A stretch of 64,000 nucleotides of DNA from a virus. Position 1 is the stretch's first letter. Each line of letters starts with the position of its first letter. A program made the position numbers and the translations under genes. The notes below the pieces were generated by a model. That model was not told the origin of the DNA. It did no database searches and saw only the letters and a list, made by a program, of their open reading frames with translations. Of the stretch, positions 1 through 64,000 are shown one piece after another. Location: IMG/VR virus record IMGVR_UViG_3300008216_002531, positions 32,001 to 96,000 of that record. One strand, 5' to 3'.

Positions 1-540
1 TCAATAGATTTGTTTTTGTGGCCTTCACAGTATGGAACAAGCGGTGTTAGGAAGTGGGTCGATCTTTTCTTAGATGTTGCCGATCCAGTTCCACCAGCTT
101 CTGGATTTTTCTCTCCTTCTGGAACGATGAACTTGTTCCAGAAAGGGCCGAGTAAAGCACCTCTTACTAAAACGTTAGAATTATACGTACCCTCTCCAAC
201 AAGCAGCCGTGGCGCCGACTCAACGTTCTCCAGTAATGAAATCAGCCTCTATGCCAAAAATGAGGCGGTTGCTCTGACCAATGATATTCCTTTGTATGCA
301 AAGACAGACCAAGCGGGAACCAAAAGCGGAACTTTGAATTTGTATCTGTTAAGGAAGTCGGGAGAATTTAATCAGATCGAGTTATTCTTGAAGGGGCCAT
401 ATCCATCAGGGACAATCTCCTTATTTAATGTAGGGCATACTATTAAGTCCTCCAGTATATCTTTATATGCTAGCGGGCTAGGAAAACTAACACACAGTAC
501 AACCCCCCTTGTCACTAAAGGTTATACAAGTTCAAGCTAG
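1..540 (+). CDS. C-terminal part of a putative virion structural protein with repeated [IL]x[L][FY] beta-strand motifs; runs off the left edge
   Basis: Frame 1 is open from base 1 (SIDLFLW...), so the TTG start at 10 is probably an artefact. About ten spaced motifs (VDLFL, MNLFQ, LELYV, ISLYA, IPLYA, LNLYL, IELFL, ISLFN, ISLYA); Ser/Thr/Gly-rich; first gene of the + strand cluster. Confidence 0.55.
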   Translation, partial: SIDLFLWPSQYGTSGVRKWVDLFLDVADPVPPASGFFSPSGTMNLFQKGPSKAPLTKTLELYVPSPTSSRGADSTFSSNEISLYAKNEAVALTNDIPLYAKTDQAGTKSGTLNLYLLRKSGEFNQIELFLKGPYPSGTISLFNVGHTIKSSSISLYASGLGKLTHSTTPLVTKGYTSSS

Positions 541-547
541 GTGAAAT

Positions 548-2206
548 ATGCCAGTTCAATATACAAATACAGCGGGAACCACACAGATTGTTCCCGCCCC
601 AATGGCTTCCGTTAATAAGCAATACGATAGGCTTGGTGATGGCACGATAGTTGGAGTTAGACACGAGATAACCCTAACGGGAAAAATCTTGGCTTTTAAA
701 GGATCCCCCGGAGGAAAAGCTAGTGCTGGAGACACTAATGGATACCAAGCGGCAATTCAGAGTTCGCAAAAAGCACTTCGAGATCTTTTTGCCGATGAAG
801 GTGGCCAGCTTGAAGTCACTCCTTGGGACGGTTCTTCTAGCCAAATAACATGTAAACCTAGGCTTGTGTCTATTGACTTTCCAGATAGAGATCCTGTTTC
901 ATGGTTTAATGTATGTGATTATACAATTACTTTAGAAGCAGATTATGTCGACGGCTCTTGGTCTACCAATGAAGACGATTTCGATTGGGCGATTTCTGGC
1001 GCTCAAGAAACATTTGATTTTGGAGAACAGGATGGCTCATATCAATACAGTTGGAATGCCGGTAGAACAGACTTACAGACCGTTGGTAAAATTTTTAGGT
1101 TTTCTAGAAATATAACCGCCACGGGAAAGAAACGATATGATGACAGCGGTGCGGGTCCGGGCACTCCAAGCCCTCTATTAGACGGTGGTGAAGCTTGGCA
1201 GCAAGCTAGTGGGTATGTCTTGACTAAGTATGGGTTGGGATATACTAGAGCTAATTTGGCCGATGGTCAGGATATTAAAAATTATCCTACAGACGATCTC
1301 CCAATACCGTTGGCTTTTTTGGGTCTTCCAGACTATTATAAAGTATACAACCATAAACGTAATGTTCAAATAGATAGATCCGCTGGTAGTTTTGCCATAG
1401 TAGAGGAGTGGATTTTCGCAAGTGGAACAGGAACAAACGCCGTATCTGAAGACACTAATGTTTCTGTCTCTACGTCAAACGACAGCGGATTAACAACAAT
1501 TAGTATTAATGGTAGTTTGCAAGCCTATAATGGAGAAAAATATCCGACTCCGTTTACTATAGATGATCACGCAGTCAATAACTGGGATGTGGTTAAAGAA
1601 GAGTGGGAAAATAATGTAGAGCCTAACATATATAACATGGCTCTGGCTTTAGCAAAAAATTCGTCGAACAAAGGTTTTAGCGGTAATTTACATCCTCTAC
1701 CATTAACAACAAGCGTTGCTAGAAATCCTAGTCAGGGAAGTATTGCTTTTGACTATTCATTCAATACTAGGCCAGAGAATTGTGTCCCCGGAACTCTTTC
1801 TGAGACTATTACCGTAAACGATGTTGCCCCCGGTCAAACAATAGCAACAACGCCTGTCATAGGTAGAATTCTTGGTCCGGTTATGCAAAATGTAGGCACC
1901 CAAGGGCCAGCTTGGGCTAGATCACTAACCATAGATCTTACTGTTTCTGGGATAGCTCCTGCCAATTGTGGTGCAGGCTCTATTGGCGTGTGGTTAACAG
2001 ATATGAAGCCCTCAAACCGAACCTCTCCTTATAATCAAAAATCTGCTATCGAGGCTATTGTTGAAGGCGCTGCTCCTCATGGCAAACCCGGAGTCACGAA
2101 GGCTTATACTACTCCTTCACCAACTGAAAATTGGGATCCTAAAAATGGAAAATACACGTATAATATTACATGGAACTATGAACTTAATCAGTCTAAATAT
2201 TACTAG
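548..2206 (+). CDS. Putative virion structural protein (552 aa, beta-rich; tail/baseplate-like)
   Basis: Long ORF, T/S/G/N-rich with alternating beta-strand patterns (e.g. YTYNITWNYE); AGGTGA SD-like sequence upstream; context among large structural-type ORFs. Confidence 0.55.
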   Translation: MPVQYTNTAGTTQIVPAPMASVNKQYDRLGDGTIVGVRHEITLTGKILAFKGSPGGKASAGDTNGYQAAIQSSQKALRDLFADEGGQLEVTPWDGSSSQITCKPRLVSIDFPDRDPVSWFNVCDYTITLEADYVDGSWSTNEDDFDWAISGAQETFDFGEQDGSYQYSWNAGRTDLQTVGKIFRFSRNITATGKKRYDDSGAGPGTPSPLLDGGEAWQQASGYVLTKYGLGYTRANLADGQDIKNYPTDDLPIPLAFLGLPDYYKVYNHKRNVQIDRSAGSFAIVEEWIFASGTGTNAVSEDTNVSVSTSNDSGLTTISINGSLQAYNGEKYPTPFTIDDHAVNNWDVVKEEWENNVEPNIYNMALALAKNSSNKGFSGNLHPLPLTTSVARNPSQGSIAFDYSFNTRPENCVPGTLSETITVNDVAPGQTIATTPVIGRILGPVMQNVGTQGPAWARSLTIDLTVSGIAPANCGAGSIGVWLTDMKPSNRTSPYNQKSAIEAIVEGAAPHGKPGVTKAYTTPSPTENWDPKNGKYTYNITWNYELNQSKYY

Positions 2207-2214
2207 GTTTACTA

Positions 2215-2730
2215 ATGGTTTGGTCATTTCTTAGCAACGGTTCAGCTTCTGGAACTAGTGATACGCCTTTTCCCGGTGGGCCTTTTCGCCAAGGGACAGG
2301 GGCGCATTTGGGTCTTGGCGCGGAAGGTGTGTCAAATGGCGCTACAGAAATTGTTCCAAAAATTAGCTTACCAGAATTGAATCTGACAGCAGCCGAGCGA
2401 GAGGCTCGTGGAGGAACATTTGGTAAATGGGAATTAGGTATGCCTTTGGTGTCTCACGGCGAATTATATGAAGATCATACTGGGGTTGCTGATAAGGATA
2501 CAGGAGAAGTAGTTCCTTTTGGAATTCCAATATCTAAATTTCATCCATTATCCGAATCCGACAAAAAAAATAATGATATACATAAGACTCTCAGACGTAT
2601 GAAAGCAAAATATAGTAGCACAGCGGTCAATTTTGGAACAACCCAAACTGGCGGTTTGCAGGCGTTTGTTTCTCCTAGCGGAGGCACACAGATTGTATTC
2701 CCCGGACACAGTAGTAGCGGAGTAGTTTAA
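2215..2730 (+). CDS. Hypothetical protein (171 aa)
   Basis: ORF tightly packed between neighbours on the same strand; no recognisable motif. Confidence 0.55.
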   Translation: MVWSFLSNGSASGTSDTPFPGGPFRQGTGAHLGLGAEGVSNGATEIVPKISLPELNLTAAEREARGGTFGKWELGMPLVSHGELYEDHTGVADKDTGEVVPFGIPISKFHPLSESDKKNNDIHKTLRRMKAKYSSTAVNFGTTQTGGLQAFVSPSGGTQIVFPGHSSSGVV

Positions 2731-2731
2731 T

Positions 2732-5700
2732 ATGGCGCAAAGACCCGGCCCCTTTAGTCCAGAATCTGTTGGGCTTGATTCTCCACCACAACAAACACCG
2801 TTTTGTGGGGCTTCCGTGGTAGACTTTAATGCCTCTGTTGGGTGGGGCAGCGCTGCGTCCACATTGCAGGTTAATTTAATAGAAGACGATCAATTTGTTA
2901 GACCTTTTGACGCTAGGGTAGAGGGATATGCTCCTATTGTTGGTGGCAACGTAGATGCTCCCTTGGCCCTGCAAGCAGGGAGATACATTGCTGAAGGCCC
3001 ATCCACTACTGGAGATGGGAGCAATCCAGATCCTGATGGATACGGCGTAAGAATGGTAGACGTGGCGAGACGATTAGAGGGCAAGCCTACTAGGGCTGGA
3101 AGAAGTTTATATACGCAAGGAGACTTTTTCTGGGGTCCGTCTTTAGGTGCTCCTTGTTATTTTACCTTTGGAGATCGGCAGCAGCTTGACGGCACTATTG
3201 GCTGGAAATTTAATGGGCTGTGTATTAATTATCAGAGAGAGATGTCTGGAGGAGGGGAAAGATTTCAAGTCCAGTTAGAATCTCCAGTTAAGATTCTTGA
3301 GGGCACTCAAGTAATACTTGGTGACTATTATGGAACTACCGCTCCCCAAAGCCCTTATGAAAATGGAATAGCATGCGGTATTGGTTCTTATAATGTCATT
3401 AATGCTTTTGGATACTATGAACATTGGAATTATGGTGGGGGCTTTGGAAATTCTGGTAGAAATGAAGCCGGTATGATTTGGCATGACCCAACCAGAAATG
3501 GCGGGGTCTTGGTCGCTATTGATGATATATTAAATAATTGGCATACAAGAATACCAAACAATGTGTTCGGTGGTCCGTTAGTTTATCAACAACACCCAGA
3601 AAAATCTCAAGCGAGCAGCGCGTCTGTAAACGGCGTTAGTTATAAGTATGAAATAGACCTAAGCGATTTAAGGGTGGATAAAGGCATAGGCATTCCTAGA
3701 CATTATAGAGTTGGGGCCGCCAGCATGTCTCTGATGGCTTTAATTTCTGACGTGTGCTCTGCTTCTAGTTGCGACTTTTTTGTTAGTCTAGAGCAACCGG
3801 ATCAAGCTCAATATAGTCGTGGTGTTTACGGGACTATAAAAATAAATGTTATTAAACGCCACCAAAACCCCCAAAGCTTTGTCATCAAAGACGCTGTTTT
3901 AACCGAAGAAAAATCAGCAGGCCCCAATACGATTGTTAGTAACAGGCTTGGGGCATCCTTGGTTAATAACCCAACCGCGAAAATGGTTTTGGGTGGCCCA
4001 ACCACAAGAATGGTAGGAATACATTCTACTTTTTACAATCAGTGTGGTTCTCCGGGTATCTACACATATCAAAACCATCCCAGCCTTCTTTCTTTTCAAA
4101 CTCTTCCATATTCCGACATGGATGAAGCCCGGATTGGACCACCCGGAAACCAGCAAATATATCCCGTGTTTGGGGTCTGGGAGAGGATGGTGCCAACAAT
4201 AAATGGGCCTGATGGCAGTGTTTATGGCGGCTATAGCACCACAGAAGGCATTGGTTCCCCTATTCTATCAGGACACCAAGTAGTTTCTGGGGCGTCTGCG
4301 GACCCCTTGGCTAATATTAATACTCTTGATCCCCTTAGAGACTTCACCGTTACGGTAACGCAGATAATAGATGGTGAGCCTGTAACTTCTTATAGGCCTA
4401 TATTTGATATTCCTATAGATTGTGGAAAAGAGGGATATCCAGACCAAATGCTGGGCTATCCATATGGCCCCTCAGACCCAAACAATCCCGATCACCCCCT
4501 CTCTGGCCCACGGGCTTACTTTACTAATGGTATGCATCTCGCCAGTATTACCGAGCTAAGAATAGCGGCTACCGGTGACCAAGCAGCTTGGGAAAATTAT
4601 ATTTCTAATTACAACATCCCCGTTTCAAAAAACTTGGGCGGGTCTGGGGATGATGGTGGTGTTGAGGGGGACATGTCCGTTGTTGCTGATTTTATTTTTG
4701 GAAAGACCAAGGGGGGCTTTGACGCCGCAAGTCCTTTCGACGCACACAACACTTCTTATTTTGCCCAGCTAAAAGCTGACCGTCTATATGATGGTGATCT
4801 AGAAATGTTAATTGGTAAGGTTTTTGACAAGATTAAGTCGGTCGCAACGGAATACATGGGTAGAGTGTTTTTGACTGGGCTGCCCTTTACCCCGCCAACA
4901 TTATCCGAGCACATTAAAGTGGAGTGTGTGGACGAACCTGCGGCGTGGACGGGAGCCTGCACTCCGTCTATGCAGTTCACAGAGGCTTGGGAAGTTGCCG
5001 AGTCTGCTTGGGTGGAGATGGGAACTTTAGGGGTTCCAAACGATCCAAAATTTTATGACGACAGCGGAAAGCTTAAATGCTTTGTTTCATATGCAATGAG
5101 TGCCGGTGGAGCGGGGGGGATACCACACGACTTTACTTCTGCTAGCTCAGAAAAATATCAAGCTGTACCGGCCCTAAATACTGTTTTTATGACTGCGTCA
5201 CCAGAAGCAAAGCCAGCCAAGGTTGCTTCCGGGCTTCCAGATTCTCCTACCATTACTTGGATGAATGGCTATCCGTTTGTAGTGGTTAGGTGTGATCCAG
5301 TGAAATATGTTGACCCTATGCTTATTGCGGCTAATAAGGTAATTAGAGGCCCACAAGGAGATCGTGACGCATCTGCTACTGTTGCCGCATGGATATTTGG
5401 AGAAGGTCAGGTTGACGGAGATGTTAATAGGGACCAAAGATGGAATACTGGCTGGGGAAGTTCTTTGGCTAGAGCAACCATCGATGGAGCATTAATGAAG
5501 CCCGTCATTATTGCCGTGCCACAAAGAAGCAATCGTCTTTTATATGGGCCTTGGGCTGAAGGTTATAAATTTGGAGCTACGGAACTAGAATTTGATAGCA
5601 ATCTCACGCCAGAAAACTTTGGTGGAATTGCTAACATGAATGTTATGGGCCAATCGTTAGCTTGGCACACCGCCACTTTTGGGATGGGGCATGAAGAATC

Positions 5701-7294
5701 TGGAGATGTTAAATTTACAGGCATTCCAAAGGCACAGCTTGGAAAAGTCCTAGTGGCTGGTGGCCCTTATGTTACAGATGTTAATGTTACTATTAGTGAT
5801 AGCGATATATCCACAGCTTATACTATGAAAACATGGACTGTCAATTTTGGAAAGCTTTTAAAATACAACGAAGAAAGAATACAATCTGTAGTTAGGGGAA
5901 TCCAAAAGGTAAAGTCAGATCTTAGGGCGCGAATGCCACACTCACAAATACTTGACCCCTCTAAGATTGGATGGAAAGGCGGGCTGTTCCCAACTATTAG
6001 ACCAAATAGATTTGGAGGACCAAACGCTGGAACACCTCACCATTGGATTGTAGGAGAAGGCTTTCAGGATGTCAACGATAAGGGAGACGCCCAAATTAGC
6101 GAGTTCTTTTCCAACGTAGCTATTATGTCTTCAAAAGAAGTTGTAGCTGGCGCTTATCGAACAAACTCTTTAAAGGCCGGTGTGACATTGGACGGTTTAT
6201 TTAGACCGTTTTGTACTTCTTATGATCATATGACTCAGCAAGAGTTAAATACTGCCACTGGGAATGCAACAAAAGATAAATTTAATACTAAGCATTACGA
6301 TATACCCGGTTTTGAAGATGGTAGTACTGGACCCGTGCCAAACGTATCAGATCTTAACCCGTTTACTGATGATGGGCTGGGGAAAGGGCATGATATACAA
6401 GGGATTATCGGCGGGCACGTAGAATATAAGACCCACAAGAGAGATCTCAATAGAAGAAAAAACAAGAAGACTGTTACTGGACCAAATCAGAAGCATGAGA
6501 ATCTTACCGATAAAGAATACAGCAATGAATACAGGAGTATGGGTTTAAGAGGTCCGCTAGTTGTGGTTGGTTGGGGGTATGATGTCGATGGTCTTCCGGT
6601 TCCTTCTGATCCCAACGATGAAACTAAGTTTTTAACCAACCATAAAAAAAGACAGGACTTATGGAAAGCCGGTCCAGTGGATTTAAGATGGGATGATGAT
6701 AAAAAGGTCTGGGTTGCAGGCGCTGGCGGGGGTGGGGCTGGGGATATTTGGCTATCCACAACGGTTAATCCTACTGGTCCTTTAGCTCTGTCGGGGAGTG
6801 TGGGTGGAACAAGGGGCGCAGCTTATTCTGGCTTAGCGGCAGGTTCTATGTATAGCTATTGCAGTGGTGGATGCACTCACGACGCAATTGCCATGTTTAG
6901 GGCTGGCGAAGACCCCATGACCACTACCGCTGGCGGAACCACTGTTCGAAAAAATAGGGCTGTTGAAATTAGACTAGAAGAAATTACAGGGTTTGATGTT
7001 GAAGGCGACGCCCAATATACATCGGGGGGTTGGTTAAATCAACCAATGCCCGCTGGTAGGTCAATATTTACTATCGACACCGGTCGTATATTTACAGACC
7101 CAGTAACGCACAAAAAATTCCCTATACATTGGGTTTTGCAGGCTCAATTTACACAAGTTTCTCTTGTTACATCCGTTTATTGCAAGGTTGATGCAGACGG
7201 TGAATCAAGTTTGATGATATGTACTACTGATTTATGGACAGAGGGTCCAGTAACAACCGAGGCTTGCCCGTTCTCTGGCGTGCAGTGTCCATAG
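2732..7294 (+). CDS. Large putative tail/baseplate protein (1520 aa)
   Basis: Very long Gly/Pro/aromatic-rich ORF in the structural arm; ends in a short Cys-containing segment (VTSVYCK...EACPFSGVQCP) just before the Cys-rich giant gene. Confidence 0.55.
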   Translation: MAQRPGPFSPESVGLDSPPQQTPFCGASVVDFNASVGWGSAASTLQVNLIEDDQFVRPFDARVEGYAPIVGGNVDAPLALQAGRYIAEGPSTTGDGSNPDPDGYGVRMVDVARRLEGKPTRAGRSLYTQGDFFWGPSLGAPCYFTFGDRQQLDGTIGWKFNGLCINYQREMSGGGERFQVQLESPVKILEGTQVILGDYYGTTAPQSPYENGIACGIGSYNVINAFGYYEHWNYGGGFGNSGRNEAGMIWHDPTRNGGVLVAIDDILNNWHTRIPNNVFGGPLVYQQHPEKSQASSASVNGVSYKYEIDLSDLRVDKGIGIPRHYRVGAASMSLMALISDVCSASSCDFFVSLEQPDQAQYSRGVYGTIKINVIKRHQNPQSFVIKDAVLTEEKSAGPNTIVSNRLGASLVNNPTAKMVLGGPTTRMVGIHSTFYNQCGSPGIYTYQNHPSLLSFQTLPYSDMDEARIGPPGNQQIYPVFGVWERMVPTINGPDGSVYGGYSTTEGIGSPILSGHQVVSGASADPLANINTLDPLRDFTVTVTQIIDGEPVTSYRPIFDIPIDCGKEGYPDQMLGYPYGPSDPNNPDHPLSGPRAYFTNGMHLASITELRIAATGDQAAWENYISNYNIPVSKNLGGSGDDGGVEGDMSVVADFIFGKTKGGFDAASPFDAHNTSYFAQLKADRLYDGDLEMLIGKVFDKIKSVATEYMGRVFLTGLPFTPPTLSEHIKVECVDEPAAWTGACTPSMQFTEAWEVAESAWVEMGTLGVPNDPKFYDDSGKLKCFVSYAMSAGGAGGIPHDFTSASSEKYQAVPALNTVFMTASPEAKPAKVASGLPDSPTITWMNGYPFVVVRCDPVKYVDPMLIAANKVIRGPQGDRDASATVAAWIFGEGQVDGDVNRDQRWNTGWGSSLARATIDGALMKPVIIAVPQRSNRLLYGPWAEGYKFGATELEFDSNLTPENFGGIANMNVMGQSLAWHTATFGMGHEESGDVKFTGIPKAQLGKVLVAGGPYVTDVNVTISDSDISTAYTMKTWTVNFGKLLKYNEERIQSVVRGIQKVKSDLRARMPHSQILDPSKIGWKGGLFPTIRPNRFGGPNAGTPHHWIVGEGFQDVNDKGDAQISEFFSNVAIMSSKEVVAGAYRTNSLKAGVTLDGLFRPFCTSYDHMTQQELNTATGNATKDKFNTKHYDIPGFEDGSTGPVPNVSDLNPFTDDGLGKGHDIQGIIGGHVEYKTHKRDLNRRKNKKTVTGPNQKHENLTDKEYSNEYRSMGLRGPLVVVGWGYDVDGLPVPSDPNDETKFLTNHKKRQDLWKAGPVDLRWDDDKKVWVAGAGGGGAGDIWLSTTVNPTGPLALSGSVGGTRGAAYSGLAAGSMYSYCSGGCTHDAIAMFRAGEDPMTTTAGGTTVRKNRAVEIRLEEITGFDVEGDAQYTSGGWLNQPMPAGRSIFTIDTGRIFTDPVTHKKFPIHWVLQAQFTQVSLVTSVYCKVDADGESSLMICTTDLWTEGPVTTEACPFSGVQCP

Positions 7295-7409
7295 GAAAGG
7301 ATAGTAATGGCTTGTAAAGGCTTTTCTACATGTTATGGCTATGGCTGTGGTGGTGGCGCCGTAGAGCAAACAGCGGTTGGCTATTCCGACTACCCCATGA
7401 CCACTACCG
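6912..7409 (+). repeat. Exact 18-bp direct repeat ACCCCATGACCACTACCG (6912-6929 and 7392-7409)
   Basis: Read directly; copies are 480 bp apart and encode PMTTT in two different genes. Confidence 0.8.
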
Positions 7410-10400
7410 GTGATTCCGGGCGTGGGCCGCATCCAAAGTGTCAGATTCCGCCCGAAACATTTAGTTTTGAGATTGGCGGATGGCATGGTAGCCTTGAGAT
7501 GGTCGGGGCCATGGGCGAGCTAGATCGTATAAACGTAGGGTGTCAGCACAGTAATTGCTCATGTCCAGACCCAAAGTGCAAGTGCATGAGAACAGATATG
7601 GCGGGTAACACAAATTTTCAAGGGCATATGCAGACAAAGGATTGCCTTGATCAAGGACATTGCATAAACCCGGATATGACAGTTACGGGGTGCTGCGAAG
7701 ATCCTGTCACAGGAGTAAAACCCAATATCAAGACCGGCTTTGGCACGGGGTTGAACCAAGATGAATGCGCGTGTAGAGGGGGTACTTGGAGTTCATGGTG
7801 TGACGCATGGACGCAGGACGAATTAGACACTTGCAATAAATGTGTATCATCTTGCCCTCCTTATAAAATAGGAAACTCAATTGGGTTAGGCTTTGAATAC
7901 AGTCAAGGCTGTTTACAAGCTCCTGTCCCGATAGATGCAGACGGGAATAGATGCTGTTGTTCCGGTGATAGTCCTATATGCGATAGTTGCCCCAACCACT
8001 GTGTGGTATGGCAAGGGCACACAGAGAACACTTGTGGTCCCCCCGTTTTATATTGCGACGAGGATAGTTGCGGGCCGGAAAGAAAGCCGAACAATCTTGG
8101 TTATGGCGTCACTATTCCTTGGGAACTAACTTTAGTTTGTATCGCTCCAGCCAAGACTGCTCATGGCCATCTTCAATATCCTCCAGATTACGGTTCTTGG
8201 CTTTTGCATGTTGTGGCTTGGAGGCCCGTTGAAGACAATGTGCTGGGAACTGAGCCTTGTAGACAGTGGACATTTGGCAATAAACACGGCGTGGCAAGCG
8301 ACGATGGCTTTTTGGATCTGGGATCTGCGTGTAAGGATGGCTCATGGACAATAAGCGTGGATATTCCTGTGCAGCCCGACGAAATAAAAACTAGTTGTGG
8401 TTGTGAATGCCCATGCCGAGAACAAATTACCAATGTATTTGATGGTGAGGAATGCGATTGTTTCAAACCAGATTGCGTTACTGATGGTTTTGAATGTCTT
8501 CATGGTACTAAAGAGCCTCCAGATTGTGATGCTAGTTGTCTGGAGCCTATACCCGCTTGCCCAGCGGCGAATGCTTTATGGGCGGGTTTACAAGCCCCAC
8601 ATCAGTATTGTAATGATGGAAAAGGGAATAAACCCGAACTCATGGGGATGATCGAGAATCTATGTCAGGCGTGTTGCAAACCCTGCAATGAGTTTTGCGA
8701 AGACCAGTGTGTATGTGAAGAAGCACAAGCCAAGGTTGGTCCTTCGTCTATCTGCGGAACAAAAACCCTTAGTAATAGAAATATTGCTGGTCATGGGTGT
8801 TCTAAAGACCCTAAGCCATCTTTCCCCGGCTCGACTAGCACTCCAAAAGAGGGTGACTGTTGTAATCACCACTACGGTACTCCCACAGGCGAGACATCAC
8901 TCCATACGGATTGTATATGGGAAAGTTATTATGAGTGTGGATGTCTTTCGGAAGATGAGGCTAATGGAGGAACAATACAACTTACAATTCAGGCTAATGC
9001 GCAACGTGGCTCGACCATTACCACGCTTTCTCACTATGAAGATCAGAATGGAAACTCAGGCACGGGATTAGGTTTTACCCCAGTAGGCAGTGATACACCC
9101 GGAAAAACAATAAATGAGTGTGGAGCGGTGGATGCCATTTGTGATCTTTCACTTAAACATCCTGATACGGATGGATGTCGGTATACAAAATGGCCAGATC
9201 CATCATGTGAAACTCCGCTTCCTCCCCCCGACATAAGAGAAGGGGTTAGATGTCCTAACTCATTAGTGTGGGAACAACCTACTTATGGATATCAATGCAC
9301 TTTGCCGGGTGGATCTAACAATGGAGCAATGGGTGCAGATTTTCCTGTTAAGCCGGGCCTTTGTCTTAATGCTCGCCCCGAACGTTGGCACTTAAGACCA
9401 CAATTTACTCATCCACATCTTTGGGCTATCTGCCACAAACCCGGCCCCGGAGAACCCGCCCCGCCATGTGATCAACCAGCGGACAGAGATGCTGAGTGTG
9501 TTGAGCATCCAGAAGTTACCAGATTTGTAGCCGACATAGGTAATATTCATGGGACTATAGGAGAGTGTAATATCTATTGCGAGGGATGGTGGGAAGTTGT
9601 AGTAGATTGCTTCAGAGCGTGGACATTAGATTTGTGCGAAGCCTGCTTGGGGGATTGTTGGACTGACGCCAAGATAGTAGGGGCCAAACCTTGGTGTTGT
9701 GGGCATTGTGATGAAGGAGATCATTCTAGCGACTGGGGCTGTGACGGAAAGTGGCCCGGAATTTTCCCATTTTTGTATTATCATCCACCTGAAGATATAT
9801 TTTGTCCGTATGGAGAATATTTTCCAGCTATAAGCTGTCCTACTGTGCCCAATTCTCCAGCAGCTACTATGCTTGGTCAATCAGGACAGTTATATTATCC
9901 CGGTAATATTACTAAAAAGTGGACCTCTTGTTGTGGTAATCAGCCAGCGGGCTGTGAATGCTGTTATCCGTGTGGACACCCAGCCTACGATCCTACCTGT
10001 CGGATAAGAAACTTAATTAGTGGAAATATTTGTGATATTTGTTGGGAGTGCATGTGTAATAATAGTAAGTCCGAGGGAATTAATGCTAATCAAGTTTATA
10101 TGTCCAACGACTGTCCAAACGGTTGCCAGCAACCAGATTGGCCAGCGCCACCTGCTTCTTTGACAACAGGGACTATTCAGTGTAGTAGTGGTATGGATGT
10201 GGTATTTGCTATTGATATCACCGGCAGCATGGTGAGCCAAGTTGAAGCCATTAGAGCAGATGTTGACAGATATGTAAATATTATTGACGAGGCTTCCGAT
10301 GGTAATTACAGGCTTGGCTTGGTAACTTTCAAAGAAGACTCAGCCGATACGATCACGCACACCTCTTTGGGTTATGAAAACGCTATATCTTTTGAGCAAG

Positions 10401-13400
10401 CCCTAGATTCTCTTGAGCCTGCCGGTGGTAGCGGCTCTCTAGCAGAGGCTCATGTCGATGGTGTTCGGTCGATTCTTGATGGAGATGTTGGAAGTTGGAT
10501 CGAGAAGGAAGATCATCGTAAGATTATTATTGTTATGACAGATGTTGAGCCGAATGAGGGTTATGAAGCAGCAGATGTGCAAGCTCAACGCGCTAAAGAG
10601 CAGGGCGTTATAATAAGCTCTATTCTTTTCATTCCTATCTCCGGCGAGGATGAAGACGAGGCTGCACGATCTCTTGAAAATTATGCAACAGTTACCGGTG
10701 GTGTATTTGGAAAATCTACCGCGAGGGGCACTGGGGACGCAATTCAACATTCTCTTTCTATGTGTCAGGGTGTAACCTTAGCCGCCACCTCTTCAGCCGG
10801 TGGGGGCGAACCCACCGGACAGTGCATTCAGGTTGTCCAAGACGGCGGTGGAGAGGTTGCGGGTTGTGGACAATTTATGCAAGAGATGGGAGACATACCA
10901 GAAACGTGTCCTGCCCCCATCTACTGTCCAGAGGGTCTTATTCCGTACAACAAATATGGAGGCGGATATTGCCATGAAGGCGATTTTTGTTGTCAATGCT
11001 TGAGAGAAAAGAGCCATTGGCTCGCCGTACCGGCCACGAGGCGAATTGGCCCCACAACGAACCAGCTTGGTTGGAAGTTAGGAGCACCCGTCCTGTATGA
11101 TATGGCTTGGTATCCTCTTAAAGAAGCCGTGTGTATACTAGAGCCGTGCGGGATGGGAGAATCTGGAGAGGGTGAACAACCCGGTGGTGGCCCCGGAGAG
11201 CCGCCTGTTTTGTATGATAAAGGATCTATAAAAGTTTCTGTGACCCTAATGAGAGAGGGGACTTCTACAGAAGTAGGCGAAGCCTTAAAAATACACGATC
11301 ATCAATCTACAGGAGAAATTATTGGCGTTACTGGAAAGGGACAACCTGTTAAAATTACTTCCAGAATACAGGTTGGTCAACTAGAGATTAACCTAGCTCC
11401 GGGGGATCCTGTTTTTATAGGGATTATGAATGACACCCAAGGCAAGCCGTTTGGCTCTAAGGTGGGGGGCAATAATGCAGCTAATGGGCAATTTGTAGTT
11501 CTTGCTGTTTCTGGAAATGAGTTTACTATAGCGTTACCCGGTGGTGGACCGGTAATAGGCGATGGCGATTGGACGGATGGTGGCACTTGGCATTATTACG
11601 ACCCCAATGATGCTGGTGCTAGTTGCACTGGCCCACATCAACAATGTGCGTATAGTTTTGAGTTTGATCGGGGTGGTGTAAACGTTGGGACTTCTCCAAA
11701 AGTACTTCCCGAAGCTTTGTTTATTGAGTGTGTAGAGGAAGCGTTTGTTGAATGGTCTAATATCTTAGAAAGCCTATGGTCTCCTCGCGCAGATTACACC
11801 GCTACAGGTAGAAGACATGGTAGTTGGGCCAGTGGCGGTTCGTCACCTTCGGATCCTCAACATCCATTCCCCGGTAGTCACAATATAAATCCCGGCCTGA
11901 CCCCCCAAGGATCGCCGGGACCACAAGCCAACAGCCACCAGTTGAGAGCTAGATTTATAAATCTAGGCCATGAACCAGCCATTAGTAATGAGGTTCCTAG
12001 TAATAAAGTAGATCGATATAACGTTGCAGAATGGAGCAGGGCGACCAACTACCCACTGGTTGGTAGGTGTGTTACAAGGCTTCCCGGTGGAGATACAGCG
12101 GGTGGCGTAGTCCCAGAAAGAAGATGGGAAAACATGGCTTCTTGTATAACAAACGGGCATTGTTATGCTAAAGGCTGTTCTGCCAATGATATGAGAGCTA
12201 CCTCTGTGCAGCTATCTAGTAGTAATAAGTGCGAGGAAATGGCTCATGCCGCCAGTGGAACGTCCTACGACAACCCCAAAGACTGCTTATCGACAAAATA
12301 CTATGCATGTCTTACTCACCCAAAAATAGAAGTCCTGCGATGGATTTCAGGGGAAGCGTTTGGGGATCCAGTAGATTCCGACGCCGATGGCGCTGCGGAT
12401 TTGTTTCCAGACGTACCTTTGAGGTGGTATCTAGATCCAAAATATGTGCGAGAAGATATCGGAGACGAAGATTGTTGTAATCACGTAGATGGTTATTGGG
12501 AGGAGATTGAAGGGGACTGGTCTTCTGACTTTGGAAATGGACAGGGGATATTTAATCCCGGTTTTTCAGAATTATTTCCGTGCATACCGAAAAGTGCAGA
12601 GTGTTGTCAAGGCACGGTTTCTTGCGTGTCTCCAGCGGGAGATCATTTTCTCACCCCGACCAACACTTATGTTCCCTCCTCATGTTGTAAAGAGTATGAG
12701 CAGAAATACGGCCAATGTCTTGGTGACTATAATTTAGATGGCATTATGGATGAGATGGCGGGGTGTGACTACGACTGTTGTGGGTTTGGACTCGCTGGCT
12801 GGTGTGTCGACAAAAACGACCCCAATAACATATATTGGTCTACTGCAAGTTGTCCCGGTTGCGGAGGTAAAGACGCTTGCGATAAAGGAAGCGGATTAGC
12901 CCGTCGAGGATGCACAGAAACATTGTCAGTATGCGGCGATGGCAAACCGACAACCGTTGGAACAGATGCTCAAACTTGCGCACCATTGCGATGGCAACAG
13001 ACCCAGAGAGTCCTTAAAAATGATATCGGCACAGCGGGAAGTTTCGAAATAGCATTAAGATTCCCCGGTTCAAATATTGGAGACCCCCTTGAGAGAACTG
13101 ACTGTGATCTTACTGATTCACTCCTGTTTGCAGTAGGGGACTTTATAAAAATTGGCAATGAGTATATGGAGGTTACTTCTTCTAATCTTACCACCAACAA
13201 ACTGTCTGTGACTAGGGGTGTTGGTGGGTTTGGCGCGGATCCGTCGTCATCCTTTCGAACAGGACACTCGGCAGGAGACAGCATTTATCTCTGGCTAAAT
13301 GATACCCCCGGCACAGAAAACTGCGATGATGTTGCCCACTGTGTAGACAATGACGGCTATCTAATTGGCGACGCTAACGAAGGAATTGGTTATTTCCCGA

Positions 13401-15361
13401 TAGATAATAGAAGCTTATATCATCTTTGTCGAGACGGAGATCGACGGTCAGTATATTCTGATACATGTGGTACTGGGGGATCGTGTTGGATAGCGGGAGA
13501 AGCTGGAACAGGATCTTCTAGAGGAGTCCCCATTGGAATATCTAGCCTATATAATAGCGTCTCTTCTAGTGATACGATAATAACCATAACAGAAATTGAC
13601 AACACTGGAAATCTTTTTGTTGACGACGGGAATGATGTTCATAATCCTAGTATTATAGCTACGCCGGAAAAATTTAAGCTGAAGATTGGCGACATTATTA
13701 GAATTGAAGCTGAAAACATGGAAGTTGTTGCGGTTAGAAAAACTTCTGAATTTCACGCTAGTGTTAAAGGTGATTGTACCGCTGACGTTAAACTCAACGG
13801 TTTATTTGGAGCGCCAACCAACGGTGTTCCTGAATGCGAATTTATCGATTGTGATGGGGGTGATCGACAGACCGATTGTAGACATTGGTACAGAAAAGAT
13901 CATGATCAGGCGATTGGTTGGTCAAACTGCATCGGAGCGCCTCTTGGCGACATAGAATGGCCAGACAAGATTGTGTCTCTCTATGAGATAACAGTTAGAA
14001 GAGGAGAAGATGGTACTTCGGCAGTCGATCATGATGCCAATAAATGGGTAAGAAAAAAATACGGCAACGTTATTAATGATTGCAGACAATGTGAAGATAA
14101 TTTGATGGGTACTGCTTATCGACACGAATGGGTCGGAACCGGAACCGCTGGGCCGACTAACCCAGCCGGTTCTATATGGCGTCGTGCCCGATGGTATCCT
14201 AAATTTGATTGGACGGCCAACATTTGGGAGGCTAAGATATCGCTCGACACACCTTTCTATGGGAAGACCGGAGGCGAGTGTTTAGAATGGCCAGAAAAAG
14301 ACGATTGTTGTCCGAGAATTGGTCAGGTAAGAGTAGGGATGGTAAATTGGTACGACGCCCTGAGAGAAAGATGGGCCAATGAAGGCAAGGGGCAGTGTTA
14401 TGATTGTAATACGGGGGTTATTATTGGAAACCAAACTAAATTTGGGCCAAACAGTGTGGAGCTACATGGAGAATGTCTACGGTATAATGAAGACAGGTAT
14501 GATAAACTCTTAATAGGTTCTACGTCTGATTCTCAGGACGATTGCCTTGATTTGAATTGCAACCAGCCATTAAATAGTTGTGGTGGCGTGTGCATAAATA
14601 GCCAAAATCAAGAGATTACGACTTATACCACTGAAGAAGATTGTATATCCAACAATCTAATATGGGCGACTTGGACGTGGAGCGCTTATGTTAATAAAGA
14701 CGTTTGTAATAATGCTGGACACTGTTGGGATTATAGAGATCCCCCGCTAGTTCCCGCAAGTGGAAATCCATTTGCTTGTGGGTATATGGGTGGGATGAAA
14801 TGTATGAGGCAACTCCCAGATGGGGTTTGGGTAAGTTGCTTACCGAGGGCTGGTGCGCCATATGGAAAAGCTAATAATATGATTGGTGTTGATCGTGATC
14901 TTGAGTTAATGTATCCCGAATTGGGCAAAAACTGCGTAGGTTTTCGCCCGCAGGTTGGCGGCAATGTTATTCCGGCGCAACCCGGAGGAGGAGATCCTCC
15001 AGACGCTCCTTCTACTGGTGGGGAGCCGTGCAAATGTATAACAGAAGGTAAAGAAGGCATAGCGGGAGATCTGTATATTGACAGTTCTGTAAAATGGCGC
15101 CCAGACTGGGTTCCAGAATACGATAAGCCGGGAGCTTACAGTATTAAAAGGGTTCTCATGAAACAAATTGGGCATATGTTGGGATTGCCAGCAGGACAGG
15201 ATGTGATGGGTCCAATAACAGGCCCAGCAGACGATGCTGTGCCAATAGGGCGTTCTACTTACAATAAGTTAGTTGAAATGTATGAGCCTAGGTGGTGGAA
15301 TAGGGGTGGAAGAAATGATTACTGGTGGGTTTCTGGAGTATACGCTGGGGATTTTAAGTAG
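7307..15361 (+). CDS. Giant Cys-rich multidomain protein (2684 aa): Cys-rich N-terminus, VWA domain, tail-fibre-type beta modules, degenerate matrixin-like fold; putative virion adhesin/fibre
   Basis: AGGA SD upstream. VWA MIDAS-like DVVFAIDITGSM...RLGLVTF...RKIIIVMTD (~10193-10765). About 10% Cys in the first ~960 aa (hand count ~94). C-terminal GDLYID...KQIGHMLGL...VMGP. Confidence 0.7.
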   Translation: MACKGFSTCYGYGCGGGAVEQTAVGYSDYPMTTTGDSGRGPHPKCQIPPETFSFEIGGWHGSLEMVGAMGELDRINVGCQHSNCSCPDPKCKCMRTDMAGNTNFQGHMQTKDCLDQGHCINPDMTVTGCCEDPVTGVKPNIKTGFGTGLNQDECACRGGTWSSWCDAWTQDELDTCNKCVSSCPPYKIGNSIGLGFEYSQGCLQAPVPIDADGNRCCCSGDSPICDSCPNHCVVWQGHTENTCGPPVLYCDEDSCGPERKPNNLGYGVTIPWELTLVCIAPAKTAHGHLQYPPDYGSWLLHVVAWRPVEDNVLGTEPCRQWTFGNKHGVASDDGFLDLGSACKDGSWTISVDIPVQPDEIKTSCGCECPCREQITNVFDGEECDCFKPDCVTDGFECLHGTKEPPDCDASCLEPIPACPAANALWAGLQAPHQYCNDGKGNKPELMGMIENLCQACCKPCNEFCEDQCVCEEAQAKVGPSSICGTKTLSNRNIAGHGCSKDPKPSFPGSTSTPKEGDCCNHHYGTPTGETSLHTDCIWESYYECGCLSEDEANGGTIQLTIQANAQRGSTITTLSHYEDQNGNSGTGLGFTPVGSDTPGKTINECGAVDAICDLSLKHPDTDGCRYTKWPDPSCETPLPPPDIREGVRCPNSLVWEQPTYGYQCTLPGGSNNGAMGADFPVKPGLCLNARPERWHLRPQFTHPHLWAICHKPGPGEPAPPCDQPADRDAECVEHPEVTRFVADIGNIHGTIGECNIYCEGWWEVVVDCFRAWTLDLCEACLGDCWTDAKIVGAKPWCCGHCDEGDHSSDWGCDGKWPGIFPFLYYHPPEDIFCPYGEYFPAISCPTVPNSPAATMLGQSGQLYYPGNITKKWTSCCGNQPAGCECCYPCGHPAYDPTCRIRNLISGNICDICWECMCNNSKSEGINANQVYMSNDCPNGCQQPDWPAPPASLTTGTIQCSSGMDVVFAIDITGSMVSQVEAIRADVDRYVNIIDEASDGNYRLGLVTFKEDSADTITHTSLGYENAISFEQALDSLEPAGGSGSLAEAHVDGVRSILDGDVGSWIEKEDHRKIIIVMTDVEPNEGYEAADVQAQRAKEQGVIISSILFIPISGEDEDEAARSLENYATVTGGVFGKSTARGTGDAIQHSLSMCQGVTLAATSSAGGGEPTGQCIQVVQDGGGEVAGCGQFMQEMGDIPETCPAPIYCPEGLIPYNKYGGGYCHEGDFCCQCLREKSHWLAVPATRRIGPTTNQLGWKLGAPVLYDMAWYPLKEAVCILEPCGMGESGEGEQPGGGPGEPPVLYDKGSIKVSVTLMREGTSTEVGEALKIHDHQSTGEIIGVTGKGQPVKITSRIQVGQLEINLAPGDPVFIGIMNDTQGKPFGSKVGGNNAANGQFVVLAVSGNEFTIALPGGGPVIGDGDWTDGGTWHYYDPNDAGASCTGPHQQCAYSFEFDRGGVNVGTSPKVLPEALFIECVEEAFVEWSNILESLWSPRADYTATGRRHGSWASGGSSPSDPQHPFPGSHNINPGLTPQGSPGPQANSHQLRARFINLGHEPAISNEVPSNKVDRYNVAEWSRATNYPLVGRCVTRLPGGDTAGGVVPERRWENMASCITNGHCYAKGCSANDMRATSVQLSSSNKCEEMAHAASGTSYDNPKDCLSTKYYACLTHPKIEVLRWISGEAFGDPVDSDADGAADLFPDVPLRWYLDPKYVREDIGDEDCCNHVDGYWEEIEGDWSSDFGNGQGIFNPGFSELFPCIPKSAECCQGTVSCVSPAGDHFLTPTNTYVPSSCCKEYEQKYGQCLGDYNLDGIMDEMAGCDYDCCGFGLAGWCVDKNDPNNIYWSTASCPGCGGKDACDKGSGLARRGCTETLSVCGDGKPTTVGTDAQTCAPLRWQQTQRVLKNDIGTAGSFEIALRFPGSNIGDPLERTDCDLTDSLLFAVGDFIKIGNEYMEVTSSNLTTNKLSVTRGVGGFGADPSSSFRTGHSAGDSIYLWLNDTPGTENCDDVAHCVDNDGYLIGDANEGIGYFPIDNRSLYHLCRDGDRRSVYSDTCGTGGSCWIAGEAGTGSSRGVPIGISSLYNSVSSSDTIITITEIDNTGNLFVDDGNDVHNPSIIATPEKFKLKIGDIIRIEAENMEVVAVRKTSEFHASVKGDCTADVKLNGLFGAPTNGVPECEFIDCDGGDRQTDCRHWYRKDHDQAIGWSNCIGAPLGDIEWPDKIVSLYEITVRRGEDGTSAVDHDANKWVRKKYGNVINDCRQCEDNLMGTAYRHEWVGTGTAGPTNPAGSIWRRARWYPKFDWTANIWEAKISLDTPFYGKTGGECLEWPEKDDCCPRIGQVRVGMVNWYDALRERWANEGKGQCYDCNTGVIIGNQTKFGPNSVELHGECLRYNEDRYDKLLIGSTSDSQDDCLDLNCNQPLNSCGGVCINSQNQEITTYTTEEDCISNNLIWATWTWSAYVNKDVCNNAGHCWDYRDPPLVPASGNPFACGYMGGMKCMRQLPDGVWVSCLPRAGAPYGKANNMIGVDRDLELMYPELGKNCVGFRPQVGGNVIPAQPGGGDPPDAPSTGGEPCKCITEGKEGIAGDLYIDSSVKWRPDWVPEYDKPGAYSIKRVLMKQIGHMLGLPAGQDVMGPITGPADDAVPIGRSTYNKLVEMYEPRWWNRGGRNDYWWVSGVYAGDFK

Positions 15362-15362
15362 A

Positions 15363-15375
15363 TGGACGGTATGAT
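15363..15375 (+). promoter_or_regulatory. Candidate promoter motif TGGACGGTATGAT
   Basis: Intergenic, ~25 nt upstream of ATG 15397, with a GGAGG SD between. The first 10 nt are identical to a motif upstream of the gene at 63950 on the - strand. Confidence 0.4.
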
Positions 15376-15396
15376 AGTACGGGAGGATGTGCAAAT

Positions 15397-16008
15397 ATGA
15401 TGCAAAAAAGAACCAAATGTCAGTGTGACATTAATGGGTCTCCTAAACAGTGGTGTCAAAGACATCAATGCTATAAGAACCCTATAGAAATTAGACAGTG
15501 TCAGATATCAATTCCCAACTTTGTGGCGTGGGAGAATTGTCAAGGAGCAGGGCAGAATGAAGACTGTTCTCCTGTTCCTATTGATAAAGACGAAGAGCTA
15601 CCTAATTTGCTAGATTCTTCTTTAGGCAACGCACGTTCATATGTTAATAGAGATCAGGTTGCAGAAGAAGCTAAAAAGGGGTGTTCAAGTTGTGGGAAAA
15701 ACAAGTCCGTAGAGCCTCCCTCTAAAACAACAGACGGGGTATCTTCTATTGAAACGCCGGAACAGAATCTTAACGCTCCCAATTTGATGACTCAGGGTTG
15801 GAGTTTTGCAAAGGCCGTTGGGGCCTATGTTAAAAGCGGAATGAAGAATATAGGTGAAGAAGACTATGCCGAAAGAATGCGCATATGCGATACTTGTGAG
15901 TGGAGATCTGGCGGAAGATGTATGAAATGTGGCTGTTTTATCGACAGAAAGGCCGGTTGGGCTTCAGCAGACTGCCCAATAGGAAAATGGCCGAAAGCGG
16001 GTCGTTAA
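15397..16008 (+). CDS. Cys-rich protein with C-terminal DUF6171-like CxxC...CxxCGC...CPxGKW domain
   Basis: ERMRICDTCEW...RCMKCGCFIDRKA...CPIGKW; additional GCSSCG and N-terminal Cys cluster; GGAGG SD. Confidence 0.65.
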   Translation: MMQKRTKCQCDINGSPKQWCQRHQCYKNPIEIRQCQISIPNFVAWENCQGAGQNEDCSPVPIDKDEELPNLLDSSLGNARSYVNRDQVAEEAKKGCSSCGKNKSVEPPSKTTDGVSSIETPEQNLNAPNLMTQGWSFAKAVGAYVKSGMKNIGEEDYAERMRICDTCEWRSGGRCMKCGCFIDRKAGWASADCPIGKWPKAGR

Positions 16009-16020
16009 TGGTGTATAATA
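16009..16020 (+). promoter_or_regulatory. Candidate -10-type promoter (GGTGTATAATA)
   Basis: Perfect TATAAT in a 45-nt intergenic gap, followed by a GAGGGAG SD and ATG 16054. Confidence 0.5.
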
Positions 16021-16053
16021 CTGTAGAAGATATCCTATGAGGGAGATTTTAAT

Positions 16054-16767
16054 ATGGCGACTATTACCTTCTATGCTGGCAATGGCACAGCCCTCCAAAA
16101 CTTGTCCGGGTCTGGACTAGGGTTTTTCGGAGGAGCTTTTGGTCAGTCAGTAGAATTAAATAAATATCAAGACACAACTTTTATTACTAACAGTAACGGA
16201 ACTTCTGAGGGCACATCTTCTGATAACGTAAAGTATGTTAATGATGGTAGTGGATATGTTACTAGTATCACCCCAGCTACTGGTTTAAAATTCATCCCAA
16301 ATAACAGGGCTTCTTTAAATATTCGTTTTAGTCATGGAAGTGCTGTTAAAACTCAAAATACTAAATTGCGTATTTTTGATAGAGTAGCTGCAAACAATCC
16401 CGCTAGTGGAGTTTGGACCAAGGTAGCCCAACTTATTCATCCTTGGAACACGTTTGGTAGTGCTGCCACTCCCGCAGGGCTAGGGTCTGGAGATGAGTTC
16501 TGGTGGGGTTCTGCTCTACACACAAGCACTCCTACTCTTGGCAATCAAGATGTAAGACTTCCAAACAACTCATTTACTGTTGGTGGAAGTGGTATTATAG
16601 TCGACCTAGCCAAAGCTCCCGGTCCTAGCGGTGAATATGCTAAGGACGGGACTGGAAGTACATTCCAGAGCGTGCAACACGACTGGTATCTAGCCTTAAG
16701 CGCGTCTCCAAAGAGCATTGGATCAAAGACTCAGTACGGACTGTACGTTAGTCTAGAATATCTCTAG
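16054..16767 (+). CDS. Putative virion structural protein (237 aa)
   Basis: S/G/T/N-rich beta-type composition; own candidate promoter and SD; last gene before the terminator. Confidence 0.55.
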   Translation: MATITFYAGNGTALQNLSGSGLGFFGGAFGQSVELNKYQDTTFITNSNGTSEGTSSDNVKYVNDGSGYVTSITPATGLKFIPNNRASLNIRFSHGSAVKTQNTKLRIFDRVAANNPASGVWTKVAQLIHPWNTFGSAATPAGLGSGDEFWWGSALHTSTPTLGNQDVRLPNNSFTVGGSGIIVDLAKAPGPSGEYAKDGTGSTFQSVQHDWYLALSASPKSIGSKTQYGLYVSLEYL

Positions 16768-16811
16768 GGAAACCCACGGCAAATTTAATTGCCATCGCCT
16801 TGGGAGGTGAC

Positions 16812-16851
16812 AAAAAAAAGCCCCGGCGGCGTAATGCTACCGGGGCTTTTA
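16812..16851. terminator. Bidirectional rho-independent terminator between convergent arms
   Basis: AAAAAAAAGCCCCGG-cggcgtaatgcta-CCGGGGCTTTT: GC-rich inverted repeat with an A8 tract on the left (U8 on the - strand) and T4 on the right. Confidence 0.9.
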
Positions 16852-16873
16852 TCTTAAAGAAGTGAGCCTTAGA

Positions 16874-17209
16874 TTAAACTAAAGCGCCCTTCTCTTTGTC
16901 CCACTTGACCCATCCGTTATCGGGGAGCCAGTTACCTTCCTTGTCCTTCCTGCGCGGGAACAGCTTCCCGCCCTGTTTCATAGAGCCAAACTCCAGTCTG
17001 GCCCCACAATCCAAACACCTGATTTCGTAGTATTGATTTTCATCAACAGTCCTCACTACAAATCTCAGGTTCTCCGACGCGCACTTTCCACAAGATAGCT
17101 CGTCAAAGATTTCTTGAAAATCAGACAATTGCTGAAAAGCATCTCTCTGAGTTTCAGCATCAAGCTCTACCGAAATTCTGCCACTACGTGATGTGTAGTT
17201 AATCTTCAT
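16874..17209 (-). CDS. Hypothetical Zn-ribbon protein (~111 aa)
   Basis: CGKC...CLDC pairs. Start moved to the ATG at 17209 (MKINY...) to avoid overlapping the upstream gene. Confidence 0.65.
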   Translation of the reverse strand: MKINYTSRSGRISVELDAETQRDAFQQLSDFQEIFDELSCGKCASENLRFVVRTVDENQYYEIRCLDCGARLEFGSMKQGGKLFPRRKDKEGNWLPDNGWVKWDKEKGALV

Positions 17210-17213
17210 TACT

Positions 17214-18107
17214 CTACTCTCTCCAATCAGATTCGTAACCTTGGATTTGCTCTGGAATACTACCATTCTGTTGGTAATCATTCAACTGTCGTAGCATCTT
17301 CTGTGCTGTGTCTCTTGTTACATCGCTCACACTTTCATATTTCTTAGACCCCATATTAACAAACTTACGGACATCAATATCTAGCTGTTTACACTTATTA
17401 TTAACAAAAGTCACTTGTTGATTACTAATAGTATCTTCAGGGTTCCAGTCAGCATTTGTGGTTGTGGATTGAACAATACTAACAATATCCTTTTTGGCTA
17501 ATTCTTCCGCCGCCAAAGCTCGAATCTTCAGGGCTTTTCTTAGCGCGCGCCCCTCTGCTCTAGTACTAGCGGTAGCAACTGGGTGGGCACAAAATAGATC
17601 ATCTGTATTTCCATGCCAAACATCAGCTACTTCTCGAAAGACTTTGTAGGCTCCGGTGTTCATCCAATCAATAATGATCTTGTAAACGACGGTTGCTCTT
17701 CCCGGCTTTCCACTTTCAGTAGCGGGGAATACTTGCTCTGGCCCTGTTTCCACAATAGTTCCAAGCAATAGTTCTGCTACTCGACGCAGTCCTGCGCAAA
17801 CAGGATTACCGTCTATTAGTTCGTTGGGCTGAAAGTGAGACATAACGTAGTCTGCCCATTCAGCAGATACGTAAGATGGGGCCTCTGGATTTAACTGTGC
17901 TTGAAGGGGGCTTTCGTTTTCATAGATTTCATTTTTAACCTCTTCAAACTCTTCGTCCATGTTTACGCGATCTAACATGCTAGTATTTTGTTTATGCAAA
18001 TCTATTAGTTCCTTTTTACTGAGACTATCAATTGCTTCTTTCGATAAACCAATGTCTACCAGATCCTGTTTTAGTTCTAATACTTTGATTTTAGAATAAT
18101 TTACCAT
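17214..18107 (-). CDS. Putative ssDNA-annealing/recombination protein (Rad52/Sak/Erf-like motif)
   Basis: ATASTRAEGRALRKAL...AAEEL resembles the AxTRAxxRAL helix of phage annealing proteins; C-terminal ISNQQ..F helical module. Confidence 0.4.
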   Translation of the reverse strand: MVNYSKIKVLELKQDLVDIGLSKEAIDSLSKKELIDLHKQNTSMLDRVNMDEEFEEVKNEIYENESPLQAQLNPEAPSYVSAEWADYVMSHFQPNELIDGNPVCAGLRRVAELLLGTIVETGPEQVFPATESGKPGRATVVYKIIIDWMNTGAYKVFREVADVWHGNTDDLFCAHPVATASTRAEGRALRKALKIRALAAEELAKKDIVSIVQSTTTNADWNPEDTISNQQVTFVNNKCKQLDIDVRKFVNMGSKKYESVSDVTRDTAQKMLRQLNDYQQNGSIPEQIQGYESDWRE

Positions 18108-18889
18108 TAGGCTTCAATCTCCAAAAACCGTTTTGATTTGTCTGGAAATTGCTTTTCCACGTCTTCCAAAATTTCTACAACTCTTGCTAATAGATCTCTT
18201 TGCTTTTTCCCTGAAAAGTTCTTTGTTATATTCTTAATTCTTAAAACTACATATCCAGATTGTAACAGTAGTCCAGATTTATGAGCGTCAGATTTAATTG
18301 TCTTCTGAAGGTTTTCTTCTCCCCATATTGGAAAGAAGTGCGACGGGCCGTCGACCTCGATGGCAACTTTCGAATCTGGGAGGAACAAATCAATTTCTAG
18401 CTTCTGGTTTGCGACGAGACCCATTTTATGAAATATAACACTTCGTCCGGTTTTTGTCAATCCCTTTCTGAGAAATTTTTCCATTTTCGACCCCTCTTTA
18501 GCAGCCCTTCTGACGGCCTCTGCTGCCGCTCTACGGAGATTGGATCGTTCTTCTTCCGACATACCCTCCCATTGTTTTTTAGCCATTTCAGAGCGGTTTA
18601 GCCGCTCCTCATCGCTCATATGGCTCCAATGAGAAAACATCCCCTCGCTAATTTTGATTTTGTCGGCTTCCGATCTCTCGGTTCCTTTTGTTGGATGTTT
18701 ATGTCGTCCACTTTGGATAGCTGTTGCCTGAGCCTTACTTTTGTCTCGTAGTTTTATTCCGAGCCTAACGAGAGTTCTTCTTACTTTGTTTGGGTATGTT
18801 CCCAGAGATTCAGATATTTCATAAGTACTCTTATTCTTTTTTACATACTCGTCCACAATAAACTTTTCTTGATTTTTAGTCAGAGACAT
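18107..18889 (-). CDS. Free-standing homing-endonuclease-like protein: NUMOD3-like repeats plus Vsr/DUF559-type PD-(D/E)xK nuclease
   Basis: N-terminal HTH; repeats SEADKIKISEGM / SDEERLNRSE / SEEERSNLR; C-terminal EIDLFLP..KVAIEVDGPSHF...GYVVLRI. Confidence 0.7.
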   Translation of the reverse strand: MSLTKNQEKFIVDEYVKKNKSTYEISESLGTYPNKVRRTLVRLGIKLRDKSKAQATAIQSGRHKHPTKGTERSEADKIKISEGMFSHWSHMSDEERLNRSEMAKKQWEGMSEEERSNLRRAAAEAVRRAAKEGSKMEKFLRKGLTKTGRSVIFHKMGLVANQKLEIDLFLPDSKVAIEVDGPSHFFPIWGEENLQKTIKSDAHKSGLLLQSGYVVLRIKNITKNFSGKKQRDLLARVVEILEDVEKQFPDKSKRFLEIEA

Positions 18890-19349
18890 TATTAATCACC
18901 TCGTATAGTTGTTTCATATTAAAATCCTCTACCACCCCGTAAACATCCCTGTTACAGTAATTTTTAATAGCCAGAGCGTGCTCCGAGCTTCTAGCTATTA
19001 GTTTAACTTGGGGGTTGTTGAACGCTTTCACCATATATTGGAAATCTTTTCCGTGTGGTCTCATCCATTCAAGATCCCAAACATAAAAGAACTTCTTGGC
19101 GGGGTTTGCTGCTTTTGATAAGTGTAGCGCGGTAGAGGCAGACGTAGCCACCAGAGTTCCATCGAAACTCCAAATTTCATTTATTCCCATTATGGCAAAG
19201 CTTGGCGGAATAATATGATTGGTAATATTTTCTACAAAGGCTACGAAATCGTTATTGCTTTTTTCGCATTCTTCATTAAGCTTAGTAACCACATTAAATG
19301 ATAATTGGGAAGCTCCCAAATCACTAAGCATGACTCCTATTTTTTGCAT
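18876..19349 (-). CDS. Hypothetical protein, possibly a stand-alone GT-B N-terminal-like domain
   Basis: LVATSASTA...KKFFYVWDLEW resembles the N-domain of some GT4 enzymes; end of the glycan cluster. Confidence 0.45.
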   Translation of the reverse strand: MQKIGVMLSDLGASQLSFNVVTKLNEECEKSNNDFVAFVENITNHIIPPSFAIMGINEIWSFDGTLVATSASTALHLSKAANPAKKFFYVWDLEWMRPHGKDFQYMVKAFNNPQVKLIARSSEHALAIKNYCNRDVYGVVEDFNMKQLYEVINNVSD

Positions 19350-19741
19350 ACCATCCTCTCGAATTCGTTTATATCTTCTATATAATCTGATTTATCATAT
19401 TCTGTAGAACACAGGGACAACATTATGTCTGTTCCGGTTTCGTATGTCTGTGAATCCCAAATCATTCTATCAACAAAAACGCTTTCGTGCTGCCTCATTA
19501 CAAGCGTTTCTGTTTTGTAACCATCGTATAAATGAACCGATATTTTCCCTTGCACACAAATCAAAAGTTGTTGTGTTTTATAATGCGCGTGGTGTCCACG
19601 TTGATCTCCCGCTGGAACTCCAGCCACATAGAATACTCTTTTCGGAGCAAAGGTGAGTTCCGAAAAGTCTATGGGCACTAGCGTTCCGTTATCTTCAACG
19701 CACTGCCTTAAGCACCCGTCTAGCTTTACGGACTTGCTCAA
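19337..19741 (-). CDS. fdtA: dTDP-4-keto-6-deoxyhexose 3,4-ketoisomerase (FdtA/QdtA/WxcM-like cupin)
   Basis: G.L...F.PKRVFYV..VP.G..RGHHAH...QLLICVQG...YD..DYI signature. Confidence 0.85.
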   Translation of the reverse strand: MSKSVKLDGCLRQCVEDNGTLVPIDFSELTFAPKRVFYVAGVPAGDQRGHHAHYKTQQLLICVQGKISVHLYDGYKTETLVMRQHESVFVDRMIWDSQTYETGTDIMLSLCSTEYDKSDYIEDINEFERMVCKK

Positions 19742-20648
19742 TTACATACTCCACATTTTCGTTGGTGAGGTTTTCATGAAAAGGAATACTCGCTGTTGTC
19801 TTGGCGTCTTTCTTGGATTTCTTAAAATACTTATACGCGGTTTGTTCTTTATGGGCGTTATAGACAGGGCGTAAGTGACATGCTTGGTAATGTACTCCGC
19901 AGAATATGAGCTTCTCTCGCATCTCATCTATAAAGCTGTCCCTATCCTTAACGTTTATTCTATATAAATGACTGCTCTTATTAGCCTTGTTAAATCCCTT
20001 ATTGTAAGCCTTTCTTATTTCCGCCAATCTTTCGTTCTTTTCTTCTAGCCTGTGCAGGTTTTTTCGAGCGATGTGAGCTTGGATAGAATTCATGTTCATC
20101 TTCCATCCGGGGAATATCAACTCGCGATCCCAAGAGTCGTTCGAGGCTGTTGAACCATTCATAACCGCCTTGCGAAACCAGTCTATCTTCTCCCTATCGT
20201 CAGACACGACCATCCCACCATCACAACTTCCAACCGGCTTTGTAGGGTAGAAGCTAAAAACCATTAAGTCTTCCGGGCTTGCCTCTTTTTTGAATAGATC
20301 TTTTTCAACCTGCTGGGCTGAATCATAAATGGAATAATCTTTAAACATATGCAGCCTGTATACATTTCCGACCCAGCGTGTGTCATCGCGAAAGTTTAGG
20401 TAGTTCCCTGACCTAATGATAGCGTTTGGAACCACTATAGGTATCACGCTAGGTATTGTAACCGTCTCTCCTTTGTTCCACAAGGCAAGAGTGATTAGGC
20501 TGGTGGCACTGTTGGCCGAACAGGCGTAGCCAGCGCCCACATACTTTGCAAACTCCTCTTCAAATTCTGCGACTACTCTATCGTGTAAGAGATGTGAAAA
20601 ATCTCTTGTGTCTATTTTGTAGTCTTCAATGTTGAACAGGCGAATCAT
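19695..20648 (-). CDS. DegT/DnrJ/EryC1/StrS PLP-dependent sugar aminotransferase
   Basis: FEEEFAKYVG, NSATS, DSAQ, FSFYPTK..G..DGGM (PLP lysine), GVHY, SIPFH. Confidence 0.9.
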   Translation of the reverse strand: MIRLFNIEDYKIDTRDFSHLLHDRVVAEFEEEFAKYVGAGYACSANSATSLITLALWNKGETVTIPSVIPIVVPNAIIRSGNYLNFRDDTRWVGNVYRLHMFKDYSIYDSAQQVEKDLFKKEASPEDLMVFSFYPTKPVGSCDGGMVVSDDREKIDWFRKAVMNGSTASNDSWDRELIFPGWKMNMNSIQAHIARKNLHRLEEKNERLAEIRKAYNKGFNKANKSSHLYRINVKDRDSFIDEMREKLIFCGVHYQACHLRPVYNAHKEQTAYKYFKKSKKDAKTTASIPFHENLTNENVEYVIEQVRKARRVLKAVR

Positions 20649-21079
20649 TTGTTTTCTGTTTCCCAGTCCTCCCCAAACGCACCAACCTCTGCTCTTAGCT
20701 CGTCGTTTGGGTCGTACTGTTCTGATAAGTAGTACAACATAATAGATCCGGGTTCCAAGGCTTTGTACCCATGATAGACTCCCGGCGGAATTACCAAGAC
20801 TCTGGGGTTCTTGTCAGATAGATACTCAAACTTTGTGTCGAAGTATTGTCCACCCTCTCCCGGTACTCCCGGTATTTCTTCTGCCAGACCAACCTTGAAT
20901 GACCCTTTAATGCAGAACCAATAGTCTGTCTGGATGTTGTGTTTATGCCACGCTACAACGTGTTGGGTTGAGTTGACATAGGATATGTTGATTTGCCCAC
21001 CATTGAGATATTTAAAGACATTCATCGCCCGTTGAGCGCGGTCATCTTCATGAAACTGAATGTCGTCGAAACTAATCAT
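20645..21079 (-). CDS. rmlC: dTDP-4-dehydrorhamnose 3,5-epimerase-like cupin (RmlC family)
   Basis: HEDDR...QINISY...AWHKH..QTDYW...IPPGVYHGYKAL...Y.P.DE. Start moved to ATG 21079. Confidence 0.75.
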   Translation of the reverse strand: MISFDDIQFHEDDRAQRAMNVFKYLNGGQINISYVNSTQHVVAWHKHNIQTDYWFCIKGSFKVGLAEEIPGVPGEGGQYFDTKFEYLSDKNPRVLVIPPGVYHGYKALEPGSIMLYYLSEQYDPNDELRAEVGAFGEDWETENK

Positions 21080-21083
21080 CCAA

Positions 21084-21704
21084 CTATTCCCTGTCAAGAA
21101 CTGAAAGAGAGTCGGTAATAATATTGTCAAATTCAAAGAGGGTGATAAATCTTACTTCTTCTCTCACTGGATTTAACTCAGCTATGTCGTGATTATCAAG
21201 CCAATACCCAGAATTCGCCCGTCCAACAAAAGCGTCTCTATACACACCCCCACCCTCAAAGCAAACTACGGCTCCGTTGTCTATGTGGGATTGACATTTT
21301 TGCCTCAACAGCTTTATTGTTTGTTGTGTGTTTCCCACATCCACATAGAGGAAATCAAACTCATCTCCTTTAAGGGGCTGTTCCATCCACTGGTAATAAT
21401 CTGCTATCTCAAAGTTGATATATTTTTCAACATCCATCCTATCTATCTCTGAATACAGTCCTATGTGTTCGCTTTTTTTTGTCAAAGGAGCGCTTATAAT
21501 TTGGTTTCCAATATCATAACTAGTTACTGTCCCCTCTCCTCCAGAATCTCTTAGTGCCATTGCCATGCAAACAGCCGTCCACCCGCCAAAACTTCCAAAC
21601 TCTATAATCTTTTTAGATTTGTTTTTTAAAATTAACTCATATAAGGTTTTTCCAATTGTTTCGTCCTCGTAAGAGGAAGGAATTTGGGGGTGTTCCCATG
21701 TCAT
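21084..21704 (-). CDS. Class I SAM-dependent methyltransferase (Methyltransf_24-like)
   Basis: KIIEFGSFGGWTA, VTSYD, FDFLYVD motifs. Confidence 0.75.
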   Translation of the reverse strand: MTWEHPQIPSSYEDETIGKTLYELILKNKSKKIIEFGSFGGWTAVCMAMALRDSGGEGTVTSYDIGNQIISAPLTKKSEHIGLYSEIDRMDVEKYINFEIADYYQWMEQPLKGDEFDFLYVDVGNTQQTIKLLRQKCQSHIDNGAVVCFEGGGVYRDAFVGRANSGYWLDNHDIAELNPVREEVRFITLFEFDNIITDSLSVLDRE

Positions 21705-22402
21705 ATTATGCTTTCTAACTTACTAATATCCATAGAAGAATCCACGCCCATAGCAACATCCTCGACATCTTTGAGGAATGCTTTTCCAACATTTGGGTTC
21801 TCCCGTTGCGCGAATTCGTATACTGTCTCAGCCCTTCCTCCTACGTTTATTATACCCGTCTCGTCCAAAAGTTGCAACGTAATTTTCGCCGCTTCGTCGT
21901 CGTAGATAAAACTCTTGGTTACATCTGCTAGAGCGTTCTTGTGGGGGAACGGCTTGTTTGCCATGCACATTCTCAATATTAGGCTGTTGTCGTAGATGTG
22001 TACAGCGCACTCTCCTCCCAGTTTAGACCATCCGTATTTTGTGAAAGGAAGTAGAGCATCTTCCTCAGAGTAATCACCATCGTCTCCGGGGTAGACGTAA
22101 TCAGTGGAAATGTAAATAAGCTTTATCTTATGCTTCATACAAGACAAGACAACATTACTAGTTCCAACAATATTTGTGGTAATACTGGTATGCGGATTTT
22201 CTTCGTGAAGGGACATGGGTCTGGTTAAGGCCGCAGCATGAATGAAATAGTCTGGCTTGACCATTTCAATAAGATAGTCTACCTGTTCAAGGTTCTGTAC
22301 GTCCATTACGTTCTTGGGGGGCGCGAGAACATCAAAGTCTTTTGACTCTTTCAGCTTGCTGGCAAACTTACCGTCACCGCCTGATACTAATACTGTCTTC
22401 AT
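21701..22402 (-). CDS. rmlD: dTDP-4-dehydrorhamnose reductase-like SDR (RmlD family)
   Basis: VLVSGGDGKFA, FIHAAALT, IYISTDYVY, YGWSKLGGE (YxxxK). Confidence 0.85.
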   Translation of the reverse strand: MKTVLVSGGDGKFASKLKESKDFDVLAPPKNVMDVQNLEQVDYLIEMVKPDYFIHAAALTRPMSLHEENPHTSITTNIVGTSNVVLSCMKHKIKLIYISTDYVYPGDDGDYSEEDALLPFTKYGWSKLGGECAVHIYDNSLILRMCMANKPFPHKNALADVTKSFIYDDEAAKITLQLLDETGIINVGGRAETVYEFAQRENPNVGKAFLKDVEDVAMGVDSSMDISKLESII

Positions 22403-22530
22403 TAGAACTTCCTAGATATTGTCCTTCTTCCCTTGCGGGCTGTGGCCCAGTTTTGTTTTTTTCTCTTCCTACCCCCTCTAGCCACACGCATCCATGCTGG
22501 TTTTCTTTTTCTTGATTTCTTTTTTGTCAT
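22402..22530 (-). CDS. Small, very basic protein (42 aa), not in the ORF track
   Basis: Hand translation MTKKKSRKRKPAWMRVARGGRKRKKQNWATARKGRRTISRKF. ATGA overlap with the upstream stop and TAATG overlap with the downstream start exactly fill the gap. Confidence 0.7.
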   Translation of the reverse strand: MTKKKSRKRKPAWMRVARGGRKRKKQNWATARKGRRTISRKF

Positions 22531-23447
22531 TTGTTTATCCACCCTAGAAGCTTCAGGGTTTTAAAGATTTCGTCAAGCATGTTGTCTTTCGGATAGAAAC
22601 CCCCCGCCTTAAGTCTTTGGTTGCTCACAATATACGAACATTGATTAAGCAGGGGGGTGTCTACCATCTCAATTTCCACGCCCACCATCTTGTCAAGAAA
22701 GTCTACTATGTCCCTAGTTTTTACATTCTCTGTTAGGACGTTATATATTTTATTCCTGTGTCGATCTTCATGAACACCCCTCTTTTTTAGGAAATGGTCA
22801 ATAGCACAACAGGCATCGTTAATTCCTAGATACGGTCTAGCTTTGTCGTAGTTATCTTTCCATACAGTTAGTGGCCGACCTAAAGCCGCCTGATAGCAGA
22901 ATTTATTAACTGCCGTATGGAACCTCATACCGGGACTAGGACCAAAGATAGTGCCAAGTCTGAGTATTAGGTATTTGCAAGATTCGCCCAATCTTTGTTG
23001 AATGGTTTCTTCAATCTCTAGTTTTGATTCTGCATAGGGACTTTGGGGGTTCAGATACTGATCGTCGTCCTCGAACACCACGTCTGCTGACACGCCATAC
23101 ACACTCGTAGAAGATGGGAACACGAATAGCCCTACGCCAGAGTCCTTGCACCTCTTGATGAAGCTCTGAGTGTCCCTGACGTTGACCTTCTCGATCTCCT
23201 TCCTGTTCCCGAAGCTGCTGGCGGCGTCTGTGATTGCTGCCAAATGGATGACGGTGTCTATTCCATCTAGACTAACATCCTTAAATGAACCCTCTATAAA
23301 CTTAACCGGTTGATTAAAGCTAAACAGAGAACAATATCTCTGCGTGAGTAGATTGTCTACTACGGTGACAGAGTAGTCCGGGGCCAGCTTTTTTACCAGC
23401 GCAGATCCTATGTGACCTAACCCGCCAGTGACAAGCACGTTTTTCAT
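22527..23447 (-). CDS. NAD-dependent nucleotide-sugar epimerase/dehydratase (extended SDR)
   Basis: VLVTGGLGHIGS, VIHLAA, SSTSVYG, YAESK, LRLGTIFG. Confidence 0.9.
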   Translation of the reverse strand: MKNVLVTGGLGHIGSALVKKLAPDYSVTVVDNLLTQRYCSLFSFNQPVKFIEGSFKDVSLDGIDTVIHLAAITDAASSFGNRKEIEKVNVRDTQSFIKRCKDSGVGLFVFPSSTSVYGVSADVVFEDDDQYLNPQSPYAESKLEIEETIQQRLGESCKYLILRLGTIFGPSPGMRFHTAVNKFCYQAALGRPLTVWKDNYDKARPYLGINDACCAIDHFLKKRGVHEDRHRNKIYNVLTENVKTRDIVDFLDKMVGVEIEMVDTPLLNQCSYIVSNQRLKAGGFYPKDNMLDEIFKTLKLLGWINK

Positions 23448-24640
23448 ACGTTGGCCGGTTCCCCTCTACAAACACGCACTTCTGGGACGTGTGTGATAAA
23501 TTGCCCACCACGTCTCAGGAACTTGCTTTCCTTCTTTGTGATCTCTTCCAGATAATTCCACGCTCCTAAGAAAGCATAATCCACGGAGTCGTCAAACCCT
23601 TCCTCTGGAGATACCACTGGGATGTGTACGCCGGGAGACAGCTTACCCTGTTTGTCCGGGGTTGTATCTGTAATGTAGTCAATCAAGTCCGGGCCAACTC
23701 CACAGTAATTAAATACAGACGTGGACTTGGAGGTAGCGCCATAACTTATAATTTTATTTCCACCATCCTTAATGTCGTGTAGAAGCTCTAGCAGCTTTGT
23801 TTTGGAGTTTTTTACTCTCTTGGCAAAGGCGGTGTAAGTTTTCACCTCGTTTAGACCGGCCAAGTTTTCCTGTTCTAGCTCTAACTCTAAGGCTCCATCG
23901 TGTGGGTGTGGGCCTCCCTCCTTTTGTGCGTAGATTCTATTAGACCCACCGTGGACCTGCGTTTTGTCTATACTAAAAATTTCCATTCCCGCTTCTTTTA
24001 ACAGATTGTTTAAAGCCGTTACAGAAAATATGTGGGCGTGTTCATCATAAATTTGATCGTATGAATTTCTCTCAATCATTTCTAATAGAGAAGGGTCTTC
24101 AAAGATAAAGACGCCATTGTCGTCTAGGGCAAAATATATAGCTTCAAGAGTTTCTTTGATATTTGGGATATGGCAGATGCAGTTTGCAGAATATATTGTA
24201 TAGAACCTTCCGTGCCTACCCACTATTTCTACAGAAAGCTTATTGTTCCAGAAATCACTATAGGTCATAAATCCCATTTGTCTAGTAAATTCAGCAAAGT
24301 TTTCACAAGGCTCAATACCCATTCCGTGGGCTATACCAAAGTGTCTTAGAAATGTACCGTCATTGCTTCCAATCTCTAAAACTCTATCAGGGCCAAATCT
24401 TTCCTGTATCATTTTTGCCGTTTCTTTAAAATGTTTAATCATAGTTTTAGAGCTAGACGTATTATATACATAGCTATCATTAAACATCAATATCGGATCA
24501 ACAAAATCCATGTGAGAAACAAGCTTAGTTTCTTTATCGAAACCAACATTTAGATCGTAGAAGAATTCATCTTGGTCTTCGCCGGGGGTGATAAATGCAT
24601 TTGCTATCGGCTGTTTGCCAAGGCTTAAGAATTTTTTCAT
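23444..24640 (-). CDS. NDP-hexose C-methyltransferase (TcaB9/EvaC-like)
   Basis: LG.QPIANAF, VLEIGSNDG, HIP, YDQIYDEH, HGGSNR, YGATSK, DTTPDKQGK.SPG.HIP, LGAWNY..EI. Confidence 0.9.
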   Translation of the reverse strand: MKKFLSLGKQPIANAFITPGEDQDEFFYDLNVGFDKETKLVSHMDFVDPILMFNDSYVYNTSSSKTMIKHFKETAKMIQERFGPDRVLEIGSNDGTFLRHFGIAHGMGIEPCENFAEFTRQMGFMTYSDFWNNKLSVEIVGRHGRFYTIYSANCICHIPNIKETLEAIYFALDDNGVFIFEDPSLLEMIERNSYDQIYDEHAHIFSVTALNNLLKEAGMEIFSIDKTQVHGGSNRIYAQKEGGPHPHDGALELELEQENLAGLNEVKTYTAFAKRVKNSKTKLLELLHDIKDGGNKIISYGATSKSTSVFNYCGVGPDLIDYITDTTPDKQGKLSPGVHIPVVSPEEGFDDSVDYAFLGAWNYLEEITKKESKFLRRGGQFITHVPEVRVCRGEPANV

Positions 24641-25662
24641 ACTTTATCCGCCATAGTCCAGTTAACAAAGGTTTCTTTTGGTGCTTCAATAGCGCACATT
24701 CCACAAACGCTATTCCTTACATCGTAGCTCAGATAAACCGATTGCACCGGCAAGTCATAATCCAAAGAATAAACATGGACAGAAGCCGGTGACGTTCCTA
24801 CAATCACATGATCCTTAGTTAGTACCATGCCTCTGGTATACCCGACTCTAGCATGATCGTCATAAGAGAAGTTTGTGATCGGCTTCGGATATGCTGGAGT
24901 CCTCCAGTGTTTTACTAATTCGTTATCTACCTGATAGGAGGTGTCACTTTCAACAGACCTATTAAACACAACACCATCTTTCCAAGGTTGCGCATTATGG
25001 GTCATGGGAAAATGCAACTTTTGAGCTAGATGTTGAAGGCTTTTTATATTTAAAGCGTATAAATGATCCACTTTAGATCCAGAATAGTACAGCCAGTCAT
25101 CATGTATGGATAAGCTATCTAAGTGCATCGTGTCATCTTTAGGGAGCATCTCCCACTTGGGTATAGTAGGATCGTTTTCGTCTGCAATTACATCTCCACT
25201 CTCGTCAAACACAGGAACCATTGGTGACTCTGTGTCGAAAACTCCCACCGGCTTATTCAGAGTAGTTTTGAGACCAAACAGCCACTCTCTGGTCTTCAGG
25301 TCAAAAATCATAATTACGTCATATTCATTTGATATACTAAAGAGCATATCTTTGTATATGCATATTTCATGTGTTCCCGCAAGCAAGTTGTGTCTATATT
25401 GTCTGACAAGCTCGTAATCTTTATTGAAGACAAATATAGCCCTTGCTCCAGCGGCGTAAAGCTCACCCCCATAAAAGGCCAGTCCTCTCAGCCCCCTGTC
25501 TCCCCCGCCGCTATCCCAATTGATGTGGTCGTACTTCCAATCAAGGACTTGTTCGTATGATCCTTGTTCTAGGTCTACGACATACAAACCCCCGTGGCTA
25601 TCCCCCCTGTTGGTAGACCTTATCACTGAAGATACTAAAATTTTGGGTAATTCACTCATCAC
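24637..25662 (-). CDS. Hypothetical beta-propeller-like protein
   Basis: Repeated short strands with RGLRGLAF, HEI, HLDSL, HNA, YTRGM motifs, as in propeller-type proteins found in glycan loci. Confidence 0.5.
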   Translation of the reverse strand: MMSELPKILVSSVIRSTNRGDSHGGLYVVDLEQGSYEQVLDWKYDHINWDSGGGDRGLRGLAFYGGELYAAGARAIFVFNKDYELVRQYRHNLLAGTHEICIYKDMLFSISNEYDVIMIFDLKTREWLFGLKTTLNKPVGVFDTESPMVPVFDESGDVIADENDPTIPKWEMLPKDDTMHLDSLSIHDDWLYYSGSKVDHLYALNIKSLQHLAQKLHFPMTHNAQPWKDGVVFNRSVESDTSYQVDNELVKHWRTPAYPKPITNFSYDDHARVGYTRGMVLTKDHVIVGTSPASVHVYSLDYDLPVQSVYLSYDVRNSVCGMCAIEAPKETFVNWTMADKV

Positions 25663-26188
25663 TAAAGACTATCCCTCTGGTTCTTAGAGCTTTTATATTG
25701 TTGTTATCGCAGTGTTCCAATAGAGGGTCTACATAGTCTGAATACAATTTAGAAGGAGACACTCCGTTATTTATCAGCGATGTGTGCAAATCGTCGTGAT
25801 CTATCATAATGATTTTTTCTGTCTTTATACCAGACATTATTTCGTCAATGTTTTCTACTCCAGCAATACTTTCAATTTTGGGAACAAGAATTGGCCGGGC
25901 GCCAAACATCTGGTAGTTATCTAGCTGGGAAGATTTTTCCACGTTCGAAATAGCAAGATATCTTACATTTACCCTTTCGGTAAAGAGGGGATATAGCTTT
26001 TCTAAGCTGTACTTGTTGCTTGGGGGTTTTGTTCTTCCAGACGGGATATCAATAAAAAAGTCGTTGGGGTAACTGTCAAGATTTTCTATTAGATCATCAA
26101 GGGAAAATGTCCATGCTAGATTTACCCGTATCACGTAGTGATCAGGTATCTTCATGTAGTTTCTAAGATTATTAGATATTAGTATCAT
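25652..26188 (-). CDS. Minimal pyruvate kinase/HpcH aldolase-like TIM-barrel protein
   Basis: IRVNLAW, IDIP.GR.K, LAISNVE, LVPKIES..GVENIDEI, IMIDHDDL parallel the PK motifs RLNFSH, SFVR, AKIE...N.DEI, MVARGDL. Confidence 0.6.
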   Translation of the reverse strand: MILISNNLRNYMKIPDHYVIRVNLAWTFSLDDLIENLDSYPNDFFIDIPSGRTKPPSNKYSLEKLYPLFTERVNVRYLAISNVEKSSQLDNYQMFGARPILVPKIESIAGVENIDEIMSGIKTEKIIMIDHDDLHTSLINNGVSPSKLYSDYVDPLLEHCDNNNIKALRTRGIVFSDE

Positions 26189-26910
26189 GCCTTAACCATA
26201 ACAACTACAGAATCATAAAAATGCATTGACTCTAAGCTAGCGTTAATTCCATCGATAGGTTCAATTACTTTAGCATGAATATAAGGATTGTCGGAATTCT
26301 TAAGTTCCATGTATTCCGCATAGTCAGCGTCCCACATTGTATCCCTGCCCGTGTGTATTGCGTGTAGGTTATCAATAAACGACTTTAATAGATCCACGGT
26401 GGTGATCTGGATCTGACCGGGCGATTGAACCTTCATGTTGGGACCATGGATGCTTCCACCAAAGTGTGCCCAATAAGAAGTATGAGTGTCTTCAATAATG
26501 TACTGGCCCTCTGGGTTGACAGAGTTCCACAGCAAGAGAACTGAGTTGATTTGTTGATACATCTGGTGGCCACCGCTATCGATAATAATATCGAATCCAC
26601 CTCCGGTTTCTTCTAGAAAAGAGGCGATAAAATCTGGATCACCTTGATCCCCAATGTGAACCTCAACCCTCTCTTCTTCGAACTCCTTGCACTCTGGTCT
26701 AATATCCATGGCAAAGATCTCAGCATTGGGAAAGTACTCTTTCCACATCTTGACACAGCCGCCCTTGCCGATCCCGATCAACAAGAATCTGATCTTCTCT
26801 TGTCTAACTTCCGCAAAGAATTTATCGTAAACCTCCGTATAATGCAGTACGGGGGCTTCAAGCATCGTGTGATCGGGGGTGTCCAGAGCTATCTCCTTCA
26901 GGCTCTTCAT
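26185..26910 (-). CDS. Class I SAM-dependent (sugar O-)methyltransferase
   Basis: HY..VYDKFF, LLIGIGKGG, W..YFPNA.I..MDI, GDQ.D, FDIIIDSGGH, YIIEDTHTSYW. Confidence 0.85.
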   Translation of the reverse strand: MKSLKEIALDTPDHTMLEAPVLHYTEVYDKFFAEVRQEKIRFLLIGIGKGGCVKMWKEYFPNAEIFAMDIRPECKEFEEERVEVHIGDQGDPDFIASFLEETGGGFDIIIDSGGHQMYQQINSVLLLWNSVNPEGQYIIEDTHTSYWAHFGGSIHGPNMKVQSPGQIQITTVDLLKSFIDNLHAIHTGRDTMWDADYAEYMELKNSDNPYIHAKVIEPIDGINASLESMHFYDSVVVMVKA

Positions 26911-27022
26911 CTGTTTCTTCCTTTGGCTTTGGAATAATAATTTTAGGATCGTGTTTGTGGTATTCTATATGTGGTAGTGGATGGATTTTATCCATATACT
27001 TTTTTACGTCTTCTGGATTCAT
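26858..27022 (-). CDS. Small hypothetical protein (54 aa), not in the ORF track
   Basis: Hand translation MNPEDVKKYMDKIHPLPHIEYHKHDPKIIIPKPKEETDEEPEGDSSGHPRSHDA. ATGA overlap with the upstream stop at 27019; fills an otherwise empty gap but overlaps the next gene by 53 nt. Confidence 0.45.
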   Translation of the reverse strand: MNPEDVKKYMDKIHPLPHIEYHKHDPKIIIPKPKEETDEEPEGDSSGHPRSHDA

Positions 27023-27972
27023 TGTACTGAGCTTTTAATAGATCGATAAATTTCGTTCTCTAACTCCAGCCTGTCTTCATGCCCAGTTGAAACATATCCG
27101 TATAAGGTGTGTAGGGCTAAGCCTTTTCTAATAAACCCAAAACGAAGATCGTTTTCTTGCGCATAAATATTCATGGGGACTTCATCGTATGGCTCAAACG
27201 GACGAACATCTTCAATGTGTCTATACATATCAGTTCTCATCATACAAGTGTCATTGCACAAATATGGCCTCCAAGTCTTATCTATACTATAGTCATTCTT
27301 TTCAAGAAAGGATGGCACATTATTTGTTACAACGTCGGCCAACATTTTCTGCGCCTCAAAATCAACTCTAACCGGATGTACGCCTTTTAGCTCAGACTCT
27401 ATTTCGCCTACTGTTTTCCAGTATGCGTCTGGATTCCAAACGTCTGCTTCTAGAGTGTGTTTATTTAAAACGTCATAGCCTTTTTTACCCCACCTTTCTC
27501 CAGCCGTCTTTTCCATATCCTGAGATAGAAACATTTTATGAAGAGTGCTCTTGTCCTCTTCGGAGCAAAAATCATCTATAAACATATCGCAGGTGGGAAC
27601 ACCAATATTTACTACTGGGGTAAGTAACAATACGTTGGGGTCTTCATATAGCAATTCTCTGTTTTCAATCATATAATCCCACACATGATTGCTCATGATA
27701 ATGTCTTCATCAAACTTGACCGTGTACTTACAATTTTCTTCAAGCATTCCCCACATTTTGGCCTTGTAGTTATTTGTAGGTTTCCTGCCACTAAAATACA
27801 TTAGCTTGTATGGAACATCTGTTTCTAGATAGCTAAGATCTAGATTGTCTGTCATCATAAAGTTTATACTGAGAAGTTTTCTGTTCTCTGGCTTAATCTT
27901 ATTGATGAAGTGTATGAACAGATCTATGTAATCACGCCTGTGTTGTAAAAAGGTTATGCTAATCTCAGACAT
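27019..27972 (-). CDS. Putative GT-A fold glycosyltransferase
   Basis: YTVKFDEDI (DxD-like), DE..MN, late His; glycan cluster context. Confidence 0.6.
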   Translation of the reverse strand: MSEISITFLQHRRDYIDLFIHFINKIKPENRKLLSINFMMTDNLDLSYLETDVPYKLMYFSGRKPTNNYKAKMWGMLEENCKYTVKFDEDIIMSNHVWDYMIENRELLYEDPNVLLLTPVVNIGVPTCDMFIDDFCSEEDKSTLHKMFLSQDMEKTAGERWGKKGYDVLNKHTLEADVWNPDAYWKTVGEIESELKGVHPVRVDFEAQKMLADVVTNNVPSFLEKNDYSIDKTWRPYLCNDTCMMRTDMYRHIEDVRPFEPYDEVPMNIYAQENDLRFGFIRKGLALHTLYGYVSTGHEDRLELENEIYRSIKSSVQ

Positions 27973-28405
27973 GTGATCCCCACTTTTGAATATAGTCGGA
28001 GCATATACCGTAGCAATTTTGTAGGGAGTCTGGAGAAGCTAGCTCAGGCTTCATACAAATGGTTCTAGAGGTTATGTCATAGCCGGGATAACTAACTATG
28101 TATCCGTTGCTGGTTACACTGTAGTGATCTTCTTGATGCCAAAAACAGTGTATGTTTGTGTGGATAAGCATCTTGTCTAGGGCGGCTAAATTTTTTGCGT
28201 GACAGAGAAGCTTGTTGTTCATAAGAAAGTCAATATCGACTTCGAACTGTGGGTCGTCGTGACCTAGTATCCAAGCTCCATTCAGGTTCCAAACATCAAT
28301 CTCAACATGGTATCCCAATTTAAGGGCGTTCTTGATGTAGGATGGTCTATTTTCTTTTCCGGGGTCTGCGCCAATCAGATTTCCGCGATGTGATATAAGC
28401 TTCAT
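27965..28405 (-). CDS. PLC-like/glycerophosphodiester phosphodiesterase-fold protein
   Basis: ISHRGN...EN...YHVEIDVW...LGHD...CHAKN...GICSD. Confidence 0.75.
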   Translation of the reverse strand: MKLISHRGNLIGADPGKENRPSYIKNALKLGYHVEIDVWNLNGAWILGHDDPQFEVDIDFLMNNKLLCHAKNLAALDKMLIHTNIHCFWHQEDHYSVTSNGYIVSYPGYDITSRTICMKPELASPDSLQNCYGICSDYIQKWGSHV

Positions 28406-28406
28406 T

Positions 28407-29786
28407 CTACTTCTTTAGAAAAATTTCCAGATCTTCCGGGGTTCCCAAACCCCACATATTTTCTATTGGGAATATTCTAACCTTTTTATCGTCCTTTATA
28501 GCCTCATTGAAAACAGGGCAAACGTAGAATTCGTTATTCACACGCCTGTCTGCTGCTATCATCTGCTCTGCATATTTAACGTAGTCGCTACCCTTGGCCC
28601 AGTAGTATATTCCAACCGTTGCGTTATTGCTGATAGGCTTCTTCTCTGCCACCTCTGTTACGAATCCGCTGTCGTCAACTTTGGCAAAGCTCCATTTGGG
28701 ATGCACGGAGTCGAACGTAAGTATTCCGCCGTCCACGCCGTCTGCTTGCATAGCATACAAAAACTCATTACTGTCCCAGTCTACGAATTGGTCTGAATTG
28801 GCTGTCAAGAGAGGCTCATCATTGTCAATAAACTCTTTGGCGAGCAACGTAGTGCACGCTGCCCCCTCTGTTATACCATCCACCTGTACAATTTGGCAAC
28901 TTGGAGAAATTAGGTGTAACAAATATTGCAAATTATATTTTTCGTAGTGTTCTTTTTGCACAATAAATATGTGCTCGGCGTCTACGTTGATGTTTTCTAC
29001 CACAAGCTGGATCATTGGTTTTCCGCCCACCTCTATGAGTGGTTTTGGAAAGGTGTATCCTGCCTGTTCAAATCTCGAACCAGCCCCCGCCATTGGGATT
29101 AGAACCTTCATATTGCCCCCCTGCCATTTAGGTTTTAGGAATCTAGATTTATTTGTTTTGTTAGCCTTCGCTATGCTGTTGTTAATATTTTCCTGCGTTA
29201 CATCTTCTAAACCCTTCACACCCATAACATGGGCACCAGATTCGCTAGCCGCTTTTCTGCCGACATGAGAATCTTCTATAATCAGGCATTCTTTTGGGTT
29301 GACTCCCGCTTTTACCATACAGAGCAAGTAAATCTCTGAGTGGGGCTTAGGAGACTGCACATCTTCGTTTGAGAAGTATTCATCGATATGCTCCATGTAT
29401 CCGGCGCATAGAAGCATAAGCTTTACACTATGTCTGATAGAATTAGAGGCGCAGTATATCTGATAGCCTTTTCTTTTTAATACCTCTAATACTTTAGTAA
29501 TACGCTTGTGGTCGCTTATTTCAACTTTTTCCTTTATAACATCGGCGGTACATTCTTGTTTTCTTTGCCATATTTCTTTATAAGTTTCTTTTGGCAAACC
29601 TTTCTCTTTAGTCAATATCTCTAGTTTTTTTCTTGTGGGTAGACCATCATAGGTGGAGAGGTGTTCTTCTCTACTAATGATATATTGGTCATCGATGGAA
29701 GCTAGCGCTCTATTGAAAGCGTGATAGTGTATATCTCTAGCTTCTACTAGAACACCATCCAAATCGAAAATAACCAGTTTAATCAT
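28407..29786 (-). CDS. Bifunctional HAD phosphatase / sugar-phosphate nucleotidyltransferase fusion
   Basis: N-terminal FDLDGVL...KPHSEIY...IIEDS..G; C-terminal LIPMAGAGSRF...PKPLI...EKKPIS..ATVGIYY...LGTPEDL. Confidence 0.9.
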   Translation of the reverse strand: MIKLVIFDLDGVLVEARDIHYHAFNRALASIDDQYIISREEHLSTYDGLPTRKKLEILTKEKGLPKETYKEIWQRKQECTADVIKEKVEISDHKRITKVLEVLKRKGYQIYCASNSIRHSVKLMLLCAGYMEHIDEYFSNEDVQSPKPHSEIYLLCMVKAGVNPKECLIIEDSHVGRKAASESGAHVMGVKGLEDVTQENINNSIAKANKTNKSRFLKPKWQGGNMKVLIPMAGAGSRFEQAGYTFPKPLIEVGGKPMIQLVVENINVDAEHIFIVQKEHYEKYNLQYLLHLISPSCQIVQVDGITEGAACTTLLAKEFIDNDEPLLTANSDQFVDWDSNEFLYAMQADGVDGGILTFDSVHPKWSFAKVDDSGFVTEVAEKKPISNNATVGIYYWAKGSDYVKYAEQMIAADRRVNNEFYVCPVFNEAIKDDKKVRIFPIENMWGLGTPEDLEIFLKK

Positions 29787-30526
29787 GTAGATAGATCTCT
29801 TCTAATATAAGTATTGCTCATCAAATAATGAGCAATCGCAGGAAGAATCGGATCTTTATAATGTGTTAGTTCTACGGCGGAATGAGTATTCATTACGTAC
29901 TTGTACTTTTCTCTTATTCTGTCAGACCACTCGACATCCTCTGCCTGACCCCACACCACGTCCTCGTTTAGAGGTTCTTCTTGCATTACATGTTTCTTAG
30001 CAACCCAATATCCGCCAGAAATATACATGTATTTAGTATCTTTATAATCATACGGCGGAAAAAATGATCGCCCTTCTCTTATTTTTCCTCCCGGTGGACA
30101 CCACGGCTCCTTTTGAACCCATCCGGGCTTAACTCTTGGATCGTCTAGCACCACCCAGTCTCTGTATCTAGCCCCATTGTAATTTTTGACGACGTTCATA
30201 GCGATGTCCCAGTCGTCACCAAATTTTAGCCACCCTTTGTAGAATCCTCGCACCGGCCTGATATAGTCATGTGTGTATACAATAATATCATGCTTGGCTT
30301 CTTCTGTGATTATATTTTTTTTGCGAGTGATCCAACCCTTCTTAACAGTTTCATCAAATTTTATTACGCGGGTATTTTTTCTCTCCCATGCAAAATCGCC
30401 AACAATAATAATCTCATATTCGGGTATATTTTCTTCTTCGATAGCGTCAATGATTTGGTTTACTTTCGGGACATTGTCTGTTCCATCGTGACCGCTGTAT
30501 GTAACAATCCCGAATGTTAGTTTCAT
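29783..30526 (-). CDS. GT2-like glycosyltransferase
   Basis: YEIIIVG, ITRKKN, HDYI, GGYWVAK, EDVEWS. Confidence 0.75.
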   Translation of the reverse strand: MKLTFGIVTYSGHDGTDNVPKVNQIIDAIEEENIPEYEIIIVGDFAWERKNTRVIKFDETVKKGWITRKKNIITEEAKHDIIVYTHDYIRPVRGFYKGWLKFGDDWDIAMNVVKNYNGARYRDWVVLDDPRVKPGWVQKEPWCPPGGKIREGRSFFPPYDYKDTKYMYISGGYWVAKKHVMQEEPLNEDVVWGQAEDVEWSDRIREKYKYVMNTHSAVELTHYKDPILPAIAHYLMSNTYIRRDLST

Positions 30527-31584
30527 ACTTCAATCCCCATCATCTTTTTTACCTGTTCGTATACCGCCAGACATCTCTCTGATTCATCTTCTAGGCCAAA
30601 CTCGCGAAGCATCTTGGACACCCTGTGAAAATATGTGTGATCATTCATAACGGTTTTATATCCTCTTCTGATATAAGGAAGTCTTTCATCGGGATATCTC
30701 ACAAAATGGTCAACAAGCTCGTGAAATTCTTCGGCGGTGTCTGCAAAAACAATTTCGTCGTTGGTGAAAATATCATCCTTCATTGATTGAACATGGTCAG
30801 AAATACAAAAAGACCTATTAGACAAAATCTTGAAAGTTCTTTCGTTTATATCAAAGCCGAAGTCTGTGGCATGTGGCTCACTGACGTTTGGACAGATTTT
30901 AGAAGAAGACAAAAGATGTTTGACCTGATCATCATTAATCCAACCCATATAGTGGGCACCGGGCCATCCTTGGTTTCCAAAAAACTTTACATTGTACTTG
31001 CCGACCGGGTGGGTTAAAGGCATCAGATACCTGTCTATGTTCTGCGCTTTGTAGGGCCAATACCCACCAACAAACGACACGTCGCATTCATATTCTGGCT
31101 TGAATACGCCTCTGGTATACATAAATATATCAGCGCCATTCATTATGGATACTGTCCTACAGCCAGCTTCCTCCCACCCATTGTGTGTTTTTCCCACCCA
31201 GTTGTCGTGATAATAGATGTGTAAGAAGTCGGGCTTTCCCGTTTCCGTTTTCAGTTTTTCTACAAGCTTTTTCTCTTCTTCATTAGCAAACAAAACGCCA
31301 TATTGGTCAGGATTTATTTCGTTTTGCATATCACCCCAGTCAGAGCCTTTCATCATGACTTTTAGGTGCGGCCTTTCTTTTATGCATTTATATAAGGCGT
31401 CATCTAAATTGTATGTCTGCCCAAAGAACATGTCTGGTTCGAATTCGTCAAAAGCATCAAAAGCATTTTTTTTATGTATGTCCCATAAAGTTGCCTCATA
31501 CCCCATGGAGTCAAAAACCTTGCCCCACCCCATTCTAATATGGTAGTGTGCGTGAGGGCCATCGCTTGAAATCATTACTTTCAT
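30523..31584 (-). CDS. CgeB-like glycosyltransferase (GT-B)
   Basis: CDVSFVGG, SSKICPNV, INERTFKI, HTYFHRV. Confidence 0.8.
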   Translation of the reverse strand: MKVMISSDGPHAHYHIRMGWGKVFDSMGYEATLWDIHKKNAFDAFDEFEPDMFFGQTYNLDDALYKCIKERPHLKVMMKGSDWGDMQNEINPDQYGVLFANEEEKKLVEKLKTETGKPDFLHIYYHDNWVGKTHNGWEEAGCRTVSIMNGADIFMYTRGVFKPEYECDVSFVGGYWPYKAQNIDRYLMPLTHPVGKYNVKFFGNQGWPGAHYMGWINDDQVKHLLSSSKICPNVSEPHATDFGFDINERTFKILSNRSFCISDHVQSMKDDIFTNDEIVFADTAEEFHELVDHFVRYPDERLPYIRRGYKTVMNDHTYFHRVSKMLREFGLEDESERCLAVYEQVKKMMGIEV

Positions 31585-31585
31585 T

Positions 31586-32317
31586 TTATTTATCCCAGCG
31601 CGGAATATCTTTTATAGAATCCACTTCTGTTATTTGCATTCCCTTTGGTTCATCCGCCAGTATGCGTCCACCATTTTCAATTACCATGTTTAATATTTCG
31701 AATGTATACCTTTTATTATTTTCCCTATCGTTGCAAAATGTCGTAAAAAGATCCAGTTCTTTACCCGTTAGGTAGACTATTTGCGCCCATTTGGCAGGCA
31801 GCCCGTATGAAAAATGCACGACGCTGTCTTCGACAATCGTGACTCCTATCTCGTTTTTTTGAAATCTGCTTTGTGTGTCTATTAAAGCGCAAGACCCACA
31901 TTGTGTAAGATTTTGCAAAGTAAAAACATTGAATATCAAATCCCCATTGATAATTATAATATCGTTATTCACGGCATTATTTAATGATAGCCTTATGCTT
32001 TCTACCATATTTGTTTCAGAATAAAGCTGGTTTTCAACAATTCTAACCTCTTTTGAAACAGCCTTTACCACTCTGTCAGATTCAAAGCCGGTAGCTACAA
32101 TTATTTCACAATGAGGATATACCTTTTTAACGTTGCTAATTATCTTGTTTAGAATGGTGGATCCGTTTGATGTAGGAAGCAAACACTTTGGCCCATAGGA
32201 TTTCATCCTACTCCCTAGCCCGGCGGCGGGTATTATTACACTTACAAGCTTGTGTTCTGATTTTCCAGCGTCTAACGCTCTAGCGGGAGCTATGAATCGA
32301 GAATTTTTTTTAACCAT
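31586..32317 (-). CDS. LicC-like sugar/choline-phosphate nucleotidyltransferase
   Basis: IIPAAGLGSRMKSYGPKCLL, N..Y.ETN, IINGDLIF, EVDS.KD. Confidence 0.8.
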   Translation of the reverse strand: MVKKNSRFIAPARALDAGKSEHKLVSVIIPAAGLGSRMKSYGPKCLLPTSNGSTILNKIISNVKKVYPHCEIIVATGFESDRVVKAVSKEVRIVENQLYSETNMVESIRLSLNNAVNNDIIIINGDLIFNVFTLQNLTQCGSCALIDTQSRFQKNEIGVTIVEDSVVHFSYGLPAKWAQIVYLTGKELDLFTTFCNDRENNKRYTFEILNMVIENGGRILADEPKGMQITEVDSIKDIPRWDK

Positions 32318-33131
32318 TCATCCTCTTGTTCATTTTAGACATCATATACTGGAAATTATTATAGAACACCTCGGGCGTGACGTTTGTGGTTTGGTTATAC
32401 CCTGTGATAGTTGCCTTAGCCAAAGATTCCGGTATGTGGACAATCATAAATTGTTCGCTTATTCTAATCCATAAATCGTAGTCTTCTGAACAACCTATGA
32501 ATTCTCCTGTTGCTGGCCCATGAAGATTAACATCGTAAAATCCCGTTGCTTCGTTTGTAGCGGCAAGCGCCAACTTATTTATGAGAGCATTGCTGTGAAC
32601 AATACATTCACTCATAAGAACATCTTTGTTGTAGGGCTGTTTATACTCCCTTACAATTTTTCCAGTACTTAGGTCGTGTATATCGTAGTCTGCATAGACC
32701 ACTCCAATTTTTACAGGATCTTCTAAAAGCTTTTGCGCCATACGGCTGACTTTGTTTGGATAATATTCGTCATCAGCGTCAAGTATTGCAAATGCATGCG
32801 TTTCTTCCCAAGCATATTGTATCCCCGTGTTTCTTGCCGAGCTAGCCCCTTTATTTTCTTGATGGATAGCAATAAACTTTTGATTCGGATGGTCTCCTTC
32901 AGACTCTATTACCAGCATATCGTCTACAGTTTTTACTTCTCCACCAACTCTTTTTTGTATGATTTCCCAAGAATCATCTGTGGAGCCATCATTAACTATA
33001 CATATTTGTAGTTTGCCGGGATAATTTTGACCAGCGGCGCTATTTATAGCTGTCTCTACGTGGTTGCCGTAATTATAATTTGCAATTACGATTGTTATAA
33101 CGGGTAGATCGTTTTCATTCATAGTATTCAT
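32310..33131 (-). CDS. GT2 glycosyltransferase
   Basis: IVIANYNY, VNDGSTD, NKGASSARNTG, LDADD, EDYDLWIR. Confidence 0.92.
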   Translation of the reverse strand: MNTMNENDLPVITIVIANYNYGNHVETAINSAAGQNYPGKLQICIVNDGSTDDSWEIIQKRVGGEVKTVDDMLVIESEGDHPNQKFIAIHQENKGASSARNTGIQYAWEETHAFAILDADDEYYPNKVSRMAQKLLEDPVKIGVVYADYDIHDLSTGKIVREYKQPYNKDVLMSECIVHSNALINKLALAATNEATGFYDVNLHGPATGEFIGCSEDYDLWIRISEQFMIVHIPESLAKATITGYNQTTNVTPEVFYNNFQYMMSKMNKRMNG

Positions 33132-33903
33132 TCCAAGACTTTACGAATGATTCGCGATCTGTATCTTTTGCGAACATCTCTATCTTTTCTAGTATAGACA
33201 TCTTACTGTTACTGCCACGTAGGAATTTATGAACTACGCACTGTATTGTTAAGCCATTTAAATCGTCTTTAGGCTTAATCATACTGATTGCTTCAAGGTT
33301 GAAATTTACTGCTTCATTTAGTTTGAGTATAAAATTATGGGGAATGCTCGACCCAGATCTGAATACTGAGTAATATCCATTTGTACACTTTATAAAAGCT
33401 TCGTCTATCATGGCTAGTTCTTCGCTCTTACTTTCAATCATTGTCACAATATAAAACGAAACATCAACCCTGTCAAGATATTCATGTGTTTTATGTCTAA
33501 CATCAAATCCGTCTTTAATCTCTGGGTCTTGCACTACTACGATTACAGAAGCTGGCTTGTTGGATTGGGACGCGATGTCGGTCAGCGTTTTTTCTAGATC
33601 TTCCATAGTCGATTCTACTAGATGTAGGACTATGAAATTGACTGGAATAGAAGTTTCTAACAATATTTGCTGTTTTGGATCATCAACACTGTCGCCCCAC
33701 TGGGAATCCCTGTAGCACTGACAAAACCTATCTATAATGTAGAATTCTTCAGATTCGTCTTCTGCTTCTTTTACTATCGCCCCCGCGTTCTTAAAAACCT
33801 CAAGCTTATTCAATTCACAACCAATCTGCGTGATACCAATTTTTTGAGCAAAAAAACATCCTTTACAGGACGATATCATTTTATTATCGCTAATATCTGT
33901 CAT
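33115..33903 (-). CDS. Hypothetical protein (Cys-containing N-terminus, degenerate GT-A-like C-terminus)
   Basis: SCKGCFFA...C...C N-terminus; LEKTL..I..Q...P..VIVV resembles a GT2 start but has no DxD. Confidence 0.5.
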   Translation of the reverse strand: MTDISDNKMISSCKGCFFAQKIGITQIGCELNKLEVFKNAGAIVKEAEDESEEFYIIDRFCQCYRDSQWGDSVDDPKQQILLETSIPVNFIVLHLVESTMEDLEKTLTDIASQSNKPASVIVVVQDPEIKDGFDVRHKTHEYLDRVDVSFYIVTMIESKSEELAMIDEAFIKCTNGYYSVFRSGSSIPHNFILKLNEAVNFNLEAISMIKPKDDLNGLTIQCVVHKFLRGSNSKMSILEKIEMFAKDTDRESFVKSWNEYYE

Positions 33904-34370
33904 GGTCTAACCGCCTCTACTATCATTTTGAACCCGCTGACTCTCTTTTTCAGAATCTTTAAACCGTGTTCTTCTAGAGTTTTTGCCAAGTCAGTAGCGG
34001 TGGTGTGGCTCGCCTTAAACTCCCAAGGGTTATTTTGTTTCCCGTGTAGGACGTTAGAGATTTCTTCTGCGCTAATTCCCTGTTGAGATATGATTTTAGC
34101 TATTTCATAAATATCATGACCACCTATGGCTATTCTCCCCTTGTGTCTCAATTTTGTAACCCAGTGGCCAATAGCTTTAGCAACCACCTCTTTAGGAAGA
34201 TAGTCGATAACATCTCCCGCTAAAATTTCAGTAGCTTCTGCATCTCCCACTATATCATTTAGATCGGTGATATCGCCATTAACAACATCCTCTTTGTCAT
34301 AGCTGTGCGGATCTACATTGGTATAACCAGAAAGAGGACTTCCATTGCCCCACATCAAATTTATCCTCAT
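33900..34370 (-). CDS. Methyltransferase type 11-like protein (short)
   Basis: RINLMWG....GYTNVD...GDI...EI.A.DVIDY....W...L...G pattern. Confidence 0.6.
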   Translation of the reverse strand: MRINLMWGNGSPLSGYTNVDPHSYDKEDVVNGDITDLNDIVGDAEATEILAGDVIDYLPKEVVAKAIGHWVTKLRHKGRIAIGGHDIYEIAKIISQQGISAEEISNVLHGKQNNPWEFKASHTTATDLAKTLEEHGLKILKKRVSGFKMIVEAVRP

Positions 34371-35092
34371 TGATTTCTCCTTATCGCAGCCAGCGCGTTA
34401 AATGGACTCGTTTTACCTCTAACCCACGTCTTTAAATTTGTTTCTTTAAAATGTAGAATATCCTTCTTGACTGGTATATTAACCAGACTAAAATCTTGAT
34501 TGTTTTCTAGTATGTAAGATACCGCTTCGTCTAATCTAAAGTCTTCATGATCGTTTTGAAATAATTCATCATAATCGTGTTTTTCGGATATGCTATCTGT
34601 TAAACGGGGTGAGACATCGTGAAACGCAATTGTCGCATCTTCTGTTAACCAAGGCAGGACTTTATTAAAATCATTTACAACCTGTTTGAAAGAATGAAAC
34701 CCATCTATAAAAACAAAACTTAGCGGATTTCCATTATAATGTTCTTCTAGATTATTGCTGTCGCATTCAATCTTTTTAGAGACCATTGAAAACCCGCCCA
34801 TTTTATATACATTCTTATCAAACATTCCATACTTGTCAAAATCACAATCTACAGAATATACAGTTGGGTGGTTTTCAACAAGCATCCGTCTTGCTAGGCA
34901 CATTAGAACCGCTGATCCTCCGCAGAACGACCCAATTTCCATCCAGTCGGCTCGTGGGCTGGAGTTTAAAGTCAGCCATAAAAGACACTCCTGTTCATTA
35001 GGCCACAGGCCAATAGCATTAGGCATCCAATGAGAAAGTATTCCAAATCTCTTGAACTGATAGATCAAAGTAAAAATTTTATCTTCATGCAT
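34367..35092 (-). CDS. Class I SAM-dependent methyltransferase (Methyltransf_24-like)
   Basis: MEIGSFCGGSA, VYSVD, FVFIDGFHSF..V..DF, IAFHD. Confidence 0.85.
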   Translation of the reverse strand: MHEDKIFTLIYQFKRFGILSHWMPNAIGLWPNEQECLLWLTLNSSPRADWMEIGSFCGGSAVLMCLARRMLVENHPTVYSVDCDFDKYGMFDKNVYKMGGFSMVSKKIECDSNNLEEHYNGNPLSFVFIDGFHSFKQVVNDFNKVLPWLTEDATIAFHDVSPRLTDSISEKHDYDELFQNDHEDFRLDEAVSYILENNQDFSLVNIPVKKDILHFKETNLKTWVRGKTSPFNALAAIRRNQ

Positions 35093-36086
35093 CTACTATG
35101 TTCCAGAATACATTGTTCCATTCAGAAACGAATCTATCCATACTGAATTTTTCTTTTATGGTTTGTCTTGCGGCCTGTCCTAGTTTTCTACAAAGATCAG
35201 GATCATTAAGCAATAAGACCATGTATTCGCGCATTTCATTTTCATCGTTTGTGCAAAAACCATTTACGCCATTTTCAATAATTTCTGGTATGAGGCAGGT
35301 GGCGGTAGACACTATGGCGCACCCACAAGCCATAGCTTCTAACAGAGAGCAAGGAACTGGAGAATGAGTAGATGTATTAACAAATATTTGGGATTCAGAA
35401 TAATCTTGCCTGAGAGCCTCTAGTGACTCAGCCGGTACAGACAATCCGGGGGTGTCTCCAACCACATGACATGGCAGCCCATTTGCCGTTCTTTCCCAAA
35501 TTTTATAACCGCAACACCAATCTCTATTCACCCAATCATTGACAACAGACATCATTCTTTGTTGTCGTTCAGAATCTGTAGGTTTCCAAAAATCAACATC
35601 TACCCCGTGATATACTGTTGTCGCATTGTTTACACTGTCACCCCAAGCGTCTTGATTGTAGTCAGATATAAAAACGCTTAAGTCGCAGGGTAGGTTGCTA
35701 TAAAAATTAATCTCTTCTGGTGCCCAAACGGTGGGAGGTAAAGTGTGCCACAAGTTAATCAAAGGCACTCGAAAGAACCCAGCCAATTGGCTGGCTAGGG
35801 AATATTGAGCCATAACATTTTGACAAAGAACCAGATCAATATCGATGTGGAGAGGGATGGGATTCTCGTTGACATCCGAATTTAAAATATGGTAGTTGTC
35901 TGGTATTTTGGCGTATTGTGTCTTCCAACTCCTGATCCCCTCTCCAGACAAGGAATAAAACTCGTGTCCGGTCTTGCACAAGTTTGGCTCATATCTTTCA
36001 TGGGTAACAAAAGTTAATATATTGAGAGGCTCGCCATCTTGTCTGGTTGCGGCTCTCGTGATAGTAGATAAAGGGCTAACCGGCAT
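35085..36086 (-). CDS. GT4 (GT-B) glycosyltransferase
   Basis: VYHGVD, FVNTS..SPVP.SLLEAMACGC, EIIENGVNG, G..AR.TI.EKFS. Confidence 0.9.
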   Translation of the reverse strand: MPVSPLSTITRAATRQDGEPLNILTFVTHERYEPNLCKTGHEFYSLSGEGIRSWKTQYAKIPDNYHILNSDVNENPIPLHIDIDLVLCQNVMAQYSLASQLAGFFRVPLINLWHTLPPTVWAPEEINFYSNLPCDLSVFISDYNQDAWGDSVNNATTVYHGVDVDFWKPTDSERQQRMMSVVNDWVNRDWCCGYKIWERTANGLPCHVVGDTPGLSVPAESLEALRQDYSESQIFVNTSTHSPVPCSLLEAMACGCAIVSTATCLIPEIIENGVNGFCTNDENEMREYMVLLLNDPDLCRKLGQAARQTIKEKFSMDRFVSEWNNVFWNIVDA

Positions 36087-37209
36087 TTTCTAATTCTTTT
36101 TTAATGAGAAGTCCTACGTTTTTATAAGAGTACTGCTCCGCTGACAATCTTCCTTGTTTTTTAGCTTCCGAATAGGCGGCTTTGTCATTTTTCCACATTT
36201 CAAACACGCCTCTCATTTCCTTTTGTAAAGCCCTAATATCAATCCCCCACCAGTTTTCATGTCCTGTATAGATGTCTGAAAAAGTTTCTAGCATACCAAA
36301 AACTGGTTCTTTTCTAGTCGGAACCAAGGAGCCACCACCATTTTTCATAAACTCTGACGGACCTCCTACGTCTGAGCATATAGGAGTATTGCCAAAGCCC
36401 ATGGCGTCAAAGGCGGGTATGCACCAAGCCTCTCCATAGCTAGGCATCACGAAGCAGTCGCACGTATTGTGCAGGCTAAGAAGTTCTTCTTCTGTTATAT
36501 GGTCTGTTACTATTAATTCATACTTATACTTATCAATAGACGGGTATAGCTTGAGATTTTCTTTTATCCTGTTACACATGCTTTTAACATGTTCCATAGT
36601 TTCTGTTGGCTCTGTGTTGTATTTTGTAGCCTTGATCATCAGGGAAACGTCTTCTGATATATCAAATTCTAGGTGGAAGGCTTTAATTAAAGCGACCAGA
36701 TTTTTTCTTCTGACCAGATCTCCAATAAAATAAAATGAAAACGTATTATTTAAATCTGGGATATTGAAAACTGGGCGAGCTTGATCAAATTTACTAGTGT
36801 CGGAGGCACACGGAATGGTTTTGATGGGTATTGAGACACCACTATTTCGTGAGGCCTGAGCCATTTGGTCGCAGGCGACCCAAGCTTCATCCATCATATT
36901 AATTCTCTGTGGCCAAACAGAGTTAGTAAACGAGTCTGTTTCAGTGAAGTACATCGCTATGTTTTTATCAAAATGGCCGTTATAATCAAGGTAGTGCGGG
37001 AGAACATTTTGTATGCAAATATTAGCCCCTCTGAGCGGCTTCTGTTCAAGCTCAATTATTCTTTCGGGGATTTCGTAATTATTCTCGTTAAGTTTTATGG
37101 GGCGACACACCACATCTAGACCCACATGATCCATTGCTAGAATGTAATCAATCGCTGCTTGACCCCAGCCAGTGCCATCTCTATAACAGCCTATAAATAA
37201 TACTTTCAT
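36076..37209 (-). CDS. GT4 (GT-B) glycosyltransferase
   Basis: RRKNL..LIKAF, DCFVMPSYGEAWCIPAFDAM..G. Confidence 0.88.
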   Translation of the reverse strand: MKVLFIGCYRDGTGWGQAAIDYILAMDHVGLDVVCRPIKLNENNYEIPERIIELEQKPLRGANICIQNVLPHYLDYNGHFDKNIAMYFTETDSFTNSVWPQRINMMDEAWVACDQMAQASRNSGVSIPIKTIPCASDTSKFDQARPVFNIPDLNNTFSFYFIGDLVRRKNLVALIKAFHLEFDISEDVSLMIKATKYNTEPTETMEHVKSMCNRIKENLKLYPSIDKYKYELIVTDHITEEELLSLHNTCDCFVMPSYGEAWCIPAFDAMGFGNTPICSDVGGPSEFMKNGGGSLVPTRKEPVFGMLETFSDIYTGHENWWGIDIRALQKEMRGVFEMWKNDKAAYSEAKKQGRLSAEQYSYKNVGLLIKKELENAG

Positions 37210-37222
37210 TTCTTCTATCTAT

Positions 37223-37507
37223 CTAAAAGTCAAAAAAAGCTACGCACTGTTCGCCTTCTTCTGTGAACCGCATACTGCAAGACTTGTTCATGAATTTAAG
37301 AAGCTCTTCGGGCGATAAACCTTTAATGATGTAGCTACCTTCAGTATACTTTTTCTCAAAACTTGTGACGTGTAAATCTCCAGTTTTGGAGTGAGAAGCT
37401 CTTGCAGAAGCAAGATCGCTACTGAAAGAATTCCATTCTACAGAAACTGTTACTTCGTTGTCAAACGTTATTTCAAATCCGGTCTTGTCTTTAAACACTT
37501 GAAACAT
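37223..37507 (-). CDS. Hypothetical protein (94 aa)
   Basis: ORF in the coupled - strand run; GFEITFDNEVTVSV. Confidence 0.55.
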   Translation of the reverse strand: MFQVFKDKTGFEITFDNEVTVSVEWNSFSSDLASARASHSKTGDLHVTSFEKKYTEGSYIIKGLSPEELLKFMNKSCSMRFTEEGEQCVAFFDF

Positions 37508-39164
37508 TGTTGGGCATCCATGGTGGTCTTGGCTCTTGAATCATTCCTGTTCGTCTTTGTTCCCAATAATTTTTGCGATCACGAATTTCTGATAATTGAT
37601 TATAGGCCTCTTGCAAGTTGAATTCCCTAAACGCCGGTCGTCCGTATGCATAAGAATCTTCGTTAAAGTACAAACTACTGGTTCCTTCTATAAATACTCC
37701 ATAATTCAGATCTCTAATCAATCTTGCTTCAAGATAAGTATCAAGTTGTTCTGGCTCTCCTAAAACATTGATAATGAGCCATTTAGCTAAATCTCTATTA
37801 TTCAGATCACTTGGGACCGAGTTAGACGGAGAGTGCAGTCTGGGTGGAGATTCCCAGATACCTTCTTTAATTGGGACTGAGTCAAAATGGTCTGCCCATT
37901 TTTTTGCTGTATCATCGTATTGATAATGTTTTATGAATCGTTTTCTGGTTTTTTTCCCAAGCGAGGATTGCTTTTCATCCGTTAATTCAAAAAATTCTTG
38001 GAACTTTTTAGCAGTATAGTCATTGTCTGGAATAGCCCTTATGCAACCAGTTTCTAATTCCAGATATTTTGTTTTTAGTTTAAGAGGTTCTCCTCCGAGC
38101 TTTCTTATGACACTATGCATTGCGGAATAATCCACAGACATCACTGGGACTCCGCAAGCGGCAGCTTCTACTTGGGGAAGACCGAACCCTTCGCTGTTCG
38201 CATACTGTACGTATAAATCAAACGTATTTATTATCTTAGCCAAAAACTCTGGAGATGCCCCTCTTTGTACATTAGCCAATCCAGATTTGAATTCTCCACA
38301 CCGTGAGCATTTAGAAACCGCGTCGTGGAAAAACGATGGAAAAATATGCCCACAGGCCTCACAAACGTAAGTAAAAATTACTTTGCTACAAAGACCATAT
38401 TGTTTTAATAGCTTGGGAATATCCCAGCCAACGTCAGGATAGCTAGTGTGACAATATAGAAAAACGTCGCTATTGTTGTACGAATCTAGAAACTTCCTAA
38501 AGGCATCAAACAAATCTGGAAACAGCTTTCGTCGCTGATTCCTCATTATAGTGCCTATTATTTTTGCGTCTGGGCTTAAATCCAGAGATTGCCTATTTTG
38601 GATTTTGTCTACAGTAGGCTTGTACACTTCGTCAGCAGAAGGTGGAGCGCTACCTAAGCAACTGATGGAACCCCCTCCTTCTTTAGCTAGAGTTTTCACC
38701 GCCCAATCAGAATATGTAAATACCGCGTCGGCATTAGCATAAGTAGTTAGCCATTGTTCATTTTGGCCTTCCGCGTCTACCGTTGGCATTATGGCCCAAT
38801 GAAACAAATTGCGGAAAGGAGATCTTTCCTCAAATTCTAACATCCAGAAGTCTCTTATGTCAAAAACAATATCCGGCTTAAAGTCTAAAAGAACTTCTTC
38901 AAATCGCCATTCGCCAAATTGGTATACTCCGTTTGAGTTATACTTATTGGTAGCTTCACGGTTGTCGGGAAGTGGAGCGTTGGGATATGTTGTCCAAGGA
39001 ATCTCTTGTAGGCGAGGTTCTTTTGGATGCGCATATATAGATAGCTCCGCAAGCTCGTACTTGTCGGAGCTATACAATCTTTTCATAACCTCTCGGCCAT
39101 ACGTAGCGTAGCCTGTGTTTAAAAACGAGGCTTCGTTACATAGAAGTATCCTCTTTTTCCTCAC
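37491..39164 (-). CDS. Large GT4 glycosyltransferase with an internal Zn-ribbon insert
   Basis: TGYATYGRE, MRNQRRK, EGFGLPQVEAAACGVP; CEAC...CSRC insert. Likely GTG start at 39164 (track ORF extends to 39203). Confidence 0.85.
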   Translation of the reverse strand: MRKKRILLCNEASFLNTGYATYGREVMKRLYSSDKYELAELSIYAHPKEPRLQEIPWTTYPNAPLPDNREATNKYNSNGVYQFGEWRFEEVLLDFKPDIVFDIRDFWMLEFEERSPFRNLFHWAIMPTVDAEGQNEQWLTTYANADAVFTYSDWAVKTLAKEGGGSISCLGSAPPSADEVYKPTVDKIQNRQSLDLSPDAKIIGTIMRNQRRKLFPDLFDAFRKFLDSYNNSDVFLYCHTSYPDVGWDIPKLLKQYGLCSKVIFTYVCEACGHIFPSFFHDAVSKCSRCGEFKSGLANVQRGASPEFLAKIINTFDLYVQYANSEGFGLPQVEAAACGVPVMSVDYSAMHSVIRKLGGEPLKLKTKYLELETGCIRAIPDNDYTAKKFQEFFELTDEKQSSLGKKTRKRFIKHYQYDDTAKKWADHFDSVPIKEGIWESPPRLHSPSNSVPSDLNNRDLAKWLIINVLGEPEQLDTYLEARLIRDLNYGVFIEGTSSLYFNEDSYAYGRPAFREFNLQEAYNQLSEIRDRKNYWEQRRTGMIQEPRPPWMPNNVSSV

Positions 39165-39630
39165 GATAATATTTTCTCGTTCTTTGTATGATTTTTCGAA
39201 CAATATGCTTAATTTGTCCTTTTGGACAAGACAGTTTTTCGGCTATCTCTTTGTGTGTATAGTTTTCGGACTTCATTTTTAGTACCAATTTTTCTTTTTC
39301 GCTCAGGCAATCTGGTATTAATTCCCACAACTCTTCTTTTGTTGTATACCAGTTATCTTTTTTGAATGAGGCATTTACAGACTTCTTTTTGTTTTTCCTC
39401 ATATACCTAAAGATTTCATTCCTTACGCAAACAGTGGCAAAAGTAGAAAATTGGCTTTTTTCGGAATCATAATTTCTTATGGCTTTTATAAGACCTATGA
39501 AGCCCACTTGCATGTAGTCTTCTAGATCGTTTTTGTGAGAAGCCAATCGAATAGCCTGAGAAACAACCAGCCCATAATGCTTATTGACTAGCTGACTCTC
39601 AGGATCTTCGACTGGATTTTCATATGTCAT
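39136..39630 (-). CDS. RNA polymerase sigma-70 family factor (regions 2 and 4 only)
   Basis: EDYMQVGFIGLIKAIRNYD...FSTFA..CVRNEI (region 2); LSEKEK.VL...YTHKEIAEKL (region 4 HTH). Confidence 0.9.
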   Translation of the reverse strand: MTYENPVEDPESQLVNKHYGLVVSQAIRLASHKNDLEDYMQVGFIGLIKAIRNYDSEKSQFSTFATVCVRNEIFRYMRKNKKKSVNASFKKDNWYTTKEELWELIPDCLSEKEKLVLKMKSENYTHKEIAEKLSCPKGQIKHIVRKIIQRTRKYYREEKEDTSM

Positions 39631-40017
39631 TTAAAATGGGGCGGCGTCAGATCGCGCTTGTGAAGTTACTGGTTCTCGCTCTTCATTATCGTTTTGAAAT
39701 CTATTATTGAAAAGCTTGAATTTATTTACTCGAAACTTAATCTTAGATCTACGATTTCCATCCTTATCCGTCCACTTGTCTTGGCGAGCGCAAGCCATTA
39801 CAGCTATTTCGTCTCCCTTTGAGCAGTATCTATCAATTGTAGTCGCTCCGCTATCCCAAGCCTCAAAATCAAGATAATCGACTTTCTTGCTCTTTTCTCC
39901 ATCTTTTGATTTACGATACTCGTTAACAGCGAGGGTGAACCTAACTACCGAAGTTTCATTAACATCGGTAAGCTCTGGGTCTTGAACCAAGCGACCTATA
40001 AAGTGACAATTATTCAT
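39631..40017 (-). CDS. ssb: Single-stranded DNA-binding protein
   Basis: MN.CHFIGRLV.DPEL...F.LAV...W.DKDG..RS; acidic C-terminal tail ending DAAPF. Confidence 0.93.
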   Translation of the reverse strand: MNNCHFIGRLVQDPELTDVNETSVVRFTLAVNEYRKSKDGEKSKKVDYLDFEAWDSGATTIDRYCSKGDEIAVMACARQDKWTDKDGNRRSKIKFRVNKFKLFNNRFQNDNEEREPVTSQARSDAAPF

Positions 40018-40020
40018 TCT

Positions 40021-40596
40021 CTAAAGTCCTTCCATTAAAAAAGCCAAGTGGATTAACTCGTAACCCTTAGATACATTCTCTTTGTCTGCTAGATCTAAAA
40101 ACTCATTCGTAAACTCTGGGTAAGCCGCATAAAATATGTCTACTAATTTTTCCTCCAGCAACACTTGTTTTTCGTCATTTGGTGGTTTGATTAAATCAAT
40201 AAAAGTTGAGTCAGGACCAAGTTCTTCTCCTTCTACATTGTAGTAGATAATAAACTTCGTCGAGAGTTTTAATCTCTCTGTTTTCATCAGAATGTCTTGA
40301 AAAATAATTATTCTAGAGGCATAGGCAGGACAGTCGATGAATACTGGCTTGGTGCTTTCTGAAGAATAATAATGTACGCCTGAAGGCAGAGGGTCTTCTT
40401 GAATCTGATATATGCAAATAGTTTCTTGTTCGTCTTGATCAACAGTTTTTTTAAGAGGGAAAGTAACAGCGCACCCAATGCCATCAAAATCAGAGGCGAC
40501 GACTTTGACAACATAGTCGTGTTCTTTGAAGAAATTTACGAGCGCCTGATTATCCATCCTGTAACCTATAAAACGCGCAAGGGGCGTTTTTTGCAC
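40021..40596 (-). CDS. Hypothetical protein (191 aa)
   Basis: ORF between dnaE-C and ssb; no recognisable motif. Confidence 0.5.
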   Translation of the reverse strand: MQKTPLARFIGYRMDNQALVNFFKEHDYVVKVVASDFDGIGCAVTFPLKKTVDQDEQETICIYQIQEDPLPSGVHYYSSESTKPVFIDCPAYASRIIIFQDILMKTERLKLSTKFIIYYNVEGEELGPDSTFIDLIKPPNDEKQVLLEEKLVDIFYAAYPEFTNEFLDLADKENVSKGYELIHLAFLMEGL

Positions 40597-42281
40597 TATA
40601 TTTGGGAAACTTTTTGCACAATAAAACCGTCGTCGATCTGGTATCGCCTCTTACCACGAGACAATTCCCCGGAGGACTTTCCGTAAAGCAAAACTGTATT
40701 GCCCTCATACAAAAGCCCTTTGTGTTTTTTCCATTCGTCGCAAAACACAGTCACTGTTTCTAGACATCCGGTATTGTCCTCCACAACCAAGAACCCCATA
40801 GGGCTTCCTTTTGACCGTCCATTTTTTACAACATACTCATTAACATTAGAAACTTGCACTGCTAAAATTATATTACCACGTTTGCCGTCAAAAAACTCTT
40901 TACATGTGGAATTTGACCCGCTCGCATCACAAGAGTCTACTTCGCTGTAGCTTAGCGCTATTCCCAAAGTTTCTTTTTCTATATTGGACACCCACCCCGG
41001 ACTATCTTCCAAGGAATAAGGAGGATTTTTCAATAGCAGAACTAGACTTTCAACAATAGAGTTTCTTGTGGTGTTAAATGTTCCACCTCCATTCTTTTTG
41101 GTGGGAGACAGTTTAGACAAAGCGTCGGCTAGACACTCCCACTCCTCCTGTCTCTCAACCACCCACTCTTTCTCCTTATCTGTTAGTTTCTGCCATGTTT
41201 CAAATTCGTACAACATCCTGCTCCTACTCATGCCAAAATGGGACATGGACCCCACAGACACAAGAGAAACCATTATGTTTTTATTGATTTTATGAGACGT
41301 ATTGACTAAAAATTGATACCATGACCAGTCTGCTATTGGTTTTGATAGACTGCTCTCCACGGAGTCTATTACTTGTATCAATTTTTCCACATGTTTTTCT
41401 CCAACAGATTTTATATCGTTGAATCCAAAGTTTATGACTTTATTTCTAATGCTAAACTTGGAATCCATATTGACGACAGAAGGAGGGGAAACTTGTATGC
41501 CTGATATTTTAGCATCCCTTATTAGATCTCTGACTTCAGACTGGGGATCTTGTTTTCCATTAGCGTAAAATAAATAGTTACAGTAGAAATTTATAGGAAA
41601 ATGGGCCTTGGCGTAGGCTGACCAGTAGGCGCAAACAGCATAAGAAACTGCGTGGCTTTTGTTAAAAGCATACCGGTTGGACTTTTCAATCCATCCAAAA
41701 ATTTCTTCGGTCACTTCGCTAGTAACGATTCCTTTACTAGAGGCTCCTTCTAGGAAAGACTCCTTTACTTCTGACATGAGGCCAGCTTGTTTTTTGCCGA
41801 TAGCTTTTCTCAAGCCGTCTGCTTGTTGCAAATCAAAGCCCGCTATAACCTGAGCTATTTGCATGCTTTGTTCTTGATATACTAGCACCCCTTGAGTAGA
41901 CTTTAGGATAGGCTCCAAGGAATCGTGTAAATATGAAACCTCTTCCGATCCATTTTTTCTGTCTACATAGTGCTGTGTCATTGACTTGCCGTCAATAATA
42001 GCTTTTAGACATCCCGGTCTAATAAGAGCAATAAGAGCGGCTAACTCCTCAATGTTTTTAGGGCGGATTCTTTTTGCCCAAGATTTTCCCAAATTACTTT
42101 CTAGTTGAAATACACCTTTGGTTCTCCCGGTAGATATCAAATCCCAAGTCTTGTCACAATCGTAACCGCATTGGCTGATGTCAAAGCGAGTAGACGGCAA
42201 TCCGGTTTGCGACAACGTGGTCGGGTGATCTGGGTCTAGAACTTCAAAAGAACACCCGCAATCAAATTCGTAGTTTTTCAT
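40596..42281 (-). CDS. dnaE: DNA polymerase III alpha subunit, C-terminal half (fingers, HhH, OB fold)
   Basis: TKGVFQLES, ALIRPG, LVYQEQSMQIA..IAGF...AD.LRKAIGKK, YAFNKSHA..Y, EKETLG, OB fold M.FL..ED.TG. Start probably ATG 42281. Confidence 0.93.
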   Translation of the reverse strand: MKNYEFDCGCSFEVLDPDHPTTLSQTGLPSTRFDISQCGYDCDKTWDLISTGRTKGVFQLESNLGKSWAKRIRPKNIEELAALIALIRPGCLKAIIDGKSMTQHYVDRKNGSEEVSYLHDSLEPILKSTQGVLVYQEQSMQIAQVIAGFDLQQADGLRKAIGKKQAGLMSEVKESFLEGASSKGIVTSEVTEEIFGWIEKSNRYAFNKSHAVSYAVCAYWSAYAKAHFPINFYCNYLFYANGKQDPQSEVRDLIRDAKISGIQVSPPSVVNMDSKFSIRNKVINFGFNDIKSVGEKHVEKLIQVIDSVESSLSKPIADWSWYQFLVNTSHKINKNIMVSLVSVGSMSHFGMSRSRMLYEFETWQKLTDKEKEWVVERQEEWECLADALSKLSPTKKNGGGTFNTTRNSIVESLVLLLKNPPYSLEDSPGWVSNIEKETLGIALSYSEVDSCDASGSNSTCKEFFDGKRGNIILAVQVSNVNEYVVKNGRSKGSPMGFLVVEDNTGCLETVTVFCDEWKKHKGLLYEGNTVLLYGKSSGELSRGKRRYQIDDGFIVQKVSQI

Positions 42282-42942
42282 CGGCCAGAGCCTTTTCAAA
42301 TTTTACCTTGGGAGCAAAATGTCTATACAGCTTAAGAAATTTTATCAGGACAGACGCGGTATCTTTCACGTCTTGCAGAGCGTCGTGCGCATTGTCTTTA
42401 GGCATTCCCATCCAATCTCTAATAGAATCCATGCTGACGCTTCTTATATCTGGATTGTTTTCAGTCCACATGAATACATTATTCATTAAGTCCATACTAT
42501 GGATAGTGTGAAACAACCCCTGCTGGTTTCTTTTTTTATTCATAGGACCGTATTCTCTACATAAACGATTTGCGATAATCATATCGAAATTATTTATATT
42601 GTGTCCGGCGGGTATTGGAGCCGTCCAACTACCCTTTTTATAATTAAACCTGTCTACGAATTTAGTAAATCTATCCCACACCGTTTTTAAATGTGGGGCT
42701 TTTGCTAATTCGGCTCTAGTTTTTCCATTTACAGCTAGGGCCTCTTCTTCTAAGGGGTCTAATCCAGCAGCTACCGCTTTTTCATCCCCTAGTGGCTTGA
42801 TCAGAGATTCAAAATATCCATTAGGTTGTACAGACAGTCTACGACCGTGTATCATTACGGCGGCAATTTGTACTGGTTGAGTTGTCAGTGGGTTTCTACT
42901 GCCTGTTTCAAAATCAAACACACAGATATCATTATAATTCAT
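42262..42942 (-). CDS. DEDDh 3'-5' exonuclease (DnaQ/epsilon-like)
   Basis: VFDFETG (ExoI), GHNINNFD (ExoII), HDALQD (ExoIII); directly upstream of dnaE-C. Confidence 0.9.
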   Translation of the reverse strand: MNYNDICVFDFETGSRNPLTTQPVQIAAVMIHGRRLSVQPNGYFESLIKPLGDEKAVAAGLDPLEEEALAVNGKTRAELAKAPHLKTVWDRFTKFVDRFNYKKGSWTAPIPAGHNINNFDMIIANRLCREYGPMNKKRNQQGLFHTIHSMDLMNNVFMWTENNPDIRSVSMDSIRDWMGMPKDNAHDALQDVKDTASVLIKFLKLYRHFAPKVKFEKALADEKLRI

Positions 42943-44032
42943 CTACAGAGTCCTCTTCTTTTTCAACTAAAAATTCCATCTTATTATTGAAATCTTCAAA
43001 CGATAGATCTCCATATCTTAGTGTTTGGCGAGAAAATAATTTGTCATATTTTCCTTCTGCAATAAGCGAGGCCGCACAAGCAGCGCCATATCCTGTGCAA
43101 CGCTGCATGGCTGAAAAGTTTTCGTCTGGCGGAACGAGTAGTTCTTGAATTTTTTCATCAATAGATATGTAGATAATAACACAGTCTTCTACTTGATGTT
43201 TTGCACAACTTTTTGTGAAGATCTTTTTAAGAGTTGGTCGATCCAGTTCGCATTCTTCGATTAGCAACTTAATGGTTTTGAGATGTCCCGGCCACCTAAG
43301 AGTCTTATATGAAACATGAGTAGCTCCCAAGTTTTTAAGGCTGTGGACGCTATAAGATGATCCCCCGCTTGTATAAAAAGCTTCTAAAACCCCCAAGCTC
43401 TGAGTGGAAACAGTTTCATAGCCTTCTAGAGACTTAACAGAAGTTATCTCTCCGTTATTTAAGATTGTAGAGTTTTCTGTGTATTCATTAATAAGGCCAT
43501 CAAGAGACCAGCTACAAAAATAATTAAAATGATCGTCTTTAGAAGCTCTTCGAGGTAGTCCTCCAACCATTATATTTACTGTTTTTGGTTTTTTTTCATC
43601 TTCTTCGGCAATCTGCTTGTATAGATTTTCTGTAAGTATGTTTGCTAATCCGGGGGCCAAGCCTAAATCTGTCATTACTGGTTTAGATCCGTTGCTGACA
43701 GCAAAGCTATTAATATATTCGCTTACTTCTTCATTGCCACCAAGATCACAATATCTAATTCCATTCTTTATGCAATATCTAGCAACATCTTTGTTGTTGT
43801 AATATGGGAGAGCAGAAATCACAACGTCTGGAAAGGGTCGGGATATTGATTTTGATATGTGGCCTTCTAATTTTGGGATACAATGTGTTTTTGCCGATTG
43901 GCTTAAAAAAGAATTGCATTTGTCCAATGCTTCTTGAGATAGGTCTACTAGTTCTAGCTCGTAGCCAAGTCTTTCCATAGCCCAAGCCGTAGATTGACCC
44001 ATTCTTCCAGCACCAAAAATAATAGCTCTCAT
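42932..44032 (-). CDS. Saccharopine dehydrogenase / lysine 6-dehydrogenase family oxidoreductase
   Basis: IFGAGRMG, VISALPY, YCDLGG, DLGLAPGL.N, VGGLP, WS.DGLINEY, EAFYTSGG, YKTLRWPGH, SAMQRCTG. Confidence 0.88.
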   Translation of the reverse strand: MRAIIFGAGRMGQSTAWAMERLGYELELVDLSQEALDKCNSFLSQSAKTHCIPKLEGHISKSISRPFPDVVISALPYYNNKDVARYCIKNGIRYCDLGGNEEVSEYINSFAVSNGSKPVMTDLGLAPGLANILTENLYKQIAEEDEKKPKTVNIMVGGLPRRASKDDHFNYFCSWSLDGLINEYTENSTILNNGEITSVKSLEGYETVSTQSLGVLEAFYTSGGSSYSVHSLKNLGATHVSYKTLRWPGHLKTIKLLIEECELDRPTLKKIFTKSCAKHQVEDCVIIYISIDEKIQELLVPPDENFSAMQRCTGYGAACAASLIAEGKYDKLFSRQTLRYGDLSFEDFNNKMEFLVEKEEDSVDEL

Positions 44033-44868
44033 TGTACCGCTCTCCCCTTAAGTTCTTCCCAATCTTTTTCTGGCCTAACCACCAAGTTGGTGTCCCACGC
44101 CCCAATTAGAGTGTTGGGAGATATTCCAAAGTCTGCTGCGTGTTTTATGATAGCGTTGAGATCTTTTGGAAAACAACTTCCGCCGAACCCCAGACTTCCA
44201 TCTGGGCCGGGAACCGACCAGTGAGAGCCTCCCAGTCTCTCGTCGTGTATAGCATACTCAATCACCTTGTCGTAGTCAACTCCGTTCGCTTCGCACATAG
44301 CGGAGAATTCGTTTGCTAGCGACACTTTAGCCGCTAAGAAGCAATTGGTAAGATACTTAACATACTCTGCTATAGTTGAGTCTGTTTTTATAATAGAAGC
44401 CTTCGGAAAGATGTTGGCGTAAAATTGCTTTAGTCTTGTGGTGGCTGGTCTAGGGCCACCCAGAATAACACGGGTAGTGTTACGAAAATCTTCCGCCGCG
44501 TTTCTTTCTAGTAAGAATTCTGGGTTGAATACTACTTGAGAGTCTTGGCACATCTCATTAATAAAGGAGGTGGTGCCCGGAGGAACTGTAGATTTAATAA
44601 CTATGATATTTTGTCTGCCAGTTCCACACGCTTCCAAACAAACAGTTTTTACGATTGAGGTATCGCACGATCCATCTAGCTTCATTGGTGTTGGAACACA
44701 TACAAACACCACGTCGCAATCATGGGATAAGTCTGTTATTGTTTTATGCGTTGATAGATCTGCATGTGCTTTATCATAAGTGTATACCTTATTGTAACAA
44801 GAGAAGACTTCGGTCAGCGCCGACCCTACAAACCCCTGTCCTATTATTCCTATTGCTCTTATTTTCAT
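44029..44868 (-). CDS. UDP-glucose/GDP-mannose dehydrogenase family protein lacking the C-terminal domain
   Basis: IGQGFVG, FVCVPTP, IKSTVPPG, FNPEFL, KY..N.FLA.K, GFGGSCFPKD (catalytic Cys). Start moved to ATG 44868 (ATGA coupling). Confidence 0.88.
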   Translation of the reverse strand: MKIRAIGIIGQGFVGSALTEVFSCYNKVYTYDKAHADLSTHKTITDLSHDCDVVFVCVPTPMKLDGSCDTSIVKTVCLEACGTGRQNIIVIKSTVPPGTTSFINEMCQDSQVVFNPEFLLERNAAEDFRNTTRVILGGPRPATTRLKQFYANIFPKASIIKTDSTIAEYVKYLTNCFLAAKVSLANEFSAMCEANGVDYDKVIEYAIHDERLGGSHWSVPGPDGSLGFGGSCFPKDLNAIIKHAADFGISPNTLIGAWDTNLVVRPEKDWEELKGRAVQ

Positions 44869-46073
44869 AGATTTTCTACAGCCTCTTTTATATATTGACA
44901 CGCTACATCCGCGTCCTCTTTAGAGAATGTAAGAGCGGGTCTAAGTCTAATTGATCTACTGCCGCATTTTAATACGAGCATATTTTCTTGTAACAACTCT
45001 ACCATTCTATCTCGAAGTTCTGAGGATGGCAGATCAAACGCTATCATGAGTCCTCGCCCCCTTACATTGTCTATTTCGCTTATACTTCTAAGACACCATA
45101 ATAAATGAGAGCCTACATCGCTAACATCAGCAATCAAATCTTCCCTGTTGATGGCATCTACTATATAGTTAAATCTAACCATATCAACTATATTGCCACC
45201 CCATGTAGAATTTATTCTGCCACTAGTATTGAAGACGTTGTGTTTTACTTCATCAATTCGTTCAGTAGAGCAGAAACCACACACCTGAGTCTTTTTGCCA
45301 AAGCACATCATGTCAGGAACAACGTCGAAATGTTCGTAGGCCCACATCTTGCCAGTTAGCCCCATGCCAGTCTGCACTTCGTCAAATATAAGAAGACACT
45401 CGCGCTCATCAGCTATGCGTCTTAGATTTTTGAAAAACGCTACCGGAAAATGATTATCTCCACCCTCACCCTGTATCGGCTCTATGATAATCGCAGCAAC
45501 TTCTTCGTGGACACGGCGTTCGATGTCTTCCCAATCAGGCTCTACGGTAGTCCATCTAAACTTTGGGAACAGGGCGGTCTTTTCTGGGGTTGTATTGGTC
45601 AAAGAGAGTGTGTAGCCTGTCCTGCCATGAAAAGCGTTCTTGAGATGGAACACATCTAGGTTGTTAATATCAACCGTATGGATATATTTTAGTTTCTTGG
45701 CCTTCCAGTCAAATGCGGCTTTGAGGGCGTTTTCTACCCCAAGAGCGCCACCATCAATGAAAAAGTAGTGTTTAAAATCAGGAGTAATTTCAGAGAATTT
45801 CTCTACAAATTCAGCATAAGTACTGGAATACATATCACTATTAGCAAGCTTAACTCTTCCAGCCACGCCCATTTCGTTTTGTGCTTTTATTAATGCAGAA
45901 TGTCCCCACCCCAATGGCTGACTGGCAAATTGTGAATAGCAGTCTAAGTATTTCTTTCCTGTGTTTAAGTCTATAATATAAGAACCAAGGCTCTTCTGTT
46001 GGTCTACGACTACATGAAAACCGTCAACAAGTATGTGGTTCTTTAGCGTGTCTATAGCTTTAATGTCAGGCAT
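44865..46073 (-). CDS. lat: L-lysine 6-aminotransferase-like class III aminotransferase
   Basis: HILVDGF, K.ANSD.YS, FFIDGGALGVENALKAAFDWK, AFHGRTGYTLSLTNT, EPIQGEGGDNHF, DEVQTG, FGKKTQVCG, RINSTWGGN; these match the Lat subfamily. Confidence 0.9.
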   Translation of the reverse strand: MPDIKAIDTLKNHILVDGFHVVVDQQKSLGSYIIDLNTGKKYLDCYSQFASQPLGWGHSALIKAQNEMGVAGRVKLANSDMYSSTYAEFVEKFSEITPDFKHYFFIDGGALGVENALKAAFDWKAKKLKYIHTVDINNLDVFHLKNAFHGRTGYTLSLTNTTPEKTALFPKFRWTTVEPDWEDIERRVHEEVAAIIIEPIQGEGGDNHFPVAFFKNLRRIADERECLLIFDEVQTGMGLTGKMWAYEHFDVVPDMMCFGKKTQVCGFCSTERIDEVKHNVFNTSGRINSTWGGNIVDMVRFNYIVDAINREDLIADVSDVGSHLLWCLRSISEIDNVRGRGLMIAFDLPSSELRDRMVELLQENMLVLKCGSRSIRLRPALTFSKEDADVACQYIKEAVENL

Positions 46074-46852
46074 TTAACCGCTCCTCCCGATTTCATAAAT
46101 TCTGACATATCGCATATAGATGTCTTTTTACCAGAAAACGATAAGGAAAACATATCTGATGGGGTCACAACCGTCTTATTTATTTCAATACTGTTACAAA
46201 GAAAGTCTTGCGCTTGCTCTTCATGAACATTTAATACGTCAAGAACTCCTATTTCATGGCCGATCTCCATTAGCTTTTCCAAAATTCTTTCTTGGCTGAA
46301 CCTAGAAAAGGCTTGTTGATGATAAACAACTCTATTTTTCAAAGGAAGAAAACATGTGTCCAAATGATAGAATCTTGGATCAACTAATTCACAGGACACG
46401 ACATCAACTTTGAGAGTTTTTGAGATAATTTCGTGGGCTTCCGGGTCAGTTCTAAATCCATAGCCCATGAACAGGGTATTTTCAAAAAATAGGGCGTCTC
46501 CCTCTCCCTCAAAGCAAATGTGGTCTGGGATTTCAATTACTCTATAGCCGTGTTTTAGAAACCAATCTTTAAAGAACCACTTCTCGTCTCGTCTTTCCTG
46601 ATGTCTAAAATTTGATAATATCACTGTGTCTCGGTATACTAGTCCTGCGTTTGCGGTAAATACCATGTCGGGGTATCCACGCTCAGGCTCAATAAAGCTC
46701 AGTCTGGCTCCCGTTTTAGACAAAAGATCAACCATTTTCTCCCACTGGGAAAGAGCTAGGGCGGGATCGATATCATTATCAATATCCATCCAAGGATTGA
46801 TTTCGTAGTCTATATTAAAATATGTTGGTTTACACAGTAAAAGATCTGTCAT
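46052..46852 (-). CDS. Amidinotransferase-fold enzyme, similar to the arginine dihydrolase domain of ArgZ/AgrE
   Basis: C.P.YF.IDYEINPWM, PDMVFTANAGL, FEGEGD, GYGFRT, FYHLDTCF, EFMKSGGAVKCLT (catalytic Cys). Start moved to ATG 46852. Confidence 0.85.
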   Translation of the reverse strand: MTDLLLCKPTYFNIDYEINPWMDIDNDIDPALALSQWEKMVDLLSKTGARLSFIEPERGYPDMVFTANAGLVYRDTVILSNFRHQERRDEKWFFKDWFLKHGYRVIEIPDHICFEGEGDALFFENTLFMGYGFRTDPEAHEIISKTLKVDVVSCELVDPRFYHLDTCFLPLKNRVVYHQQAFSRFSQERILEKLMEIGHEIGVLDVLNVHEEQAQDFLCNSIEINKTVVTPSDMFSLSFSGKKTSICDMSEFMKSGGAVKCLTLKL

Positions 46853-48339
46853 TTGCTCCCGGTGCTCATACCTTGTGGAAAGTTCAGAGAGTCTCCATGA
46901 TTGACCGTCCAAGCCACTTCATGAGTAACGGACCTGAATGTACGAGCGGCGCTGGGCTGTCCGTTTCCAGACTTTTTCACCCCTCCAAATCCAAGATGAG
47001 ATTCAGCAGCAATACTGCCGCCATTCCAGTAGCCAAGACCAAAATCACATTCGTTGCGAATGCGTCGAGCAACCTTAAAACTTTCTGTTACTACGCCAAG
47101 AGCAAGCCCATAGTCAGTGTCATTGTAAATCCTAATAGCATTATCAATTGTATCGTAAGGAATAATTGACACATGCGGCCCGAATACTTCTTGCTTAAGA
47201 TATGGAACATCTCTCCACTCCGTTTGATATACCGTGGGTGTTAAAAACAAGCTATCGCCATCTCTCTCTCCCATTAGCAGAACATCCGCCTCTGGGTCCG
47301 CTTCGACCATCTTGTTAAACTCTATGACTCTTTCGAGTTGCTTTTCATTAATAAGAGGGCCGTAGAAGGTGTTGTCGTCGAATGGGTCTCCAGTCTGTAG
47401 ATCACCACTTCTATTGGCAAATTCGTCTGCAAATTTGTTGTATAGAGAACGATGAACAATTAGCCTGCTAGCAGACACACAACGTTGACCAGATAGTTTG
47501 TAAGCACTAGCCAAGCACGCGGCCATTGCCATGTCATAATTCGCATCTTCATGAACAATTACTGCCGATTTACTTCCCATCTCACAAGAACAGGTTTTGT
47601 GCCAGCTTTCCGCACAGACTTTACGAACATGCATTCCTACGTCGGCGCTTCCAGTGAAGCAAATATGATCCACGTCTTCGTGAATTAGATCATCTCCGAC
47701 TTGTCCATCCCCATGAATCATATTGAAAACGCCCGGCGGAAAACCAGCTTCTCTGTAAAGCTCCGCAGTAATCTGGCCAACCCAAGGTACATCCTCGCTC
47801 GGCTTAAGAATTACAGTATTCCCTTCAACAAGAGCAGGAGCAGCGCACCAAAAACCACCAATCGCAAAAGGAAAATTAAAAGGCGCAATGATCGCAACGA
47901 CCCCTTTTGGCTTCCTAAGCATAAACGCATCTTTTTCTGGCAACTCCGAAGCAATCGCTTCACCATAAGGCATCCTCCCTGTACTAAAGGCATACTGAGC
48001 CATGTGCAACGCTTCGTTAACTTCGGCAACAGACTCGTTAAAAACTTTTCCTGTTTCTGTGCTTATAATTTCTGCAATATGGTCTTTGTTTTCTTCGATT
48101 AACTTTGCAACCTTAAGAAAATATTCTGCTCGTTGAAATCTGCTAAGACTTCTCCATTCACCAAAGGCCTTCTTAGCGGACATATAAGCGGTTTCTACGT
48201 CCAGCAGAGATGCTTGCGGAAAAGCCCCCACGATTGTTCCTGTGGCCGGATTAATACTGTCAAAAAGAGACTCTTCGTCTCCATCAATGAATTGACCATC
48301 AATGTAATGTAATCCCTTTACGATTTGATAAGTTGTCAT
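46849..48339 (-). CDS. NAD(P)-dependent aldehyde dehydrogenase (candidate aminoadipate-/glutamate-semialdehyde dehydrogenase)
   Basis: PFNFP, LKPSE, FTGS..VG, EMGSK, SGQRC (catalytic Cys), EVFGP, FGGVKKSGNG. Confidence 0.93.
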   Translation of the reverse strand: MTTYQIVKGLHYIDGQFIDGDEESLFDSINPATGTIVGAFPQASLLDVETAYMSAKKAFGEWRSLSRFQRAEYFLKVAKLIEENKDHIAEIISTETGKVFNESVAEVNEALHMAQYAFSTGRMPYGEAIASELPEKDAFMLRKPKGVVAIIAPFNFPFAIGGFWCAAPALVEGNTVILKPSEDVPWVGQITAELYREAGFPPGVFNMIHGDGQVGDDLIHEDVDHICFTGSADVGMHVRKVCAESWHKTCSCEMGSKSAVIVHEDANYDMAMAACLASAYKLSGQRCVSASRLIVHRSLYNKFADEFANRSGDLQTGDPFDDNTFYGPLINEKQLERVIEFNKMVEADPEADVLLMGERDGDSLFLTPTVYQTEWRDVPYLKQEVFGPHVSIIPYDTIDNAIRIYNDTDYGLALGVVTESFKVARRIRNECDFGLGYWNGGSIAAESHLGFGGVKKSGNGQPSAARTFRSVTHEVAWTVNHGDSLNFPQGMSTGSK

Positions 48340-48860
48340 TTTGAGTCCTTTGTAGATTCCATTAAATTTTTCACTGAGTTTTGACAGAAGCCCTTTTGGC
48401 CTCGCTCTATTAGCTCTATGATTACCCCGCCTAGATGTGGCAGAGGTTTTGTAAATATTTGCCTGAGTTCATCTTCAGGACAGTCAATAATTTCTTCCGT
48501 GAGAAATTCTACCCCATTATCTCGCCAGTCTTTTACTACGCGGTCTATTCCAAACACTTGATATGCAAAATGGTGCACTCCTCCAACGCCTCCCCTGTCG
48601 GCCACCCATTGCCCCACAATCGAGTTCTCGTCCCCGTCTGATATAAACACTTCTGGAGCAACATGTCTGTGTCCTCCAGCCTCTATGGTGGGAACATTGT
48701 TCATTTTTTCTTTAGGGGTCATCGCAATACATTCAGCCTTGGAGCCGTCATCGAAAACGATATCGAACTCAGTTCCAATTTTATACTGGAGTATTGCGCT
48801 GAGAAAGCTAGCGGTTTTTTGTCTATCTGAAACTCTATAGGCTATATGATCCAATCTCAT
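48336..48860 (-). CDS. VOC-superfamily metalloenzyme resembling the catalytic domain of HPPD / HglS-type 2-oxoacid dioxygenases
   Basis: LDHIAYRV...GGVHHFAYQV...LRQIFTKP...IIELIER..KGF...V..LMES; His/His/Glu triad present. Confidence 0.75.
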   Translation of the reverse strand: MRLDHIAYRVSDRQKTASFLSAILQYKIGTEFDIVFDDGSKAECIAMTPKEKMNNVPTIEAGGHRHVAPEVFISDGDENSIVGQWVADRGGVGGVHHFAYQVFGIDRVVKDWRDNGVEFLTEEIIDCPEDELRQIFTKPLPHLGGVIIELIERGQKGFCQNSVKNLMESTKDSK

Positions 48861-49084
48861 CTATATAGCTTCCTTTTTATATCTACGTACTGTTCTACAG
48901 CTTTGTTAAGATCTTCGTATAATTGACTGAACTTAAATCTATAATCGTCGCAGTCCACTTGATATCGGGCGCCTCGGGCGCCTGAATTGCGCAAGTAGTC
49001 ATTTATGCAGCACAATGACAGTCTATTGCACTCAACTGATGATCCATCTTCTAGCACTCTTGTATAAATATCTGTTTTGGTCAT
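48857..49084 (-). CDS. Hypothetical protein (75 aa)
   Basis: ATGA-coupled to the dnaE-N stop and to the VOC gene. Confidence 0.55.
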   Translation of the reverse strand: MTKTDIYTRVLEDGSSVECNRLSLCCINDYLRNSGARGARYQVDCDDYRFKFSQLYEDLNKAVEQYVDIKRKLYR

Positions 49085-51000
49085 TTGATTATTCCGGTAG
49101 ATAATTGATTAGATACTCCCATGATTTTATCCAGAAAACTGATGCCAAGAATATCAAATTTAACATGGCCCATCGCCTCCAAATCTTGCATCTCCAAACC
49201 CGCGATCTTTTCAGATCCTCTTTTTTCCCTAACCATTGGACACACTTCGCTTAAGTTTTTAGAAGAAATCACTACGCCAGCCGCATGCTTACCTTGAGAT
49301 TTATATGTTCCTTCAAGCCTAATAGCTTGCCCAAACAATCTGCTTAATTCCCCGCTAAGACTGCCATCGTCTTCTATACGACACCATTCTTTAAGTTGTT
49401 CTGGTTGGTTTATCAAAGCCCATCTTATAATAGAAGGGTCTTCCATTTCTTGTAATTGGTCTGAAATTTCTGCTTCAGATGGAATATTTTTGGTGATATA
49501 GTTCATCTCTTCAAAACTGCAAGCGTCGTGTACGCGCAGAACTTCTTTCAGAGATGTGCGACCTTGCATTCGCCCAAGCGTCACCATTTGCCCCACATTC
49601 TCTTTGCCGTATTTTTGACGCATATACTCAATAACGCGCGCTCTTTTTTCGGTGGGGACATCAATATCAATATCTGGAAGAGAAACATGGTCTTCGGTAT
49701 TACGCCCAGCATTGTAAAATCTTTCAAAGATTAGACCGTACTCTATTGGGTCTACCTCTGTTATACCAATCAAGTGTGAAATAAGGCAACCTGCGGCAGA
49801 ACCTCTTCCCGGTCCCGGCAGCCAGCCCTGCTCCCTTACATGGTTTACTATGTCTTGAACTATAAGAAAATATCCTGACAAATTTGCATCCTGTATAACC
49901 GAGAGTTCCTCTTTGATTCTTTCGGCATATAATTTCGAATTAGTTTCTTCTGACGCCTTGCCAGTGTCGGCTATTTTACTTTGCCAGCCATGTCTGCATA
50001 AAGATCGTAAATATTCATCTTCAGACATATTGTCCGGGCAAGAAAATTTAGGGAGCATGGGTTTGCCTAATATGTTGTATTCTTCGCACATATCAGCAAT
50101 TAGCTTGGTGTTGTAGATTTCCTCGTCAGTATTTATAACTTGAATTTCTTCTTCTGAGGGGATGTGATATTTGTTTGAGCAAAAGAAACCGCCTAAGCCA
50201 ACGTCTTCAGAATTGTTAAGCTTTTGCTCTACCTTCTTTAGAGTTGTCCGCATCGCAGAACACAAGAGCACTCTTTGGTCTGGGGCGTCTTCAGAGGAGC
50301 AATAGTGAGAGTCTGCCGTAGCTATACAGGGTATGCCGGTTTTCTTGCTGATATACCTTAAGGCTTCAGCGGTTATTCTTTGGGAGGGACACTGGTCTTG
50401 ATCTATCAATTGTATTTCTAAAAAGAAATTGTCCTTGCCGAAAATGTCTCTATATTTTTCAGCCAGCAGAGTAGTTTTGCTAAGCCAGTCTACATCAATA
50501 TATTGTTTCGCCTCTTCGTAAGTAGCCGCACCATAGGCAGACTTTTTGTCAGCAAATATGATATCTGCAAGTTGGCTTCCTATATGTCCAGAAAAGCTAA
50601 TTAAATTTCCGTCACAGTATTCGGCCAGTGTGTCCAGATCTAATCGTGGCTTGTGGTAAAAGACTTCCTCGTCATTGCTGGCAGAGGTAGCTTCTATCAG
50701 CTTTGTCCAACCCTCTAGATTCTTAGCCAGAACTACCAGATGACTAAGCTTCCTATTGGTTTTATCTTTTACGCAGGGGTCTTGGTCACATAAATAAAAC
50801 TCGCAACCTAAAATGGGTTTTATATTTTTTTCTTTCATCGCCCTGACAAACGAGACGGCCCCTGAGATCGTCCCATGATCGGTCACGGCGCATGCATCGT
50901 ACCCAAGGTTCGAGCAGCGTTCTGCGACCTGTGAGGGCTTCGAGAGACCGTCCAGCAAACTGTAGTGGGTGTGCAAGTGTAGAGGAGTCCAAATTGGCAT
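49081..51000 (-). CDS. dnaE: DNA polymerase III alpha subunit, N-terminal half (PHP, palm, thumb)
   Basis: LHLHTHYSLLDG, TDHG, DSHY, GPGRGSAAG, FERFYN..R, PDIDID, HAAGVVI, KFDILG. Confidence 0.95.
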   Translation of the reverse strand: MPIWTPLHLHTHYSLLDGLSKPSQVAERCSNLGYDACAVTDHGTISGAVSFVRAMKEKNIKPILGCEFYLCDQDPCVKDKTNRKLSHLVVLAKNLEGWTKLIEATSASNDEEVFYHKPRLDLDTLAEYCDGNLISFSGHIGSQLADIIFADKKSAYGAATYEEAKQYIDVDWLSKTTLLAEKYRDIFGKDNFFLEIQLIDQDQCPSQRITAEALRYISKKTGIPCIATADSHYCSSEDAPDQRVLLCSAMRTTLKKVEQKLNNSEDVGLGGFFCSNKYHIPSEEEIQVINTDEEIYNTKLIADMCEEYNILGKPMLPKFSCPDNMSEDEYLRSLCRHGWQSKIADTGKASEETNSKLYAERIKEELSVIQDANLSGYFLIVQDIVNHVREQGWLPGPGRGSAAGCLISHLIGITEVDPIEYGLIFERFYNAGRNTEDHVSLPDIDIDVPTEKRARVIEYMRQKYGKENVGQMVTLGRMQGRTSLKEVLRVHDACSFEEMNYITKNIPSEAEISDQLQEMEDPSIIRWALINQPEQLKEWCRIEDDGSLSGELSRLFGQAIRLEGTYKSQGKHAAGVVISSKNLSEVCPMVREKRGSEKIAGLEMQDLEAMGHVKFDILGISFLDKIMGVSNQLSTGIIK

Positions 51001-51001
51001 T

Positions 51002-51553
51002 TCAGCGTCCTACTGGGTCAAGATCCTTGTATGGCATGTTGTAACAATCTGTGGAAGGTTTCCACCTATTAGAATGATCCATGTCATCCTTTACCCAAAA
51101 GCGGGCCTGTTCAAAGTATTCCTTTGCGTCCTTTTGTCCACAAATCCAAGCCCTGACAGGCTTGTTGTTCTTAAATTGTATACTGGTAAAGATGTATATA
51201 TCCGGTTTTTGATGCGCGCTGGTTTCTGCTACAGAAGCATCGTAATGATCTAGAGGAGGCACAGACCTTCTTTTAGATTTGACTTCAATTTTTTTACCGT
51301 CCTTTATCAAATCATGATTGTACTTCTCCTCACCCTCATTATTGCTGATTATCTCGGCTTGGATGTAATCGGCAACGATCTCCTCCCCGAGATAGCCAGC
51401 AAAATTCCCCTTGCCCTCAAGGATGGAATTATTTATCACACCTAAATTATCAGCCTTAACCTTACAACTCTCTACCATTTCATCGGTAAAGTAGACTTGA
51501 ACAATATTACTTTTTTTTGTTGAACTTTTCATAAATGTATCGTGCTGTCGCAA
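51002..51553 (-). CDS. Hypothetical protein, possible PD-(D/E)xK nuclease
   Basis: G.LGE..VA.Y...Y.HDL..DG.KIEVKSK pattern; true start uncertain. Confidence 0.5.
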   Translation of the reverse strand: MRQHDTFMKSSTKKSNIVQVYFTDEMVESCKVKADNLGVINNSILEGKGNFAGYLGEEIVADYIQAEIISNNEGEEKYNHDLIKDGKKIEVKSKRRSVPPLDHYDASVAETSAHQKPDIYIFTSIQFKNNKPVRAWICGQKDAKEYFEQARFWVKDDMDHSNRWKPSTDCYNMPYKDLDPVGR

Positions 51554-52460
51554 CGTCCTCTATCGCTAGTCCTGTGGCGTCGAATAGTGTTGTCCTACAT
51601 CCGCTAGTTTCTACCCTGCCCTGAATCACTTCTGCTATCGGACACCATATTTGAGAAATCTTATTCTTTTTAGCATACTGTATTTCTCCAGAATGGGAGC
51701 ACTGTGCCCACTCATCATACGCAACTAGATCAACATTTTCAAGAACGCACGGATGCAGTTCTCTTTTTCCTTCTGCGTCTGCTCCAACAGCATTAATATG
51801 AACTACAGGTTTGAGATATCTATACTCAATAAATGGTTGACGTGAAGGGGTTAGCGTTGTAATTATATCCACGTCCCACAAACAATTTTCAAGATCATTA
51901 TGAACTTCTATTTCTACAGGGCTTCCCTGCCTAACTTCTAAATAATTCAATTCATCTTTTAACTTATTTGCTCGTTCTTCACTGAGGTCAAATAATCGAA
52001 CAACCTCAATGTCTCTTACGGCAAGGACCGCTTCTATCTGCCTGAGTGTTTGATTTCCGCAGCCGATAAACGCTGCTTTTTTGGAATACTTGGGGGATAA
52101 GTATCTGGTTGCCACTCCAGTCACTGCGGCGGTACGAATGGCGGTAAGAGTTTCTCCGTCTAAGATTGCTAATAGTTTTCCAGAAGCCACATCGTTTATA
52201 AGAACCTTAGCGAATATGTTAATTTTGCGCTTTGTTCCTGTTTCGTCTAGGTGTACTCCACACCATTTAATCCCCGCCGTATCTCCTACAACCGCTGGCA
52301 TAGATCTGAAATCGCCATTAGGTATGTCCATATACACTTTTGGCGGCATCTGTGTGTTTTCAATGTTTATAAATAAGTCTTCAACAACTTCTATGCATTC
52401 TGGAACTGATAGTATCTGCGCTACTTCGTCGTTTGTAAAGTATTTAACCGGGAGCATCAT
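51507..52460 (-). CDS. Ornithine cyclodeaminase / mu-crystallin family protein
   Basis: MPPKVY...GDFRSMPA, LTAIRTAA, FIGCGNQ, HINAVGAD..GKREL, FDATGLAIEDVA. Confidence 0.9.
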   Translation of the reverse strand: MMLPVKYFTNDEVAQILSVPECIEVVEDLFINIENTQMPPKVYMDIPNGDFRSMPAVVGDTAGIKWCGVHLDETGTKRKINIFAKVLINDVASGKLLAILDGETLTAIRTAAVTGVATRYLSPKYSKKAAFIGCGNQTLRQIEAVLAVRDIEVVRLFDLSEERANKLKDELNYLEVRQGSPVEIEVHNDLENCLWDVDIITTLTPSRQPFIEYRYLKPVVHINAVGADAEGKRELHPCVLENVDLVAYDEWAQCSHSGEIQYAKKNKISQIWCPIAEVIQGRVETSGCRTTLFDATGLAIEDVATARYIYEKFNKKK

Positions 52461-53466
52461 AATACCCTATATTGAAGTCTGGTTTGGTACACTCTGCGCT
52501 TGTCCTTTCAATACCATTCTTTTTGATATGATCTTGCACATATCTACAGATGTTGGTATCTGTACCTTCCCAGTTATTCTTATAATAATCGCAAAGCTTA
52601 GTGCACTTCCAATGCGACTGGCTCTGTGACAATAATTTAGGGCTTTTATTGTTCTTGATTTCGTTAAATCTTTTTCTGAGCATCTTAAGAAATAATTCTT
52701 TAGACCCATCATCAAAGCACAGAGAAAATGGTCCTCCATCTTTTACATAGAAAATGGTCATTATCGCCTGATCGTAATCAGGATACAGCTTGGATATGGC
52801 GTAGTAATAGAGAAGCAATTGCGGGTCACTCTCTAATTTATTATAGTCCTTTTCTTCGCCTGTGGCCCAATTAATTCTTCTACCAGTCTTCCAATCTACA
52901 ACTTCTATAACTCCGTCTTCGGCTTCTGTAACTAAATCTATAGTTCCTTTTATGGCCAGCTTACCCTTTAACTTTGTGCCGTCATCAAGAGTGTAGTCGT
53001 ACTCTGCCCAAGGCTCATCTATCTCTATGTCGAAGTGAGGCTCAGTGTCTACAATCTTTCTGTTTCTGGGGTCAAACTGACCATCATTATAATGCAGACC
53101 CAGCCACGTCCATTTGCGGCATTCGTTTTTTTCTTTGTCTGTATATTCATGGACGCAGTTGGAGGTGTAGTGTTCGAAACTTTTATCTACTATTTTGTTA
53201 ACAAACTCTTCTGAGTATAGTTTGCTACTAGTGAATGTAATCCTTCCAAGTGCGTCGTCTGTGACGCTCATAAGCCCAGACTCTGGAAGGCTCTGGAGCC
53301 TTTTTTTGCACGACGCCAGACACTCCATCACCTTATGGACGATGGTTCCCTGCTGGGCTTTTTTACCTGACGTTGAGGGGAAACCCAAGACATAATTTAT
53401 GTAATACTGCTGCTGACAGTAATCATAACTATTATATGACGAACTTCGTATATAAGCTACGAGCAT
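52444..53466 (-). CDS. Cas4/RecB-like PD-(D/E)xK exonuclease
   Basis: [38 protein letters not shown]-terminal C...C...C cluster. Confidence 0.85.
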
Positions 53467-54089
53467 TTATTCCACTCCAAGGCTTCTGATATGATTGGGA
53501 ATTCTTCCCTAAAGAGGCCCTTGATTTCATTTGCAATGTCCTGATGCTCTTTCTGAGTTGATAGGTCTGTTCGCAGTTTTATATAATGAATCCAGCTTCT
53601 AACTGTTCCATTCATATACATGCGAGTCTTGGTGCTCAACGGCAATAAAAATCTAGCGCTTTCTTTGGCTATCCCTCTCTCTAATGCTTCTTCGTACAAG
53701 TCGTGTGTTGCATCTTGTATTCTTTGATGTGTGTATTCAAACCAAGTCTTGGTATTTTCAGACAGATCGTCAAAAGAGTTTTGCCTGTTCTTGGTGTCTT
53801 GTCTTCTTGGCTTGACATATTCAAACCCCTGCGCCTTTGCGTATCTTTGACTGAATTCCTGAAAAGAGAAGCTGCGATGTCTGAGGATTTGAGCAGCTAT
53901 TCCTCTAGTTGTGTTGATTTCAACAACCATGTTTGCCATTTCAAAAATAGACCAGTGTCCATGTTTGATACAGAACTTAAGTAAACCAGACACCTCTGGG
54001 TTGTCTTGATTTTTAGGGTTGCTCACTCTGGCGCAGTAACCAATGGTTTCTTCTGCGTCAGGAGTAATGGAAATAAGCTTAACTTTCAT
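53457..54089 (-). CDS. thyX: Flavin-dependent thymidylate synthase
   Basis: [35 protein letters not shown]...TQKEH. Start moved to ATG 54089. Confidence 0.95.
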
Positions 54090-54808
54090 ACAGGCTCTAG
54101 CCATCCCCATCCTGCGAGAATGTTTAGTAGCTCCTTTGACTGTTCTTCAATGGCCATGTCTTGGTTATCGATTACGGCGTCAAACCCCTCGTAAGTATCG
54201 AGAGCAATTTCACTAGCGTGAGAATCGTCATGGGGCGCTCTGGTAAGGCGAATTACTTTGCCGCCAGCCTCTTGTATCGCTTCTACCTCGTCTGGAAACC
54301 TACAGTCTCCCACAAGAGCCAGAGCGCTCTGTTCTGATTGAATTTGATTGATGCAAAAATCCACCCATACGTCTTCTTTGAGCGATCTGCAAACATCAGT
54401 ACCAAAGTATTGAAGAAACTCTCTGGCTGTAAAATCTTTAATCGGAGATGGAGTATTCTTTTGTTTTTCAGACCCATAGCATTGTTCGTATTTTAGTCCG
54501 AAAAAATTAATGGCTATAGACTTTAGAGAATCAGCAAAGTTATAGGCTTTAACAAAAGGCCACACATTCATAGAGCAGTATTGAACAAATCTGGGTTCTC
54601 TATTGTTGAGATCTAGTACTCCCATCTGTTGAATTTCTTCGCCCTTCTCATCCATAAACGTAGCGTTTACAGACAACTGGCCTCTGTCATCTAAGAGAAA
54701 CTTTTCAATTACTTGATTTCTCTGCAACTCATAGCCATGCAGGAAGTTTATACATGTGGTTTTACCGGCTCTTTTATGACCGCTGATGGCTAGGATTTTT
54801 TGAGACAT
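54086..54808 (-). CDS. Deoxynucleoside monophosphate kinase (phage type)
   Basis: [41 protein letters not shown]. Confidence 0.88.
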
Positions 54809-54809
54809 T

Positions 54810-54986
54810 TTATCTTCCTTTTCGGATGTCGTACCAGATAAAGCAATTGAGAGACACCCATAGCAGAAGCTCGGTTAAAAACGCTGGTTTAAAGCCCTCT
54901 ATGATAGCTGAAATCAATGCCGCCCACATAAACACTAGCGCGGCAGTTCTAGCCGTGAATTGTAGCCCCATGTCAAGCCTAGACAT
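54810..54986 (-). CDS. Small two-TM membrane protein (58 aa), not in the ORF track
   Basis: Hand translation MSRLDMGLQFTARTAALVFMWAALISAIIEGFKPAFLTELLLWVSLNCFIWYDIRKGR; fits the gap between 54992 and 54808 on the coding strand. Confidence 0.65.
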   Translation of the reverse strand: MSRLDMGLQFTARTAALVFMWAALISAIIEGFKPAFLTELLLWVSLNCFIWYDIRKGR

Positions 54987-54991
54987 ATGTT

Positions 54992-55606
54992 TTACTTTTT
55001 TCGGGTTTCTTCTTTAAAATCTTCCAAGTCAATTTTCTGTTGCATTTCTTCATTCAAAGCTTCGTGACGCGCGGCCTGTACCGCTCTTCTTTCACTGTTC
55101 TTATATTCCTCAAGTTTTTTTGGATTGTTGTATCCCTTTCCTTTTTTTCTCCGTTCCCGTTTATTTTTTTTCTTGTTGCGTGCTTTTATTTCGTCTTGTT
55201 GTTGTCTGGTTCTGTGAGGTCTTCTCTTGTGCTTCTTTTCCGTAGCTCGATCTGCTATTATAGAACTAAGAACACCATTCGCTTGGGCTAAAGTTCTTTT
55301 CACCCCTTTTCCGAAAAATTCGATCCTGACATGACAGCTTTTACACAGGACTAATAAGCCATCTAAGCTTTTTCCAGATAGGTTTGATTCATCGTAGTGG
55401 TAGTGGTGTATTTGGGCTTGTTTGCTCTTTAAAGGTTTTGCACCACAAGCAACACATTCGTTACCTTCATCTTTAATCAGCCGGGATCTTATATCTTTCC
55501 ACAAGGAGCTTCGTAGGTACTGTTTATAACTGTCAAACCCCAACCATTCTAGAGTTTGGTCTCTAAGGTAATACTCATTGCATATATGATTTATTTTCGT
55601 AGCCAT
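54992..55606 (-). CDS. HNH endonuclease with a basic C-terminal tail
   Basis: Y..YL.S..W...R...CVACG...QIHH..Y...LLVLCKSCH. Confidence 0.8.
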   Translation of the reverse strand: MATKINHICNEYYLRDQTLEWLGFDSYKQYLRSSLWKDIRSRLIKDEGNECVACGAKPLKSKQAQIHHYHYDESNLSGKSLDGLLVLCKSCHVRIEFFGKGVKRTLAQANGVLSSIIADRATEKKHKRRPHRTRQQQDEIKARNKKKNKRERRKKGKGYNNPKKLEEYKNSERRAVQAARHEALNEEMQQKIDLEDFKEETRKK

Positions 55607-55614
55607 TTACTTTT

Positions 55615-56676
55615 TTATAACTGCGGCCTTACGTAAGTCTTGATTTCTTCTACACTCATATCGCCTACGTCTTTTTGTGGGAGATCAACGAATTGAATAT
55701 TGTACATTCTTTCACACTGCTTAGCGATTTTCTCTCTCGCGTGCGTACCGGCCTCGTCCGAATCGGTCATAATGACCAGCTTCAAGGCTCCAGACCTCTC
55801 TAGAATAAGTCGCTGTTGTTCTGCTAATGAGCAGCCAAACATTCCCACTACATTATATATACCAGCCTCGTCCAATCTCCACACATCTCCTTGTCCCTCA
55901 ACCAAAATAGCCGTACTGCTTTCCAGAATGTGATCTTTAGCATGCCAATAATTATATAGAGAAGCGCCAGAATTGAAACCCTTGCTATTTAACCACTTGG
56001 GATTAATATTAGGGCTTGTAGCCCTGCCCACACATCCTATCATGTGTTGATGATTGTTATCATACACAGGGACAACGATCCTGTTGGACATTGGCTTGTT
56101 TGGTGTTGTACATAACCCAACGTCAAACTTTTCTAATGTTTCAGATAAAAAGCCTCTACTAATGTAATAAGGCGCTGGTATTTGTATCCTACTCCTTATT
56201 TCCTCTCTGCTTATACCTTCTCTATACTCTATTTTTTTCTCAAAAACTTTATTTGCCAATTCTGTAAAAGTAACAATATTGGCTTCATACTTCTCAAGAT
56301 TATCGAAAGAAGACTGTAGAAAGTCACAGGCGAATTTAATTGTTTGACCAAAGGTTACATCTTCTTCTGTAGTAGAACTTAATACACCCTGCAAGAATCC
56401 TAGTATGTCTTGCTTGTATTCAGTTTCGCAATGGTGAGTAAAGCATTGCCAATTTCCAATAATCGAATCCCCGGTCGTGAATATGCTTACGGCTGTGGGG
56501 TTGTCCCCACCGTGTACAGGACAGGCAAATGTAACTCTATTATCAAATTGTTCGTATTCTATCTCAAAATACGACAATAGGTCGGTTATACGTTCTACCA
56601 AGCCATTTGAAATAGCCGTTATTTTTCTTCTGTCAGTATTATGTTGCGAATGGAATTTGTTCGTTGTCGTTTTCAT
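55615..56676 (-). CDS. dnaG: DNA primase (Zn-binding domain plus TOPRIM)
   Basis: CPVHGGDN...WQCFTHHC; RIVVP, GR, PKWLNS, LVEGQGDV, MTDSDEAG, KDVGDM. Confidence 0.9.
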   Translation of the reverse strand: MKTTTNKFHSQHNTDRRKITAISNGLVERITDLLSYFEIEYEQFDNRVTFACPVHGGDNPTAVSIFTTGDSIIGNWQCFTHHCETEYKQDILGFLQGVLSSTTEEDVTFGQTIKFACDFLQSSFDNLEKYEANIVTFTELANKVFEKKIEYREGISREEIRSRIQIPAPYYISRGFLSETLEKFDVGLCTTPNKPMSNRIVVPVYDNNHQHMIGCVGRATSPNINPKWLNSKGFNSGASLYNYWHAKDHILESSTAILVEGQGDVWRLDEAGIYNVVGMFGCSLAEQQRLILERSGALKLVIMTDSDEAGTHAREKIAKQCERMYNIQFVDLPQKDVGDMSVEEIKTYVRPQL

Positions 56677-58102
56677 CTACAATAAACCCTTGGTCTTGCT
56701 TCTTATTGCCTTTTTTCAATTCGTTTCTAGTGCAACCTTCATCTATCTTGGACACATCCCCTTTCATGGACATATTTATATAATCTCCATCGCTCAAACC
56801 CGCCCCGTGTCTAGAAACCAATGGGACTAATTTTTTATTTCCATTGTCTTCTCCGTCTTCTGCAACTTCTTCTTCTGATTTATTTTTGAAAATGGAGAAG
56901 CTGGTACACAGCCATATAAGCCTATCGGAGCCGCTAACGACATCAGTCGATTCTTTAGTTATGCCGTCTCTGTTTAGCTGCACAAACGACAGACACGGAC
57001 AATCATATTGAACACAGAAGTTGTGTAGAGAGGTAATTTGAAAACCAAGAACTTGGAATTCTTGTAGGCCAGAAGACATATTATCCGAGGTCATCAGCTT
57101 CAAATAATCATACACAATCAGGCAGTCGTTAGTTCTTCCATTTTCATCAAACCCTACTTTTTGAGCAATCCACCTTCTCATCACGGAGAGGGTTTCTTCA
57201 AAAGGTTTTCCGGCGATGCTGATGTAGTCATAAGGCACATCTTTTAAAGCTTCAGAGGCCTTGTGTATTTTTTCTTTTTCTATAGCGCTATTGGCAAATT
57301 TTCCCGTGGATATTGTATTTATGGGAACTTTACTTATATTTGAAATAATACGATTGACATGATCCTCTTTAGACATTTCTGTGTCTAACATAAGAACTGG
57401 TATATTAAGCTCTTTGGAGACATGCAGGGCAACATTATCTCCAAACATGCTTTTTCCCACCTTTGGCCTAGCGGCTATAAGGTCGACACACTTTCTTCTA
57501 AATCCTCCTCCTATAGCAGTATCATATCGTTGATATCCACTGCTGATGCCCAGTATATCCACTGGGTTATCTTCTAGATGTTGAATGTAATCCTCAACGT
57601 CGTCTCCAAGGGCGGCTGGGCGATCATCCCCTCCCTGTTTTATGGAGTTAGAAAGCTCAAAGATGGGATTTTCAGCAAGCGAAATAATTTCATTTACTGT
57701 TTCTTCTCCAGTAATTTCAGACAGGCTAGTATATGCTTGCTTTATATTTTTTTGTACGGTTCTGGCAAATTCTAGTTTTCTTATCTTGACTGCGTGCTTT
57801 CGCACGTTTTCAAGATGTATCGGAAAATTAAAAACAGATCTTAGATATTCAAGCTCTTTTTTAGAGTTCAAAATCTCATGAAAGTTCAGTTCTGTTGCGC
57901 TAGAAAGAATGGACGATATGTCAACCTGATCGCTACTTTCAAGAATCTTACTAAGGCATTTGTAGATTATTTGGTTAGACTCATGAACAAAAGTATTAGC
58001 TGTTATTACGTCGTCTACATCTACAAACGCTTGTGAGCCATATTGACATACTCCTGATAACACGGCCCTTTCCGCCGCAGTGTCACTGAGTATTTGATTC
58101 AT
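56639..58102 (-). CDS. dnaB: Replicative DNA helicase
   Basis: AERAVL N-domain; AARPKVGKS (Walker A), DTEMS, IVYDYLKL, VQLNR, SRHG. Confidence 0.92.
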   Translation of the reverse strand: MNQILSDTAAERAVLSGVCQYGSQAFVDVDDVITANTFVHESNQIIYKCLSKILESSDQVDISSILSSATELNFHEILNSKKELEYLRSVFNFPIHLENVRKHAVKIRKLEFARTVQKNIKQAYTSLSEITGEETVNEIISLAENPIFELSNSIKQGGDDRPAALGDDVEDYIQHLEDNPVDILGISSGYQRYDTAIGGGFRRKCVDLIAARPKVGKSMFGDNVALHVSKELNIPVLMLDTEMSKEDHVNRIISNISKVPINTISTGKFANSAIEKEKIHKASEALKDVPYDYISIAGKPFEETLSVMRRWIAQKVGFDENGRTNDCLIVYDYLKLMTSDNMSSGLQEFQVLGFQITSLHNFCVQYDCPCLSFVQLNRDGITKESTDVVSGSDRLIWLCTSFSIFKNKSEEEVAEDGEDNGNKKLVPLVSRHGAGLSDGDYINMSMKGDVSKIDEGCTRNELKKGNKKQDQGFIVDENDNEQIPFAT

Positions 58103-58109
58103 ACTTTTT

Positions 58110-58604
58110 TTAACCTTTGCAACAAGCGCTGCATCTATAGTGCTCTCTTTTGAGGGATGGCGGAATCATATCTGATTTACCGCACAGATGGCAGGTGATG
58201 CTCATTAGCCCTTCGGATGGTTTTCTCGACCGCTCAACGGGCTTTGTTGCCGAGTCATCAATCAGGCTTGCTCCAGCTTCTTCCACTCCTATAGTGCCAT
58301 CATCATTAAACTGGTTTTTTCTACTTTTCAAATTTAGAGGCTCTCCTTTTGTGAGGCGCTGTCTGGAGTTTTCAACATCGTCTGACACCGGCATGGTAAA
58401 ATCATCCGTATCTTTTTTTATCGTCTCGCCTACCTCTTTTTCGCCGTCAGACTCTTTCTCAATCTCCTTTACGCTCATTCCCGCCAATTCTTCCCCCATA
58501 AATTCCTCAAGACTGTCTTTGATTAATTCAATATCGTTTGTTAGCACTCCTTGTTTCACACCGTCTGTAAATGTCTTTATGGCGTCCATCCACTTAGGTG
58601 GCAT
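58110..58604 (-). CDS. Hypothetical protein with C-terminal Zn ribbon
   Basis: CHLCG...YRCSAC. Confidence 0.6.
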   Translation of the reverse strand: MPPKWMDAIKTFTDGVKQGVLTNDIELIKDSLEEFMGEELAGMSVKEIEKESDGEKEVGETIKKDTDDFTMPVSDDVENSRQRLTKGEPLNLKSRKNQFNDDGTIGVEEAGASLIDDSATKPVERSRKPSEGLMSITCHLCGKSDMIPPSLKREHYRCSACCKG

Positions 58605-59073
58605 TATCTACCCTCCGTTTGCTTCTTTGTAGTTCTATAAGAGCGTTGCTCATTGATTGTATCCTACCAGACATATATGACAATCTGTCTGACACTGCTT
58701 GGGCATAAGATAGTATTTCGTTTAGCTTAAGTGCGTGTTCATTACTAATAACAACTGCGTGCTCTTTCTCTTCGTATTTCATATAACGATCAAACTGTCC
58801 TGAGTTTTGTGCTATAATATTCTTAATGTTGTTTTTAGCCCAATTTATTCTGGCCGTCTGTTCATTTATTTGTTGCTGCATATATAGAGAATATTGAGCT
58901 AGGGAAAAAGCTAGCTCTCCACACTCCGCACTCGTAAGAGCCTTAAGCTCAAAGCTTTTCATTTGTAATACTCTGAGGGCTTCTTCATTATATTCAACCT
59001 TATGTATTCCGCGCTTGGCTAAATAGTCATCAATTAGTTGTTCAAAGCGAGATAGCTTGTCTTTAGCTGTCAT
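58594..59073 (-). CDS. Hypothetical helical/coiled-coil protein
   Basis: All-helical pattern; lies between the RecA and DnaB genes; start probably ATG 59073. Confidence 0.55.
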   Translation of the reverse strand: MTAKDKLSRFEQLIDDYLAKRGIHKVEYNEEALRVLQMKSFELKALTSAECGELAFSLAQYSLYMQQQINEQTARINWAKNNIKNIIAQNSGQFDRYMKYEEKEHAVVISNEHALKLNEILSYAQAVSDRLSYMSGRIQSMSNALIELQRSKRRVDNAT

Positions 59074-59467
59074 CGAAGATTCTGGTTCTCCACTCATCGT
59101 CACTCTCTGTGTGTGGTAGTTCTATGAACGTGATGTTGTTTATGCTAGCCCAATTAGCCTTTTGTCTGTCTCTCGCCTGAGCTTTATAAAAGTCGGCCTT
59201 GCTCTTAAAGAAAAACGAATTGAACTCATAATGCTGAGATCCATGAACCTCAATCATTAGTGTTCTCTTGGGGATATAGAAATCCGCGAAAAGGCCGCAC
59301 CCCGGCAGGGGAACCTCCTCCAATATTCTATCGTAGGGAAACTCCCGAGTCAAGAGGGCTTTTGCGCGTACATGATGTTGTGAGCGTGGCCTACTGTCGT
59401 CTTTGTATGGAACATGATTGGCAAGGTTCCATGTGTAAGTTTTGCCGTCTAATCCAGTTATTTTCAT
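59063..59467 (-). CDS. Vsr/DUF559-like endonuclease
   Basis: ADFYIP...IEVHGSQHY...RDRQK..W...N.I..IEL. Confidence 0.75.
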   Translation of the reverse strand: MKITGLDGKTYTWNLANHVPYKDDSRPRSQHHVRAKALLTREFPYDRILEEVPLPGCGLFADFYIPKRTLMIEVHGSQHYEFNSFFFKSKADFYKAQARDRQKANWASINNITFIELPHTESDDEWRTRIFDDS

Positions 59468-60498
59468 AGCATGGCTTTAATGTCAGATTCTAGTAATTTT
59501 AACAGATCGGGATTTCTTTGCAGGAATTGATATAACTTCTCCTGTCCTTGAAATTTAGTAGTGGGATCAAAGTCCATAGCCTTGGCTTCTTCTTCGTGGT
59601 TCTCCATAAAGTTACACGTAAACCAAGCTCCAGCTTTAGAAATCAGCCCAAAATCTGCTCCTAAATTGATCCACTCACAAACACTATCAATACCTTTGCC
59701 ATATCTAAGATAGCTATCTACTACTGCTCCCGGTGGACCCAAGGCAGAATGCTCTACGGTCCAAGAAATTATCTGTCCAATTGGAGCGTCGGAGTTTCCA
59801 ACATTCCATTTCTTGACCCCCTTGGCTCTTAGCTTGATGTCAGACTGGTATTTGATTTTCTGTCCACCATCTTCAATATAAGCTTTTCCATATCCACTGG
59901 TATTGGCGATTAAGTGTTGGATAATAATAATGATGGTGTTTTGAATAGGAACAACGGTTCCCATTTGTTTGCAAAACGAAGATAATAGTTTGGGAGTACC
60001 CGCTCTGGTTTGACCGTTGATCTCGTTGAGCATCTCTTTTTCTGGAGACAAAGCAGAGGCGGAATCTATTATTACTACGCAGCCCGGATGGTCCTTGATG
60101 ATGTTGGTTGCGATAGTCAAGAAGTCTTCTGCTGTTAAGATGTTGCCCTGAGTGGACTGTATTAGTTTTAACTTGTCAGGATTTAACCCCTCTACACCGC
60201 TTAGGTTCATTTTTTTGAATCTGCCCTCGGCGTTTAAATAGTATACCATCCTCCCGCCAGCTTCTTCGGTTTGGCAGTTCGCAGCTATTTGCAAAGCCGT
60301 CGTGGTCTTCCCGCATTTTGGCGCGCCAGACAGAATAACCCAGCTACCTTCTGGGATTCCTCCGTTCAACCCAATGTCTATTGCAGGACTGACAGGGATG
60401 GTGAAAATATCTTCTTCTATAACAAGATTAGAATCAATCATAATCTCGCCATACTTTTTAACGATATCTTTTTCTACCTTGTCGTAATATTCATTCAT
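59464..60498 (-). CDS. recA: RecA/UvsX recombinase
   Basis: DIGLNGGIPEG, GAPKCGKTT (Walker A), VIIDSASAL (Walker B), GG..IKY, YGKGID, KAGAWF, FQG.EK. Confidence 0.92.
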   Translation of the reverse strand: MNEYYDKVEKDIVKKYGEIMIDSNLVIEEDIFTIPVSPAIDIGLNGGIPEGSWVILSGAPKCGKTTTALQIAANCQTEEAGGRMVYYLNAEGRFKKMNLSGVEGLNPDKLKLIQSTQGNILTAEDFLTIATNIIKDHPGCVVIIDSASALSPEKEMLNEINGQTRAGTPKLLSSFCKQMGTVVPIQNTIIIIIQHLIANTSGYGKAYIEDGGQKIKYQSDIKLRAKGVKKWNVGNSDAPIGQIISWTVEHSALGPPGAVVDSYLRYGKGIDSVCEWINLGADFGLISKAGAWFTCNFMENHEEEAKAMDFDPTTKFQGQEKLYQFLQRNPDLLKLLESDIKAML

Positions 60499-60932
60499 TG
60501 GTCTAAGTCTCTTAGTTTGGAAATAGTGCTCTTGCTTCCAAAGGGCTTTCTTGGCTTACTATCTGTTTCTATATCTTCTACGCTAATAGAGCCTTGTGCG
60601 TCTGATCGTTGTAGAACTTGTTCTTCTTTTATGATTAGATCTTCTAGTCCGGGGAATCTTAGAGAATATATAGACTTCCCTCTGCCGCTGTTCAGAGCCT
60701 TTATGATTGCTCTCTCGTCATGTTTTTTGACAAGGCGGTTGGCCAGAATGATTTGATGAGTGTAGGATTTTTTCCATTTTTCTGTGTTCCAAAATTTATA
60801 GGCAGGGGTTCCAACATTGTCCTTCTCTGCCTGTCTTTGGCAGACTATTTCAGCTATGTACTGTGCTGCCGTGCAATATTCTCCAGTGGACGGGGATTTA
60901 TATTTGCTTTTGTCACTTCTTTTTCTCGTCAC
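60495..60932 (-). CDS. Hypothetical protein (145 aa)
   Basis: Coupled ORF in the - strand run; basic composition. Confidence 0.6.
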   Translation of the reverse strand: MTRKRSDKSKYKSPSTGEYCTAAQYIAEIVCQRQAEKDNVGTPAYKFWNTEKWKKSYTHQIILANRLVKKHDERAIIKALNSGRGKSIYSLRFPGLEDLIIKEEQVLQRSDAQGSISVEDIETDSKPRKPFGSKSTISKLRDLDQ

Positions 60933-61374
60933 TTAGTACACCCTGTCTGGCTATCAAGCAAATTGTGTTTTCGTCTGGATCTCTAGTCTCTGTGAATTGC
61001 GTTGTTAATTCTGGAACATTGTAAGCGGAAATAAGTAAAATATCTTTTTCCAAAACTCCGCAAATATATGAATGATGAGTTAGTCCTCCACCATACAAGA
61101 AACCCCCAGCGCCTTTGCAAAAATAATATCCGTCGTAATTCTTACCAATCTCTACTTTGTTTGTCCCGTTCTGTATATACATATCCACAACATAAACGCC
61201 GGTTTTTTCACAGTGGATACCCAAGCGCTCCCAAGCGCTTTCTGGCTCTACCCCTTCTCTTTCGTCGTCTTGGTATACAATTAAACCATCCGACAAAGTG
61301 GCCACCCAAACGGTGCCCTTCTCAAATAAGCTAGCTGTATACAAATCTGGCTCTGTACATATAAAGACCATCAA
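60913..61374 (-). CDS. Hypothetical protein (153 aa)
   Basis: Coupled ORF in the - strand run. Confidence 0.6.
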   Translation of the reverse strand: MMVFICTEPDLYTASLFEKGTVWVATLSDGLIVYQDDEREGVEPESAWERLGIHCEKTGVYVVDMYIQNGTNKVEIGKNYDGYYFCKGAGGFLYGGGLTHHSYICGVLEKDILLISAYNVPELTTQFTETRDPDENTICLIARQGVLSDEKKK

Positions 61375-61697
61375 TCGTCCTTTATTTTATGCACCACGTT
61401 TGGGTCAAACTTATTCTTTTGCTGCGATGGCGTCTCTCCCGCCATGGAGGCTTCTTGTGTCATAACAGACACGCCATATTTCTCATTTTTAATCATCATA
61501 TCTCCAACGCTTGGAGTGTCAGATTTAGATTTTGCAATATGTTCGGTGTCGTCAGGACTGAGCGCATCAAGATATTTCTGAATAGTTTTTTCTGTTCTCG
61601 ACAGATCTGTAGCCAGTTCTTTAACCGGTTGATTCTGATTATTGTCGATATAAAACTTTTCTACTTTGGTCAGCGGTCCTTTATTTTTGGTTACCAT
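61371..61697 (-). CDS. Hypothetical protein with N-terminal HTH
   Basis: LTKVEKFYI...VKELATDLSRTEKTIQKYL helix-turn-helix pattern. Confidence 0.6.
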   Translation of the reverse strand: MVTKNKGPLTKVEKFYIDNNQNQPVKELATDLSRTEKTIQKYLDALSPDDTEHIAKSKSDTPSVGDMMIKNEKYGVSVMTQEASMAGETPSQQKNKFDPNVVHKIKDD

Positions 61698-62049
61698 CTA
61701 TTATCATCCTTTCTGCCTGAGTTAAATGTCTAGTAGACCTCGTTTTGAGATATTTGCAATACTGTTCAAATACTATAGAGCTAACCTTTCTCCAGTCCCA
61801 ATCCCCGGTTCTTGTTCTATCGGCATAAGTCCCCCAAGGGTCAAATATTCTTCCGCGTCCAAATTTAATATAGTACGTAGTCGACTTGGTGTTGTCTTCC
61901 GTACCTACGTTGGTTTTATTTACTAGTTTAGCATAGCTTTTATTACTGTCTTTTTTTACAGAATTTCCACCTTCTGTAAAATATGTAACCTCAGTAACAA
62001 CTGGACTTGGGGCTTGAAAATCCAACTTCTCATTTTCGTGTCTAGCCAT
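61681..62049 (-). CDS. Hypothetical protein
   Basis: Coupled ORF; start probably ATG 62049. Confidence 0.55.
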   Translation of the reverse strand: MARHENEKLDFQAPSPVVTEVTYFTEGGNSVKKDSNKSYAKLVNKTNVGTEDNTKSTTYYIKFGRGRIFDPWGTYADRTRTGDWDWRKVSSIVFEQYCKYLKTRSTRHLTQAERMIIDGNQK

Positions 62050-62341
62050 TAGATAATTCTTTCGTTTCAATGATAAAGTTTTTATTATCGGCCGCGCTTG
62101 GCGCTTCGCTAAGTTGGACTCCTTCCAAGGGGACCATATAGAATGAACCCGAAACCTCTTTTACAAAACTAGAGTCTCCGCAAAAGCAACAGTTGGCTCG
62201 TATATTAACCGAGGTTGGAGCTTCTTTGACACGCATTACTTTAACTAGGGCCTTGCCACAACTAGAACAATCTAGCTGGATGGATTTTACCTCCACCGGA
62301 GGTTTAGCTTCTTCAGGCTCTTTATGAAAAAAATCTACCAT
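62042..62341 (-). CDS. Hypothetical Zn-ribbon protein
   Basis: CSSCG...CCFCG. Confidence 0.6.
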   Translation of the reverse strand: MVDFFHKEPEEAKPPVEVKSIQLDCSSCGKALVKVMRVKEAPTSVNIRANCCFCGDSSFVKEVSGSFYMVPLEGVQLSEAPSAADNKNFIIETKELSNG

Positions 62342-62343
62342 GA

Positions 62344-62565
62344 TTATTGTCCGTCGTGAAATTCTTTGATTTTATTGATTAAATTTTTTACGCACTCGTA
62401 TTTATTATTACCCTTAACAACCACAGGAACTTTTTCGGATTTAATTCCATATCTACTCATTTCCTCCAAAGACATTTTGTCTCCGGCGCATTCTCCCGTT
62501 TTGAGAACTTCGTGAATAGCTATATCCATTGTTACAATGGCTTTATATGGCGCATCTCCAGCCAT
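62344..62565 (-). CDS. Hypothetical protein (73 aa)
   Basis: TAATG-coupled to the FmdB-like gene. Confidence 0.55.
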   Translation of the reverse strand: MAGDAPYKAIVTMDIAIHEVLKTGECAGDKMSLEEMSRYGIKSEKVPVVVKGNNKYECVKNLINKIKEFHDGQ

Positions 62566-62912
62566 TATTTAGTTCCTTTTTCTATGTATCTCTTTTTTTG
62601 TTCGGGCGTCATTTTTCTGATTTCTTTTTTTGTAGCCCCCTTCGGTGTACTTCCAGCGGCTTTCTTCTTGGCCTCCTCCTGTGCTCCCTTTTTGTCTCCC
62701 AGTTCGTATCTTCCCATCTGTGCTGTGTTTCTTTCAGCCCAGTGTCCAATTGTTTGAGGCTCTCCTTTCGTAAAAATAAACGGAGTTCCAAAAACACGAG
62801 CCAGTTTATTTTTCTCACACTTTGGGCATTTTCTTTTTGCTCTGTCTTTCATCGATTGAACTATTTCAAAACCATGCCCACAAGAGGAACACTTATATTC
62901 ATATGTTGGCAT
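62565..62912 (-). CDS. FmdB-family zinc-ribbon protein
   Basis: MPTYEYKCSSCGHGFEIVQSM...CPKC signature. Confidence 0.88.
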   Translation of the reverse strand: MPTYEYKCSSCGHGFEIVQSMKDRAKRKCPKCEKNKLARVFGTPFIFTKGEPQTIGHWAERNTAQMGRYELGDKKGAQEEAKKKAAGSTPKGATKKEIRKMTPEQKKRYIEKGTK

Positions 62913-63211
62913 TAGACAATCTTTTCCAGATCTTCAATGATAGTCTTAGTCGCTCTAGAATTGTTCTTTTTTTGTGAGTCTACTAGTTGTAAAGACAGGA
63001 GTCTTATATTTATTAGTTGCTCGCACAGATGCTCCACGATATTGCCACTTATCATAGGAGCTTTTTTAGACAGTGTAATAATTTCGTAATATTGTTCTTG
63101 TTTCATTAGTCGAAATGGTTTGCCATCTTCAGTCGTTAAGCTATACTCTTTGTTCAAAGGTGAAAATATTTTTTCGGATAAAGATCCTAGCTCTAAGCCA
63201 AATAACTTCAT
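62912..63211 (-). CDS. Hypothetical protein (~99 aa)
   Basis: Start moved to ATG 63211 (ATGA overlap with the upstream stop); the track's 158-aa version overlaps its neighbour by 181 nt. Confidence 0.5.
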   Translation of the reverse strand: MKLFGLELGSLSEKIFSPLNKEYSLTTEDGKPFRLMKQEQYYEIITLSKKAPMISGNIVEHLCEQLINIRLLSLQLVDSQKKNNSRATKTIIEDLEKIV

Positions 63212-63543
63212 CGTTGCAGACTCCATAAAACAAAGATTTGCATGAGTGCCACCCCAATAATGGAAGCCCAAGCCCAGAGTTTTTTCCAGTGATATAATAT
63301 AACAAGGATTCCAAGAGCAAGCGTCGTCCCAACAGTCTTCACCCCCATAAACAAGGCTATATCCCCACCGTCTTCTCGTATGAGCCATCTGCCCACTGGA
63401 TTAAGCTCAAGCTCTAACAAATATTCTTGTGTCTTTATAGACGTGTATATATCAACAGCAGAAGCAACCCCAATAAAAAGCCACAGTTGGGCGTATGCTG
63501 CTGTGTAGGCGTATTTGTTAAACAGCCTCGTGAAAGTTTTCAT
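63208..63543 (-). CDS. DUF5658-like membrane protein (about three TM segments)
   Basis: Hydrophobic helices with D..T......ELNP...W......F...K pattern. Confidence 0.65.
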   Translation of the reverse strand: MKTFTRLFNKYAYTAAYAQLWLFIGVASAVDIYTSIKTQEYLLELELNPVGRWLIREDGGDIALFMGVKTVGTTLALGILVILYHWKKLWAWASIIGVALMQIFVLWSLQR

Positions 63544-63950
63544 GATTGTATTGGATTGCCATATCTGTCTTTACCTTCTAGATTAGACACTTCTTCCCAA
63601 ACGTCTGACCAGCCAGATTCGTCGTCTGAACGAACCCTAGCGGCTTTGTCGTCTATATAGATGACGCCAGCGGGTTTGCCCATGTAGGCGTGATGATATT
63701 TAACGCCGTGGTCCTCCAGCCAGTCTGTCCACTCCCTATATCCGCGTCCATATTGACGATGGATGTTTCCCTTCTCTCTGTCTCCATACCTAGCGGTATA
63801 TAACGTAATAACAAAACCCATGTCATATAGCTTATTGACTTGATCTATGCCGTGTTGTAAAGGACCAGCCTTGCTATAGTCTCCACCGTGGTTTTTATCC
63901 GCTATTACACCATCACAGTCCACTATTAGTGTCTTAAGTGAATCGGCCAT
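63540..63950 (-). CDS. HAD-superfamily phosphatase (capsule-biosynthesis/IIIC-like)
   Basis: IVDCDGVIA, LYTARYG, WL..HGVKY, GKP....YIDDKA; GGAGG SD. Confidence 0.85.
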   Translation of the reverse strand: MADSLKTLIVDCDGVIADKNHGGDYSKAGPLQHGIDQVNKLYDMGFVITLYTARYGDREKGNIHRQYGRGYREWTDWLEDHGVKYHHAYMGKPAGVIYIDDKAARVRSDDESGWSDVWEEVSNLEGKDRYGNPIQS

Positions 63951-63967
63951 TGTATCCCTCCTTTTAT

Positions 63968-63980
63968 GTTATACCGTCCA
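63968..63980 (-). promoter_or_regulatory. Candidate promoter motif TGGACGGTATAAC
   Basis: Upstream of the AGGAGG SD and ATG 63950; shares TGGACGGTAT with 15363-15372. Confidence 0.4.
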
Positions 63981-64000
63981 ATCGACGTGGATGCACGTAC

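Follow-up and report, generated by a model that had tools for sequence, protein, structure and literature searches.

A matrixin-like pseudo-protease domain that appears to be split by a very large nested insert in a giant protein of a marine phage

The window analysed here is a 64,000-nt stretch of IMGVR_UViG_3300008216_002531 (positions 32,001-96,000), an uncultured marine phage, and it contains a giant Cys-rich ORF within which all the features described below are located (Table 1). The ORF belongs to a family that is kept in seven metagenomic relatives at a dN/dS of about 0.14-0.21, and the whole homologue set for the protein comprises only ~10 sequences. Searches with the full-length protein found no match in Pfam, blastn and tblastn searches of a phage collection returned zero matches, a scan of viral contigs gave zero relatives, and no matches were found for the neighbouring genes. 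The protein's only match in PHROGs was weak, at E 0.032, to a family annotated as 'virion structural protein'. From the position and order of the genes, we infer that the product is a tail-module protein and a component of the virion. One match of the representative search (P0011) was set aside as an unrelated repeat protein. The relative P0010, which is 255 aa long and could be a whole gene or a fragment, shows YExxL as a third state of the zinc motif described below.

Table 1. Features of the giant ORF and of its matrixin-like region (window coordinates; residues refer to the 2684-aa protein)
Feature	Residues	Coordinates	Strand	Basis or remark
Giant Cys-rich ORF	2684 aa	7307..15361	+	holds the entire matrixin-like feature
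N half of matrixin-like domain: possible strand I, helix A, strand II, variable loop, strand III	1445-1558	11639..11980	+	hhalign, ESM Atlas, ESMFold2
Helix A (backing helix), EEAFxEWSxI motif	1470-1491	11714..11779	+	whole-protein profile scan
Variable Gly/Pro/Ser-rich loop between candidate strands II and III	1496-1540	11792..11926	+	
LRARFINLG, candidate strand III	1546-1554	11942..11968	+	joined-profile alignment
Nested insert of about 1,015 aa at the matrixin strand III-IV S-loop position; Cys-rich and beta modules	1559-2572	11981..15022	+	
CCPRIGQVRVGMVNW, conserved island within the insert	2334-2348	14306..14350	+	local conservation peak
C half of matrixin-like domain: strand IV (CKCITEG), strand V (GDLYID), active-site helix, Met-turn, helix C	2574-2664	15026..15298	+	Pfam PF00413, hhalign
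Degenerate zinc motif KQIGHMLGLPA, in place of HExxHxxGxxH/D	2619-2629	15161..15193	+	
Met-turn methionine	M2634	15206..15208	+	aligned to matrixin Met-turn
Aromatic-rich conserved C-terminal tail, past the matrixin domain	2665-2684	15299..15358	+	

An initial annotation, whose start at position 11648 corresponds to codon 1448 of the ORF, had read the C-terminal part of this protein as scattered elements of a matrixin. The six motifs that it quoted are all present in the order and at the residues it gave, namely FIECVEEAFVEWSNIL at aa 1472-1487, LRARFINLG, IGQVRVGM at aa 2338-2345, AGDLYIDSSVKW at aa 2586-2597, YSIKRVLMKQIGHMLGLPAGQDVMGP at aa 2611-2636 and YNKLVEMY at aa 2652-2659. Its proposal that the C terminus derives from a matrixin is borne out by profile comparisons. 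Pfam PF00413 (Peptidase_M10), which has a gathering threshold of 24 bits, matches the C half of the window protein below that threshold (14.6-16 bits, E 0.011-0.031, profile positions 82-124), as it does L005 (22.9 bits, profile 82-158), and matches the C half of the relative L006 above it (25.4 bits, E 1.5e-5). PF00413 matches were found in eight of nine family members, and the M7, M12B, M43 and Met-zincin families of Pfam also match L006. Using hhalign, the C-half alignment matched eight bacterial matrixins, fetched from genomes by PF00413 search, with 95.2% probability (E 2.6e-8, 73 columns, template 104-179 of 182). The best PDB match to the C half by sequence and profile searches was MMP-1, at a marginal E of 0.3-0.44 (phmmer E 0.44), and the L006 C half, used as a query for ordinary matrixins, returned only the fragment P0012. 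Collectively, the sequence comparisons establish homology of the C-terminal half to matrixins through strands IV-V, the active-site helix, the Met-turn and helix C.

The zinc site is degenerate in the manner that the initial annotation described. The window motif, K2619-Q2620-x-x-H2623-x-x-G2626-x-x-A2629, aligns column for column with the matrixin HExxHxxGxxH, and KQIGHMLGLPA is matched to HEIGHILGLSD in three relatives (L006, P0009 and P0012) and to HEIGHAIGLGH in bacterial matrixins. K and Q thus replace the first His of the zinc site and the catalytic Glu, and A replaces the third ligand, whereas the Met-turn methionine is retained and is invariant across all family members. Homologues with an intact HExxH, which the annotation had proposed to look for, do exist, since the same three relatives combine the complete motif with DIM[TS]P. 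Because the motif of the window clade is KQIGHMLGLP[A/E/N], and hence KQxxHxxGxx[A/E/N], zinc binding and catalysis were probably lost in this lineage. Among members of this KQ clade, the C half shows a dN/dS of 0.12-0.17 at dS of about 0.9-1.1, and the K (AAA/AAG) and Q (CAA/CAG) codons vary synonymously between loci. Judged by these substitution patterns, the domain of the window clade is a maintained pseudo-protease under strong purifying selection (dN/dS about 0.13). From sequence, the window protein is predicted to have no protease activity, whereas proteins of the L006 lineage may be active. In the tail that follows the domain, N2670, D2671, Y2672, W2673, W2674, S2676, G2677, G2681, D2682 and F2683 are invariant across the KQ clade, and hhalign finds no matrixin counterpart for this segment.

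About 1,100 residues upstream of the C half, the helix that the initial annotation had likened to matrixin helix A contains six invariant residues (E1477, E1478, A1479, F1480, E1482 and W1483). When the 2684-column family profile was scanned with a matrixin profile, the only matches were aa 2583-2662 and aa 1470-1491, colinear with the template; helix A was the second best, with a score of 33, and the next match, at 13.7, lies in the noise. The N half alone, compared with the matrixin alignment by hhalign, gave 83.9% probability and E 7.7e-6, with helix A falling on helix A. Pfam found nothing in the N half alone. In the ESM Atlas, the three nearest clusters to the N halves of the window protein and of L006 were in each case all Matrixin (PF00413), at 0.88/0.86/0.86 for the window and 0.85/0.83/0.82 for L006, matches that we treat as leads only because the scores are below 0.9. 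The likeness of helix A to that of matrixins is therefore above chance, and these profile comparisons show the N half to be homologous to matrixins. The sequence support comes mainly from one helix of 22-30 columns, with the strands weakly supported; no strand I is identifiable, and this part is not conserved between the window protein and L006. Among the relatives, the stretch between helix A and strand III measures 25-76 aa.

Whether the two halves belong to one domain was addressed by joining their alignment columns in silico, as the initial annotation had suggested. The C half alone scored 47.5 against matrixins, helix A plus the C half 65.7, and the further addition of aa 1540-1558 raised the score to 70.9 (E 4e-11, 147 columns, template 13-168 of 169). 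In a control of 150 joins with random segments, the mean was 48.5, the standard deviation 1.9 and the maximum 55.1, which puts the gain from helix A more than 9 sd above random joins. One structure predictor docked the distant segments, and another did not assemble them into a domain. An ESMFold2 complex of three L006 pieces with Zn scored 0.74, against 0.11 for the best of three controls; 58 of 80 solved complexes attain this mark, compared with 2 of 110 mismatched pairs. Separate runs share at least 26% of contacts, with partner pLDDT of at least 46, and residues of helix A contact both the active-site helix and helix C. Since matrixin structures are already solved, resemblance to them may account for this score, although that resemblance is itself the point under test, and the fold of the individual pieces is uncertain because chain pLDDT was only 45-51. 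In contrast, AlphaFold2 assembled no domain from an 807-aa construct of L002 that contains all the segments and the shortest natural insert (13-row alignment, mean pLDDT 35), and gave pLDDT 40.9 for the window C half alone; with values of 35 and 41, it provides no confident 3D model. The low-confidence C-half model had no Foldseek match in the PDB, and a wide VIA-align search with the equally low-confidence 807-aa model was uninformative (best Z 3.5). The initial annotation had staked its reading on metzincin similarity and on contact between N- and C-terminal segments in models, and both were found when examined. On the basis of the profile scores, the language-model likeness and the one complex prediction, both halves appear to form a single domain, and their physical docking is a prediction of the modelling.

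The segment between the halves is 585-1115 aa long among the relatives, with cassette-like gaps such as the absence of aa 1838-2287 from L002/P0004, and Pfam detects no family in aa 1559-2572. No homologue with a short insert, no insert or an uninterrupted domain was found, so the search for shorter versions that the annotation had recommended ended at 585 aa. Both halves are present in all seven long homologues. We rejected the idea that the insert is an intein or another removable element, given the lack of a Pfam match and a continuous, conserved frame at all loci; an assembly chimera was rejected as well, as the split architecture recurs in seven independent contigs.

The initial annotation saw the fold as a scaffold for large inserts at two loops, with LRARFINLG as strand II, an insert of ~780 aa, IGQVRVGM as strand III, a further S-loop insert of ~230 aa, and then strands IV-V and the helices. 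About 1,015 aa of Cys-rich and beta modules do lie between the halves, but the number of insertion sites appears to be one, at the S-loop, rather than two. In the joined-profile alignment, ESLWSP, directly after helix A, takes the position of strand II, LRARFINLG that of strand III and CKCITEG that of strand IV; including LRARFINLG raises the joined score by about 5 units, a modest gain. In the ESMFold2 complex, the L006 equivalents of LRARFINLG (residues 65-76) all lie in the predicted interface and contact strand V, which is more in keeping with strand III, at the centre of the sheet, than with strand II at its edge. As for IGQVRVGM, it sits in a conservation peak with 60% identity to L006 across aa 2330-2349, its L006 equivalent (piece residues 53-63) is in a confident ESMFold2 interface with the N half, and the top random join (55.1) happened to contain aa 1546-1564 and aa 2340-2355. 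However, hhalign gives this segment no counterpart in matrixins (0.3% probability), and the joined score falls from 70.9 to 66.7 when it is included, so that its assignment to strand III is at odds with the profiles even as the model places it at the interface. Since LRARFINLG corresponds to strand III and IGQVRVGM matches no matrixin element, we favour a single insertion site and regard the two-loop arrangement as unlikely, with the exact strand map being a putative one.

A different objection would be that only the last 90-110 residues are a matrixin remnant, packed on unrelated modules, and that helix A is a coincidence or an undocked relic of a second, broken copy. This would agree with the failure of AlphaFold2 to assemble a domain, with the restriction of Pfam matches to profile positions 82-159, with N-half support consisting of one helix and weak strands, and with ESM Atlas scores in the range of leads. 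Yet helix A is the sole match outside the C terminus in 2684 columns, and a colinear one; random joins do not approach the gain that it brings; two divergent N halves both fall on Matrixin clusters, out of millions; the complex scores far above its controls; and the halves occur together in every long homologue. Moreover, a metzincin active-site helix deprived of its backing helix would have a hydrophobic face left uncovered. We therefore consider a lone C-terminal remnant improbable. Far less plausible still is the absence of any metzincin relation, with the motifs as chance resemblances in a long protein of odd composition: the single-sequence scores of the window protein, in Pfam and against the PDB, are indeed all sub-threshold, but the L006 C half exceeds the Pfam gathering score and has the full HExxHxxGxxD and Met-turn, the profile-profile E value is 2.6e-8, and nearly all members match PF00413.

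With moderate confidence, we propose that a single matrixin-type (MEROPS M10-like) domain, split by a very large nested insert, underlies the organisation of the C-terminal 1,240 residues. The N half (helix A, strand II, variable loop and strand III) and the C half (strands IV-V, helices and Met-turn) would dock to make the fold, and the insert would exit and re-enter at the S-loop position, at the edge of what was once the substrate cleft, so that its Cys-rich and beta modules make a closed loop whose base is held by the protease fold. An active zinc protease is the probable ancestor; a sister lineage retains HExxHxxGxxD and the Met-turn, and the window lineage has lost the zinc site, with the domain still under strong purifying selection. 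The domain most likely now serves a structural purpose, as a clasp or scaffold, at the distal end of a tail fibre or of a tip protein, where it may instead bind without cleaving; binding or scaffolding by the window domain and proteolysis by the lineage with the intact motif are both conjectural. More tentatively, and as something that we think possible rather than probable, the matrixin fold could serve a deep-sea phage group as a clasp in a distal tail protein that tolerates S-loop inserts of 600-1,100 aa, several-fold larger than the domain, with the intact-motif lineage carrying a virion-borne matrixin-type protease that the inserted modules direct against a proteinaceous surface layer of the host, the window lineage using the same cleft as a non-cleaving receptor-binding site, and the family as a whole forming an enzyme-to-adhesin series.

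Computation supports what appears to be an unusual architecture, and our literature searches turned up neither a matrixin in a phage virion nor an insertion of this kind. If the halves truly dock, ~1,000 aa inside ~160 aa would be one of the largest insertions into a small enzyme fold on record and would place a matrixin-type fold in a new setting, a phage tail-module protein. The family also offers natural active-motif and dead-motif versions of one architecture, and with them a test of the change from protease to scaffold or adhesin. It is tempting to ask whether some marine phages breach proteinaceous cell envelopes with a virion metalloprotease. For annotation, the lesson is that split domains can hide behind half-domain Pfam matches at the ends of proteins.

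Compared with the catalytic domain of matrix metalloproteinases (PF00413, MEROPS M10; e.g. MMP-1, PDB 966c and 1cge), the window domain has in common, in identical order, the AFxxWS motif of helix A, the strand IV-V stretch (here G-x-x-G-I-x-G-D-x-x-x-D), the active-site helix xxxHxxGxxLGL, the Met-turn Met and a helix C ending in Y. In the window domain, K, Q and A stand where MMPs have two zinc ligands and the catalytic Glu, and about 1,015 aa take the place of the MMP S-loop with its structural Zn and Ca sites. The PRCG cysteine switch of MMPs is absent from the window protein; the domain carries an additional aromatic-rich tail, resides in a 2,684-aa phage protein and scores below the Pfam threshold. 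The gelatinases MMP-2 and MMP-9, whose catalytic domain is interrupted by three fibronectin type II repeats that act as exosites, are a precedent for a matrixin domain that tolerates nested modules in a loop beside the cleft. Their insert is of ~175 aa, between strand V and the active-site helix, in an active enzyme, whereas the phage insert is of 585-1115 aa, before strand IV, in a domain that is dead in the window clade. Snapalysin-type enzymes (PF02031, M7; HExxHxxGxxD) share an Asp as third ligand with L006, P0009 and P0012; PF02031 matches L006 weakly (E 0.044), the best family match being M10 and not M7, and snapalysin is a compact secreted enzyme of ~130 aa without an insert, unlike the interrupted phage domain.

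Catalytically dead metzincins are used for adhesion in the non-proteolytic ADAMs (ADAM11/22/23). The likeness lies in a metzincin fold that stays under selection after loss of HExxH and would be reused for binding or as a scaffold, and the difference in that the ADAMs are membrane proteins of eukaryotes whose domain is uninterrupted, whereas here the domain is split and belongs to a phage protein. A parallel in genomic origin, compared by description only, is the phage-derived secreted metzincin of Listeria monocytogenes, described as a small active protease paired with a TIMP-like inhibitor (PMC8235301). That metzincin is likewise encoded by a phage-related element but, by this description, does not belong to a giant tail-module protein (PMC8235301).

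On sequence comparison, the C-terminal half of the split domain in the giant protein (about aa 2574-2664) is matrixin-derived. Taken alone, the last 111-184 aa match the Pfam family Peptidase_M10 at 14.6-16 bits (E 0.011-0.031, below threshold) over profile positions 82-124. The same profile is matched by 8 of the 9 family members; the protein of metagenomic locus L005 reaches 22.9 bits over positions 82-158 of 159, while that of L006 exceeds the 24-bit cut-off with 25.4 bits and shows weaker matches to five further metzincin or zincin families. The closest PDB sequence match is MMP-1, at E 0.3-0.44. Aligned with hhalign against eight bacterial matrixin domains retrieved from genomes by PF00413, the C half of the family matches from strand V through the end of helix C (95.2% probability, E 2.6e-8), which bears out the matrixin-like C terminus proposed in the initial annotation. 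The aromatic tail that follows (see table) has no matrixin counterpart.

Features of the giant gene (nucleotide positions in the window)
Feature	Nucleotides	Residues	Strand	Remarks
Giant ORF	7307-15361	2684 aa	+	Contains the whole finding
VWA domain (PF00092)	10196-10672	964-1122	+	E 2.5e-11; sole over-threshold Pfam domain of the giant protein
Insert block with two beta modules, GDxIxIxxExMxV ... RG motif	12818-14167	1838-2287	+	Absent from L002/P0004
Trp/Tyr-rich tail NDYWWxSGxYAGDF	15299-15358	2665-2684	+	Strongly conserved; follows the matrixin-like domain

Whether the upstream part (about aa 1445-1558) belongs to the same domain was addressed by four independent tests. An alignment of window aa 1448-1566 and its equivalents matched the bacterial matrixins with 83.9% probability (E 7.7e-6), placing the EEAFxEWS helix exactly on matrixin helix A. 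When the whole 2684-column family profile was scanned against the same alignment, the top match covered aa 2583-2662; the second (aa 1470-1491, score 33) fell on helix A of the template, the two being colinear, and the third, at 13.7, was noise. Joining columns in silico, as the initial annotation had suggested, raised the matrixin score from 47.5 for the C half alone to 65.7 with aa 1445-1495 and to 70.9 with aa 1540-1558 as well (E 4e-11, 147 columns, template 13-168 of 169), against a mean of 48.5 ± 1.9 and a maximum of 55.1 in 150 control joins with random upstream segments. Finally, the three nearest ESM Atlas clusters to the N part were Matrixin (PF00413) for both the window and L006 (43% identical); with scores of 0.88-0.82, under the 0.9 mark, these matches count as leads, yet they name the predicted family.

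All six motifs originally quoted lie at the residues assigned to them (11648 is codon 1448). In the profile alignment, ESLWSP, directly after helix A, is placed at strand II, LRARFINLG at strand III, CKCITEG strand IV, and GDLYID strand V, the last two placements agreeing with the MMP-1 phmmer alignment; strand I was not identified. On this map strands II and III are joined by a variable loop, so that 25-76 aa separate helix A from strand III among relatives, and one large insertion, of 585-1115 aa, is left at the S-loop position. IGQVRVGM, previously counted among the matrixin elements, has no matrixin counterpart in the profile comparison, and adding it lowers the joined score. The segment is a conservation peak that ESMFold2 puts at the interface, and may be an added strand or a stand-in for strand I. 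On a wholly computational basis, the observation of matrixin-like motifs set far apart in one protein is confirmed and its interpretation largely right, with a revised candidate topology of LRARFINLG at strand III and a single S-loop insertion.

The packing of the distant segments was examined by structure prediction. AlphaFold2 gave a pLDDT of only 35 for an 807-aa construct of the L002 homologue with all segments and 40.9 for the C half alone, and a fold search with the L002 model found no match over Z 3.5. Only one part of that model, where the Cys-rich module begins behind IGQVRVGM (window about 14351-14620; model residues 530-600), has pLDDT 66-85. As a join without covalent links, we used ESMFold2 complex prediction on three L006 pieces (N, aa 1195-1282, as the partner; middle, aa 1833-1900; C, aa 2140-2264), each with a 7-row alignment, plus Zn. 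The complex scored 0.74, against 0.11 for the best of three controls; 58 of 80 solved complexes reach such a mark, as do 2 of 110 mismatched pairs. Runs shared at least 26% of contacts, and partner pLDDT was at least 46. Helix A (piece 30-50) is predicted to contact the active-site helix (46-61) and helix C (90-106), and the LLARFINMG strand (65-76) the strand V region (20-36); in the model, the confident contacts are those that a zincin fold requires. Since matrixin structures have already been solved, the docking pass may stem from likeness to them, a likeness that is itself the question asked, and the low chain pLDDT (45-51) means little confidence in the modelled fold as such.

Homologues with an intact zinc motif, sought as a check, were found: L006, P0009, and the fragment P0012 carry HEIGHILGLSD followed by DIM[TS]P, a complete HExxHxxGxxD with its Met-turn. 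In the window, as in every relative of 47% identity or more, the motif is instead KQIGHMLGLP, then A, E, N or S/D in the third-ligand position or close to it, and a third state, YEIGLMLGL, occurs in P0010. The PRCG cysteine switch is absent. In the KQ clade, the C half shows a dN/dS of 0.12-0.17 at dS of about 1, and the K and Q codons of the motif differ synonymously between loci, which together indicate that the domain is not decaying; the window's domain is thus predicted to be a maintained pseudo-enzyme.

The giant-protein family is rare. Searched exhaustively by HMMER, with the last 111 residues as the query, 1.84 billion representatives yielded only four true relatives. A word-based search gave four long homologues (47-77% identity), and a metagenome scan six syntenic loci (L001-L006), at each of which the giant ORF precedes the same pair of small ORFs. 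The four segments keep their order in 7 of 7 long proteins. Only the window's protein has the VWA domain; aa 942-1167 are missing from every homologue, which suggests that this domain is a cassette of recent acquisition. Indels within the insert are cassette-like, with L006 lacking parts of the aa 1838-2287 block. The ORF directly 3' of the giant gene (15397-16008, plus strand) has a C-terminal DUF6171/phrog_13558 match, and its synteny with the next ORF (237 aa) is kept in L003, L004, and L006.

Cys-rich zones extend to about aa 950 of the giant protein and recur at aa 1600-1870 and 2300-2500. Its single, weak PHROGs match is to a 'virion structural protein' family (E 0.032), and the gene is probably a member of a tail module. 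No similar entry was found in the cultured-phage collection. Elsewhere, the window encodes a two-gene DnaE-type polymerase, DnaB, a primase, an HNH endonuclease, and a large sugar-modification cluster. An HNH/homing-endonuclease-like ORF (18107-18889, minus strand; phrog_559, E 1e-10) separates the probable tail module from the sugar cluster. The polymerase genes (40596-42299 and 49081-51000, minus strand) are about 7 kb apart, one carrying the PHP and NTPase domains and the other the finger and HHH domains; between them lie genes for an aldehyde dehydrogenase, a class-III aminotransferase, and a saccharopine dehydrogenase. The aldehyde dehydrogenase (46849-48339, minus strand) is 59% identical to a Chloracidobacterium MAG homologue; with the other 45 bacterial matches its identity is no more than 30-35%.

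We propose that the N and C halves come together, so that the inserted modules would loop out and return as a closed excursion, with its anchor at the edge of the former cleft. In the window's lineage, the domain may serve as a non-catalytic clasp or binding module. In the lineage that retains HExxH, it may work as a protease that the inserted modules direct to its target, an arrangement that would resemble that of gelatinases, which carry inserted fibronectin repeats.

Follow-up and report, generated by a model that had tools for sequence, protein, structure and literature searches.

A putative cassette for basic amino acid breakdown between the halves of a split dnaE in a phage genome

Why should a phage carry a run of metabolic enzymes between the two halves of its replicative polymerase gene? 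We addressed this for a window of 64,000 nucleotides of an uncultured marine phage (IMG/VR record IMGVR_UViG_3300008216_002531), in which a sequence-only reading had proposed a module stripping nitrogen from arginine and lysine. We see about an even chance that the run is a phage auxiliary metabolic cassette which breaks down basic amino acids and is co-transcribed with replication and dNTP-synthesis genes. Judged from gene content and order, it would most likely act on arginine, ornithine and lysine in the infected cell and set free their nitrogen.

Layout of the locus

ORF calls and profile searches recovered all the genes previously named, on the minus strand (Table 1), and their earlier fold and family calls proved right by Pfam, NCBIfam and structure-relative matches. 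The enzyme run has one half of a split dnaE on either side and follows the order VOC, aldehyde dehydrogenase (ALDH), ArgZ-like hydrolase, LAT-like aminotransferase, truncated UDP-glucose-dehydrogenase-like protein (UGDH-like) and lysine-6-dehydrogenase-like protein (LysDH-like). Overlapping stop and start codons join VOC through the LysDH-like gene, confirming the translational coupling proposed for this run, and from DnaE_N to DnaE_C each junction is an overlap of 4-38 nt, mostly ATGA. The ornithine cyclodeaminase (OCD) family gene, noted at about 2.6 kb upstream among phage replication genes, is indeed upstream, its end separated from the VOC start by 2,647 nt. Flanking genes are those of replication and nucleotide metabolism (primase, DnaB, RecA, ThyX, dNMP kinase, SSB, split DnaE), and the cassette, ThyX, dNMP kinase and replisome genes form a single unit of overlapping genes. 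The 75-aa ORF had no match in Pfam or PHROG.

Table 1. Features of the cassette and its borders (positions in the window)
Feature	Positions	Strand	Matches and remarks
OCD/mu-crystallin-family NAD(P) enzyme, 317 aa, accessory partner	51507-52460	-	PF02423, 240 bits
DnaE N-terminal half (PHP + polymerase core), upstream border of insertion	49081-51000	-	PF02811, PF07733; TIGR00594 positions 1-568 of 1022
75-aa ORF between DnaE_N and VOC	48857-49084	-	kept in the closest relatives alone (L001, L002, L017)
Single-domain VOC metalloenzyme, 174 aa, mini HPPD/HMS-like	48336-48860	-	PF13669, PF00903
NAD(P)-dependent ALDH, 496 aa	46849-48339	-	PF00171, 431 bits
Stand-alone ArgZ-like guanidino-group hydrolase (amidinotransferase fold), 266 aa	46052-46852	-	start is ATG at 46852
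LAT-family class-III aminotransferase, 402 aa	44865-46073	-	TIGR03251 LAT family, 468 bits
Truncated UDP-glucose/GDP-mannose-dehydrogenase-like protein, 279 aa	44029-44868	-	PF03721 + PF00984; start is ATG at 44868
L-lysine-6-dehydrogenase-like amine dehydrogenase (saccharopine-DH fold), 366 aa	42932-44032	-	PF03435, PF16653
DnaQ-like 3'-5' exonuclease, part of downstream border	42262-42942	-	PF00929; phrog_192
DnaE C-terminal half, downstream border	40596-42299	-	phrog_405 positions 628-1074 of 1190

Family placement and recurrence of the enzymes

The ArgZ-like protein scored 207 bits against the N-domain of Sll1336 (6jv0) and 36 bits against DDAH-1. The motifs quoted for it earlier (INPWM, PDMVFTANAG, FYHLDTCF and GGAVKC) all occur and can be aligned with Sll1336/ArgZ, and every phage copy compared retains the catalytic motifs with Asn (TANAG), His (YHLDTC) and Cys (KCL). 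Its placement with ArgZ holds for family and motifs but not for the curated class: on the arginine dihydrolase model NF052232 it reached 249.2 bits, below the cut-off of 450 and nearly equal to the 233.5 bits on the Mtb-type dimethylargininase model, and in a tree the phage copies form their own clade (support 100/98) apart from cyanobacterial ArgZ. The aminotransferase scored 346 bits against M. tuberculosis LAT (2cin) versus 159 against GABA-AT, and its FHGR, QGEGG, FGKKTQVCG, NSTWGGN and RLRP motifs align with that enzyme. Here too the proposed LAT identity stands at family level (TIGR03251, motifs), while the lineage falls below threshold, with 468 bits against a cut-off of 521 and 633-656 bits for cellular LATs; the phage protein is without ~25 residues present in the latter. 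LAT directly follows ALDH in 32 of 80 cellular loci, so that ALDH and LAT together form a native catabolic unit in cells.

Catalytic Cys (GQRC) and general-base Glu (CEMGSKS) residues are present in the ALDH, and none of its top NCBIfam matches (297-323 bits) attains its cut-off. It is not of the Pcd/AmaB or PruA type (271 bits versus a cut-off of 730 on NF050084; 304 versus 648 on PRK03137). Because the ArgZ-like, LAT-like and ALDH proteins all miss curated equivalog cut-offs, their substrates may have shifted. The VOC protein matched TIGR01263 (4HPPD) on its C-terminal part with E 1.3e-9, at 38 bits versus a cut-off of 277, and TIGR03081 (MMCE) with E 3.8e-8. It has invariant His5, His96/97 and Glu149 and a motif LRQIFTKP...IELIERG.KGFC, and its structural model gave the best query-length TM-score to HMS/HPPD (0.71-0.72) and the best E-value to MMCE.

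Two genes are accessory to the cassette. The OCD-family protein, previously taken for an ornithine cyclodeaminase, is nearer to an archaeal alanine dehydrogenase: its best solved relative is A. fulgidus 1omo (181 bits), with P2C reductase at 126 bits and P. putida OCD (1u7h) at only 76, and every NCBIfam model stayed below its cut-off. The complete 161-kb cassette phage G133 encodes a homologue at another place in its genome, and in L023/L143 one adjoins the LysDH-like gene. The LysDH-like protein, of saccharopine-DH fold, matched the lysine dehydrogenase PH1688 (3abi) at 83 bits by sequence, and 3abi was also the top Foldseek match of its model (pLDDT 88; E 1e-24; target-length TM-score 0.80-0.82).

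The UGDH-like protein lacks a C-terminal UDP-binding domain by Pfam search, retains the catalytic GFGGSCFPKD and has an N-terminal GIIGQGFVG Rossmann motif. In the Atlas, clusters of ~280-aa UGDH-like proteins consist almost entirely of viral sequences. Another marine phage, which does not have the amino-acid genes, also carries a pair of truncated UGDH and epimerase. Bracketed off from the module in the sequence-only reading, the UGDH-like gene is instead a syntenic core member, present in 13 of 17 cassette loci.

Co-occurrence in related phages was found by the IMG/VR synteny check that had been suggested: ALDH, ArgZ and LAT genes keep a fixed order in all 17 cassette loci compared (17/17), with differing flanks, and ArgZ in the module always has LAT directly downstream. 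The ALDH gene is always directly after VOC (53 of 79 loci), and VOC is present in >100 IMG/VR contigs. LAT occurs without the LysDH-like gene in 10 loci and the reverse in 30, both being present in four and neither in two; no LysDH-like gene was found anywhere in the complete genome G133, which has LAT. The two genes thus largely replace each other, which suggests that their products perform the same step. Compared with a far commoner marine-phage trio of mini HPPD-like VOC, ALDH and LysDH-like genes, the cassette is an expanded version. We found no published description of such a module in a virus, in agreement with the earlier claim that no multi-enzyme auxiliary module of this kind had been described in a phage. 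The module is absent from isolated phages.

Proposed function and alternatives

Based on homology and gene order, the ArgZ-like enzyme would convert arginine to ornithine, two ammonia and CO2. From homology and the pattern of gene replacement, the LAT-like enzyme would act on ornithine and/or lysine, transferring their terminal amino group to 2-oxoglutarate and giving glutamate, and the LysDH-like enzyme would carry out the same deamination oxidatively with release of ammonia. Both routes would give a semialdehyde, which the ALDH would oxidize to glutamate or 2-aminoadipate with formation of NAD(P)H. More speculatively, the alanine-dehydrogenase-like OCD-family protein could deaminate alpha-amino acids or reduce cyclic imines, and the mini HPPD-like VOC could catalyze oxidative decarboxylation of the resulting 2-oxo acid, e.g., of 2-oxoadipate to 2-hydroxyglutarate. 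Against the scheme stand two conserved members, VOC and the UGDH-like protein, whose place in it is at most tentative; the latter is assigned to none of these steps and may belong to sugar metabolism instead. If correct, the module would yield nitrogen in the form of ammonia and glutamate, together with reducing power for making nucleotides.

Enzymes of cellular types and a slightly higher GC in the segment (0.42-0.43 versus 0.39-0.42 in the flanks) could point to a host fragment fused to a phage contig by misassembly. Yet both borders are halves of one dnaE with overlapping ORFs, the same arrangement occurs in three IMG/VR contigs from different samples, and no ArgZ adjoining LAT was found among the cellular loci examined. 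One viral cassette contig, that of G133 (161 kb), is rated 100% complete and carries a terminase. The viral setting assumed earlier is upheld. Because contigs from independent marine metagenome runs bridge the junctions (X3 records covering 40000-43976 and 48456-50943; X7 records covering 41875-42716 and 48249-49097), we regard misassembly as extremely improbable and the segment, as previously supposed, as genuine phage DNA. Nor do the genes need to share a pathway; they could be independent auxiliary metabolic genes kept adjacent by shared descent and block transfer. The loci also have a HAD phosphatase and GT4 in common, so many represent related phages, VOC stands alone in about one third of loci, and the huge uncultured phage LR756511.1 has its VOC, ALDH and LAT homologues scattered >100 kb apart and not clustered, a point against the proposed breakdown cassette as well. 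We consider this explanation rather unlikely, since order is strict and genes overlap even where the replication genes of the loci are no longer detectably similar, LAT always follows ArgZ, LAT and the LysDH-like gene have complementary distributions, and the ALDH and LAT pairing is found in cells too.

Polyamine or diamine handling is another possibility: host or phage would decarboxylate ornithine or arginine, putrescine, cadaverine or spermidine would be deaminated by the LysDH-like or LAT-like enzyme, and the ALDH, as an aminoaldehyde dehydrogenase, would produce GABA or 5-aminovalerate; alternatively, the LysDH-like enzyme would reductively couple an aldehyde and an amine, building a polyamine. 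In related loci a SpeD/AdoMetDC-family gene (PF02675, E 9e-11) is found upstream of the LysDH-like gene, in four of them immediately so, and among the SpeD homologues of marine phages there are arginine decarboxylases and ornithine decarboxylases, according to a survey (PMC9992855). The ALDH scores 312-313 bits on aminobutyraldehyde and betaine-aldehyde DH models, as good as on any other. However, no SpeD-like gene was found in the 64-kb window, and the LysDH-like model fits 3abi far better than carboxyspermidine DH (1e-17) or homospermidine synthase (1e-10). The LAT-like protein scores 115 bits against putrescine aminotransferase, far from its LAT score, and retains the FHGR arginine, which we take to bind the substrate carboxylate in LAT (2cin); a polyamine or diamine role is therefore unlikely. 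Near the cassette one repeatedly finds glycosyltransferases and a cytidylyltransferase, the UGDH-like gene belongs to its syntenic core, and OCD-family and saccharopine-DH-fold enzymes are capable of reductive action, all consistent with biosynthesis of proline, pipecolate, 2-aminoadipate or an opine-like derivative for glycans, virions or DNA together with the neighbouring glycosylation island. This we judge quite improbable: hydrolysis of the ArgZ type is irreversible, the ALDH would remove the aldehyde that a reductive route needs, the commoner trio lies among replication genes with no adjoining glycosylation genes, and the UGDH-epimerase pair mentioned above occurs apart from amino-acid genes.

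Comparison with known systems

Among viral enzymes, a survey by Li et al. 2023 (PMC9992855) covers decarboxylases, arginase and spermidine/homospermidine enzymes, which are likewise phage-borne, common in marine phages and use arginine or ornithine as substrates; in a text search, the terms aldehyde dehydrogenase, saccharopine and glyoxalase did not occur in it. Cyanobacterial ArgZ (Sll1336) and AgrE (Alr4995; PDB 6juy, 6lrf) have the same fold and conserved active-site motifs as the phage protein, with ~40% identity across the whole 266-aa domain. The arginine dihydrolase of these proteins performs the first step from arginine through ornithine and proline to glutamate. Unlike the cyanobacterial ORFs of 705-742 aa, which score 525-542 bits on NF052232 versus 249 for the phage protein, the latter stands alone without a fused C-terminal domain, and it is preceded by ALDH and followed by an aminotransferase rather than coupled to PutA.

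The phage saccharopine-DH-fold protein has its best sequence and structure match in L-lysine 6-dehydrogenase PH1688 of Pyrococcus horikoshii, but identity is only 23-24% and the putative phage counterpart is encoded within a replication operon. A route from lysine to 2-oxoglutarate uses hydroxyglutarate synthase HglS (PF07063), and rice HglS (6w1k) matches the VOC model with a query-length TM-score of 0.63. The VOC protein has the His/His/Glu ligand pattern and a C-terminal E..ER...GF..N....ES motif in common with HPPD and HglS, but it is a single domain of 174 aa versus ~300-390 aa for HglS and HPPD/HMS; the Pfam HGLS model gave no match to it, hhalign probability was only 3-6%, and methylmalonyl-CoA epimerase matches it equally well by E-value.

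In the bacterial route from lysine to 2-aminoadipate by LAT and P6C dehydrogenase (Pcd/AmaB), a LAT-family gene and an upstream ALDH gene are adjacent, as in the phage. The phage ALDH, however, scores 271 bits on NF050084 versus 811-825 for ALDHs adjoining cellular LAT genes, and an ArgZ-like gene lies between ALDH and LAT, an arrangement seen in no cellular locus. A parallel in logic is offered by the arginase (Roc) pathway of Bacillus (RocF-RocD-RocA) and the AST pathway of E. coli and Pseudomonas (AstB-AstC-AstD), with which the phage module would have the same three steps in common. These are removal of the guanidino group, a class-III omega-aminotransferase and a semialdehyde dehydrogenase leading to glutamate, and AstB also has the amidinotransferase fold. 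The phage aminotransferase is a LAT-family enzyme and not of the AstC/RocD type, to which it scores 111-122 bits; on AstD models the ALDH reaches 291-297 bits, versus cut-offs of 514-579, and the phage module would follow this logic without succinylation, arginase or urea.

Gene order and viral setting

The part of the window between about 64 and 17 kb is a single long minus-strand gene run, within which the cassette lies between the halves of a split dnaE. Between 57 and 39 kb the gene order is DnaB, primase, a 204-aa ORF, dNMP kinase, ThyX, exonuclease, the ornithine cyclodeaminase (OCD)-family gene, a 183-aa ORF, the DnaE N-half, a 75-aa ORF, VOC, aldehyde dehydrogenase (ALDH), ArgZ-like, LAT-like, truncated UGDH-like, the saccharopine-dehydrogenase-fold (LysDH-like) gene, a DnaQ-like exonuclease, the DnaE C-half, a 191-aa ORF, SSB and a sigma factor. 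All junctions from DnaE_N to DnaE_C overlap. The ArgZ-like and UGDH-like genes start at an ATG within ATGA (46852 and 44868), and both starts agree with homologue lengths and the Atlas record. Given this gene order, the overlaps and the starts, the coordinates, motifs and family calls of the sequence-only reading, which had described an arginine/lysine catabolic, nitrogen-releasing module, are correct. No tRNAs were found in the window, a promoter and terminator scan gave intragenic consensus matches only, and one virion-side ORF had no phage match.

Coordinates of features in the window and in compared viral loci
Feature	Location	Coordinates	Strand	Remark
ORF	window	548-2206		virion side
Sigma-70-family factor (phage)	window	39136-39630		in the overlapping gene run of the cassette
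SSB	window	39631-40017		in the overlapping gene run of the cassette
DnaE C-half	window	40596-42299	-	separate ORF
UGDH-like	window	44029-44868	-	279 aa
ORF, 75 aa	window	48857-49084	-	no family match; kept only in closest relatives
DnaE N-half	window	49081-51000	-	separate ORF
ORF, 183 aa	window	51002-51553	-	no family match; kept only in closest relatives
ThyX	window	53457-54110		in the overlapping gene run of the cassette
dNMP kinase	window	54086-54808		in the overlapping gene run of the cassette
Small HAD-like phosphatase	window	63549-63950	-	DCDGVIAD motif
Class-I fructose-bisphosphate aldolase	L005	12038-13006		PF00274, 349 bits
Class-I fructose-bisphosphate aldolase	L023	11649-12713		PF00274, 349 bits
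Class-I fructose-bisphosphate aldolase	L003	1550-2524		PF00274, 349 bits
SpeD/AdoMetDC family	L207	10119-10472		
SpeD/AdoMetDC family	L177	6504-6884		
SpeD/AdoMetDC family	L173	11459-11878		
Volactin-like actin homologue	L151	10362-11417		PF25216, 250 bits
SET-domain protein, 121 aa	L022	8857-9222		
SET-domain protein, 121 aa	L015	4188-4553		
UGDH-like, short form	L217	3983-4942		phage C48C1; beside a nucleotide-sugar epimerase

No room for an intein was seen in the split DnaE, the N-half of which aligned full length to model positions 1-568. In two other viral loci (L024 and L053) the DnaQ-like exonuclease alone separates the halves, with the cassette at a distance of 3 kb, so the split predates the present position of the cassette and is older than its insertion.

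The arrangement DnaE_N-cassette-exonuclease-DnaE_C is shared by the close relatives L001, L002 and L017, three IMG/VR contigs from different samples. A more distant carrier of the cassette, the 161-kb contig G133, has a completeness rating of 100% and a gene for a large terminase subunit. Near-identical DNA is present in marine metagenomes of many studies. At either end of the cassette the junctions are spanned by contigs from two independent sequencing runs (X3, records 40000-43976 and 48456-50943; X7, records 41875-42716, 43203-44608, 45453-47004 and 48249-49097), and GC content and skew are smooth across the region. Together, these findings exclude misassembly, including that of a host fragment, for practical purposes. 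As cellular-type metabolic genes in viral genomes that recur in related viruses, the genes form a phage auxiliary metabolic gene cluster.

The closest cultured phages are remote (DnaE at most 35% identical, DnaB at most 28%), and a megablast comparison of this region with 50,697 phage records gave no match. Protein searches detected no orthologue of the ArgZ-like, LAT-like, VOC, LysDH-like or OCD-like proteins in cultured phages; the sole exceptions among phage proteins were the uncultured huge phages LR756511 and LR756504. Eight short contigs of an oligo-dT RNA library (X20) fall on LAT, ALDH and VOC with 90-100% likeness; since DNA carry-over is possible, these are not taken as proof of expression.

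Family assignment of the encoded enzymes

The ArgZ-like protein matched the Synechocystis ArgZ N-domain at 207 bits and DDAH-1 at 36 bits. On the ArgZ/AgrE arginine dihydrolase model (NF052232) it reached 249.2 bits, below the curated cut-off of 450 bits, while cyanobacterial members reached 525-542; its score on the Mtb-type dimethylargininase model was close to this (233.5 bits, cut-off 300). The ANAG, YHLDTC and KCL motifs (Asn, His, Cys) are kept in all phage copies by alignment to 6jv0/6juz and in a 46-sequence alignment, including the Asn of TANAG, the residue changed in PDB 6juz. Phage copies form one clade (support 100/98), which also holds two metagenome proteins, and cyanobacterial ArgZ another (100/100), on opposite sides of the tree among stand-alone cellular homologues. 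The earlier match to cyanobacterial ArgZ therefore stands for the family and the active-site motifs but not for membership of the cyanobacterial group, and the separation of the clades rejects a cyanobacterial origin or cyanophage identity. More distant viral ArgZ-like genes (L006-L010) had unrelated, uninformative contexts.

For the LAT-like protein the best solved relative by far is M. tuberculosis LAT (346 bits). Its FHGR, QGEGG, FGKKTQVCG, NSTWGGN and RLRP segments align to 2cin and comprise the PLP-lysine and substrate-binding motifs of the M. tuberculosis enzyme. Phage copies are about 25 residues short relative to cellular LATs. On TIGR03251 (L-lysine 6-transaminase) the window copy scored 467.7 bits and other phage copies 480, below the curated cut-off of 520.8, while cellular LATs scored 633-656. 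The call of a Lat-like aminotransferase thus holds for family and active-site motifs but falls short of the curated model.

The ALDH has the catalytic Cys and Glu and is about equidistant from many ALDH subfamilies. It scored 271 bits on the P6C/aminoadipate-semialdehyde dehydrogenase model NF050084 (cut-off 730), and 304 and 283 bits on the P5C dehydrogenase models PRK03137 (cut-off 648) and TIGR01237 (cut-off 660), so that placement in the Pcd/AmaB or PruA clades is not borne out. It clearly differs from the P6C dehydrogenases that go with LAT in cells: ALDHs adjoining cellular LAT scored 811-825 bits on NF050084.

The suggestion of a saccharopine/lysine dehydrogenase fared better. Its closest relative in both sequence and fold is L-lysine 6-dehydrogenase of P. 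horikoshii (PH1688, 3abi; 83 bits; Foldseek E 1e-24, TM-score normalised to target length 0.80-0.82), which outranks the saccharopine-dehydrogenase domain of AASS, carboxyspermidine dehydrogenase and homospermidine synthase by sequence and structure; the fold search makes the latter two readings less likely. The OCD-family protein was far below the cut-offs of all NCBIfam OCD models and is closer to archaeal alanine dehydrogenase (1omo, 181 bits) and pyrroline-2-carboxylate reductase (6t3e, 126 bits) than to OCD (1u7h, 76 bits), which does not support its naming as an ornithine cyclodeaminase.

The VOC protein is a single domain of 174 aa with invariant His5, His96/97 and Glu149. HPPD and hydroxymandelate synthase have two VOC domains in about 350 aa, while the phage protein keeps the His/His/Glu pattern in one. 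Its C-terminal motif, LRQIFTKP...IELIERG.KGFC..S...LMES, which resembles that of HPPD, aligns locally with HglS sequences. It is a member of neither family by size, by its 38 bits on TIGR01263 (HPPD, cut-off 277) or by Pfam, where no match to the HglS family PF07063 was found; hhalign against the HglS profile gave probabilities of 3.1% and 5.7%, for the C-terminal motif only. HMM and fold searches place VOC between methylmalonyl-CoA epimerase and HPPD/HMS, and it is possible that it acts as an epimerase.

UDP-glucose 6-dehydrogenase has three domains, including one for UDP binding, which the UGDH-like protein lacks: only PF03721 and PF00984 were detected. The Rossmann motif and the catalytic Cys/Lys/Asn/Asp region are kept, and the score on TIGR03026 was 188.5 bits vs a cut-off of 189.8. 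The Atlas contains many clusters of such proteins of about 280 aa, nearly all viral; they belong to a family of about 280-320 aa without the UDP-binding domain and with the catalytic Cys. In a Kyanoviridae-class phage a similar short form adjoins a sugar epimerase, and the window's protein may be a sugar-metabolism passenger in the cassette.

Variation of the cassette among viruses and cells

ArgZ-like and LAT-like protein scans yielded 17 loci for comparison, with the block VOC-ALDH-ArgZ-LAT-UGDH-like in the same order. All 17 carry ALDH-ArgZ-LAT, so that these genes of the proposed module do co-occur in related phages; VOC is present in 14, UGDH-like in 13 and LysDH-like in seven. The OCD-family gene occurs only in close relatives and in L023; in G133 a gene of this family lies 110 kb from the cassette. 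Most cassette loci have flanks without detectable similarity to the replication genes of the window. The window's HAD-like phosphatase is 70-84% identical to the gene directly preceding VOC in nine other cassette loci, and distant copies (about 30-35% identical) adjoin the LysDH-like gene in loci of the trio, the set of VOC, ALDH and LysDH-like genes.

A VOC-profile scan found 108 viral stretches. ALDH directly follows VOC in 53 of 79 loci, with a LysDH-like gene 0-5 kb downstream in 38, and the trio loci lie among RecA, DnaB, primase, ClpP, GMP reductase and PD-(D/E)XK nuclease genes. The trio is the common form; ArgZ plus LAT (with or without UGDH-like) represents an insertion variant of it. 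Where the sequence reached far enough downstream, four loci have both LAT and LysDH-like, ten LAT only, 30 LysDH-like only and two neither, counts that come from related loci and not from an independent sample. G133 has LAT and no LysDH-like gene anywhere in its genome.

Cellular LAT homologues are 45-51% identical and belong mostly to the FCB group and neighbouring phyla. ALDH is directly upstream of LAT in 32 of 80 cellular loci, sometimes with an adjoining acyl-CoA dehydrogenase; an ArgZ-like or VOC gene was found beside LAT in none of the 80. The 595-kb uncultured phage LR756511.1 has homologues of VOC (49%), ALDH (55%) and LAT (56%) dispersed at 195 kb, 320 kb and 504 kb, and LAT and VOC are likewise far apart in the 533-kb IMG/VR contig 3300049215_000771 (L028, L204).

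Several other genes were seen in these loci. A class-I fructose-bisphosphate aldolase, absent from the window, lies between LAT and LysDH-like in two cassette variants without UGDH-like and a few kb off in others. A SpeD/AdoMetDC-family gene is directly upstream of LysDH-like in several trio-type contigs. One viral contig group has a volactin-like actin homologue between ALDH and aldolase, and some cassette variants have a small SET-domain protein between ALDH and ArgZ-like.

Possible pathway and significance

The simplest scheme using the conserved core, as read from sequence, would consist of arginine guanidino hydrolysis, terminal amine removal and semialdehyde oxidation. Arginine would yield ornithine (with 2 NH3 and CO2 if the reaction is of the ArgZ type), the terminal amine could be taken off by transamination or by an NAD-dependent dehydrogenase, and the semialdehyde would then be oxidised, giving glutamate or 2-aminoadipate, ammonia and NAD(P)H. 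To judge by gene order, LAT would take up the ArgZ product, which points to ornithine as its substrate; homology to LAT and LysDH points to lysine, and both may be used. More speculatively, VOC and the alanine-dehydrogenase-like enzyme could extend the lysine branch from 2-aminoadipate via 2-oxoadipate to 2-hydroxyglutarate. The presumed joint transcription of the cassette with ThyX, dNMP kinase and replisome genes would fit a role in supplying DNA synthesis.

A role of the module in polyamine metabolism would agree with the SpeD-family genes that adjoin LysDH-like in some of the related loci, but the fold ranking of the LysDH-like protein and the LAT signature both make it less likely. A biosynthetic or decoration role is possible at low odds, and we would likewise put low odds on the genes sharing no common pathway. 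We also regard as improbable a more extensive version of the catabolic scheme, in which the trio would be a virus-specific route of non-orthologous parts from lysine or ornithine to 2-oxoglutarate, the 165-190-aa VOC a new minimal family of 2-oxo-acid-decarboxylating oxygenases, and the ArgZ-like and LAT-like genes of the window's cassette an added arginine entry. If it were true, host basic amino acids, such as those of ribosomal proteins, would be converted to ammonia, glutamate and NAD(P)H for phage DNA synthesis.

Literature searches found no description of the module, and a text search of a virosphere polyamine survey (PMC9992855) found no mention of aldehyde dehydrogenase, saccharopine or glyoxalase. 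The cassette points to three mainly or only viral protein families, the 165-190-aa HPPD-like VOC, the truncated UGDH-like protein and the stand-alone ArgZ-like hydrolase, all of them small, soluble and readily assayed. If real, arginine and lysine breakdown by this route would alter the flow of nitrogen in infected cells. The auxiliary metabolic genes known from phages act for the most part in photosynthesis, carbon flux and the metabolism of phosphate, sulfur and nucleotides; beside these, a conserved multi-enzyme breakdown of arginine and lysine would, if real, be a new source of nitrogen and reducing power for the DNA synthesis of ocean viruses in nitrogen-poor water.
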